NCBI RefSeq assembly: GCF_026571515.1
Contig: NW_026855905.1
Coordinates: 1 to 64,000, forward strand
Direction of reading: 5' to 3'
DNA length: 64,000 nucleotides
Source: Ruditapes philippinarum
Lineage: Eukaryota
The notes beneath the pieces are model-generated. The model saw nothing but the letters and a program-made list of their open reading frames with translations. It did no database searches and was not told where the DNA came from. Both the position numbers and the translations under genes were made by a program. This document shows, one piece after another, positions 1-64,000 of the stretch. The number at the start of each line of letters is the position of its first letter. The first letter of the stretch is position 1.

Positions 1-646
1 TATTAGAGCAATTATCATTAAATTATTAAAAAGGCATGCACAATGTTATTGACGCAAATTATAAATTAAAAAGATCTGAAATGTGTGGTATTTTAAGATA
101 GCAATTTTACAAATGATTGCTTTAAACAAACTAATTTCTTATTTACTATGAACAATTGTATCAAGGCGTACAATATGCAACGTGTTGCAACACATTTATC
201 ATGAATCTTTCTCTTTTTTATTTTTGTGAAAGAATACAGTTCTAAAAGTGGAGAATCATCATATCTAAGGGAGATATAATGATGTTCATGCAAGACGTTT
301 TATTTGCGTCATGTGACATTTATCCTACGCAAACAAAAGTTATATTGCAGTCGTTACAATAAAATTATGATTTTTAAAACATATGAAAGCGAATTCAATT
401 GTAAATAAATATGTGTCTTAAGATATCAAACTTTATCTAGACAAAAATTCAAAATTCTGTTCCTTTTTATTTATTGTATTTCTTTACCTTTAATTGCATG
501 AAGAAGAATGGTTCACTGTTTTGTAATAAAACTAATGAAAATATCCTAATTCTCATATATGACCACACTTTAAAAAGGCGTCATTAAAATAAAAATGTCT
601 TTTAATAAATAGGTGAATAAATAATTTTTAATTGTATATTTTTTTT

Positions 647-921
647 CATCGAAGGTGAACTTGAAAAAAAGGTATTGTGGCTCTCTTGAATATTAATGTG
701 GTCTCGTAATCATTTTTGTTATTTAAACCCAAGGTGTTTGATGATTTTTCAATTTTCTTATTTTTTTTTTTACTATTTACCGAAAGGGCTTTTAACAAAA
801 CAATGTCATCGTAGGTGAACTTGAAAAAAGGTATTGTGGCTTTCTTGAATATTAATGTGGTCTCATAATCATTTTTTTTTATTTAAACCCAAGGTAATTG
901 ATGATTTTTTAAGTTTCTTAA
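647..921 (+). repeat. Local tandem duplication, period about 160 bp
   Basis: catcg(a/t)aggtgaacttgaaaaaa..ggtattgtggc...aaacccaaggt starts at about 647 and again at about 807; single copy in the paralog near 32490-32620. Confidence 0.85.
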
Positions 922-1204
922 TTATTTACTTACTAGAGGCATGGTAAAAACCGTTAGCTGGATGCAAAAATAGACATTCATCTATAATTAAAATAATGGA
1001 ACTAACCAAAGATCGTGTCAAATTATAAACACTTAATCACAGTCAACTGAAAATCAACGTAGTCTTCCGCTTTGCAGGGCATGTGCAACGTTTAAATCTA
1101 ATTAAAATGCCGTTATTCATATTACAATCATCGTTTGAATTGAGGTTTAATTGTTTTTGTATCTGGTATGATAATAATTGGCTCTGTAGTGAAAACTAAT
1201 AAGT

Positions 1205-1265
1205 GTTGATCATCATAGAAAATTTAATGTAACACGCGAGTGCTATTCCATGAAAAAAGTTCTAT
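1205..1265 (-). ncRNA. Motif B, diverged copy (other diverged copies about 32960-33025 -, 48770-48830 +, 53005-53075 +)
   Basis: Minus strand reads UCAUGGAA-UAGCAC-ucgc-GUGUUA-...-UUCUAUGA, keeping both motif B stems. Confidence 0.35.
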
Positions 1266-1863
1266 GGTTACCAAATAAAAAAATGATTGTGCACAATGTG
1301 CGAAAATCAACAACATGGGGATCACAAGGAATGAAATACACGTACCTTAGAAAGAAAATCGCTCATTCATTTCCTAAAAATTCAAAAAGCGCTTTCAATT
1401 GTTTGAGCCTTGTTTTAAGAATGTTTCTAATTATGTAGTTGTACTTTACAGTTTAGGACTTTTCCAACACGATGCCACCATTAATGACTGAAAAGGGTAT
1501 AATCAGCAGGACTGTAATGTCTACAGCCACGAACTTCCACTGATGAATAAATTATTTCTAAGGATTGTAGAACACTAACATTACGTGAAAGTGAACTTAA
1601 CAAAATGTACGCCTTCTATGGATTCGTTAGTGTTTTAGAAATACATTGACGCTTTGATCACTATTTCTTTGAAATTAATGTTTATTTCTTTTTATTATTC
1701 TAAAAAAAAACAAAAAAAAGATAATTTTATTTTTTACTTAATATTCAAACAATACCAAATCCCTTATATGTCAGTTAAAAATGTCACTAAGTTTCATATT
1801 TGCAGTGAGAATAACTGCTTTGGGAATAAACTGTCTTTAGGGCAAATGTCGTGTATGTTATAA

Positions 1864-2902
1864 GTTATAAAGATTTTTGACTGGTTATATGGCCCTATAT
1901 GGTTGTCAATCTCCTACGCAGTGATCTCCCCTTATCAGTACAGAGATCTCTGCCATCACAAACATTGAAATATCCAAATTTGGATATTTATATTTTTTAG
2001 CTTTTTAATTTATTTTTCATTATTTTGTGTACTTTTGATAATTTTTTGTTAAAATATAACGGACGTAGGTACAAAAAGTTAAAAATAAAACAGAAAGAGA
2101 AAAATGACGTTAGATTTTCTATGTAACGGTCGATATTTACATTTGAATTTCGACGTAACGTCATGTGACTTTCATCATCATGTGACGTCTGTGAAGGCAG
2201 TGATTACAATTCTGCCAAGGGAGGTAATCAGTGTGAGGAGTTTGTATGGTTGTCTGGAAATATAACCCGAGCAGCTAGGCGAGGGTTATACTGCAAACAA
2301 CCGTTTATATACGGTCATATATCCTGTCAGGAATATTTATAACGAATTTATAATACTGCAAACCTCTTTTTTGGGAAAAAAGTGAGATTTCCTAGAAAAT
2401 TGACAACAGCCGTGTATATAGAACTATATGAATGTCACGAGTATCCAATGAAACGTGACGTTACATACGTGCAGTATTATCAAACTTATCTCAAATTCTT
2501 TTCGAAAGAATATTAAACCAAAAAGCTTTTAGATTGCAAAGTTCAAAATCACTATCACTAGGGGTACTACATGTTACTTAATTACAATGTTATGTTTTTT
2601 TATTCTCTACCCAAATACCGGCTTTTCCATCTAAGCTCAAATATGAAGTATTTACACTTATAATACTGCACGTTTGTAACGTCATTTTTCATTGGATAAT
2701 CGTTTATATAGTTTTATATACACGGCTGCTGTCGATTCATGAAGAAATCTTACTTTTTTCTCTAAGAATGATGCTTGCTGTATTATAAATTCGTTATAAA
2801 GATTGTTGAAAGGTTATTTGGCCGTATATAAAAGGCTGTTTGCAATATATTTACAAATAGCCGTTTATATAGGGCCATATAACATGTCAACGATCTGATA
2901 AT
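1864..2902. mobile_element. Foldback/MITE-like element with long imperfect terminal inverted repeats
   Basis: Left arm gttatatggccctatat...tataacgaatttataatac...cagccgtgtatatagaactata mirrors right arm tatagttttatatacacggctg...gtattataaattcgttata...atatagggccatataac. Paralogous copies at about 33727-34472 and, partial and inverted, about 47700-48282. Confidence 0.75.
1908..2244. mobile_element. Non-autonomous DNA transposon nested in the foldback element
   Basis: Flanked by direct repeat tatggttgtc (1898-1907 and 2245-2254); degenerate inverted ends (aatctcctacgcagtgatctcccctt / aagggaggtaatcagtgtgaggagttt); absent from the paralog near 33765. A 9-10 bp TSD is consistent with the Mutator superfamily (inference). 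Confidence 0.75.
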
Positions 2903-4187
2903 ATACATGTACAGACTCGGGTAAAATACAAGCGAAGTTACAAAAGTATTGGTTTTATAAGAAGACTATTTACATATCAAATATGAATTTCTTGATAAAT
3001 TTTATTACTTTCAGAAATCAATAACAGTGTCCATGTGTACAGAATGTTGGTCAACATCTTGGATACGTTTACACTTTACTGACAAATGCTACATGAAAAA
3101 TGTAATTTTTTTAAGTTTCACTTAAACTGTTTTAAGTTAAGTATCAGTAGCTGTGCCTATAAAACACGTTTTTAAATAATCTAAAAGTATAGAATTATGG
3201 AGTATTTTCTTTTAAAAAATATCTTGCGAATTTTCGGGCTTAAGTGATAAAAGAATTTATGATGAGTAAGAAGATTTTGAGGTTTTGTTCATTCCTGAAA
3301 TATAGAACATGGCGTATTTCACTGTGACAATAGTGCAAAAATGTAGAAAAAGTACAATAGTCAACACTTGAGCTGTTATCGTCACAATAGTTCTTGTCCT
3401 ACACTTGTTATTTTACCCCAAAGGAAGGATGTACTTTTCGGAATGTAAATATTAAGACCATTAGAAACGCAGAAGGTTGCTATAATTATCAATCTATTTC
3501 TTGCCGTATATAGATCTACTTTGATAGATAATAAGGACACAGCTGTCTTGTGGTCTTATTGTTCAAAATGATGGATAAGTTGTGGCTTTTCAGAAGAAAA
3601 CAATAATTATAATTTGTTCCTGTTTATATAGATAAGATGGTATAAATAAAATGTTGACAACATTCGAGTTGAATGTTTTATGCATCATTCATTAAAATGA
3701 TTGTACTTATCCAAAATATTCAAATATCTTTTGTAAATTATTATACAAATGTCTAAATGTGATTATGGCGTCATATTCATTTCCGCTTGAATCGTAACGT
3801 TGTATTTTCGAATAGCAACAATACAGTTGACTTCTAGATTTAAATATCTAAATTAAGTTTTTAATAATATTGAACAAATCAACTTTTCAAATCTTTGAAT
3901 ACTGCAAATGTCTGATATTTTGTGCATTTTAAATTCATATGATTTATATTGGAATTGAATAATAATAAATACCTCAATTATCACATACTACTTCTGCTCT
4001 TTTCAGACTCAACACCATTCCAGCGTACCATTAACCTGGTCGTGTAATATAAATGTGCTTTAATGGAAGACTCAATACTGTGTCTTTTTACATCATTAAG
4101 ACATTAATTTCTTCATAGCAAGAATGACTGCTCACTTGATCAAATACACAATTAAATACATGTATTGCAATTTTGGGCGTTCTTTAT

Positions 4188-4499
4188 TTGTGTGTGTATT
4201 TGCGTTTATTTTATATTTAACTCGCCACCGGCTGTCCATATGGGCGAGTCCATCAGAAGATTATTAGTCATTTTAGATTTTTGAGGATATTGCAATTACA
4301 GATACAGAAAGATGCCCCAATTCCAGAAGCTACTCCTGGTTTTTTAGCATGCCAAGTGTTTAAGCATCCATACACGAGACCCCGATTTAAAGTTTCATCC
4401 GAAAGACTGATTAGTAATTTTAGTTGGTCAGCCCGGGAATCAAACCCATAATGTCGAGATTACAAGTCTCGCGCTCTAACCGATTGAGCTATCCATCGA
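4188..4499 (-). mobile_element. tRNA-derived SINE with Meta-like central domain
   Basis: Minus strand begins with a tRNA-like head (atagctcaatcggttagagcg A box; ggtttgattccc B box), then tctttcggatgaaactttaaatcggggtc (Meta-SINE-like core) and a CA/A-rich tail. TSD tct(t/c)tat at 4181-4187 and 4500-4506; empty site in the paralog near 35870. Confidence 0.85.
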
Positions 4500-5128
4500 T
4501 CTCTATGGGTTCCAATTTGCTCTATTGCATCACTGACAACATATTAAGTGCTATTTGTGTACCACAAAAGTAAAGTCTTAACCTCTAATGAGCATGAGCG
4601 TTGTGATAAAATTCGATATGCTCTTTAGTATGAATAAAAACATTATGTATGCCAATAACAATATAATCTAGTACCATGTACAAAAGATGACAGAAAAGGT
4701 ATGATGAGTTTTGAAGCCATTAATATTAATGTAATGTAATGCTCCCTCATGAGTCATTAAAGAAACTTGATCCTTTGTTTGATGTCCCTCATGTGAAGTT
4801 AATGAATATAAGGTCTTTATAACAGATTGTAATGTTGATATGTTGATATACCCATTCATTGATATTCGTATATTTTTTACAAAAAATGAGGTAGTGACAT
4901 TATGTCAATATAAAACTATCTTCTAAATAAATCACATTCCTTTATAGTGTTTCAAACCTGATCATTATAATTATAATCTATTCTAAATGATGTTTGTAAG
5001 TATACATAAGTAGGTTAGAAACCTGTTACGCAAATACATTTAGATTTTTGTTGATAACTAATAATCCAAACAATAAATATCAATATCAAATTAATAGCTC
5101 AAACGAATTGGAATTGTTGACCCTTTTC

Positions 5129-5233
5129 AGAAACGATGTCATACATTCAAATTGGTTCCTAAAAGAAAATCCTTCTAAATGGTCATCTGTTATGCCATCT
5201 GACTATGTACAGCTTTCAAATACAAATATTTAA
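5129..5233. other. Highly conserved island between paralogs (enhancer or small terminal exon; unresolved)
   Basis: Only 2 substitutions against about 36610-36714 while flanks diverge. Starts at a (t)n(c/t)ag acceptor-like site and contains two CATCTG E-boxes. Confidence 0.35.
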
Positions 5234-5909
5234 TATAATTAATCGCAAACTAAATAAATGTTCCGGAATGAAATAGTATTTATCTATTTAGAAGGTTTGT
5301 ATCCATTCATTTATATAGCGCCTGCGTCATTCATTTTTAAAGTATGCAAACATATGTCTTTCATAAAAGTATTTTAAACGTTTTTTTATGTAATACTTTC
5401 TCCAAAATTTCGACATTTTGCACCAAATTTATGTAGATATTTACACTTTAAAATTCCGATACATTTTTCATTTTGAGAACTATATTTCTCCACTGTTACA
5501 GTTTAGCCCGACAATGATTTTTTTTCTTCAAATAATTCGTTTCAGCAATTATAACAATAATTCGATGAACTACATTTTTAGTAGTTTCTAATAACAATGT
5601 CTACTCCTGCTAGAACATATATGGGTACAACAGTTATAGAAGAACAAACAACATAAACATCTACTAGTATTGTCGTACAATAATGATATAATTGTCTTTC
5701 TGTTGATAAGACTGGCTCTGTTACTATATTTCAACGTTTCAGTATTAACAGCAATGTTGCAATGCAAACGAAAATATTCAAGAGCATGTATCATTATTAC
5801 TTTAAATTCATAATCCTTTAATTAATATCTAAATTATATTTAATGATCATTTCATTTAAAATAATCGTTATCAAAACGGTAGTTCGTATGACGTTTGTAT
5901 TTGTCACCA

Positions 5910-6190
5910 TGATACATTTATCCCTATCTAAATGTAGTGTAGGTCGACAGATTAATTACTCGAGAGAATTATATAATACACCGAAAGCATGCGAAATGCG
6001 AGGAATATCGAGTATCAAAGCATACCAGCTGACAGATCCATGCATTAAACCTAATTTAACTGATCAGTCATACAGTCATAACATTAGCGTTCAGTTAATG
6101 CTCTCATGGGCAAATGAACAAATATAATTATTGCATCGTCGTCTAATTACTCCTCTCAGATATGCAAATTTCAGGAATTATTTCCCACAA
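5910..6190. promoter_or_regulatory. Candidate conserved enhancer
   Basis: Nearly identical to about 37343-37615 despite diverged flanks. Dense TAAT/ATTA sites, a CAGCTG E-box and octamer ATGCAAAT at 6162-6169. A 9-bp indel and other changes give no clear coding signal. Confidence 0.4.
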
Positions 6191-9104
6191 GTCTATGTTT
6201 TTTTTTTTAAAAACTTTTAATTATTCCATTATATTTTTGTCGGTTTTCGCCAAACATTTTCATTCCACTTTTATGCTGATGTACATGCAACAGGACGAGT
6301 GAGACACATGGATGTTCCTTGACAAAGAAACTATAATTAGAATATATTTAATTTTGAGTTATATCATTTAAACTTATAAATAACACTAGAACGGTGCTTA
6401 AACTGGTGATAAATACTGTTATGACATAATAAAATGCATGTATTTATATTGGTGTTTTAGTTTTAAAAATATTTCTTTAATTGACTGTTTTCGAAATTGT
6501 CTGGAAAAAATATGTTCAATGAAAATACAATGTATACAACGCTTCAAACTCTAATACAGTTTGTTAACAAACCCCTCAAAAGAAATACAGAAAATAAATG
6601 TTTCTTTTGGATCGCTAAATTTTATGGTTACTAAAAAAATGATGGCCAAGTATGGAACAAGATGCTTTTTTGAAAATGTGCTACATTAAAACTTAACAAA
6701 ATTGGTTTGCTGTTTGTCAAGATTTTTCTTCTTCTTGCAATTAAGTTTTTAAAATCCCAACGACACTGTTTGTTTAAAACCGATGATATTAGCTTAATAC
6801 TTTTAATTTTCTGAAATTCAAATGTTTTTGCTAAAAACATAGTACACTTATTTTTTATACTGTCACTTAAAAAAGCGAACTTGTCATTTAATGGAAATTC
6901 TTCGATAAGAGTTTCTTAGAACAAATATGGTTTGATGCAACACAAATGATTAAATAACAATAATTTCTTTAAAATCACTTTAGTTTCAAAATGTAAATTT
7001 CATTACTGTTACAACTATAATGCATTTTTTTCAGTCGGGAATTTATGTTAATAACCTAAATGCCTTCCCAGTGACAATATTTCAATTAACTGAAAACAAC
7101 AACATCAAATGATTATTTGCCACCAATTATTGTGAGACTACTAGTTAACAGGAATTGAAACATAAAAGGCATATTAATATAGTTTTACATGTACAAAATT
7201 CAAAATGTATCGCCTTATTGTATATGCTTTTATAGCATTCTATACGTTTGTTCCTTGGAGAAAGATCGTTCATCATGACTTTGTCGTTATGTTTGTGTTA
7301 CTTTAAGTTCCTTATATATTTTTTTTTATTTTGGTGGTTTCTAGTATTCATAACTGAATAATATACATTAATCAGAAAGATATGATGCCTACTCTTTACG
7401 ACTTATATGTGTGATCTTCAGGCTTTATAACCTCTTATTCGTTTAAGATTATTTCATTGAAAAATAAATTATTGTAACAGAGTTGCTAAAACCTCATTGC
7501 TTTTAAATGACGAAGGCTTCAGACTCGCCTTTTTTATAATGTGATTAAATATGAAATATTGAAGAAGGTGTTACTGCGATTCTTTAAAATAAAATCCTCT
7601 AAGAAAACATTAATTCCCAAAAAATATAAAAACACAGATCAACATTGAAGTGTGGTATTCAATGAATTTATCTCTCATTAAAGCCTAGCCACACGGCACC
7701 ACCTACAGGGAGCACGGCAAGGTACGAAATAACAACAGGAAATAGGTTCTAGGTGGTCTAAGTACTACTTGGTATTTATCAATTTATTTAAACCTAAAAA
7801 AAGATCATCATTGTTGCAGTATTTCCATATTTACCCAATGTGATATCCAAGCAACAAATAGCGTTCATGTGGCCCCTTTTATTATACTAAATGTGTGTAT
7901 CACGTATGTCTTCGTAAAAATGTCCCGGTTCACTTATTTTTAGGTCAAACAAATGGAAACAGAAATAGATGTTAAAATCGAATGAAATCAATAATTATAA
8001 TGTTTCGATATAAAAACCTATTATTCATTTTATTTTTAAATTCTACGCAAATATTATTTATGATGGCACCAACTTATCTTTAGATAATTTCCTTTCAAGT
8101 ACCCTATGTTAATTCCAAGACTGATATCCCAGGTAAAAATGAAACTATATAAGTTGCACGGCAAAGAATGAATAGCAGAGCATAAATAATCAACGTGAAT
8201 AACTAAAAACAAAATAAAAATTAAAATATGCTGCATTCATTTCACATTCAGAAGTTGTTAATTACTTTTCGAGGCCAATTAATACTTTTTCAGCTCAATT
8301 AAAATATCCATAACTAGCAGTTTCTTTTTAATTCTTTAGTAATGAATCATAAAAGAAAGATCCACGCGGCAATAGTTTTACAAAGTAAGCTGGTGGACTT
8401 ACGTTCATATCCAAGTTGGTGGATATTTAATTGCATAATAAGTGCAATTTCAAAAATGTTGTTTAAGTTCCATGAGAATTTGTTACTGTTAGTTAGTAGT
8501 GAGTCTTATTTGCTTTCACAAGCATATGTCATAATTTGAAAATTGCATTCTTGAAAGCAACAAATACAAATACCGTTGCCAAGTTTGTGATAAATAACAT
8601 GTTGCACCTTCGTTACAAATCACTACACAATACTCTACGCCTACGATTTGCAAAAAAAAGGTGTTACGGAAAATTACAGAAGTTATTTCTATAATACGTC
8701 GGGGACATAAAAGAACGGATAAGGTATTGTAAGGGGATTGCAAAGAAACTATGTATTGTAACGTTTATAAAATAAGGTTGCACTAAACTTATTGACTTTC
8801 ATTAATATCAATGAAAGCCAAGAAGACAAATATATAATTCAATACTCAGTAGACTTTGATTTCGAAGATATATCTTTCGCAGTTTGTGTTCTCTATTTTT
8901 GACCAAAGAGGGTTTATTACATGGTTTAGAGACAAGTGCACTTCAGAAAGCCAACACAAATGTATGTAATCGCTGTTTCTCGAAGAACTAAATTATCCAA
9001 GATGTAGGATAAAACCGGATGTAGTAAAATATTTGCACTTTTAAAATATAAAAGGCATGATTTAATGAAAAATGTTTATTAAATATGAATGTTTACAATT
9101 TTGA

Positions 9105-9172
9105 ACTCAACCCCACAACGACTCAGCAACAAGGACCAGCGGCCAGGGGTTCAAGAAGACCCCAAACAAGGT
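9105..9172 (-). repeat. Dispersed GC-rich SINE-like repeat of about 100 bp (also about 35436-35514 +, 39355-39445 -, 41040-41105 -, 47890-47970 -, 50020-50112 -, 51570-51635 -)
   Basis: Shared pattern ggcggggttca..acgcaacccc...gcaagg(g/a)ccagcggccagg.g.ccagg..gaccccaaacaa. The 35436-35514 piece is an insertion relative to the paralog near 3828 and ends in a T-rich tract. Confidence 0.65.
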
Positions 9173-10289
9173 AGATAAAGTAAAAAAAGGTAATAAAGGT
9201 TAGCAAGTAAAAATGCCCCAAACAAATTTATTAGACGCCAGACAAGACAAGATCAGTTGACTTTCCATTATATCAGGATGTTTCTGTAAATAAGTCACAG
9301 AAAGATAAGAAAAGTATATCTTAAGTATCCGAAGCATTTTCAAAACGCACTGTAAGAAATGGTAAGGAGGCATATTAGGTACATTGTTTCTTACAGTAGT
9401 CTTAAACAGATGAAATTATGACACAATTAGGAATTATCACTTTAAGTTGTTATTTGAACAGTTACACATATCGGAACCTGATTTGCTTCCAAATAACGTT
9501 GCTGTAAATTGTGAGGATAATTTGTCTTATTGAAAAAAAGTGCTCAGTAAATGACAGTACTTTTTACAACGAAGTAAAAAGGTACGACATATGAAATATG
9601 AGACATTGTGATTGATGTTTCTGATCAAATGAATTATATGTGCTTTCAAGTAATAAATACCGCGGTCTGAGTCTGTTAAAATCGTATTCTTCTTTTATAA
9701 ATTGTTTTTTATATAGCTTTTCTCAGAGAATTGTTATCATAGAAGCATCGTAAGAGTTCAACTGTTGTCTTAGATTATCTTGTTGAAGTGGTTCTCTATT
9801 CGTAATCAAGTAATCGTAAATAACTGATAACGCATGACTAATCATCATTTTCTATTTGACAACACATTCAGAGAGTAAACACAAAGAATTGATGAAGTTG
9901 AGGTACAAACGGTATAGAATATTACATTTCACTTAACATAGAATCCTATCCGAGTTCAATCGTACGAGGAAATAAGATTGTGTAAAAAGTTATTTATATT
10001 ACTAAAACATTCAATTTACCATTTCTATAAAGGCTTTTAGAGTGACAACATGACAACACCTTTGATATTATAGAAAAAAGACTTCTACAAAGACAACTTG
10101 AATGACTGAACAGTAAATAATCCAAACTCAAGGACAGACAAAAGAATCAAAAAGATAGCAAAGTTATAATAATTTTGTTGAAATGCTTAAAGTATTATTC
10201 TACAATCATGTAAACAAATCTTATGAAACAAATTTAATTATGTCTTTATATCCCTCTATACGAGAAAGAAACATGTAACGAAAAATACA

Positions 10290-10437
10290 GAGAAAAAGAT
10301 TCTCTAACGAAAAGTCAAAACGGCATAATTTAAAATGTTGTAGGCTCGGTTTGATTGAGTCTGCTCATTGACAGTATTGAAAAGTACAAGCTACTGACCA
10401 CGCCCCCTAGCACCGGCGTAAGCAGTATTTAACATTA
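10290..10437 (-). ncRNA. Motif A (subfamily A1), structured element
   Basis: Minus strand: aaugu..aauacugcuuacGCCGGUGCUAGGGGGCGuggucagua..uacugucaa..cagacucAAUCAAACCgagccuacaacauuu, plus 3' hairpin region. Confidence 0.55.
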
Positions 10438-11389
10438 AAACATGTTATTTTAGATTAATAACATCCTTAAATTAATTTTTGAACTGCTATGTGCTCATCA
10501 CATAAATAATTAAACAGTTGCTTTTGCTATCTTCTTTTTTGTTATTTTAAGGGAAGAAGTGCGTTGCTGGTTAATGATTAAGATTTATTCTATTAGGAAA
10601 AGTTAATTCAGAAACATAAATTTGCAGAAAAGTAATAAACTTGCAAGCTTTCGTTTTTTCCCGTTTGTGGTGGAATCATATCGACTCCTACTATTTTCGT
10701 ATGCATCTCTGTCTATGCAAATATAATTAATTCAGTAATTGATTAATCCGAAGAAATCATTTTCATGTTCAAAAATAGATATTGAACAAAAATAAGTATG
10801 TACTACCGAATCTTAAATGTTAACAAAGAAGTCTGTAATGAATCTTCATAACTCAAATATTTCAATAAAATTAAAAATGTCAGATACAATATTCAACTAA
10901 AATGTTTAAAGGTTTTTATAATATAAATATTACAAAAAATTGAATTGACATTCAATAACGTCAAATTCTTCAAATCTCGAAATAAGTGCACTTTTTATTT
11001 AGACGCCGCTTGCAAGCGTCTAGTAGATATGCATTTGTCCATACAGCAATGGGGAAAATTTTAGACATGATTTTGTGTACTTTTTTTGTTTTAACAAAAT
11101 CACACAGTTTTTAAATTTTCTAATAAAAAATAGCTTTTATGATGTACAACATGTCACAGAGCTTTAAGGGATTAGAATAAATGTTTAACTGAAGTGATAG
11201 TGCCATGTTTGAATATCATATTCTTTTTATCATTATCTAATTTTATCTACATAATAGATAACGTGCCAATGAGCCAGTCTATAGTCGATCGTTGTAATAC
11301 TTAACCGTTGAGAGAGGTGACAACTGAGGCAGTGTCACTTACTTCAACTTTGATCAATATCACTTGTCGAATTAAATTACTAGTTACAA

Positions 11390-14300
11390 AGCCTAAACCA
11401 CGCCCACCATCAGAGAGGCGGTTCTCACTCAACCGTTAAGAAAGTACAACAAACCGGTCACAACTCAAAATAGATTTACTCCACTCCGTGATATCAGAAC
11501 CGATGAACAGAATAACAAACTTTTAAGATCACCGCGTTCACCTCTGGAAGAAACCGAGTTAAAACGCCCACGTGATGAAACCGTCCCAAAGACTTTAACC
11601 GATTCTGTGGACGGGCCTCATATCGAACATTCCCAGCTACAATCAAACGAATACACAGCAGTGAATTTGATTGACGAGTTGCCCGAGGATCACGAACTGC
11701 ACGGGAATCTTACTGTAAACAGTCAATAGGACAGACAGGGAGAGTCTCCTACTTGTTTACCTGTATTGACATGTAGTGAAAATGTGTATTATTTGCCTGA
11801 TATTTCTTTTTTGTCATTAAATGTATGTGGTCTCTCGTCTAAACAAATCATACCTGAATTTACTAGTTTTATACAAAATTACGATATAATAGGTTTTCAA
11901 GAAACTAAAACTGATACAATAGATACAATAAATATTGATAATTTTGTGCTACATTTCAAACATAGAAAAAACATTTTAAGAAATAAATCAGGTGGAATAT
12001 GCTTAGCTATCAAGCGTGACTTAGAGCCATTTGTTACTTTACTAGAAAGTGAAAGCTCTCATGTATTATGGTTCGTTTTATCAAACAAACTGACGAAAGC
12101 TGGTAATATATTGTATGGTGTAGTTTATTTACCACCAGAAAATTCAATTTATTCTTGTGATGATCCTTTTGCTGACTTGCAATCTGAAATTGATATTTTT
12201 TCACACAGATATGATAAAATATGTTTATTTGGAGACTGGAATTCTCGTACTAAACAGTTACATGATTATATTTATCCGGATTATGAAGTTCTACATGAAA
12301 ATAATTTAGACGATTTATTTTATGAAATGCAAATGCAATTTAAAGATTTTTCTGATGGAAATGTTAAGCATCAAAGAAACAATGAAGATAAGCATGCAAA
12401 TAACTATGGCTATAAATTTTTAGATTTTTTGCAACGTAATAGTCTATATATCTTAAATGGTAGGACTATCGGTGATATGAGTGGTTGTACAACATGTAAA
12501 AATATAAGTACTGTTGACTATTTTGTTTGCACAACAAACTTATTTAAGTATGTACAATGTATGAGTGTAATGAACTATTGTCCATTATTGTCCGATGTGC
12601 ATAACCCTGTTAAACTGAATTTTAATTTTAAAAGTACGGAGTACAAAAAGGAGCAAAATACTATATGTGATGACTTTGTTAAATTGTGGGACAATGATAA
12701 ACGTGATTTGTTTGTCAACAATATTGATATGTCACAAGTTAACAAAGTTATACTTAGATGATTTGACTGTATTAGAAAATAGCAATGTTGTTAACCCTGA
12801 TAGTTGAGATGTTATTGTTAGAAATATTGCTAAGATATTTGAAGATAGCTTGTTACAGAGTTTTGGAGTACGTCAGAAAAGAATTAACAAACATACTGAA
12901 ACTAGACCTGCTAGTTGGTTTAATTTAGAGTGTAAAAAAGCTCGCCGTGATTTTCATAGAGCGAAATATATGTATAAATTAAGAAATACTGAATTAAACA
13001 AAAATGAATAACGTGTTAAAAGCAAAGTGTATAAGAAAACGATGAATAAAATTTTTATAAAGTTTAAGAGAAATAACATAGCAAAATTAAGAAATTTAGA
13101 TACAACAAAGCCGAAACAATACTGGTCAATTCTTAACGGAAAGAAAAATAGTAAAATTCATGCTGATTTGAATGACTTATATACTTAAATTAAAAATTTG
13201 AATTCAAGTCAAAACATTGAAAATGCCCCTGATATTAATGTTGATACAGACTTGTTCGATGAAGAAAATATTGAAATTAATATGCCAATTACGAGTGACG
13301 AAATTGAAAAAGCGGTAAAAACGCTGAAAAATAACAAATCATGTGGTGTTGATAAAGTAATAAATGAACACATAAAAAATTCTTTTTCAAGTATGAAAAC
13401 TGTATATGTTAAATTATTTAATGTTGTTTTCAATTCTGGTATTGTACCAAATGATTGGACAGTTGGAATTATTAACCCAATATATAAAAATAAAGGGGAT
13501 GTTAGTGACCCGTCAAATTATAGACCCATAACATTGTTAAGTTGTATGGGGAAACTTTTCACTGCAATTTTAAATATGCGTCTGCAAAAATATACTGAAA
13601 ATTATAATTTGATTAACGAATACCAAGCTGGATTCCGAAAAGGATTTTCTACACTTGATAATATGTTTGTACTAAATACTTTGATTAATCTATTAAAAAA
13701 AGTAAAAAGAAACTTTTTTGTGCCTTTGTTGACCTTAAAAGTGCATTTGATAGTGTGTGGCGTTCAGGACTTTGGTGTAAACTATATGCTGTTAATATAA
13801 ATGGTAAATTTTTGAATGTTGTTAAAAATATATATGAAAATGCAAAATCTTGTGTTAGGGCAAATGGGAACAAATCAATATATTTTTCATGCACTGCCGG
13901 TGTAAGACAAGGTGAAAATTTATCGCCTCTTTTATTTTCATTATTTCTAAATGATTTACATGCTTATTTTTCCAACAGTGGTCTAGTCGAAGGCGTTAAT
14001 TGCTATAATAATGATTTTGATGGGAATGTTATGTACTTTTTAAAACTTTTTATTTTATTGTATGCAAATGACACTGTTATTTTGTCAGAATCTGCTAAAG
14101 ATCTACAAGACGCTTTAAATGTCTACGCAGCGTATTGTGATAAATGAAAATTGGTTCTTAACACTTCAAAAACAAAAGTTATGGTTTTCGCAAGAGGTAG
14201 ACAAGTTCAACACAATTTCACTTATAATAATGAAAATATCGAAATTGTTAATGAATATAAATATCTTGGAATTATCTTTAGTAGGAGTGGATCTTTTTTA

Positions 14301-15467
14301 AATGCAAAAAAGCATATAGCCAAACAAGGAACAATAGCAATGTATAATTTGATAAAAAAAGGCTAAATCACTATACTTACCAATTGACATCCAAATAGAT
14401 TTGTTCAATAAAACTGTTAAACCAATTTTGCTCTATGGATGTGAAATTTGGGGTTATGGAAACATTGACATGATAGAAAGAGTTCAATTTAAGTTTTTAA
14501 AATATATTTTAGGATTAAAATCTTCTACCTCAAATACAATAGTGTATGGTAAAACAGGTGTAACACCACTCTCAGTAGATATAGAATCAAGATTAGTTTC
14601 TTTTTGGGCAGATATAGTTGTCCCAAGGACGTTTAAACTAACGCAAACAATGTATTATTTTGCTCTTTATAGTAGTATTTTTTTAAATACACAGCAAAGC
14701 AATAATTTTATGTGGATAACGTGTATTAGAGATATACTCGTCAAATGCGGCATGAACAATATTTGGGACACACATCTTTTTCCAAATCAAAAGTGGTTGA
14801 CCGCAACAGTTAAACAAAAGCTAATAGACCTGTTTCTTAACAGCTGGTATTCAAACTTAGAAACTTCTGGAAAGTGTAGAAATTACAAGTTATTTAAACA
14901 CAAATTCGAATTTGAAAAGTATATCACAAATACACATCCTAATTTACTTAGATATCTCATTAAATTTAGAACAAGAAACCATAGATTACCAGTAGAAACT
15001 GGATCTTGGCATGGGATAGAACTTAATATGAGAAAATGTACATTATGTAATTCCTCAGTTGGTGATGAAATTCACTACCTTCTAGAATGTAAATATTTTG
15101 ATCGTCAAAGAAAAAAATACTTAGGACCCAATTATTACATTAGACGAAACATTTATTCTTTTGATAAACTTATGAATATGAACAACCATAGTAATTTTGA
15201 ATATAAAAAAGTATGTATGTTTATTAGGGATATATTTGAAAAATTTATATAATGAAAATTAAATGCATATAACAGGTGTAAATTTATTACATGCACATGC
15301 TTTGTATTTTAAAAGTACCCAAGGTACTCTCCCTTTACATGTATTATATATGCTTATATTTTTTGTATGCATTCTATTGAGCCTCGAAACTTTGTTAATA
15401 TTTATTTACCTGATGTTGTCAATGTCTTGACCTGAGAGAAATAAAGATATTTGTATTTGTATTTGTA
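11390..15467 (+). mobile_element. Non-LTR retrotransposon (APE-RT LINE, RTEX/CR1-group-like), 5'-truncated and decayed
   Basis: ORF1 C-terminal remnant with TQNRFTPL ending at TAG near 11729; broken ORF2; AATAAA followed by a (TATTTG)n tail at about 15440-15467. The 5' boundary is approximate. Confidence 0.92.
11766..15252 (+). pseudogene. LINE ORF2 (AP endonuclease, reverse transcriptase, C-terminal Cys/His motif), disrupted
   Basis: APE motifs SLNVCGL, GFQETK, YLPP, GDWNSR, VDY, SDVH. RT motifs YRPITLLS, QAGFR, GVRQGENLSP, LLYAND (YADD mutated), YKYLG. C-terminal NHRLPVETG..CTLC..DEIH..C. Split into 5 ORFs by stops and frameshifts. Confidence 0.93.
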
Positions 15468-16825
15468 CGGCCTGTAAGGGGAGATCAATGCAGAACAGTT
15501 TGTCCTCAAAATCATTCGAACATTATGTAATTCGTAAAAATATTTAAATGGGTATATTCTCGGCACATATTGTCTTGAATTTATTTTTAGTACAATCATT
15601 TCAATTTTATTTGTTATCTAATTTATTTTGAATTTCAGACCTTGCATTATTTTGTGAATTTATGCATTAGGTTCTATTTGTTCACAAAATATGCAACTTT
15701 ATTATTAAACAACGAGCACATACCAAGAACATGGAGACAAGTTGATTTGTGCTTCGGATATTCAACTGTAATAGAGAACGATTTTTCAATGCTGATTAAC
15801 TGTTCACATCATTTGGAGGCGTCTTTGATGTGCAGCATCAGCAATAAACTTGTTCATCTCTCTGTGATACACTTATTTTAGAATCATGCGCATGACGTTG
15901 TCAGAACTGTCAACAAAACATCTGGAAAAAAGAACATGTTCAAACAAAAATAAGTGCGAAGAAGCTTATAGTGTACAAGGCACTGGTTGGTGCGCATTTT
16001 GACGTACAGGCAATGTAATTAGTTGAGTCAATTAAATAAACACAGACGCGGAAGTAGTGACTCCACTATGACACAGGTTACCGTAAATCAATGCTTTATG
16101 TCGGCAGGATCGACAAACTCAATATAAAAATAATTGTTGACGACATACGTTATTTACAGTTTACAACAATTTATTTTATGCTTTTGAGTAGATTACTGAA
16201 TTATCACTGATATTAAATTTGATAATTTCACAGTGAAAATTACCAAAATATAATTTCACAGTTTTCAATGAAAAAAATATTTTTTAAAGATTTTCCCCAT
16301 TTGGAACTTCAACTTCATTTTTACTTTTTGCTTCAGTTCACGTCATTCAATTTACCAATCACTAAATATCGTTTCTATTTTTCATTTCATTTTAAAAGTT
16401 TGTAAAATACACTTATTTACTCATGCAAAACTGCTCATGATGACATTTGGGCATTTTTAAGTATCATACGAGCAATAACTTTAATACAATTTGTAAAAGC
16501 AATGGCAGTTTCAACGGAACGACCCAGCGTTCGTGCGACAGCCTTTCAATGTTTTTTATGTTTTCTAAATTCATGGTGGCTTCTAGAATATTTACTCTGT
16601 CAACGATTATTTATCGTCTGTCACAACCCTCAGACACGTTGTCTTTTTATGAATGTATGTAGAATTAACAAAATCAAATAAAATCCCTCTTTTCTTTTTT
16701 TCCTCCAGTGATATACACAACTTTAAAATGGCGGTCACTGACATTTAAAGGACAGTCTTACATAAACTTCCGAGAAAAACAACAACAAAAAAACGGAAAT
16801 ATACGTGCCACAAAGGTGACCCTAT

Positions 16826-16886
16826 GTCGTGGCCACGAGTTACTAAGTCGTGGCCACGTGATAGCTAAGTCGTGGCCACGAGATAC
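16826..16886. repeat. Three tandem 21-22 bp units with palindromic core TCGTGGCCACGA; probable transposon remnant
   Basis: gtcgtggccacg at 16826, 16847 and 16869. Confidence 0.75.
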
Positions 16887-19800
16887 TAAAATTACTGACC
16901 AGTAATAAGTTGTATAAACCAGTGAATTATGCCACTGGTTAAAATGACGCTATCGAAACGATCATGATAATTATTTATTTCTCTAAGTTATGAAATACTA
17001 TCAAATAAAATTAAATAGTAAGTAATTCATGGAAATATGTATATGTCATAGTGAAATAAAAGGAACTTATTTACGTTTATCATAAAACAATAATACAATA
17101 ATATACATGTATATCTTTGTTTAACGTTGCACACTGGTGATTCATACCACAATAATATATTTCATAGGATAGGGAAAAAATCTTAATAGTTAAAGAAAGA
17201 GAGACCCTTTATTGAATAATGATTGTTTGTCAAATAAAGAGTATTATGTTGGAAAGAAACAAATAAAGTTATGACCTTTCTGTCAGGTCGGACGTTATCG
17301 CAACTTAAATATATTTGACGTTTAAAGCCAATTCCAAAAATGAATAGCGGAGGTTATTCACCAGTTGAGAATTAACAATTTTAATTGACATGAACAAAAG
17401 TCTATTTAAGTCTGTTAGCATAATTGATAAAATATGTATTCTTTTTGATCACTTTGATTGAAGTATGTTAAGTAACTTGAATAGTGAATCATCATTCCGT
17501 TGTTTTAAAGTGAAATAAAACTTATTTTTGCATAGCAAAGTTTAGCTTTATTGAGTAACTGTTAAAATTGGAAAATGTTTAATAGGATAAAAGATAAATT
17601 TACCTAAATATAAAAAGACTTTCCAACTCTTTTTATAAATTGAAAGTTACAATAAAATACCAAATATCCTTGGACAATATGAGTCATTTTATCGTTTAAG
17701 CTAGGTAAATTATAAAGATATTTTAAAGTTAAGTGGAATAATGGCAAAATGTAAACTTATTTTTAATTTCACCTGTCACTCAGTACATACCCTGTCATGA
17801 GCATAATGTCACTTTAATATTTGATAATGGAAAATATTATTGTATGACAAAAAGATAAAGTATGAAAGGATGTACTAGGATGGTGATCCCTTAATTGCTT
17901 CAATCAAGATTTTCTTTAATCATACAAAGTTTAAGAAAATATCTCTTAGCTAATTAAATTGTTTCTTCTTTTCTGAAACAACAAGTCCTTCTATGCGTTC
18001 ATTTAGAAGTCAATGTGACTACGCGTACATTAAAAGGTCCATACTTATTCGAAATATCTCATATATAAACGTGTAGGGTATGCAAACGATTATATCATTA
18101 CATAAAAAGCACAAACAAATTTTCTTTTGCCACAAAACATCGCATTTAATGTAAAACCATACGTTTTACATCGTGTTCATTTTACCATAATTATAATCAT
18201 CATTATAATATCCATAAAATGTGTGATAACTCGATCTAAGATATCAAAATTTAAGTGGTAAACGGTTATAAAGCAAAATATCTACACAAAATATAATGAA
18301 ATTTTAGATCATTCTGACATTTGGAATGCTTTTTCGTACTTATCCCACAACTACATTTGTATCACAGTATTAATTTGTTCTTGTTCCAATGACCTACATG
18401 TAATAAAATCAAGTCAGACATCATTATTTCTGGGATAAAACGAAACATAAGAATCTTATACAAGAAGATAATAACTATGTGTGAGTCACCATTTATCACG
18501 ATATATTACGACACTGTGATTAAAGAATGACAGAGATCGATTTTGATCTATATCAACTTTATATTTTTGGCTTTGATTTTTTTTCTATGTCCTAAAAAAT
18601 GCTTTGTTTGAGATTCGGTAAAATGTGTGTTTTGACCTGCTTTTGCTATAAATTGTTAGCTGAAACAACATCTTTGATTGCACAATTTATAAAATCTGTA
18701 AATTACATATGTTCATTATTTGTCTGTTCTTATTCTTATGAAGAAATTAATTACAGTTTTTTGTTCACTTTATAAGTTTTGCTATTCATTTTCTTATGCG
18801 TTTATAAAACTGTTTATAAACCATTGATTTGCATTAATCATACAATCTTTGGATAATCTTAAAGGGAGGTAATAAAATTATTAAAAAATAATCATATATT
18901 CTTTAATAATGAATTTAATGTTTATATAGTTTGTTTTAAAGGCATAAACAATAATGTGTTAGTGTTTGCTTTAACTTTCATCAATTTTATATCATTTAAA
19001 AACTTATATTACAATCATTAAAATCTCTTTATATAAGCAATATATATGCTACTGTAATATATCCTATAAAGTTTCATTATACTCTCTGTAGATGTGAAAC
19101 TTGTATCTACAGAGTACATTTTGTCGGCCTATTGAATTCGTGGGCTAAAATTGAAATTATCTACTAGTAACTATAAAATGAAAGTGTGTGTCAACATAGT
19201 ATTAAATTTTATTTAAATGTTAAATATTATGCTCCAAACTACCATTTAAATCTTAATTTCATTACAAAGCTAAATATTCCAGTGTTAACATTTAGTTGCT
19301 TCTTTTTTTTTTGGACTGAAATTAGTATATCAAGAACAAACGTTTTCAAAATGTTTTCACGCTATCTTTCTTGCTTAGGAAAAAAACACATGCCACTGAT
19401 TTAGACATAATACTTGTAGGATAATAATTTTTTTTTTTGTTCTCTTCTTTAAAAATAGTTTTTACTTGTAATGTATAGTTAACCAACAATAATTAAGGTC
19501 GGATTAAGTCAGGGACTCGTTGAAATAAAGGGGTCACTCAGCTTGACCCAGGCAGTCTCAACTGTAAATAACAATGCAATGTGCAAAATTGAAGATTGTA
19601 TATCTAAGAAAACTACATTACTTTATTTTCAACATTTCAAATAGCTGAAGTCCGATAACGTTACACTTATGAAAAACGACATTAAAATTGCAATAAGAAA
19701 GGTTTTTTTTCGAACTAGCATTTTCAATAAAATAGATATGAGTAGTTTATTCAAATTCTTAACAATTCTTCCTTTGTTATCTATTATTACAAGAAATACT

Positions 19801-20287
19801 GCTTAAAAAAATCTAATTAATTGAGATCACCGGGAAATGACGTAGATGTTATTTTAAACGTTAAGAATTCTTTTTCAACGTTGCAATAAAAAAGTGTCAT
19901 GAAAGTTGGGATGTTTTTTGATTCAGTCAAATAAATTACAAAATTATCAGCGTTGTTTGTGCCGTGTGGAGGCTGTAAAATATCGCCCCGTACATTCAGT
20001 AGTAAGAGATGTTATATTTCCGATCCTTAAAGATTGTTTAACACGACATTATTGTTGTGCTTGTGGTATTTTTAGTTTTAACTTTTCGGCATTTTCTAGT
20101 TGGGTGGTTCCAATATTCCTACTTGAATAATGTTGAATCACCCTTATATGTTGCCTGCTTTTTAACTTTGTCTTTTGACGACTTATCTGTGATATACAGG
20201 CTTTATAACCTCTAATCCCCTTTTAAAATTCCATTTTATTTTGTTGCGTTCATTGTTTTATCGTTTAGGCACGCTTTTTATTAATTG

Positions 20288-20375
20288 GGGACCATACGCG
20301 CTTTTCGTGGAATGGCACGAAGTGTCACATTGAAGGTTCCATGATAACCACCTTATGAACACATCTGCGGATATT
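20288..20375 (+). ncRNA. Motif B, structured element upstream of motif A1
   Basis: cauacg..ucguggaa-uggcac-gaa-guguca..uuccauga..acaucugcggau. Confidence 0.45.
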
Positions 20376-20400
20376 TATAAATTCAAAATTGTACCAGTTC

Positions 20401-20560
20401 ATGTTAATTCTGCTTAAGCCGGTGATAGGGGGCGTAAATGGTAGTTTTCACTATGAAAATGTTGCAGACTCGGTTTGATTGAGCCTGTTCATGGACGGTA
20501 GTGTCAAATACAAACAATCGTCGATGCCCCCTAGCACCAGCTTGGCAGAATTCAACATTT
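20401..20560. ncRNA. Convergent pair of motif A1 copies (partial + copy 20401-20452, full core - copy 20457-20560)
   Basis: aattctgcttaagccggtgatagggggcgt on + faces atgccccctagcaccagcttggcagaatt, which is the - copy. Confidence 0.55.
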
Positions 20561-21951
20561 AGTCATGGTGATCAAAGTCAAAATAACGAAACCATGTTGG
20601 TGAAAACTAGATTATCAAAACTCTATAATTTTTAAAGGAAGGAACATAATAATAAAAATTATCTTTCTATGATAGTTTGTGTTGAAGTAGTTGAAATTTC
20701 AGTAGTTTTTATGATGTTGTTTACATGCCTTTCTAAGTGATCAATTAGCTTTTATATTTGTCACTCTGTAAGGGTACTGAAAAGGTGCAATACAATATTC
20801 TTTATTAGACGACAGTGCCCAAAATACACCGAGCTTCAAACTAGATGTCCAATTTTGCCTTGATTTGTAAAAAGCGTAGGCAGGAAGTACAAATGTTTTC
20901 AATGTGATAAAAGTAATATATCACAAGTCTGGCTATACTTTACAAATTATTCATGTCAATGTGGTTTGTCCTTAAAGAAGGTTAAAATTGCCTTCGTGTA
21001 AGTTATTTCATCTCATGTTTAAATTGTGTCACCAATCCTGCGATAAGAGGCTCATTTTCCTGAAATCTGAGAATAATAAAGGCTCTACATTTTATTGATA
21101 ATATTTGTTTTGTCTTTAGAACGACTTTGATTATAGCTTTTTACTTTTCCGTGTAGGACTAAATAATGCCATTTATGTCTGAAAAAAAGGTATAATTACC
21201 AATCCTGTAATTTTTGCAGCCGCGGAATTAAAAAGAGATATAGATTATTTCTAAACAAATGTATAATATATAATGCGAAGAAGCGTATATAGTACAATGT
21301 ACACAGTTAATCAATGTTTGTTTTTGATTTACAATGACGTAATGCTAACTATTTGTTTCAGATAAAGTTTCTTTTTTGATACAAAAATATGTTTTGAATA
21401 CAGACGAAAATGTTTTGTTTATTTGTAAATGAAAGTATTGTTCATAATGATAAAATGTCATTGTAAAAAAATACTGATCTTCAATTGACAGATTCCAGCG
21501 TTCAGTATGATCTATATGTCCGTGCATGTAATGTTCATGCAAAATCAGAGATAAAAGCGGGCAGTGTTTTCTATAAACTTTTTTCTAACTATATGACAAA
21601 TGCCATCTTAAAACTCAACAGTTTTGATGAATAAGTCTATTGCCAGTCTTAGAGAAAATGCCCGGTTTGACTTCAAATGCGCAGTTATATAAACCTGTCG
21701 GCCATTTGGCCTGCAATTTTAATAATTAAAGATATACACTGCTCTCTTTGAAAAAAAACAAACAAAATAAACATGTTTTGACTTTACATATAGCAGATAT
21801 GTTATGTTAAAAATTGTACACACTACAGGTGGTCTCAATAGAAATATTAAGAAAAAAAACTTTACATAACCTCTGATCCCCTTTCAAAATTCCATTTTAT
21901 TAAGTTCCGCCCATTGTTTTCTCGTTTAGGGCACACGCTTTTTATTACTTT

Positions 21952-22041
21952 GGGACCATACGCCGCTTTTCATGGAATGGCACGGAAGTGTCACATTGAA
22001 GGTTCCATGATAACCGCCGTATGAACACATCTGCGGATGTT
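21952..22041 (+). ncRNA. Motif B, best preserved copy
   Basis: Stems CAUACG/CGUAUG and UCAUGGAA/UUCCAUGA; hairpin UGGCAC-GGAA-GUGUCA (GNRA loop); hairpin ACAUC-UGCG-GAUGU. Confidence 0.5.
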
Positions 22042-22072
22042 TCTAAATTCAAAATTTTACTATTTCACGTTT

Positions 22073-22212
22073 AAATGTTGAATTCTGCCTAAGCCGGTGC
22101 TAGGGGGCGTGGACGGTAACTTGCACTTTCCAGTACCGTCCATGAACAGGCTCAATCAAACCGAGCCTGCAACATTTTCAATTTTGCCGTGTTGGGCTTT
22201 CTTTAGGGATTC
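22073..22212 (+). ncRNA. Motif A1, best preserved copy
   Basis: Closing stem AAAUGUUG (22073-80)/CAACAUUU (22170-77); P2 UGGACGGUA/UACCGUCCA with UUGCAC loop; P3 CAGGCUC-AAUCAAACC-GAGCCUG; AAUUUUG at 22180-86; 3' hairpin region. Confidence 0.6.
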
Positions 22213-23546
22213 TGTATTTATCTATTTTATCACCTCTACTTGATCTGTACTCGGTAACGCAATTTTCCATTATTAGTTTATTTATTCAAGACATATTCAG
22301 TAAGAATTTCACAGATTTTTTAGATTTTTGTGATAAAAATATTCTACTCAAGGCTGAGCATAGTATATATATTAGCATTTGGATTTAGTTCTTGCATAAT
22401 ACTGTACTAAAACGAAAAAAGTATTGATCGTTCGTGTTATTAAGTTTTGTTTGATAACAGAAATACTACGAGTAGTATACAAAATTCTTTGTACTTTTAA
22501 TATTTGTAGATTTAATACATAGTAAACATTGTTTGCTTTTACGTGCCTATCATTTGTATAACTTTTGTACAAAATTGAAAGGAAATTTGGAAAAATGAAA
22601 CCTTATTTTGACTTTACCTGTTCACTCACTATATACCTTTGGATGGGCATAATGCCACTTTAACGTTTTTTCTTCATCCTTACTACTTGTGTATAATACA
22701 TTTAGAACAGTCGAATGTGAAAATCGGCAGCGAAAAAATATCTCCGTCAGAAAATGAGCGTTAGTGATATCCTTTTCTAAGGGGCACGTTATAATCAATA
22801 TTTAATCGTTCTGAGCGATGTATACACATGTATAACCTGCTATCCGACACCTATTTGTCGTTGAGATGCAAACAATGTATAAAGAAAATTTTAAATACCG
22901 TAGTGCACTTAACTACACTATCGACGTTTAAAACAACAAACACACATGAAAGGAATACGGTCAAGATTGCACAATTCAAATAATACCTTTAAACCAGAAT
23001 ATGTTTTATTCATAAAGACGTATGTTCTCACAACGCAAAAGTTGTAAAATTAAATATCGTACCATTAATCGTACTAAAGAAAGTTACTGTCCCTTGAATA
23101 AGTCTGTATATTGATTTAACTGAATTCTCAATGGGAACGAAAAACTACAAGTTTTAGAAAAAGGTTACAGTAGGACTTATAATTATTGAAGATTGGATAT
23201 TTTTCTATCAAATTATTAATGATTTATCACTGTTAACCTCGTGGTCCATCTCAAAGTGGTATGTCCAAATTTGATATACCCTTGAGAATGAAAGAATACG
23301 TTATATGCATACCAGTAACGATATTATCAAGTACCTCGACACAAAAGCTGACAGAAAATGTTTGATACCGAATCGTTATGATCGTGTAAGCCATTAGTAC
23401 AAATTAAATGCCTTCTCTTTGGGATTTTTATGAAGAAACTTCATCTTTTGACTGCCTTCTCTTAAATGAATTTGCTAACGATTATTCTTATGATCATTTA
23501 TCATTTATCATTTGTGAACACAATTAGATTATATTTCACACATTAG

Positions 23547-24479
23547 GAAATAAATATTAACCTTTCAAATATAAAAAAGGCATCAAATTCACCTGAATAT
23601 TTCAAAGAGAAGTTTCTAGCAATTAAGGAAGAACATGAAGATTTTATACATATTTATACGGACTGTTCAAAAGAAGGTTGCAAAGTAGGTGCGGCTGTGT
23701 TTGAAAATAATTTTACATCTAGTATGAGGTTACCAGATAATGCATCAATTTTTACTGCTGAAGCAAAAGCTATCGATTTAGCATTGTCATACATAGCACA
23801 GCATACCCACGATAACTTTGTGATATTTTCTGACTCGCTTTCTGTTTTAATATCCATTAAAAATAAAAAATCTGACAATATCATGGTAAAGAAACTTCTT
23901 TTGCGATTTCATGATATACTAAAAACAAAATATGTTAAATTATATTGGATTCCAAGCCATGTAGGAATACGAGGAAATGAAAAAGTAGATGCTTTAGCTA
24001 AACAATCATTAAATTTTAAAAAAACTGACTTATTGTTACCTGCTTGTGATTTTAGACCGGCTATAAATAAACTCGTATCATCTGAATGAAAGCAAATTGG
24101 GACAATGCCGTTTTTAATAAACTACACGATATAAACCCATCTCTTGATATGTCACCATCTCTATCTCTGTCAAACCGCCGTGATCAAACAGTTCTTCTTC
24201 GATGCCGAATTGGACACACTAAAATTACCCACTCTTATCTCCTCACAAATGACAATGCCCCTTTCTGTGTAGGTTGTAATGAAAATTTTACTGTCAAGCA
24301 TTTTCTTCTTGAATGTCATGATTTTTCACAGGCCCGTAATAGATTTTATTCTGTAAATTCACTCAAAGAACTTTTTAATACAATTCCATCAAAAAACATA
24401 ATTATTGATTATTTAAAAGAGATAAACTTGTATTCTAGGATCTAATTGGCTCATTTCTATTGTCATTTACAATGTTTTA
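23547..24479 (+). mobile_element. I-group (RNase H-containing) LINE 3' fragment
   Basis: RNase H motifs YTDCSK, SIFTAEAKAI, IFSDSLS, WIPSHVGIRGNEKVD, then RCRIGHT..CVGC..TVKHFLLEC; stop at 24087-89. Flanked by a 30-bp direct repeat; empty site in the inverted paralog near 63510-63545. Confidence 0.92.
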
Positions 24480-25365
24480 AACAAAATTAGATTATATTTC
24501 ACACATTAGCATCATTGCTACAAATTTCAATACAATAGTATCAAACTTTTTTTTAACAATTACGGACTGTTGTATGAAGTTAAATATTGATACCCGGTCA
24601 AACTAATTCCTTAATAATTCGTGAAAAACTTGTATGTATTACACTCAAATTATATAAGACCACCATATACAAACGTAATTTTGCAAGTCAGTTGTTTAGC
24701 AAACTATTACAGAAATATATTTTGATCTTTAACGAGCTGTTAAAATCTTAAGATTTCTACCAATTGTCTGTGGATAACTTAAGGTAATCAACAGCTCATA
24801 GAAACTGTCCTTTAAAGAGTGTCATACATTCAAATTTTAAGAAATAAGTGGTCATCTAATATGCACAAATTAGAACATTTTATCTTCGTATTAGTAAATT
24901 ATTTGTAGAAACAAATCCCAAAAGAACACGACCGTATTTAGTTTTCCATGTAAGATATTCTAAAAAAAATTTGACATACATTTTAAATTCATTGCAATCA
25001 TTAATGCCAAATAAATATGTCATTATTTCATCTTCACTGGCGTGTTGCTTTGATATTTTGATATTGAAAATTAAATGGCAGCTAAAAGTAATTTTTCTTT
25101 CTGCCATAATTATCATAAAACACATATCGATTAATAACATTCGTTTTGTATTCGATTGTTTATGGCATAAACGTTAATATTATCCTACAAAGAATTCATG
25201 GTAGACACTTGTAACAAAATAATTCAAAGTTTCATCATTTACGGTATTTTGCTAATCAAACCAAACGATTTAAGAGCATTTCTTGTAAATATGACAGTTA
25301 TAAACCTTTTATCAAATTGAAATTTAAATGAGCGTTACTTTTAAACGTACTTGTGTATAAGTAAT

Positions 25366-25460
25366 AGAAAGAGCACCGAAACACGAGGCTATCTGATTTG
25401 TACAAGGGGGCGGAGCCCCCGAGAATAAATCAGATTGCCGAGTGTTTTGGTGTTCTTTCT
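25366..25460. repeat. 95-bp imperfect palindrome at the edge of an insertion of about 300 bp (probable MITE end)
   Basis: agaaagagcaccgaaacac..atctgattt..ggggg cggag ccccc..aaatcagat..gtgttttggtgttctttct; the segment is absent from the inverted paralog near 62860. Confidence 0.7.
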
Positions 25461-26646
25461 CCTTGTATTATAGTCAAACATAAAAACACGTTTTCTGTTG
25501 TCACAATATGAAACCGCGGGAAAAATTATGTATTTCTGTCGCTTTCCCTTTCTCGTCCGACACAATAAGTAAACCCCAGCAAAAATGAGCCAATCGATGG
25601 GCATGCTCTGGAGTGCGGGTAACTAATACCTGCACTCCAATTAACGCACTATGTATGTATATGTATACGATTTTACTCTGACACATTTTCAACAGAAAGG
25701 TCCCCAAACTATGATAAAATTTATGGATATAACATTTGATGCTTGGTTGTGTTAACATATACCATTTATTTCTTTCGAAAAAGAGTGTAACTGGTCACAT
25801 AAAATCCTCGAGAAAATCATTCTTTACACAGCAAAATAGCAGGAATATCAAGTATAAAAGAATTGCAGATGATAGAACAATGCATAAAACTTTATTGAAA
25901 TGATCGACCATAAAAAAGGATCAAGATAATGGTCTCTTTGAAAATGAACAAGTACACCAATTGCGCCAATCATTTATTATGTATAAATACTTCTCTCATG
26001 TTTGCAAATTTTAGAAATTATTTCGGAATCCCTAAATTCAATTTTTCTATAGTTATTTTTACAGTTTTGACAAGGAATCGAACAATACATTTGACATAAT
26101 TCCTTGCATGCTGCTTTCTATGAAGTATAGCGACTGTGATATATTGAAGGGACCATTATTGACAACGGATAACATACATTCGGATGTATCTACCTTTGAG
26201 TTTTACCATTTTGAAAATTTCTATTGAAAGGGGTCTAAACTGGTGATATGACGAGGTTATTTATACATGTACATTGTTGAATACAATACATATTTATGAT
26301 TTTTAATTCAAATTAGGACGAAATTAAACATTATACTCATATTAGATAATAAAAGTCTCTTTTCCATTTTTAAAGCCTCTAGTCAGTAAAATATATCTCT
26401 TGTGAGGCTACCTTGAATTGGTATTGAATTGTTTAAGCAAGAAAAAAAATCATTTAAAACCCCCACGTTCAACAAAACAGAGGCATTGTTGCAAACAAAT
26501 GTTTGAAAGAAAAAATTATTTCATGGCAAATTAAGTTGCTAAAATTTGATTGCTATTCAAATAACTAATTTTGAAGACGTTCATGTCTAGTATTTTAATT
26601 AATTTTGAAATATTGAAGAAAGTGTGGCTGTTCATACCAAACAAGA

Positions 26647-27233
26647 AAACAAGAGCTGTCTCTGAAAAGTGACTTAAGCCCCTAAAAAGAAGCTTTAACA
26701 TACAATCCGAAATATATGCCAAAATACCAGTAATACACCCCATACCGCCTTTGATTAATATCATTCCCAAAATTTAACTAAAATTCTATTAGAAATAGTC
26801 TATACAAAGGCCTATAACTGTGAAAGAAAAAATCATGCACAAAATCATGACACAATGCACACAATTTACAATTTTACTGAAATTTCTCAAGTGGTTTTGG
26901 AGATGAAGGATGGACGAAGTTAATTTTCTGAAAAATCAACATACTATGCAAAACTAAGCTTGGTGACACACAATCCTGTGAAGTTTCACTGAAATTTCCC
27001 CTACGATTTTGTCCGGAGCGCTGACAAGCTTATTTTACTAAAGATTGACCATAGCGTGGCAATAACTGTGCAAGATACTTTGAACAACAACGTATGGAGG
27101 CGAACGATTCTGTGAAGTTTCACTAAAATTCTTTCAAACGGTTTTGGAGATGAAGCGCGGACATGATTATCGGACGGACGTATACACGGACGGATAGTGC
27201 GATTACTGTATGCCGTTATCGGGGGCATAAAAA
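26647..27233 (-). mobile_element. Non-autonomous Helentron/pearl-like element with internal tandem repeats
   Basis: Minus strand starts ttttatgccccc..ggcata, has a (GTCC)n microsatellite, 2-3 diverged internal repeats (tgtgaagtttcact..aaatt; ggttttggagatgaag) and ends gacagctcttgttt. Absent from the inverted paralog near 61820. Confidence 0.7.
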
Positions 27234-30200
27234 TATAAAAAAACAACAACAACAACAAAAAAAACAAAAAAAACAGACAACAACAACAAAAACGAAAACA
27301 CAAATAAAACGTTCACTTATCTGTTTAAGTTACTTGAAGCTATACAATATTTGCATTATAGAGATTTCTTAAAAGAACCAAATATAATAACTTAAACGCG
27401 CTGTTTATTAGAATTTAAGGTAAAGTTCAAATGAAATTTTACATATTTGCCATATTTCTGTCTAAAAAAATTGTATTATAGTGACACGTGGTTACAAAAA
27501 ATTGTTTTAATCTAATCGAGAGACAAATAACAATGAATTGTTAGAATACTTCTCGAATTATCTAAGGAATCACATCACAAATTCTGTGACAATCTCATCA
27601 TTTTGGGCTTGAATTTAATTTGGAATTATCTAAGGGAAAGCGGTTCGAAGTTAAATTACTTCCCAATTGTCCTTTTTCTGAAATAATGGAACTCGGCGAT
27701 AATTAACCATGGCACAAAGGGTTAGTTTTCAAAAAACATCTGACAGCTTTTTTGTTTTGTTCTTTTTTTTTAAATTTTTTATTTACAATTCATGCATTTA
27801 TATAAATTTCACTTAATCATTTAAGCAAAAAATGGACTTAGCGGTTTTTTCAATCACACCTTTTGAATTTTTTTCAAATTATACTTTATTGCTGCTTCGT
27901 GTAATATGTCTTGAATATTAGGCGGTATTGCGTTTGCGAAAGGCCGAGGCTGATCATTCACAATTCATAAAGATCAAATTCGTTTTTTTTTTTGTATGAT
28001 GGTAAGTCCAGTTGTTGAAGGTTCTTGGTTCCAGTTCGTGCTCTGCATGGTAAAAGAATTAATGGTAAACAATAAAACAACTAAACCAAATCAATGTGAA
28101 ATTTGAACAACGAGAATAAATAGCATTTATGTGATTAAAAATTTGCTTTTTATCTAACTATTTTTAATTTCTTTAAAATCTTCTGTTTCAACTGGGAATT
28201 AATATAAAAACAGCATTCAAAACAACAAATTTAAAAAAAAAAGGGATACAACAACAATAAATAAAAAAAATGAATAAAAATTATGTAAATAAATAATAAT
28301 ACGCAAATTCAAATTAAATATCTGTGGCACAAATATTTGCTTTGCAATCAAATCTATACATAATTGTGCTTTATATTGATTCATTTAAGCGTATTTGTTT
28401 TCATTCCAACGTCAATTACATATTATTATTATTATTACACAGACTTTTTTATATTTTACTGACAGAAAAATACAGTTTTCAAATTATATTCATTTTCAAA
28501 AGAATGTTACATTTAAAGACATATTCTACAGTTTAATGAAATTAAACATGAATTCTTTCATAGAATTTTCTAAATTTTTGGTATGGTAAGTAAAATTCAA
28601 AAATAAAATATATAATAAAACATATGTTGATGTATTGGATTTCTTGAAAATGGCAGTTTAAATGGTAACCGTTTATCTCAAAACTGTCAAAATAGCCAAA
28701 TTGTGTTATTAAAAATAGAACACGTATAAGATAGCTTAATACACACAACAAGCATTATTTTGTGCAAAGATAACCTTACAAAAATGAGTGTTCCATGGTT
28801 ACCGCATATGCCAACTGTCGAAATGACCACGCTTTCTTAAGAAATATCTGTGTTTTACTAAATACATTGTTATATTTACAACAAAATCGTGTTGTAATAT
28901 TTCGAGAATATGTTTTCGTTTGAGTGAAATATGGAATATATTTTCAATCAACATGATAAAATACCACATATTTTCACGACGCGGGAGTAAAAATATATAC
29001 CATATATCACAAAAAACGAAAAAGTAACTTTTTATTTAATTTCATTATCAAAGAAAAATGATTACGAACCCCCTTGCTTGCTACGCAACTGCAATTGCAC
29101 AGCGCGCAGTAATGGACTTGACCCGGTGAATTTTAGTATTCTTTGTTCTATAGTAAATCAGTCACATTTGAGGCTTAATTCTGGATTCCACTGTTCTTGA
29201 TAAATTATATACTATCTTTAACTTTAAACATTAACACTATCTTAGTCCAATGAGACCCAAAATATAATAGGTTAGTCATCATGTAACACACAAAAACTAC
29301 ACTCATGCAATAAATACACTTTAATTATGATCAATATAACTAGAGATGACTTAAATTGGGTTACTTCAAAATTTTAAAGAACTACTTTCTAGACTACAAC
29401 TGGTTGGGTCTAATTCCGTACCGGGTTGAGACCTAATATAATTATTGTCTTGTTTTGCATTTATCAGAATTTTCAAACAAAATGGCGAAAGAAGTTCTTT
29501 AAAATAAATATGAGTTTGACTCCGCCCACTTTCATAATCATATTTCATATTTATTTTTAAAAAGTATGAAATATATTTGACTCATATAGCACCATATTTC
29601 ATGGGTAAAATTAAATAAAAGTTTCTATTTCATTTGATGTTATATGAAATAATGAAAAATTGGCCCCTGAAAAATTAATGGTTTTTTTTTAAAAAACAAT
29701 TTTAAATAAAAAAATATACGGGGGCCCCATAAATCAATTAAAAATTTTCTTTCACTCGACTAACATACGAGAACAGTAAGCAAGTATTCAGAAATTAAAA
29801 CAAACTGAAAATTGGAACATTTCATAGATATTTTTTTTTTGATTTTTATTTAACATTTTTAAGATATATCATTTTAAACTTCTTTTAAACTTCTTTTGCC
29901 CACTTGTCTACCAGTAATCAAGTGTCGACGTACTTTCGTCACAAGTGTGCGCGGAATCATCATCAATGCTAGGAGAAATCCTTTATATGATGTTGTCTAA
30001 ACGACCCTCTTATTCTTTTGAACCGATCTCCTGAACATTTAGAAATACTTATTCTGTATTAATTACTCCTTATTTGTTTGTAGCCGAAATTTAAACAGTT
30101 ATTCCGAGTTGGGATTCAAAATAACCCTTTTTTTAAAAAGTAATTGGGCCGTGAATTAAACTTTTTTGGCAGCGCAAATTTCGAAAGGGGCAAAAAAAAA

Positions 30201-30520
30201 ACTTTCCGAAAACGTCTTTAAATAACATCTTTGAATGCATAAACCCTTTTTTCCCTACTTTTATATGGGACTAAAAAAAAAAACAAGGGTTTTGATGCAC
30301 TATCATTTTTTGGCGGAAAGCACAATTCTTTTTTAAAAGAATTAATAAAAATAAATATTATTTTAAACCCGTCGGTTTTAAAAGACGTTTTTTTTAATTT
30401 AAAAAAAAAACACAACGGGCAGTATTGTAAAAATCCCAAATTTATGGGTTTTTGTTAATAATGGCGCCCAAAAAAAATAGTGTTTACCCAAAAAAATTAT
30501 TAATATAAATCTGGAAAAAA

Positions 30521-31002
30521 GTGATCTCTCGGAAGGCGTTAAATCACAACAAAATTACAAGAAAATTGCAGACTCGGTTTGATTGAGTCTGTACATGAGG
30601 TATAATAATTAAGTGCAACATCCCTCACGCCACGTAGCACCGGCTTGAGCGGTACAAAATTCTCAGCACTTAATATTGCTGGCATCAATGATCCCGAAGA
30701 ACCAGAAAAATATAACAACACTGAAGTGGAGGATAGTGCAACTTTTTACAGCTACCACACAGCACTTGATACCTGCTGTTGTGAAATATAAAAATCTGAA
30801 ACTAAAGTGATCCGTCGGAAACATCACTCACAGCTAAATTACATGAAGATTGCAGACTCGGTTTGATGGAGTCTGTGCATGAGGGATGATGATTAAGTGC
30901 AACATCTCTCACGCCCCCTAGCACCGGCTTGAGCGATACTCCATTCTCAACATTTAATAGTGCTGACACCAATGATCCCGAAGGACCAGAAAAATATAAC
31001 AC
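30521..31002 (-). ncRNA. Tandem array of the 284-bp C+A2 unit (A cores at 30561-30664 and 30845-30948)
   Basis: tgcagactcggtttgat at 30567 and 30851; a complete motif C lies between them. Confidence 0.6.
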
Positions 31003-33570
31003 AATAAGCCTAAAAGAACTGATTTAGTCGTTGTGTTTTATTTATTTGTCAGCTGTCGTTCTATGAATATTTTCAATAATTCACCCTTAAATATCAGGTC
31101 TTAACATCACAAGAATCTCATTTTTCCAAAATAAAAATAAAAACAGCTACCTATAAATGCAACATCACCTGTTCGAGCAAACATGATGAATATAGAAATA
31201 AAAACAAATGAGCAAAACCGATGTTTTTAAAATTCTATAATATATATAAAAATAATATCCTTTAGTTAATTTAGATCATCTTGAGAAAAATCATATTTAA
31301 ATAGCCATTTCTATGGTTTATGACTTTTCGTAATATCGTATTAGAAGCAATTATTGTTAATTGTTTCTGAAAACGAAAAAGGGCATGCACAATGTAATTG
31401 ACACAAAGTATAAATAAAAAAAGATCTGAAATGTGTGGTATTTTAAGATAGAATTTTTACAAATGATTGCTTTAAATAAACTAATTTCTTATTAATATGA
31501 ACATTTGTAGAGAGACATACATAATCGCATTATATGCAACGTGTTGCAACACTATTTATCATGAACCTTTCCCTTTTTTTGTTTGCAAGAATGTCGTTCT
31601 AAAAGTGGAGAAACATCATAGCTAAGGGAGATATAATTATTTTCATGCAAGACGTTTTATTTGCGTCATGTGACATTTATCCTACGGAAACAAAAGTTAT
31701 TTTGCAGTCGTTACAATAAAATTATGATTTTTTAAACATATGGAAGCGAATTCAATTGTAAATAAATATGTGTCTTAAGATATCAAACTTTATCTAGACA
31801 AAAATTCACAAACATTCTGTTCCTTATTCTTTACCTTTAACTGCATAACCTTAACTATAATACTTGACAATAAAACATTGCAAGCATGATATTTTCAAAG
31901 CAGCTAGAGTATCATGCGTTTTTCCATGAACACTTTTAAATGTATTTAAAAGTAAACTATTGTGAAGTGAACACAGAAAATAATTCACACATTGCAAACG
32001 ACATTTTACATTCCACGTGAATCACCGAAACACCAGTTAAATATGCAAAAACTAGCTCGGACTTCGTTCGTCACGTTAGTAACACATTAGATAAATACGT
32101 TAGCAAAAAAGATATAAGGTGATAAATACTGAATCAGTCATTAATCGCATGTACATTATTTCTTTAACATTAAATCGTTTTTTCTATTCTTACAATCCTA
32201 GTACATTGTGCATTTTCTTGAAATATGTTTGCTCATCTTGAGGCATGCCGCTGTAATCTTCTCCTTTTAATTTCAATGCGACTCTCAATTTGCTATGGTA
32301 TTTATAGAAAAATATAATGATTTCTTAAAATCAAGATGCCAGTTGCATGCAGAAGAATGGTTCACTGTTTTGTATTAAAACTAATGAAAATATCCTAATT
32401 CTCATATATGACCACACTTTAAAAAAGGCGTCATTAAAATAAAAGTGTCCTTTAAATAAGTGAATAAATAATTTTAATTGTATATTTTTGTCAACGTAGG
32501 GGAACTTGAAAAAAAGGTATTGTGGCCTTTTTGAATATTTATGTGGTCTCATAATCATTTTTTTTATTTAAACCCAAGGTTCTTCTTACAATGTTTGATG
32601 ATTTCTCAATTTTCTTAAGTTTTCTTTTAACTATTTACCCACAGGGCTTTTCACAAAACAATCATTTACTTACTAGAGGCATGGTAAAAACCGTTAGCTG
32701 GATGCAAAAATAGACATTCGTCGATTATTAAAATAATGGAATTAACCAAATCGTGTCAAATTATACACACTTTTCTTAATCATAGTCAACAACTGAAAAT
32801 CAACATAGTCTTCCGCTTTGCGTGGCATGTGCAACGTTGAAATCTAATTAAAATGCCGTTATTAATAATACGATCATCGTTTGAATTGCGGTTTAATTGT
32901 ATTTGAATCCGGTATGATAATAATTGCCTCAGGAATAAAAAAAAGCCAAATATTAAGCGTTGATCATCATAGAAAATTTAATGTGACAAGTTAGTGCTTT
33001 CCATGAACAAAAGGGTATCGGTCCCACATAATAAAAATGCTTGTAAACAATGGGCGGAAATTAATAAAATGAGGATAACAGGGTATAGAAAAAATGTCAC
33101 TTATTCATTTCCTAAAAATACAAAAAGCGCTTTCAATTGTTTGTGTCTTCTTTTAAGAATGTTTCTAATTTTGTAGTTGTACTTTACAGTTTATGGGTTT
33201 TCCAACACGATGCCACCATTAACGACTGAAAAAGGTATAATCAGCAGTACTGTAATGTCCACAGCCACGAACGTCCAATGATAAATTATTTTTTCTTAGG
33301 ATTGTAGAACACTCACAATGTAAGAAAGAGAACATCACAAAATGTACGTCTTCTTTTGATTTGTTAGTGTCTTTGAATTATATTGACGGTTTGATCAGTA
33401 TGTCTTTGAAAATAATGCTTATTTTTTATTTCGTTCTATAAAAAAAACTTAAAAAAGATGATTTAATTTTCTGCTTAATATTCAAACAATAACAAATACT
33501 TTTTTGTCAGTTAAAAATGTCACTAAGTTCCATTATTATTGTATATTTGTAGTGAGAATAACTGCTTTGT

Positions 33571-33680
33571 TGGGTAAGTTGCACTTCCCAGTACCGTCCA
33601 TGAACAGGCTCAATCAAACCGACCCTGCAACATTTTCAATTCGTGTTGGACTTTCTTTAGGGATATTGTTTTTCTCTATT
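33571..33680 (+). mobile_element. 5'-truncated insertion of motif A1
   Basis: Flanked by tttgt (33566-70 and 33681-85); empty sites near 1815-1832 and, inverted, near 48312-48330. Confidence 0.7.
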
Positions 33681-36600
33681 TTTGTGAATAAACTGTCTTT
33701 AGGACAAATGTCGTGATTGTTATAGGTTATAAAGATTTTTGAGTGGTTATATGGCCCTATATAAATGGTTGTTTGGAAATATAACCCGAGCAGCCAGGCG
33801 AGGGTAATACTGCAAACAACCGTTTATAAAGGGTCATATATCCTGTCAGGAATATTCATAACGAATTTATAATACTGCATACCTCTTTTTTGGGAAAAAA
33901 GCGAGCTTTGTTAGAAAATTGACAACAACCATGTATATAGAACTATATGAATGTCACGAGTATCCACTGAAAAGTGACGTTACAAACGCGAAGTATTATC
34001 AAACTTATCTCAAATTCTTTTCGAAAGAATATTACAGTTGCCCAAAAATAAAAAATCACTTTTCATAGGGGTGAAAAAAATTAAATTTAATAAAAAATGT
34101 TTTTTTGATTTTTATTCCCCTTTCCCAAATACCGGCTTTTCCCTCTAAACTCAAAAAAATGAAAATATTTACACTTAAAAAACTGCACGTTTTTTAACGT
34201 CTTTTTTATTTTGGAAAAATTTTTATATAGTTTTTTATACAGCGGGGGCTGTTTTGATTCATGGGAAAAAATTTTTTAAATTATTAAACTAAAAATTTAT
34301 GCCCTTTCCCGTTTTATAAATTCGTTATTTAAAAATTGTTGAAAAGGTTATATGGGGCCCTTAAAATAAAAATTGGGTGGGTTTTAAAAATAACCCTCGC
34401 CTAACGGCTCGGATTATATTTACAAATAGCCGTTTATATAGGGCCATATAACATGTCAACGATCTTTATAACTAATAATATACATGTACAGACCCAGGTA
34501 AAATACAAGCGAAGTTACAAAAATATTGGTTTTTATAAGAAGACTATTTACATACATGTATCAAATATGAATTTCTTGATAAATTTTATTACTTTCAGAA
34601 ATCAATAACAGTGTCCATGTGTACAGAATGTTGGTCAACATCTGTCCTTATGTATCATACCCATCAGGGTGCGTGTACACTTTACTGACAAAAGCTACAT
34701 GAAAAATGTAATTTTTTTAGTTTTACTTAAACTGTTTTAAGTTAAGTATCAGTAGCTGTGCCTATAAAATACGTTTTTAAATAAACTAAAAGTTTTTATA
34801 GAATTATAGAGTACTTTAGAATATCTTGAGAATTTTCGGGCTTAAATGATAAAATAATGTATGATGAGTGAGAAGATTTTGAGGTTTTGTTAATTCCTGA
34901 AATATTGCACAGGGCATATTTCACTGTGACAATAGTACAAAAATGTAGAAAAAGTACAATAGTCAACACTTGAGCTGTTATCGTCACAGTCTTACTTTTC
35001 ACATATTTGTTATTTTACCCCAAAGGAAGGATGTATTTTTCGGAATGTGAATATTAAGACCATTAGAAACGCAGAAGGTTGCTATAATTATCAGTTTATT
35101 TCTTGCCGTATATAGATCTACTTTGATAGATAATAAGACACAGCTGTCTTGTGGTCTAAAGGTTCAAAATGATTGATAAGTTGTGGCTTTTCAGAAGAAA
35201 ACAATAATTATAATAATAACTTGTTCCTGTTTATATCGATAGGTTGGTGTAAATAAATTATCTAAAACATTCGAGTTGAATGCTTTATGCATCATTCATT
35301 AAAATGATTGTACTTATCGAAAATATTAAAATATCATTTATAAATTATTATACAAATGTCTAAATGTGTCTATGGCGTCATATTCATTTCCGCTTGAATC
35401 GACACTTTGTATTTCCGAATAGCAGCAATACAGTTTTTTAACTAGAGTTGGTGTGTCGGGGGCCGCGTCTTGTGAACGTTGCCTTTGCCTTGTTGATCTT
35501 TATTTTTGTCTTTTGACCTCTACAGTTATAAAATCTAAATTAAGTTTTTCATAATAATGAACAAATGAACTTTTCAAATCGTTGAACACTGCAAATGTCT
35601 GATATTTTGTGCATTTTTAAATTCATATGAAATATATTAAAATGGAATAATAATACCTCCGTTATGCCAACTATCACATACTAGTTCTGCTTTTTTCAGA
35701 CTCAAACACTATTCCTGGCTACCATTAACCTGGCCGTGGAATATAAATTTGCCTGAATGGATCCTATTTAGTCTTACTACATCAATTAATTTTTCTTCAA
35801 AGCAAGAAGACTACTAGAACTACTGCTCACTCGATCAAATACACAGTTCAATATTGCAATTTTGGGCGTTCTTTATGGGTTCAAGTTTGCTCTATTGCAT
35901 CACTGAATATTAAGTACTATCTTGTATCACAAATGTAAAGTCTTAACCTCTAATGAGCATGAGCGTTGTGATAAAATTCGATATGCTCTTGAGAATGAAT
36001 AAAAACGTTTATGTATGCAAATAACGATATTATCTGGTACCATGTACAACAGATGACAGAAAAAGTATGATTAGTTGTGAAGCCATTAATATCAATGTAA
36101 TGCTCCCTCATGGGTTATTGAAGAAACTTGATCCTTTGATTAAAGTCCCTCAAGTGAAGTTCGTGAATATAAGGTTTAATTTCTATGTATAAACATCTTT
36201 ATAACAAATTGTAATATTGATAAACATATTCATTGACAATCGACTATAATTATAAATATAAAAAATGAGGTAGTGGCACTATATCAATTTAAATCTAGCT
36301 TCTAAAGAAATCACATTCATTCGCCAGTGTTTAAAACCTGATCATTTTATAATCTATTCGAAATGATGTGGATTTTTTTAAATTGTACATTAGTAGTTTA
36401 GAAATCTGTTACAAAAATACATTTAGATTATTATTTAAAGGCAACGAGTCTACAGTAATCTAATTGGAATACAACAAGTTTTAATTTTCTTTGAAGTTCA
36501 TTTTTTGATAACGAAAACATTGATCATGTAAATTACAAGTTAACCTTTATACCAATTTAAACTATCAAGTAAATACCTCAAATGAATTATGGAATTGTTG

Positions 36601-39600
36601 ACATTTTTTAGAAACGATGTCATACATTCAAATTGGTTCCTAAAAGAACATCCTTCTAAATGGTCATCTGCTATGCCATCTGACTATGTACAGCTTTCAA
36701 ATACAAATATTTAAAATAATTAATCGTAAAAAACATTAAGAAGGTTTTTTACCACTCATTTATGTGTATGTACCTGATCATTCACAGTTCAAGTATGCAA
36801 ACATATTTCTTTTATAGGAGTATTTTAAACATTTTTTTTTAAATTACAATTCTATGCACCAAAGTATAGATGTTTACACTTAAAAGTTCCGTTACATTTT
36901 TCAGTTTGAAAACTATATTTCTCCTCTGTGATAGCAGTAGAATATTATTGATATTTATTTAACTGGACAATGAATTATTCTTAAAGAATTCATTTCAGCA
37001 ATTACAGTAATTAGTCGATGTACTAAATTTGTAGTTGTGTCTAATAACAATGTCTATTAATGCTAGAAAAATATTTGGGTACAACTGTTATAGAACAATA
37101 TGCAACAGAAATATTTTCTATTATTGTCACACTGTTGATATAAGACTGACTTTGTTAACAGTACTTAACGTGTAAAGTATTAACAGCAATTTTGCAATGT
37201 AAACAAAACGATTCAAGTGCTAGTATCATTATGACTTTCATTTTACTTTAATTAATACCTAAATTATACATTTAATGAGTATTCAATTTTAAATACCCAT
37301 TATCCAAATAGTAGTTCATATGATGTTTGTATTTGTCGCCATAATACATTTATCCCTATCTAAATGTAGTGTTACTCGACAGATTAATTACTCGAGAGAA
37401 TTATATAATACACCGTAAGCATGCGAAATGCGAGGAATATCGAGTATCAAAGCATACCAGCTGACAGATCCATGCATTAAACCTAATTTAACTGATCAGT
37501 CATAGCATTAGTGTTCAGTTAATGCTCTCATGGGCAAATGAACAAATATAATTATTGCATCGTCATCTAATTACTCCTCTCAGATATGCAAATGTCGGGA
37601 ATTATTTCCCAAAAGTCTATCATTCTAACAAAACAACTTTTTAATTATTCCATTTCAGGTTCGTCGGTTTTACACAAAACATTTTTACTACAGCCTTTAT
37701 GCTGATTTACATGTAACAGGACGACTGAGATACAAATTTAGTTAAGTATATATCATTAATGCAAAACAGTAATAAAACGATTAAAAATGGCTCGGTATTC
37801 TTTTAAAGCTTTCAAATTATGGGATTCACTATAAGTGTAACAATATAAATGTCGTTATCAATCTGTATTCAGTCCTTTCTTTGTTATTTTTCCATGCAAC
37901 ATTTGTGCATTTATAAATATATTTTTTCATTCGTTACATTCTCAAAATATATGTTTTAAGGAATTCATTTATTAAATGTATTTTCTTCTATGTCACACTA
38001 AAATATATATATATGTTTCTTTTTCTTTTCCTTGTTTAACGACGATGAACCTGTAATGCTTAAGTCAAATAAGATATTCTGTTCTGTTCTGTTCAAATGA
38101 AAGTTCATGTACATAAAACCTATTATTAGAATGAATCTAATTTTGAGTTACATCATTTAAACTTCTGGAAATAACACTGGAATGGTGCTTAAACTGATGA
38201 TAAATATCGTTATGACATAATAAAATGCATGTTTTTATATGGGTATTTTAGTTTTGAAAATATTTCTATAATTATGTTTACGAAACTGTCTAAAAATATG
38301 TTCAATGAAAATACAATGTTGTATACAACGCTTCGAACTATGACTCAAGTTTGTTTACAAACTCCTCAAAAGAAAAACAGAAAATAAATGTTTTTTTTAT
38401 GAATCGCTAATTTTTATTATTGTATGTTTACTAAAATAATGATCGCCAAATATGGAACAAGATACATTTTTGAAAATGTACTATATTAAAACTTAAGAAA
38501 ATTAGTTTGCTGTTTGTCAAGACTTTAAGTAAGCTGATAAGACTTACATTCAGATCCAATTTAGCTGATATTTAATTTAATTAAAAGTACAATTTCAAAA
38601 ATGTTGTTAAGTTTCATGAGAATTTGTTATCGCGCTTTACGTTAGTTGTGAGTCTTATTTTCTTTCACCAGCAGATATCACACATTTCAAAATGGCATTC
38701 TTGATAGCAACAAATACAAAATACGTTGTCAGGTTTGTGATAAATTACATGTTGCACCTTCATTACAAATCACTAGCCAATACAATACGCCTACGATTTG
38801 CACGGAAAAGGTGATATGGAAAATTACTGAAGTTATTTCTATAATACGCCGGGGACATAAAAGAACGGATGAGGTTTCGGATTGCAAAAAAAAAATATTG
38901 TTATGTTTATGAAATAAAGTTGCACTAAACTTATTAACTTATACTAATATCAATGAAAGCCAAGAAGACAAATATATAATTCAATACTCAGAAGACTTTG
39001 ATTTCGAAATATGTCTAAGATATATCTTTCACAGTTTGTGGTCTCTATTTTTGACCAAATGATAACGTTTTTCCACATTTATAAAGAGGTTTGTTTACAT
39101 AGTGTAGAGAAAGGTGCAATAAAGAAAGACAACACAATGTTTGTAATGTCTATACTGATTTGCTGTTTCTTGAAGAACTGAATTATCCAAGATGTAGGAT
39201 AAAACCGGATGTAGTAAAATATTTGCAACATATTGAAATATAAAAGGTATGATTTTATGAAACATGTTAATTAAATATGAATGCCTTACATTTTTGCCAA
39301 TAAGACGCTCAGTCCAAGATAACTGAAGGCATTTAAAATATGATGAACATGATCAACAAAGAGAGGCGGGGTTCAACAAACGTAACCCCAAAACACCCTA
39401 GCGGCAAGGGCCAGCGGCTAGAAGTCCAGGGGGACCCCAAACAAGTTATAAATTGATAAAGTAAAATAGGTTAGTAAGTAAAATTGCCCCAAATATATTT
39501 ATTAGACGACAGATATAACAAGATAAGTTGACTTTCCATCATACTAGGATGTTGCTGTAAATAAGTCACGGAAAGATATGAAAAGTATCCTTTTAGTATC

Positions 39601-40579
39601 TGAAGCATTTTCAAAACGCACTGTAAGAAATGGTAAGAAGGCATGTAAAGTACATCGTTTCTTATAGTAGTTTTAAACAGGTTAACAAACAGCCCACCAA
39701 TTTAAGAATAATAATATTTTTGATATGATTTATGAATCATCACTTTCAGCGCTGTTAATGAAACAGTTACACGTGTCAGATCCCGATTTGTTTCAAAATA
39801 ATGTTGATGTAATTTGATTATTTGTCGTATAGAAAAAATAGTTCTCGACAATGAAAGCACTGTAAATATGAAGTGAAAATGCACGACAGATTGAACGTTA
39901 GACATTGTGATAAATGATTCTGATCTGCTTAAATAGTAGATACCGCAGTCTGAGTCTGTTAAAATCATACCCTTCTTTTATAAATTAGTTTCTTGAAATA
40001 CCCTTTCTCAATGAAATGTAATCAACAGCTCAACTATTTCCTTAAATTATCTTGTTGTTATCAACTTATCGTAAATAACTGATATTGCAAACCTAATCAT
40101 CATTTTCTATTTTCACAAACTAAATGAGGACACAATTATAAATTAAGCACAAATAATTGATGAGGTGTAGGTACACGCGGTATGTAATAATACATTGAAC
40201 ATGACATAGATTCATATCCTGAGATCAGTCATACGAGGAAGTAAAATTGGATTGTCAAATAGTACTTTAGTTTACTACAACGAAATCATTTAATTTACCA
40301 TTATTATTAAGGTTTTTAGAGTTGAAACAGGACAAAACCTTTAAATTTTATAGAAAAAGACTTATACAATGACAACTTGAATGGCAAAACAAGTTATAAT
40401 TCAAACACAAGGAAAGACAAAAGAGATAATGAGATAGGAGATTTACAATAATTTTGTTGAAATGCTTCAGTTATCATATTCTACAATAATGTTAATAAAG
40501 TTTATGAAACAAATTCAATTTTGTCTTTATACCTATATATACGGGAAAGAAACATGAAACAAAAAAAATAGAGAGAAAG

Positions 40580-40706
40580 AGAATTCCTAACGAAAGTCCA
40601 GAACGGCATGATTTAAAATGTTGCATCTCGGTTTGATTGAGCCTTCTGGAAAGTGCAAGCTACTGTAAACTTCAATTAGCACCGGCGTAAGCAGTATTCA
40701 ACATTT
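40580..40706 (-). ncRNA. Motif A1, internally deleted copy (its duplicate at 51140-51235 is further deleted)
   Basis: aaatgttgcatctcggtttgattgagcct...gtgcaag...tagcaccggcgtaagcagtattcaacattt. Confidence 0.45.
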
Positions 40707-43700
40707 AAACATGTAATGGTAATATTTAAAATTGATATCATCCTTAAAATAATTTTGTATTTCTATGTGTTAATCACAGAATTAAATAAACAGCTACTTT
40801 TGCTATACTTGTTTTAAGGGAAGAAGACCGTAGCTGGTTAAAGCTACACGCCTCAAGATGAGCAAAAATATTTCAAGAAATTCAATCTTTAGAAAAATGT
40901 ATTAAGATCTAAACGAGAGTAAAAAGATTTAATATTTAAAGAGCCTGTATGTTGTAATTGAGGTTATATACCACACTTAAGTGAAATTATGTATATGTAT
41001 ATAATTATGCTCATATTTTAATTTTTAAAACAAGCAATGAACGCAACCCCACACAACCCCGTAAAGGACCAGCGGCCAGGAGCCCAGGAAGATCCCAAAC
41101 AAAACAAGACCTTAAAACTAAAATGCATTACCATACTGGAATCATGTTTGTTCAGTTGCCCATGAGGACAATTCAATGCTAATGTCATTATCGATCTTCT
41201 AAATTGTGCATTATGAATCATTCTGTCATTTATTATTCCATGGTTATCAATGAACACTACATTTTAATTTTCTTTGTTAAAAACGTGATACCCTAACGTT
41301 TGTCACGTTTTTTCTGTTGTCATATTTAAAGATCATGTACAATTAAATAAATGCTTTGAAACAATATTCAAAATGTTTATTACAATTCCTTTGTTTTAAT
41401 ATAAACTGTAGTGTTTGCCTTTAAGGGATATTCTCATTCTTTGAAAATAAAAAAATGGCATTGTAAGATTTTGATGAATGATATCAAAAGGAAAATGCAA
41501 ACAAATATTCGAATACTTTAAAGAACTTTTTTTTTCTTTTTTTTGAATTTCACGGGCTCAAAAGTGTACATACACTAAACAAGTTATACATAATTTTCCA
41601 TAAAAAACATACAAATACTATAAAATCAAATAATAATTATATTGAATTCAATGGAATTCAATAGAATTAAATAATAAAAAAGTAAATGCTATGGTGGGGA
41701 TTAGTTTTCCTGTTTTATATAAAAAAAATAACGCTGAAAATTATTCACTAAACCGCTGAAAATATCGCAATCAATTTGTTTCTGTTTGTACAATAACATA
41801 ATAACCAATCTGAGTAATTTTGGCAGATCAAGTTGTACTTAGATGGATAGTTCATCTTTAAAAAGTTTGAGTATCAAATTGTGTCAAATTTTATCTTTTT
41901 GAATCCGTGTATTTTTCTGACTGAACTTTTTCAGATATAAACCCGAAAACATAAGCATCAACTATATGTTCAAATCAACCATTTTGTTGCAAATTCAGAT
42001 TTATTGAAAATTATGTTGAGTAAACATATAACGAGGGAGTGGATAAAATTTAACAGCATAACTTTGCTGTTGTTCAGAATTTACTTTCAGCGAATATTGT
42101 TCGTCTCAATTAATTTGAGGCCGAACATTTTCAAATTAGTAAAATCATGTTTGTTCAAATGCTTACGGGGATATTAATTTGATGTTGCTGTCATGATCGA
42201 TCATATAAAATGTGGTAAAATGCATTGTTCTGCCATTCGTAATTCTTTGGTAGTCGATAATCTCGGTATTTGAAATATGCATGGCGCATTATATAATTCC
42301 CTACAGCATAATCATCTTGTGCTCGAAGAATCATTCATTCAAATTTGATAATGTTATAATGTAAATTGACTGAATTCATAATTATCCCTCATGCAAGGTT
42401 GAAAAAGATTTTCAAACAAGCAAAATAATATCTGTGTCTTTTCCCAGTGATCTCAATCAATAAGAACGGTGTTTTAAGTAACATTTCTAGTAATACTAGA
42501 TATCAAAGGGTGAAATATTAAGAATTTGAATAAAATAATACTTATTTATCTATTTTATTGACAAAATAAGTTTCAACTTTCAAATAGAAAAAAAAACTTG
42601 CAATTCTAATGTCGTTTTTCATGTAATGGTATCGGATTGAATATTCACATTCAGCCATTGGAGATTTTGATAATATCGTATTATAGTTTTTCTAAGATTT
42701 ACAACATTTATTTTGCACATTGCACATACTATTCAAATTGTTATTTACAGTCGAGACTGCATGAGTGATCCCTTTATATCAACAACTCTCGCCTTATCCT
42801 TATTGATAAACTATACATTACAAGTAAAAACTAAAGACCAAAAGAAAAGAAAATGAATAAAACTGGGACAGGACACTTATAAGCTTTCATAGCTTAAATA
42901 TATCGAATAAAATATGTTTAAACCAAAAAGAATACATGTATTGCTATCCTACAAGTATCATGTCAGTATCAGCGACATATGTTTATTTTCCTTAGCAAGA
43001 AAGATTACGTGAAATGATTTTGATTTGCTTGTATAAATCCGTAAATTGAATGAGGGCAGTGACCGAAAACGACTTACGATACCATAACAAAAATCATTTG
43101 CACATGACAAAATCACTTAGTTTTACGTATAAACATAGTTTATTACAATTAAGTAAATATATCTACAATTTCAGAAAAAAAATACAACTTTTGTCTTGTC
43201 TTTTCTTGTCTATAACTTTTTCCTTTTTACATCAAATGATATGTGTAATGCAAATATATTTATAAAGGAATGAACGTTGTTTTTCCTAATCGTTTAATGC
43301 TTAAGTACATGGTATAGCATGTAAGACCCAATAATCCATTTTATATCCATCATGTTGATGACAGTGATATCCGAATATGACATCCGTGTACCGATGGGAA
43401 TATTTCTAATCTGTTTATTTACTTTGCACCAAATGATATTGAATATGACGAAGGACAAATGTACGCCCCTCTTGAGAATAAGAGGACGTCTGGCAATAGG
43501 AATCCGATCGGACTCACGGGGACCCTCTGGTAATCGTTATATCAAATAAAATCAAATTCTTCGGCACATTTGGATAATTACAGACGAAAATGACCGGTAA
43601 AATTATTCTAACTTATTTAACGATGATATGTATAAAATAATTGCATAACTGACGGTGAAAATCATAATGAATTGAAAAAATGTTCTTGTTTATTTTTGTT

Positions 43701-45250
43701 TTGAATTACTGAAAATTATTGCTATAATGCCGTTTTAACTTTTTATTTTGATAGGCTCCAATTTGGTGCATACATACACAGAATTAGGGCTACACGTGTT
43801 GTGTATAATTGTTAATTTGATAGAAATGGTAAGGAAACAGTAAAGATTGGAGACTGTGCGATTTTGTTCAATTTGAGGATATACCTTTTTAAACGTTTCA
43901 GCTCAAACTTTCACAAACAATGGCGTAGTTATGCCTGCATGAAATGTCAAGAGATAAAGTAGAAACGATATATGACGCAGCGTTAACAATGAAGTATATA
44001 ATCATTTTCTCTTTTTACATATACTTAAGCAAATTTATTTGACATTCTCCATCTTCAAAATATTTTAATCTTTAAGTATGCTCCCCATGTAGAATGAAGA
44101 AACAAATTACTTTCACGGTAGAAATGACACTTTTGTAGATTATTTTTCTCTTAAGATTTATTGTTTTTAAAACTAATATTTGGACACAGTAATGAAGTTG
44201 ATATAACTTATTTAGGGTATAAATGTCATTCCAATGCGATACTGCCTGAATCATCCAATGTTTAATCGTTTGAGACTTATATTCACAACAACAGATAATC
44301 AGTGCAGTATGACAGCTGTAAAAGCTTGTCTAATTAACTTAAACTGCACATATTATACTTTTGTTAGTGTGGAATATTGAATTTGGCTTATGATTGCGAA
44401 AGTAGGCGGAATGGTTGGTGTACCTTTTTTTGAACTTGATTTTGAGTTGAATAACCGAGAGAGAAATATTCGAACAAACGTATTATGTTTTCATATCGAT
44501 ATATAAAGTAGAGGTATTATATTTAAATGTCTTAGTTAGATGGCTTGGAGGATATCTATCGTCTAGAAACTATTCAAAAGAGACTCTTTCTCCTTGTTAA
44601 GTTATATATTTTATGTCTACAAAGAGCGTATTTTTTAAGTTTTCAAATATTTATAAAAATAAAGAAATGTATCATTTGGTTAAAAGATATGTTGTATAAT
44701 GCCTGGAAAAATGTTGATAAAGATCAAAGTGACGTTGTATGAACATTTATATGGTGAATAAAAATATTTTGTTGGAGAACATTCTATTATATAAAAAACA
44801 TACGATATCGAGTCATGGATCTCTTTCATTCTTGTCAATAACATTCATTCCTAAATAATTTCGTGTTTGTTCATATGTCTGATAGTAAATACTATCAACG
44901 TAACTATTTTCATTATAATACACACCTAATTTATAGATCAAGTCACTTTAAACTGATACTTCACCTGTTAAGCGAATAATGCTTGCCTCTGATATAGCGA
45001 TACAGCTTATACTATATTATTGTAGAAATATCATATTTGACACTTATGAATGACTTTATATTCTTGAACTGATCTTAAAATTATCTATTAGTCAAGTGTT
45101 AGCTACTTTGTGACTTTAAAGGGGTATTTTTTATAATGTCTTAAGATGTCCAGTGTTCTACCCAAACCATTGTTATATTGTGTGAAAATGAAAGTCAAAA
45201 AGTATTGCTGCTTGACATGGCATTAAATACGCATGCTTGTTATATGTCTC

Positions 45251-45490
45251 TTTTCATGGAATGGCACGGAAGTGTCAAATTGAAAGTTCCATGATAACCG
45301 CCATGAACAAATCTGCGGATGTTCCTATATATAACATTTTACCATTACATGTTTAAATGTTGCATTTTTCTTATGGTAGGGGATGTGAACAGTAGCTTGC
45401 ACTTTCCTGTACTACCCATGAACAAACTCAATCTAACCGAGCCTAAAAATTTTCAATTTTGCAGTCTTGGGCTTTCTTTAGGGATTCTTA
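45251..45490 (+). ncRNA. Motif B plus degenerate motif A1
   Basis: tcatggaatggcacggaagtgtca..ttccatga, then aaatgttg..taggggatgtg..ttgcac..ctcaatctaaccgag..aattttg. Confidence 0.45.
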
Positions 45491-45854
45491 TTTTCTCTTT
45501 GTTTTGGTGTATTCTGAGACCCTGGTGTTTTCTTTCTTGCTATGAAGAAAAATGATTGATGTAGTAAGTCTAAATAGGATCAATTAACACGACACGGTTA
45601 AAGGTACACTAGGAACAATTTTGAGTCTGTGAAAAGCAGCAGTAGTAAGTGATAAATGACATAACGAATGTATATTTGTTTTTCTTTTCTATATATTTCG
45701 TTTGAATTCCAAAATTAATCACAAAATATACCTACATAGTTTTTTGAATACGATAAGTAATTGATAAAACTTCATGTACTGGTGGTATTCACAACTTGAA
45801 AAAGTGAAACAAACTGTATTGTTGCTGTTCGAAAATACAACGTTTCGAAACAAG

Positions 45855-46280
45855 GCTCAAGCCGGTGCTAGGGGGCGTGAGGGATGTTGCACGTATTCAC
45901 TATCCCTCATTTACAGACCTAATCAAACCGAGCATTTCTCTTGTTATTTGGTTGTGATTAATGCTTCCGAGGGATCACTTTGTTTCCAGATTTGTACGTA
46001 TACTTAACAACAGCAGGTGTCAAGTGCTATGTGGCATCTGTAAAAATTGCCCCGTACTTCACTTCAGTGTTGTTATATTTTTCTGGTCCTTCGGGACATT
46101 GATGCCATCACTATTAAGTGTTGAGAATTGAGTACCGCTCAAGCCGGTGCTAGGGGAAGTGAGGCATGTGGCACGTATTCATTATCCCTCATGTACAGAC
46201 TCAATCAAACCGAGTCTGCAATTTTCTTGTAATTTTGTTATAATAAATGTTTTCGAGCGATCATTTGTTTCCAGATTTTC
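45855..46280 (+). ncRNA. Tandem array of the 282-bp C+A2 unit
   Basis: aagccggtgctagggg at 45859 and 46141, with motif C and a GUCC-UUCG-GGAC hairpin between them. Confidence 0.6.
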
Positions 46281-46299
46281 ATTAGATTAAAGGTAAATG

Positions 46300-49180
46300 A
46301 ATAGGAACCCAGAGATACATTAACATATTTTGTATCATTATAATTGATATTTTAATGATATTAATTGGTAAAATCATTTAAATGAATGATACATAAAGCA
46401 TTCCACTCGAAATTTTGCGTCATTTCATTACATCATCTCATCTTTATAAAAAGGAACACAATTATAACAATTATTGTTTTCTGTTTAGAACACCAACTAG
46501 TCAATTATTTTAAACCGTTACACTACAAAACAATACTTCTTTAGCTGTGTCCTTTTTATCTATCAAAGTAAATCTATATACGGCAAGAAATAAATTGAAA
46601 TTATAGCAACCTTTTGCGTTTCTAATGGTCTATATATTCACAGTCCGAAAAATACATCCTTCCCTTGGGGTAAAATAACAAATATATGAAAATAAAGATT
46701 GTGACGATAACAGCTCAAGTGTTGACTTTTGTACTTTTTTCTACATTTTTGTACTATTGCAACAGTGAAATATGCCATGTGCAATATTTCAGGAAATCAA
46801 CAAAACCTCAAAATCTTCTTACACATCATAATTTTTTTAGCATTAAAGCCCAGAAATTCTCAAGATATTTTAAAGGAAAATACTCCATAGTTCTATAATT
46901 TAAGTTAATTTAAAAACGTGTTTAATATGCACAGGTACTAATGCTTAATTTTAAACAGTTTAAGTAAAACTAAACAGAATTTCAAATTCATACTTGACAT
47001 TTTTCGTGTAGCATATGAACGCCACCTGGTGTGTATGATGCATAAGGGAATATGTTGACCCACATTCTGTACGACTCATGATCACCGTTATTGATTGATT
47101 TCTACAAGTTATTAAATTTATCAAGAAATTCATATTGGATATGTGAACAGTCTTCTGATATATCCAATACGTTAATTCATTTTTAGATTTGCTTGTATTT
47201 TACCCGAGTCTGCATATATAATAGAGTGAATTAAAGAATCCTTAAGGAAAGCCCAACAAGACAAAATAAAAAATGTTGCGGCTCGATTTGATTGAGCTTG
47301 TTCATGGACGGAAATGGAAAGTGCAAGTTACCGTCCACCCCCTAGCACCGGCTTAAGCATAATTCAACATTTAATCATGGTAATGGTGAAATTTTGAATT
47401 TAGAAACATCCGCAGATGTGTTTATACGGCGGTTATCATGGAACCTTCAATGCGACACTTTCGTGCTATTCCATGAAAAGCGGCGTATGGTCTCCAAGTA
47501 AAAGAATGCGCCAGTATTGCATAATAAACTTTTTAAAATAGAACTATAACGAAGATGTTTGGAATATAGTGACATTAGACATCTAATGGAATGACACGTT
47601 TTTGAAAATGTTGACAATCTCTACATACCTGTGTTGTCATGTTAAAGCTAAACCAAGAACATAAAATCATATAGACAACATTCATATACACGTGAAAAAC
47701 TTTAAAGGATTTCATTAAATATTTCATATTTAAGCTTAGGTGGAATCCAGTATTTGGGTAGAAAATGAAAAAAAGCATAACCTTGTAATTAAGTAACATG
47801 TAATCATCTAGTCATAGTGATTTTGTAATTTGCAAGCAGAAAGATTTTTCTGTTTAATGTTCGTTCGAAAACAATTTGAAATAAGATATGACAAGGAAAG
47901 GCGGCGTTCAACGCACGCAACCCCCACACGACCCAGCGGCAAGGAGCCCAGGAGGACCCCAAACAAAAGCAGGGCAGGGCAAAGCATGGGCAGTTTAATC
48001 ACTAAAATCATACATCAGTTTACAATGTCACTATTCATTGGATAATCGTGACGTTTATATAGTTTCGTATACACGCCTGCAATTTTCTAGGACTTTTTTT
48101 CTCAAAAAAGAGGTTTGCAGTTTTATAAATTCGTTATAAATATTCCTGTCTGGTTATATGGCCGTATATAAACGGTTCTTTGCAATATAACCCTCACCTA
48201 GCGGAAGCTGCCCGGGTCGGGTTATATTTCCAAACAGCCGGTTATATAGAGCCATTTTAACTGTAAAAAAGCTTTATAACTAAGAACATACACGACATGT
48301 ATCTTAAACAAAGTTTATTTACAAAGCAGTTATTCTCACTGCAAATATGCAATTATAATATAACTTAGGGACATTTTTAACATGACTTATAAGGGATTTG
48401 TTATTGATTAAATATTAAGTAGAAAATAAAATTATAATAATGATTCAGATACTAACGGATCAATAAAAGGTGTACATTTTGTTATTTTCTCTTTATTATA
48501 TTGTTAGTGTTCTACAATCCTAAGAAATAATTAATTCATCAGTGTAAGTTCATGGATGTGGACATTACAGTACTGCTTATTATACCCTTTTCAGCCATTA
48601 ATGGTAGCATCGTTTTAAATGCCTAAACTGTAATGTACAACAATGTAATTAGAAGCATTCTTAATAAAAGACACAAACAATTTTAAGCGTTTAAGTGAGT
48701 TTCATTCTAAGAGACGTGCATTTCTTACCCTGTGATCCTCATTTTGTTATGTTCCAATCATAGTGCAGACCAGTACGCCTTTTTTCATGGAATATCACTA
48801 ACGTGTCAAATTAAATGTTCTATGATGATCAACGTTTATTATTTTGGCTTTTTTATTTCTGAGGCAATTATGATGCCGGATACAAAAACAATTTTACGGC
48901 AATCAAAACGGTGATTGTAATGTTAATTCGGCATTTTAATTAAATTTAAACGTCGTATACACCACGCGAAACGGAAGACTACAGTTGATTTTAATTGCCT
49001 TTGATTAAAAGAAGTGTGTATGATTCGACACGATCTTTGGTTCATTCCATTATTTTAATTATCGAAGAATGTCCATATTTGCATCCAGCTAACGGTTTGT
49101 TTTTATAATACCTCTAGTTACTAAATTATTGTTTTGTCAATAGCCTTGTCGGTTAATAGAAATAACTTGAGAAAATTGAA
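46300..49180 (-). repeat. Inverted, rearranged third copy of modules from about 760-3730 / 32600-35350
   Basis: Reverse-complement matches: 46545-47215 vs 2910-3545, 48030-48700 vs 1385-2460, 48775-49160 vs 930-1260. Confidence 0.88.
47235..47495 (-). ncRNA. Motif B plus motif A1
   Basis: B at about 47405-47495 (hairpin loop GAAA instead of GGAA); A core at 47271-47372. Confidence 0.55.
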
Positions 49181-49194
49181 AATAACGGAATAAT

Positions 49195-52100
49195 ATAAGC
49201 TGGTATGACTTACATTCAGATCCAATTTTGCGGATATTTAATTTAATAATAAATGCAATTTCAAAAATGTTGTTAATTTCAATAAGAAATTGTTAATGTG
49301 TTTTCACGTTAGTTGTAAGTCTTATTTTCTTTCACCAGCAGATATCATACATTTGAAATTGGCATTCTTGATAGCAACAAATACAAAATACGTTGACAGG
49401 TTTGTGAAAAATTACATGTTGCACCTTTATTACAAATCACTAGCCAAAACTCTACGCCTACGATTTGCACGGTAAAGGTGATACGGAAAATTACTGAAGT
49501 TATTTCTATAATACGCCGGGGACATAAAAGAACGGATAAGGTATTGTAAGGGGATTGCAAAGAACCTATTTATTGTAACGTTTATAAAATAAAGTTGCGC
49601 TAAACTTATTGACTTACATTTATATCAAAGAAAGCCAAGAAGACAAATATATAATTCAATACCCAGAAGACTTTGATTTCGAAATATGTCTAAGATATAT
49701 CTTTCACAGTTTGTGGTCTCTATTTTTGACCAAATGATAACGTTTTTCCACATTTATAAAGAGGGTTTTTACATGGTGAAGAGAAAAAAAAGTCAACACA
49801 ATGTATGTTATGTCTATACTTACTAATTTGCTGTTTCTCGAAGAACTAAAATATCCAAGATGTAGGATAAAACCGGATGTAGCAAAATATTTGCAACATA
49901 TTGAAATATAAAAGGTATGATCTTATGAAACATGTTAATTAAATATGAATGTCTTGCAATTTGGCCAATAAAACGCTCAGTCCAAGATAACTGAAGGCAT
50001 TTAAAATATGATTAACGTGATCAACAAGGAGAGGCGGGGTTCAATAAACGCAACCCCGAAACAACCCAGCAGCAAGGGCCAGCGGTCAGGAGTCCAGGGG
50101 GACCCCAAACAAGTTATAAACTGATAAAGTAAAAAAGGTTAGTAAGTAAAAATGACCCAAATATATTTATTAGACGTCAGATATAACAAGATAAGTTGAC
50201 TATCCATCATACTAGGATGTTGCTGTAAATAAGTCACGGAAAGATAAGAAAAGTATCTTTGTAGTATCTGAAGCATTTTCAAAACGTACTGTAAGAAATG
50301 GTAAGAAGGCATGTAAAGTACATTTTTTCTTATAGTAGTTTTAAATGATAAATAATGTTGATGTAATTTGATTATTTGTCGTATAGAACAAAAATAGTTC
50401 TCGACAATGAAAGCACTGTTAATATGAAGTAAAAATACACGACAGATGGAATGTTACATATTGCGATTAATGATTCTGATCTGCTTAAATAATAGATACC
50501 GCAGTCTGAGTCAGTTAAAATCATACCCTTCTTTTATAAATTAGTTTCTTGAAATACCTTTTCTCAATGAAATGTTATCGACAGCTCAACTGTTTTCTTA
50601 AATTATCTTGTTGAAGTAGATCTCTAATTGTAATCAACTTTTCGTAAATAACTGATATTGCAAACCTAATCATCATTTTCTATTTTCACAAACTAAATGA
50701 GGACACAATTATAAATTAAGCACAAAGAATTGATGAGGTGTAAGTACACGCGGAATGTAATAATACATTGCACATGACATAGATTCCTATCCTGAGAGCA
50801 GTCATACGAGGAAGTAAAACTGGACATCCAGATTGTCAAATAGTACTTTAGTTTACTACAACGAAATCATTTAATTTACGATTTTTATAAAGGTTTTTCG
50901 AGTTAAAACAGGACAAAACCTTTGACATTATAGAAAAAGACAATGACAACTTGAATGGCAAAACAGTTTATAATTCAAACACAAGGACAGACAAAAGAAA
51001 TAATGAGATAGGAGATTTAAAATAATTTTATTGAAATGCTTCAGTTATCATATTCTACAATAATGTAAAACAAATTCAACTTTGTCTTTATATCTATATA
51101 TACGGGAAGGAAACATTAAACAAAAAAAATAGAAGGAAAGAGAATTCCTAACGAGAGTCCAGAACGGCATAATGTAAAATGTTGCATCTCGGTTTGTTTG
51201 ATCCTTAGCACCGGCGTAAGCATTATTCAACATTTAAACATGTAATGGTAAAATTTAAAATTGATATCATCCTTAAAATAATTTTGTATTTCTATGTATT
51301 AATCACATAATTAAATAAACAGCTACTTTTGCTATACTTGTTTTAAGGGAAGAAGACCGTAGCTGGTTAAAGCTACACGCCTCAAGATGAGCAAAAATAT
51401 TTCAAGAAATTCAATCTTTAGAAAAATGTATTAAGATCTAAACGAGAGTAAAAAGATTTAATATTTAAAGAGCCTGTATGTTGTAATTGAGGTTATATAC
51501 CACACTTAAGTGAAATTATGTATAATATGTTATAATTATGCTCATATTTTAATTTTTAAAACAAGCAATGAACGCAACCCACACAACCCGTAAAGGACCA
51601 GCGGCCAGGAGCCAAGGAAGATCCCGAACAAAACAAGACCTTAAAACTAAAATGCATTACCATACTGGAATCATATTTGATCAGTTGCCCATGAGGACAA
51701 TTCACTGCTAATGTCATTATCGATCTTCTAAATTGTGCATTATGAATCGTTCTGTCATTAATTATTCCATGGTTATTAATTAACACTGCATATTCTTTTT
51801 CTTTGTTAATAACGTGATACCCTAACGTTTGTCACTTTTTTTTCTGTTGTCATATTTAAAAATCATGTACAATTAAATAAATGCTTTGAAACAATATTCA
51901 AAATGTTTATAACATTTCCTTTGGTTTAATATAAACTGAAGTGTTTGCCTTTAAAGGATATTCTCATTCTTTGAAAATAAAAAAATGGCATTGTAAGATT
52001 TTGATGGATGATATTAAAAGGAAAATGCAAACAAATATTCGAATACTTTAAAGAACTGTTTTTTTTCTTATTTTCAAATATCACGGGCTAAAAAGTGTGC

Positions 52101-52370
52101 ATACACTTAACAAGTTAAACATAATTTTCCATAAAAACATACATATACTTTTAAATTAAATAATAGTTGAATTCAATGGAATTAAATAATAAAAAAGTAA
52201 ATGCTATGGTGGGGATTAGTTTTTCTGTTTTATATAAAAACATAACGCTGAAAATTATTCACTCAACCGCTGAAAATATCGCAAGCAATTTATTTCTTTT
52301 TATACAATAACATTGTTTCGAAAGATTAACCATGTATCATAATAACCAATCTGAGTATTTTTGGCAGATC
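49195..52370 (+). repeat. Direct duplication of about 38530-41830 (about 3.2 kb, high identity)
   Basis: Collinear from gacttacattcagatccaatt to ttttggcagatc. Confidence 0.93.
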
Positions 52371-52371
52371 C

Positions 52372-52730
52372 AAATCAAACCGAGTCTGCATTTTTCTTGT
52401 TATTTGGTTGTGATTAATGCTTCCGAGGGATCACTTTGTTTCCAGATTTGTATACTTAACAACAGCAGGTGTCAAGTGCTTTGGGCATCTGTAAAAATTG
52501 CCCCGTACTTCAGTGTTGTTATATTTTTCTGGTCCTTCGGGATCATTGATGCCAGCACTATTAAGTGTTGAGAATTGAGTACCGCTCAAATCCGGTGCTA
52601 GGGGGCGTGAGGTATGTGGCACGTATTCATTATCCCTCATGTACAGACTAAATCAAACCGAGTCTGCAATTCTCTTGTAATTTTGTTGTGATTAATGTTT
52701 TCGAGCGATCACTTTGTTTCCAGATTTTCA
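52372..52730 (+). ncRNA. C+A2 unit (278 bp) preceded by the 3' part of another A2
   Basis: aatcaaaccgagtctgca at 52373 and 52651; closing stem GAGAAUUG (52570-77)/CAAUUCUC (52667-74). Confidence 0.6.
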
Positions 52731-54412
52731 TTAGATTAAAGGGAAATGAATAGGAAGGCAGAGACACATTTACATATTTACATATTTTGTTTCATTATAA
52801 TTGATATTTTAATGATATTAATTGGTATAATCATTTAAATGAATGATACATAAAGCATTCCTCTCGAAATTTTGCGACATTTCATTACATCATCTCATCT
52901 TTATAAAAAGGAACACAATTATAACAATTATTGTTTTTCTGTTTAGAACACTTAACAATTTTGTTAAGTTCCACCCATTGTGCGCAAGCACTTTATTTTT
53001 ATTTGGGACCGGTACGCCTTTTTTTCATGGAATATCACTAACGTGTCAAATTAAATGTTCTATGATGATCAACGCTTATTATTTTGGCGTTTTTATTTCT
53101 GAGGCAATTATGATACCGGATGCAAAAACAATTTTACGGCAATTAAAACGGTGATTGTAATGTTAATTACGGCATCTTAATAAGATTTAAACGTCGTATA
53201 CACCACGCAAAGCGGAAGACTACAGTTGATTTTAATTGCCTTTGATTAAAAGAAGTGTGTATGATTCGACACGATCTTTGGTTCATTCCATTATTTTAAT
53301 TATCGACGAATGTCCATGTTTGCATCTAGCTAACGGTTTGTTTTCATAATGCCTCTAGTTACTAATTTATTGTTTTGTTAATAGCCTTGTCGGTTAATAG
53401 AAAAACTTGAGAAAATTGAAAATAACAGAATAATTTTTGCTTTCTTTAATTATATTTAAACACAGTTAAATATTAAAAACGATGAGTATCAATTTATGAA
53501 GATACACTTTTGCTGCCCTGCATTTGACATAATAGTTTGTTTTATTGATACTTTGTACATAACAACATAAACATGGGGCTAACGTTCACCCTACCGGCCA
53601 GACAAACGATTAAGTTGCTCTTGATTCAGCCTTTTAAATTTTTGAATCTTGAAAAACCTGGAAAATTGCTTCTAATATGGTAAACGAAAATTCATAAACC
53701 ATAGAAATGGCTATTTAAATATAAATATGAATGTTTTGTCATAGATATCTAAAGCTATTGATGATATATTTATATATATATTTATTATACCATTTCAAAA
53801 ACGATAATTTTGCTTCTTTTCTCCCAATGACATTTTCTATATTCATCATGTTTGTTCGAGCAGGTGATGTTGCATTTATAGCTTGATGGCAAGTACTGTA
53901 TTTTCTATTTTGGAGATTGGAAATCATGTTATGTTAAACTGGGATATTTTTAGGGTGAATTATTGAAAATATTTATAGAACAACACAGGTACATGAAACA
54001 CAAAGAAAATAAAACCTCCCATATATATATAGAGATAAAATAATAATGTTATATAAATGGATTATTAAATTCAATATAGTTATACTTTCCCCTTATCTGA
54101 TCCCACGTAGGGGAAACTATAACTGTATTGAATTTAATAATCCCTTTATATATATACTTTATCTGTCTAAATTCATTGTATCCTACGGATCTACTTGATC
54201 TTACGGGATCCAGTTGACTTTCGGAAATAGATATATAGTTCTCTGGTCCCAATCGGTGAGGAAGACAATAAGACATCGTTGATTTGTGAGACATGATAAT
54301 AGAGAACAAGTTCTATATATGCGAATGTTGAGCCTGTTTCAATGTGTAGCGCAGTTTGTGACTGTATATAAAGCTGTTCTGAAACCATCATTTTTTTTAT
54401 GGTTGATGAGCA

Positions 54413-55362
54413 GTGGCTATGCTTTACGACTGTTCTGCTAGATTAATGCTTGCAGATTTGCAAGTAGAACTTAGGCATTTACGGTATGAGATATTCAATA
54501 TCAAGACTGAAAATATCAAATTAACAAAAGCTATAACTACGTATGATCATCGAATCGGTTGTCTAGAGATGGAGCTCAACAAATGTAAAAAAGACATAGA
54601 AGTACAAGCACGTGTAAATACAGATTTAATCCGTAAAGTACATACTATAGAAACCAAATTGTCATATGATGAAAAACATGAGTCCAAAAAGATTAACTCC
54701 AAAGCCAATCAAAGTACAATAATAATAACTTCTCCAAGTAGCAATAAGCAAAAAGTAAAGTCATACTCAGCAGCTGTCAAAGAAAATATAAGCACGGTAA
54801 CTCATCCTGATAGAAGCCCAATCGAAAAGAAGAGACAAATATGAATCTACATACTATCATTAATTAAAACAGTCAATGTGCCACTGCTAACAACAACATG
54901 GGAAGTATTGAAGCACACAGTTCAAAATCACAAACAAATGAAAACATGAAAATTGAAACAATTATAAGAGAAAGATCAGAGCATAAATTCAACGGAACAC
55001 AATATGAAAAAGCAGCCGTCTATCACCCAAAAGAAAATGTTCGAGAAAAATCGTGGAATGCATATGACAGCGAGCCGAAATTCGAAAGCATTGATAAACG
55101 AAAAACATCAATATATTGTGTAGATGGTTTAAGAAGTGACTCTAACAGAGCTGGATTAGTAGAATATCTAACTGAACGAGGGATAACACCAGTTAGTGTT
55201 AATTTGTTTCAAAGCAAACGCAAATGCCTCAGTGCTCAAGTTACTGTATATAAAGAAGATGGTTATATAATTGAAAATAAAAGCTTTTGGCTGAAAAAAA
55301 TGTACTGCCGTCGGTGGTATGGAATAAATGAATGGGCAAATTATTACAATGAAAATGTTTAA
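54413..55362 (+). pseudogene. LINE ORF1 (coiled coil, SYSAAV motif, RRM-like C-terminus), disrupted
   Basis: Two ORF pieces (54413-54844 and 54898-55362); heptad-rich N-terminus; C-terminal FW...CRRW directly upstream of ORF2. Confidence 0.75.
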
Positions 55363-58300
55363 ATTTGCATTCTATATCATTTGTGGACTTCTGTTAACAC
55401 CTTTAAATGAAATGTGTTCAAGTACTGAGCAATTAAATATAAACACGTTAACTTGGAATGTTCGAGGCGCTATGTCCTCTTCTGCTAGTTTAAGCAAATT
55501 GTTAGACGTCTTTGATGTTGATATAGCCTTTATATCTGAACATAAATTAAAACTGTAAAGACTTTTTCAATAGCATTCATACAGACTATTTATCTGTTAG
55601 TAGATTTGATAACTCTACCATGAAAAGTACTAAATTGGGGAAAGGAGGCGTCTCTATTTTATATAGAAAACAGTTATCCTTTAATATTAAAGAAATAGAG
55701 CATAGTTTCAGTGATCGCATTGTTGGTATAGAAATATGTCACTCAAATGAAATATCCTCATTCTTATTTTCTGTATACTTACCATCTGTAAATTATGATT
55801 TTGATGAATTCAAAGACTGTATTGACATTTTGGAAACTATTTCAGAAAAATATTCCAAAGAAGGAAATGTTATGTTTTTTGGAGATTTCAATGTTGATGT
55901 ATTTATTGACAAGCCTGACAAAAGAGATAAATATTTCAAGCAGTTTCTTAACAGAAACAACATGTCTTATGCAAAGACTGGAGGTTGTAATCATACGTTT
56001 AGACCTACCTCAAAGACACTTGATTACGTTGTATTCAATCAGTATAATGACAAACTGATATCAAAGTGTGAAGTAATAGACAATGATCTTTGTCATGTTT
56101 CAGATCATAATCCTATACACGCTATATTAAACATCCAATTTTCTAAATATAGCTTTCAAGAAAGTTCTTATCCGAATACAAACGGGTCCAAATGTTTGGA
56201 AAACGAAAAGCGGGAATTCAAAAATATAACAAATATTGATGTCAATGACTACCTTGAAAACGCCGTGAGAAGTGACCCTATAGATTTGATAGACAATATG
56301 AACCTTTATCTTGTTAATCTATTACTTTGTGCAGCTGATAAAACACTTCCAAAATTTAAATTTAACAAGCACTCAAAGCCATATTGGACTAAGGAAGTTA
56401 AGTTTGCGCATAGTGAACAGAGACGTCTTAGACGTATTTGGATATCTGAGGGCAAACCACGTGGTAAATGCAGTGTTTCTTTTACAAACTATAAAAATGC
56501 TAAAAGGAAATTTAAACAAGATCAAGTAAAAGCTATCTCAGACGTGGATCGTCAATTTTATGAATATCTCGAAGAACATGCTGAGTGTGACTCTAAGATT
56601 TTTTGGCGCACTGTTAATCAAAGACGTTAAAAGAAGCAAAACATAGTTCGAGGAATTATATCTGATGACAATAGCGTTCAAGATAACCCCATTGATATCG
56701 CAGAATCCTTTAAAAAACACTATCAACACATATTTCTTCCCACAGAAAGTAATTCATTTTATGAGGATTTTAAAGATAAAGTGGATGCTGAAATGAGAGA
56801 ATTCATTAATTCAAATAGTTTCTCTGAATTTGACAGTATATTTGGGAATTCTGTGCAAGAGAATGAACTTCAAACTGCGATAGATTCTTTGAAAATCAAT
56901 AAAAGTGGAGGTCATGATAAAATTGTAAATGAACATATAAAATATGCAGGGAGTGGTGTTTGCAAGCTATAATTGGAGTTTTTTAACCTAATGATACAGC
57001 ACGAATACATACCGCGCGATCTTAAAAAAGGTATAATCATTCCTGTATTGAAAGAAGGAAAGTGCTCTAAGAAAGTTACGAGTTATAGACCAGTGTCACT
57101 TTTACCAGTTATTTATAAACTGTTTGAAAAAGTTAAAATGAACAGAATACAAAAATGGTTATGTGAGACACAAATGCAATTTCCGAATAAATTACAAAAT
57201 GGCTATCAAAAGTATCTTGGTTCATTAACAACTTAATTTGTCCTGAGAGAAACCGTATCATATTATTGCGAAAATGGTTCAGAACCATATGTTGGTCTTT
57301 TAGACACCTCGTCAGCCTTTGACACAGTCTGGCACAATGGACAATTTAACAAACTCAAACAAATCGGCATACCATCAAAAACTCTACGAATAATAATGAA
57401 ATGCTACAGCGGAATGACGAGTATTATATATGTGAATGGAACTGTCACAGATGCGTTTTTATTGCACCAAGGAAAAGACAGGGAGGAGTGTTGTCAAGTT
57501 TTTACTACTTAATCTACATTAATGATCATCTAAATGAACTAGAAAACAATAAAATAGGTTGTTTTGTAGGAAAATTAAACTGCTCCGCGCCTACAATGAC
57601 AGATGATATTACTCATATTTGCCCGATGCAAATTCTCTACAGTCATCTCTTAATATTGCATATTCATACTCATGTAAATGGAGGTTCCTTTTTAATCGAG
57701 AAAAAAGCAAATTTTTGATATGCAGCTTTAGAAGAAACCCACATATACCCCTCTTTACGGCTGTGAACTATGGAAAAGTATGACATTGAATGATTCAAAT
57801 ATCGTAGAAAGGTTTGTAAGACTCTGTGCCAAACGTATACAAAATTTCAGTCAAAGAACAAGAACGGACATCGCACTAAGTATGCTTGGTTGGTCATCAA
57901 TGGAGTCAAATATTGACAAAAGAAAATAACTTTTTCTCGAAAAACTATGCACAACACCAACAAATCTACTGGCAAGACAAATTTTCGATCTTAGATTACA
58001 GCTGTTTATAAATGGAAATTTCACTATTCAGAATGGATTCATACCAGATATATTTAGAATTCTAGGAAAATATAATTTTACAGATTACTTATACAACTAT
58101 GGCAAAAGTGGTCGTTTTGCTTCTAAATGGATGTGGAAAATAATTGTTAAAAAAAGCTGTTAAATCGTTTACAGTTTTTGAATGGAGAAAAAAAATATCT
58201 TTGAAGATGAAGACTTTATTCGTTTCAGAAGATTACACCTGGACCTTAAACCTGCTATAATTTACTAAATACCACGTAATGCTCAGGAGTTGACTTTGTG

Positions 58301-58649
58301 TATGTACATTGCAAAATTATGGGCAAGTGTATCATACTTAAAAATCCAGATGTGTTTAAAATGTAACGTTCAAACAAGTGATATATTGACGCATATATGT
58401 TTAGAATGTCCATCTAACAACAATGGAAGATCACACTTTTTTGATCAACTCAATTCAATTGTAAATATCAATATTTTACAAGACATACATAATCTTTCAA
58501 ATCCTTTAAAACTTGACGCTATGATGGGATCTCTTCTTTTAAACACATATGCCATAAACCCAAACGAGTACCACTCCTTTTTATTCAAGTCGTTTGCTTA
58601 TATAAAACTTGTTGTAGGCAACAAGTTTACTGTCAGAGAAACTAACTGA
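55350..58649 (+). pseudogene. LINE ORF2 (AP endonuclease and reverse transcriptase), disrupted
   Basis: APE: TWNVRG, ISEHKL, GGVSI, VYLP, GDFN, LDY, SDH. RT: YRPVSLL, AFDTVWH, RQGGVLS, TDD. C-terminal CLKC..H..C. Many stops and frameshifts. Confidence 0.92.
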
Positions 58650-58763
58650 AATATATTTCACAAATTGTGTCGTATCAAACAATAAGCGTACTTAGATGTT
58701 AATCCATTGTTTAGTGTTTTTGTTTTCGTTTCGTTAAAGCACTAATTTTAAATGGTATTTTAG

Positions 58764-58935
58764 NNNNNNNNNNNNNNNNNNNNNNNNNNNNNNNNNNNNN
58801 NNNNNNNNNNNNNNNNNNNNNNNNNNNNNNNNNNNNNNNNNNNNNNNNNNNNNNNNNNNNNNNNNNNNNNNNNNNNNNNNNNNNNNNNNNNNNNNNNNNN
58901 NNNNNNNNNNNNNNNNNNNNNNNNNNNNNNNNNNN
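58764..58935. other. Assembly gap (172 N)
   Basis: Run of n characters. Confidence 0.99.
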
Positions 58936-60221
58936 AAATGTAAATATGTATAATTATATTATGATGCATATAGATTTATGTGCTTAACCTATGTTTACAC
59001 CATGACCTATATTTGCTATGTTGAATTATTGTATAACTTTTAATGATTGTGATTGTACATTTATATATATGTGTTTTTCTTCTATTATGTTAAAATCTAT
59101 GAAAATGTGAAATAAAGTGTAATAAATATTGATTAGGTGCAATATTAACATAAGCATGAAGATGAATTGCTGTTGTTACTTTTCTATAAAGTTTACACGA
59201 ACAGGGTTGTCACTGGTTTCTCACGCCAGTAACCAAAATTGTTCCACAACGAAAGCATATGAAGGTTGCGCATCGAAAGTTTATTTACATTTCTCGGGTA
59301 GATGCGCGTGTCCTGGTTTCTTAGATGTGTTGGATATGTTTAGAGGGTTTATGGATTGTTCTAAGAGCGTTTGTGTTGAAAGTGGTATAATGGTAAGTAT
59401 CTATTATTATTGTTTTGTTTGTCGTATGTATTGAACGTTAAACAGTCATAGTATGCAATATAAGCACGTGTGGGGCTTGTTGATACTTTAATTTAAGTAT
59501 AAGTAACATATTCCACAATGAAATTCATTGTTCCTTGATGTTAGAAACATGTAGAGATACTAATGATATACCACGTTTTATTCAATTTTAATGCTAGGCT
59601 CATTCAAAGGCGTAATTCGTCACGGAGCTTATGAACACCCCGAAGGCTACCGGCCCAACACGATTGGGTCAGAACGGCTTTAAAGTGCAGTTTAAGCAAA
59701 GAGTGTAAGAACAATTTAAGTATTCGCCCGAGATTTTGATTTGAAGGCAGACGAATTGACGTTTGATGAATAAGTGGTAAATAATTAACTTCTATGTCTC
59801 ATATATTTGACATTCCTAAACATGAGACAAGAAAGCCCAAAATAATATAGACCAACATATCAGTCTACAGAAAGCTATCACGAGGCACGCAGACAGTAAG
59901 ACAGTTCCACAAAAAAAAATCTTCGGCAGCATATGGCATAGGCTTAATTATGAACAGTGGTTGGAAAAATAATTTATAAACACTTGAATGCCTCAAAGTT
60001 GTATAATAGTATTAGTTAAACAATTTGCTTATCTGATGTACGGGAGAATATAAAATGGATGAGAGTAATATAGGCCAAGGTTCTAGTTGAAAATCAAATT
60101 TGTCAGTCAAGCTATGTTTTCCCGTTTAACGTCAGCAAATGTACTTTTTTTCTCACAGTATAATATAATGCTTCTTCTATTGAAACTCGATGAAGGGCGC
60201 ACTAAAACAGATAATAAAAGC

Positions 60222-60489
60222 AATTGAGCCGTATCATGACAAAACCAACATAATGAGTTTGCGACAAAACCAACATAGTGCATTTGCGACCAGCATGGAT
60301 CCAGACCAGCCTGCGCATCCGCGCAGTCTGATCAGGATCCATGCTGTTCGCTTACAAACCCTATAACAAGTATAGAAACTGATAGCGAACATCATGGATC
60401 CTGATCAGACTGCGCGGATGCGCAGGCTGGTCTGGATCCATGCTGGTCGCAAATGCACTATGTTGGTTTTGTCGTGACGCGGCTGAATT
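60222..60489. mobile_element. Foldback MITE with terminal inverted repeats of about 100 bp
   Basis: gacaaaaccaacatagtgcatttgcgaccagcatggatccagaccagcctgcgcatccgcgcagtctgatcaggatccatg is mirrored almost perfectly at about 60390-60475; 25-bp internal duplication in the left arm. Confidence 0.9.
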
Positions 60490-62281
60490 AAAGTATAATT
60501 ATATTAATCTGTTGCATTGTTAATTTTCATATATTTTAAAGGCATACTATTCCTCAGAAATAAATACAAATAATTTTCTCTAAAAAGGGCGGGAATTGTT
60601 TTGTAATGTTTTAATGGTGTATTGTTTTGATTCAAGAGTAAATTTGTGTGCAAAAGATTTTTAATTTGAATTTGGGTATTATTATTTTTTTACATATTCA
60701 TTTACATATTTATTGTTGTTGTCATTTATTTATTTTGTTGTTCTTGTTTATAATTTTATAATTCTACCTAAACAGGAGATAATGGATCAAAATAGTTGAT
60801 AAAGTATATTTTAATCATATAATGCCATCATTTTGTTGTTCAAATATTCACATTGATCTTTTTAGTTTATCATTTATTCTTTACCATGCAACGTCCAGTC
60901 TACACTCGAATTTGATAAGAGCATTCAACACCAGGATTTAACGTCATACAAAAATAAAAGAAGATTGATCTTTATGAATTGTGAATGATCAACTTCGGCC
61001 TTTTAAACACAATACCCTAAAACGATTACACGAAACAATATAAAGTATTATTGAAAATGTCCAAGTATTTGTGGATTTCAAAGCAGTGCAATCATCACCT
61101 TTTTGATCAAAATAAATTTATATCAATGTATGAATTATAAATGCTGGTGAATGAAAACTGTCAGATGTTTTTGAACTAACTTTTAAGTCATGTTTCAGAA
61201 AAGACACATCGAAGTAATTAACCTCGAACGCTCCTTTAGATAACTTCAATTAAACTCAGGAAAAATGATGAAATCGTCACAAAATATGTGATGTGATTCC
61301 TTGGATAATTCGAGTATTCTAACAATTCATTGTTATTTGTCTCTCGATGAGATTAAAACAATTCTTTGTAACCACGTGACACTAAAATACAATCTTCAGG
61401 AAGAGATCAGGCAAATATGTTAGATTTCATTTGAGTTTTACCTAAAGCTATTCTCATACACAGCGTGTTTTAGATATTATATTTTGTTTTTTTTAGAAAT
61501 CTCTATAATTGCAAATATTTAAGATAGGTAAACGTTTTTTTGTTTTTTTGCGTTTACGGTTGTTGGTTTCTGTTCCATTAGGTTAAATCAATTCTTTGTA
61601 GCGACGTGTTACTAAAAATACAAACTTCAGAGAGAAATTAGGCAAATGTGTAAGATTTCATTTGGATATTTCCTAAAATAAAATGAAATAAAATATATAT
61701 TGCCTTTGGATTATTATGTTTGTTTGTTAAGAATTCTCAATAATGCAAATATCTTAGCTGCAAGTATCTTTAAAAGAGAGATGAACTTTTTTGTGTCTTT
61801 TCATTTTTCTTTTGATGTGAACAGCCAACCTATCTTCATTATTTGAAATTTAATTAAATTAAAAAAAACATGAACATCTTCAAAATTAGTTATTGAATAG
61901 CAATCACATTTTAGCAGCTTTATGAGTCAAGAATAAATTTGCAATGAAATTATCTTTTTCCAACATTTTTTGCAACAATGCCTTTGTTTTTTGTTAAATA
62001 TGGGAGTTTTAAATGAATATTTTTCTTGCTAAAACAATACAATACAAATTCAAGGTAGCATTACACGAGATATATTTTACTGACTCAAATGCTTTAAAAA
62101 TGTAAAAGAGACTTTTTGTTATCTAATAAACGACTTAAACAATATTTGATTCAGTACTAACTGCATAAAGAATTATTATTAAGTATTAACAATGTATAAG
62201 TAACCTAGTCCTACTCGTATCAACAGTTTAAACATATTTCACTAGGAAATCAAGGAAATGGTTTCTTAAACTGGATAAATT

Positions 62282-62375
62282 GTGATCCATCGAAAGCATT
62301 AAAGATAGCACAATTACATGAAAATTGCAGACCCGGTTAGATTAAGTCTGTACATGAGGGAAAGTAAATAGTGCA
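62282..62375 (-). ncRNA. Motif A2, 3' half
   Basis: gtgatcc...aaaattgcagacccggttagattaagtctgtacatgaggga..gtgca; not present in the paralog near 26200. Confidence 0.45.
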
Positions 62376-62923
62376 TCAAAACTCATAAATAGATAAATCC
62401 AAGTACAGCATGTTCTCCGTCGTTGTTAATGGTACCTTTAATGTGTCACAGTCTATAATCGTAAACACCAGCATGTAAGGAATGATGTAAAATGTATTAT
62501 GTGATTCCTTACTCAACAAAAATTCAGACATGAATAATAGTATTATTGACTATAAGGAAATAATTTCTAAAATTTGCAAAGCTGAGAGAGTTTATTATAT
62601 ATTGATGCAATGACTGTATTTGTTTATTTTCCAAGAGATCCATTATTGTGATACTTCTTGTGTGGTCGATCATTTTAATTAGGTTTCTTGCATTGTTCTG
62701 TCATATTCAATGCTTTGATACATAGTACTTGATATTCCTAGTACTTCGCTGACTGTGCAATTGATAATGTTCTCGAATATTTTATTCGACCTGTTACACT
62801 CATTTTCAAAAGACGTAAATGGTACTTATATGGTATCAAAACTAAGCTTCAATATCAATCAATTGTACACGAGTACGCTTAATCGCTATGCTCATTAAAA
62901 TTTCATTTTGATTAAAGGTTTAT

Positions 62924-62975
62924 AGCCGGTGCTAGGGGGCGTGTAGGATGTTGTACTTAACATTATCCCTCACGT
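62924..62975 (+). ncRNA. Motif A2, internal fragment
   Basis: agccggtgctagggggcgtgtaggatgttgtac..atccctcacg; not present in the paralog near 25300. Confidence 0.45.
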
Positions 62976-64000
62976 TGCATAGTAATATATTTAAAATTTA
63001 CGTAAAACGTCTTAAATATCTTTCATGGAAATCTAAATACGCTCGTGTTCTTTTGGGATTACTTTCTACAAAAAGTTTACTAATAGGAAGATAATATATT
63101 CTGATTTCTGCATATTTAAGGACCAATTATTTCTTTAAATTTGAATGTGCGACACTCATTAAAAATGCTGAACATTTCCCAAAGGCTAGTTTCTATAAGC
63201 TGTTGATTACCCCAAGTTATCCAAAGACGATTTGTAGATATCTTAAAATTTAACAGCTCGTTAAAGCTCTAAATGTATTCCTGTAATAGTTTGCTAAACA
63301 ACTTATTTCCAATGAAAGATTTTATATAAAATTATGTTTATATATGGTGGTCTAATATAATTTTAGTGTAATACATGTTTATCATTTTCACGAAGAATAC
63401 GCATTCTTAAGAAATAAGTTTGAACGGGTATCATTATTTAACTTCGTACAACAGTACGTAATTGTTGAAGAATATTGTTACTTTTGTATTGAAATTTGTA
63501 GTTATGATGCTACTGTGATGAAATATAATCTAATTTTGTTGACAAATGATTAATGATCATAGAAAAATCGTTAGAAAAGTCATTGAAGAGAAGGCCTTAG
63601 TTAAAGGATGAAGTTTCTTCTTAAAAAATCCCGACGAGAAAACATTTAATTTGTACTAATGGCTTACACGATCATTACAATTCGATATCATAAATTTTCT
63701 GTCAGCTATTGTGTCGAGGTACTTGATAATCTCGTTATTGGTATGCATATAACGTATTCTTTCATTCTCAAGAGTATATCAAATGTGGACATATCACTAA
63801 GAGATAGACCACAAGGTTAACAGTGATAAATCATTAATAATTTGATAAGAAAATACCCAATCTTCAATTAACCTTACAGTAACCTATTTGTAAAACTTGT
63901 AGTTTTCTTACCACTTGAGAATTTTACATACTGTAGAAAATTCAATTATTAATAAATCAATAGTTAGAATGATTTAAGAGACAGAAACTTTCTTCGGTAC

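Follow-up and report, generated by a model that had tools for sequence, protein, structure and literature searches.

What is the short tandem repeat near 52.4 kb of the window, i.e. of the whole stretch of 64,000 nucleotides analysed here, and how does it multiply? A preliminary description had reported three arrays of a unit made of motif C and motif A, likened this unit to retrozyme or rolling-circle products, and suggested a self-cleaving motif of a new kind. The letters and coordinates of the three arrays, with motif-A spacings of 284, 282 and 278, match the window sequence. We name this 284-bp repeat family F283. The reading proposed here, to which we assign a probability of roughly 0.6, is that F283 is a protein-less hitchhiker of the Penelope-like element Naiad, likely pasted by the Naiad enzyme from circular or tandem RNA docked at motif C. 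F283 is most likely a non-autonomous, Naiad-dependent, retrozyme-like element without hammerhead.

F283 arrays in the window and in the genome

The arrays of the window and the boundaries of the 52.4 kb insertion are the following.

52372..52730, + strand: F283 array of about 1.3 units, 5'-truncated; 266 of 284 letters equal the family consensus
45855..46280, + strand: F283 array of 1.5 units, duplicate (flank included) of the 52372-52730 insertion
30503..31001, - strand: independent and more diverged F283 array of 1.75 units; 260 of 284 letters equal the consensus
52442..52451, + strand: internal unit junction CCAGATTT, where arrays stop; probable start of reverse transcription (array-end counts; F630, Naiad)
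52720..52730, + strand: fixed 3' end of the insertion (array-end analysis)

Because their right flanks are 92% alike in a self-comparison of the window, the 45.9 and 52.4 kb arrays are one duplicated insertion. The window holds two independent F283 insertions, not three. A paralogous site near 3786-3793 (about 3.8 kb) is empty, i.e. without the 45.9/52.4 kb insertion. Copies of a 630-bp sister family, F630, or of older subfamilies lie at 10282-10448, 19946-20572, 21865-22230, 33573-33682, 40565-40733, 45242-45500, 47216-47510 and 51126-51262. Large, diverged segmental duplications (70–90% alike) relate 28-10574 to 31377-41799 and 45587-53434, and a second one relates 23123-28360 to 60618-63923. 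Broken LINE-type frames at 11730-15252 (+), 54410-58649 (+) and 23547-24089 (+), with endonuclease and reverse transcriptase matches plus an RNase H fragment, have no relation to F283. The long self-complementary segments 60262-60474 (91%) and 54050-54152 (85%) are possibly miniature inverted-repeat elements, and a partial tRNA-like Rfam match at 4433-4491 (-; 36.4 bits) is perhaps the head of a SINE.

In the genome (1.41 Gb, about 30% GC), exact matches of the 3'-end 19-mer reveal at least 8,459 F283 copies, with none for the reversed control. The motif-C core has 5,460 exact copies (reversed control 1) and a motif-A 17-mer has 13,945 (reversed control 0). There are 3,251 F283 genome candidates, 40 of which were scored (91–100%), and DNA-read depth corresponds to roughly 12,000–22,000 copies as estimated from Hi-C-biased reads. 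F283 therefore does not stem from a single local tandem duplication later copied, the option that would have spoken against the earlier proposal, as its copies are dispersed genome-wide. Its tandem units are inside the 150–450 bp range of retrozymes and low in GC.

Array ends were analysed on 128 F283 arrays and fragments from 70 stretches, picked by the 3'-end 19-mer; a separate set of 142 pieces, including about 30 F630 cross-matches, was left out of the counts. As many as 80 of the 128 end at most 8 bases from the junction, directly 5' of motif C, a share that is inflated by this mode of picking. Likewise, 62 of 156 F630 pieces end at the junction, as do 51 of 79 arrays of M277, a 277-bp family with 122 loci on metagenome contigs of a second animal. 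The 5' ends of F283 are evenly spread, with 0.4–0.5 stops per 100 bases. More than one unit is present in 23 of the 80 junction-ending arrays and more than two in 3, and arrays as long as 4–6 units occur. Stops are twice as frequent in the second turn, about 1.0 per 100 bases (p about 0.0004 versus the first-turn rate), with only 4 of the 23 arrays passing 420 bases; such rates would be expected either from strand displacement on a circle or from finite templates. An inverted copy is found at the 5' flank of 7 of 80 F283 arrays and of 5 of 62 F630 pieces. Target-site duplications of at least 8 bases, searched as exact matches, were seen for 1 of the 80 F283 arrays, not above shuffled pairs. 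F283 displays the hallmarks of Penelope-like elements: fixed 3' end, 5' truncation, partial tandems and 5' inversions. The dispersed copies, the fixed 3' end and the truncations running past the unit boundary support the retrozyme-like or rolling origin suggested earlier.

Motif C, a predicted junction clamp and Naiad

The elements around motif C of the 52.4 kb copy are located as follows.

52452..52521, + strand: motif C, a predicted long irregular hairpin capped by an A-rich apical loop, homologue of the Naiad 5' head (comparison and fold)
52421..52432, + strand: upstream strand of the predicted clamp stem, pairing with 52531-52542 (duplex energies, consensus fold)
52531..52542, + strand: downstream strand of the clamp stem (predicted fold; alternative: local GGUCC-UUCG-GGAUC)
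52553..52570, + strand: hairpin CAGCACU-AUUA-AGUGUUG, specific to F283; M277 has a different hairpin there

The region is densely structured, as had been claimed: it is more stable than shuffled sequences, with z of -3.05 for 52452-52570 and -7.3 for the family unit. From the folds of each family and their alignment, motif C is predicted to be a single long irregular hairpin, consisting of an outer helix ACAAC/GUUGU, a middle stem, (A/U)GUGC/GUAC(U/A) and GGCRGC/GUYGCC, then the A-rich apical loop. Over six family representatives, pairing reaches 91.7% in the inner helices plus a small downstream hairpin and includes 7 double changes; these figures leave out the outer helix, which the aligner had put out of register. 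The six families being related, these pair counts are not independent events. None of 500 shuffles was as good, and slid pairing gave 27–48%. Alignment position 39-55 is unpaired in 4 of the 6 families.

The enclosing helix UAACAACA/UGUUGUUA of the preliminary description is supported by inspection, with both sides changing in F630 and M277. Its inner hairpin does not hold: it is 64.8% paired over the six families, with 223 of 500 shuffles no worse, and costs 11.6 kcal/mol relative to the long hairpin. The 3' arm on which it was drawn, GGCAUCUG, occurs as a variant in the 45.9 and 52.4 kb copies and is absent from the eight commonest arm classes, which cover 107 of the 112 copies outside the window; the usual arm, GGCAGCUG or GGCAGCCG, is found in 96 of these 112. 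Besides this variant arm, the copy at 52452..52521 has a 5-base deletion. A kissing interaction between GUGC of motif C and GCAC of motif A had also been envisaged. It is unlikely, because GUGC is predicted to pair with motif C's own GUAC (probability 0.95–1.0) and because Naiad keeps GUGC without having motif A; in its favour, M277 would retain the complement as GUGC/GCAU. Long-range pairing of CCCC (motif C) with GGGG (motif A) was considered and dropped, both being locally engaged and Naiad keeping CCCC without motif A. As for GGUCC-UUCG-GGAUC, this hairpin can be drawn in all six families (86.7% paired), whereas in the whole unit its local pairing probability is 0.0 and a long-range stem is predicted instead.

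In this predicted stem, which we call the clamp, 12 bases 3' of motif C pair with 12 bases 5' of the junction. It encloses the junction and motif C, and is possible only in tandem, circular or elsewhere-opened RNA. In 5 of 6 families, the upstream strand pairs best with the downstream strand of its own family as judged by duplex energies; matched duplexes reach -17.7 to -20.9 kcal/mol, with 0–2 of 300 shuffles as good. The clamp fails in the second Naiad, a single copy, which is equalled by 50 of 300 shuffles. We propose that the clamp domain may position the reverse transcriptase to begin at the junction. Penelope-like reverse transcriptases are the closest relatives of telomerase, and telomerase RNA encloses its template, an arrangement to which the clamp can be likened.

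Head and junction are common to Naiad, F283, F630 and M277, and both sister families contain motifs C and A, F630 having the same end point as F283. F283 shares its terminal cis-sequences, motif C and the junction, with an autonomous element of the same genome, Naiad. A peptide pattern located 114 Naiad places in the genome. Among 20 of these that were examined, 6 have motif C some 1,000 bases 5' of the endonuclease motif, and one more has a partial copy. All five printed Naiad tails end in a T-run directly 5' of motif C, and tandem copies continue into motif C. One locus presents a 1,065-codon frame with TGA read-through, in which N-terminal GIY-YIG-type, CxC, DKA and YLDD motifs are recognized by eye; this copy has a SECIS match with an E of 1.5e-4, just below the gathering score. 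Since a Pfam search matched no family for this frame, the Naiad assignment is based on these motifs and on a by-eye likeness to Naiad_Mmer. In the accessible supplement of PMC8557442, the published Naiad_Scon has a motif-C homologue at its start, the sole one found there.

Motif-A matches are also co-located with Naiad, at about ten times their density near other Penelope-type elements (60 in 160 kb of Naiad loci versus 11 in about 294 kb). Those in the Naiad loci correspond to inserted F283 or F630 copies, none belonging to Naiad. Across fifty stretches with canonical C-terminal-endonuclease Penelope loci, motifs C and A occur in bystander copies and not in the Penelope element. A scan of viral contigs found nothing, and a second search pattern applied to the own genome revealed no new families.

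The F283 head is homologous to the 5' head of the clam selenoprotein group of Naiads (Naiad_Scon, Naiad_Mmer; PMC8557442). Like these Naiads, F283 has a fixed 3' end, forms partial tandems, shows 5' inversions, lacks a canonical hammerhead and has unclear target-site duplications. Unlike Naiad, it has no open frame and measures 284 bases versus about 4 kb (same source). F283 carries motif A; Naiad instead has a separate twister-like tail tag, located about 390 bases before its 3' end and present in 15 of 20 loci as well as in Naiad_Scon and Naiad_Mmer. An example of this tag (locus L181, about 2360-2500, -) has no Rfam match. A candidate Naiad intron (L188:970-1480, and L182) would begin at a GTAAGT within the pseudo-LTR and end at a pyrimidine-rich CAG of the body. 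As it contains both the junction and motif C, the latter would be missing from a spliced Naiad message; no splice joint was seen at a read depth of 0–5. Motif C itself, the head shared with Naiad, does not look like a self-cleaving part. It is most likely the landing site of the Naiad enzyme rather than a ribozyme.

Motif A and a twister-sister-like core

Directly downstream, motif A comprises the following parts.

52571..52675, + strand: motif A, with closing helix, two covarying hairpins and a twister-sister-like core (family comparison, folds)
52584-52589, + strand: GCUCAA of the core
52590-52596, + strand: self-complementary spacer, altered in the 52.4 kb copy
52597-52601, + strand: GCUAG of the core

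The strongest candidate for a ribozyme lies in motif A, with a likeness to the known twister-sister-like class. That it is active as such is a tentative proposal, with slightly less than even odds. The earlier statement that hammerhead, HDV and twister cores are lacking agrees with our searches: no Rfam ribozyme match was obtained for the window, for the region of the finding or for four tandem loci, and no type I hammerhead was found in the F283 unit with Rfam or by eye from the consensus. Hatchet, pistol, HDV and twister layouts were fitted by eye to motif C or A and failed across families.

The closing helix and two hairpins covary in three families, which also keep the single-stranded letters GCU(C/U)A(A/U), the self-complementary spacer and GCUAG. 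The L1 letters G5 C6 N7 A8 G9 / G59 C60 U61 N62 A63 are found in all three. In the accessible parts of the two reports, these motif-A letters are like those of twister-sister (PMC5660989) and of the LINE-1/OR4K15 minimal ribozymes (PMC11620745): the LINE-1 twister-sister-like ribozyme has the loop letters of the core GCUCAA/GCUAG (PMC11620745), and the conserved L1 of twister-sister tolerates A7U and C62U (PMC5660989). Such a core turns up in 0.7–1.2% of shuffled units (1,500 shuffles of each unit), a frequency to be read for a class picked post hoc among about ten ribozyme classes. Like twister-sister, motif A has predicted A8-U61 and G9-C60 pairs, a looped-out G59 and a GCA hairpin loop (PMC5660989, as far as accessible). 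Unlike it, motif A does not have two stems flanking L1 inside one motif: one stem is the self-complementary spacer of 2–6 bases, which requires a second, adjacent unit. Loop 4, UGCAAG with A34 and G35 in twister-sister, is replaced by (U/G)GCA(C/U) on a stem of about 11 bp versus 5–6; the minimal class also does without A34 and G35 (available text of PMC5660989 and PMC11620745).

When two F283 units are folded, the key core pairs form unprompted, with probabilities of 0.92 and 0.98, versus 0.0 as a circle. The M277 core, whose spacer has just 2 bases, reaches 0.83–0.87 across two units versus 0.44 in a circle. The F630 core is poorly populated (0.15 in the two-unit fold). A competing GAGU/GCUC hairpin covers GCUCA in the fold of the F283 unit. 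No accumulation of 5' truncations is seen at the predicted cut GCUC^A, where 3 of 53 arrays at risk stop. This excludes linear monomers produced by cleavage as the principal template and lends no support to cleavage.

The RNA runs that contain the repeat are labelled mollusc metagenome; two of them, X22 and X23, are labelled RNA-Seq but rich in GATC-GATC joints (Hi-C-like), and were treated as DNA. In the one true RNA run, X24, whose library type is not stated, F283 RNA is low (865 reads in 7.4 million) and Naiad is near silent. In that run, 88% of the F283 reads continue into unrelated sequence, and both directions are alike. No pile-up of read starts or ends was seen in X24, the predicted cut included, in short reads that do not separate circles from tandems. 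One metagenome copy (L304) represents an additional family that contains both motifs, C and A; it has the core GCUUAA-GCCGGU-GCAAG and carries the exact 5' loop strand of twister-sister.

Proposed copying model, rival explanations and known systems

The Naiad reverse transcriptase and endonuclease would dock on the motif-C hairpin, and copying would start just upstream of it, at the junction, on circular or tandem RNA. The clamp stem, predicted from covariation and folding, would bring the junction and motif C together into a single domain. Because arrays stop just 5' of motif C, the final landing site would be lost with every new copy, and the simplest way to renew arrays of more than one unit would then be from a circle, or else through successive template jumps. 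In the least certain steps, the motif-A core would assemble when the spacers of two units pair and would cut at GCUC^A, which has a little under an even chance, and this cleavage would release unit-length RNA for circularisation. The complete picture, a hammerhead-free retrozyme class with a 284-nt circle, a Naiad-derived clamped landing domain and a cross-unit twister-sister-like ribozyme that would spare circles, is rather unlikely.

A parasite of Naiad could also do without any ribozyme, motif A being a protein-binding or stabilising fold and the templates coming from uncut array read-through or from joining by template jumps. We take this seriously, at appreciable though less than even odds. 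The absence of a truncation pile-up at the predicted cut, the low F283 RNA, the lack of an Rfam match and the competing hairpin over GCUCA all fit, and the doubled second-turn truncation rate, with 4 of 23 arrays past 420 bases, is what finite templates could yield. However, the single-stranded letters kept in three families are exactly those of the twister-sister-like loop, about 1% by chance, and arrays reach 4–6 units. If motif C were instead a new self-cleaving motif cutting at its own 5' side, the fixed array end would be the cut site. This end abuts motif C in four families, in which the apical loop and CCCCGU hardly vary. Yet the fold predicted for motif C is that of a simple hairpin, lacking pseudoknots and junctions, the array-junction letters vary between families, neither inspection nor Rfam yields a fit to an HDV, hatchet or twister layout, and protein docking accounts for the same pattern. 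We consider a self-cleaving motif C quite improbable.

Motif C could as well be a promoter or splicing-related element of Naiad, retained by the short repeats for their transcription. Its position at the Naiad 5' end, within the candidate intron across the pseudo-LTR boundary, is in line with this, as is the internal promoter that Penelope and Chlamys have at that place (PMC8557442, available text). The double-sided changes that preserve RNA stems and the predicted pairing of the clamp across the junction argue against it, and a promoter alone does not fix a 3' end. This explanation is unlikely; such a role may coexist with that of landing site. Finally, a Helitron-type element or ordinary satellite spread as DNA circles, with pairing acting on single-stranded DNA, would agree with the unclear target-site duplications and with the opposite strand of F283 beginning with TC after A at the fixed end. 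This TC is not kept in F630, M277 and Naiad; the Helitron ends 5' TC / 3' CTRR are not conserved, the fixed-end letters differing between these families and F283. The many G-U pairs in conserved stems, the 5' inversions and the head and junction shared with a reverse-transcriptase element argue against it, and the Naiad homology largely refutes this origin, which is very improbable.

F283 has several parallels among known systems. Like the animal non-LTR retrozymes, it forms low-GC, highly self-paired tandems of 150–450 bp, derived from or dependent on Penelope-like elements (PMC7229834 and bioRxiv 10.64898/2026.07.22.740005, both in their available parts). In contrast to these, it has no type I hammerhead and its partner is Naiad (PMC7229834, available part). 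Mussel retrozymes have abundant circles; no abundant circular F283 RNA was seen in the one RNA run, of library type not given. Like non-autonomous Chlamys elements such as MRC1, F283 is a Penelope-like head-to-tail repeat without hammerheads, but those elements resemble their partner at the 3' end and F283 at the 5' head (accessible text of PMC8557442).

How Penelope-like reverse transcriptases recognise RNA and where copying begins is an open question; Naiads reportedly do well in the absence of hammerheads (PMC8557442, available text). With its head, predicted clamp and fixed start, F283 would constitute a natural substrate of 284 bases, which makes both questions testable on one short transcript. 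If true, the hammerhead-free class would be the smallest test substrate for start-site choice by Penelope-like enzymes and would show that Naiads use non-hammerhead ribozymes. In the literature covered, mostly titles and abstract starts outside subscription journals and repeat databases, no description was found of F283 or of twister-sister cores in such repeats. This analysis contributes a fold of motif C drawn from all the families, discards the kissing model and adds the predicted junction clamp, the end statistics and the cross-unit folding test. In five loci (L366, L385, L387, L406 and L407), 3' ends of Naiad or F630 are fused directly to 5'-truncated F283 copies, either by nested insertion or by serial template jumps.
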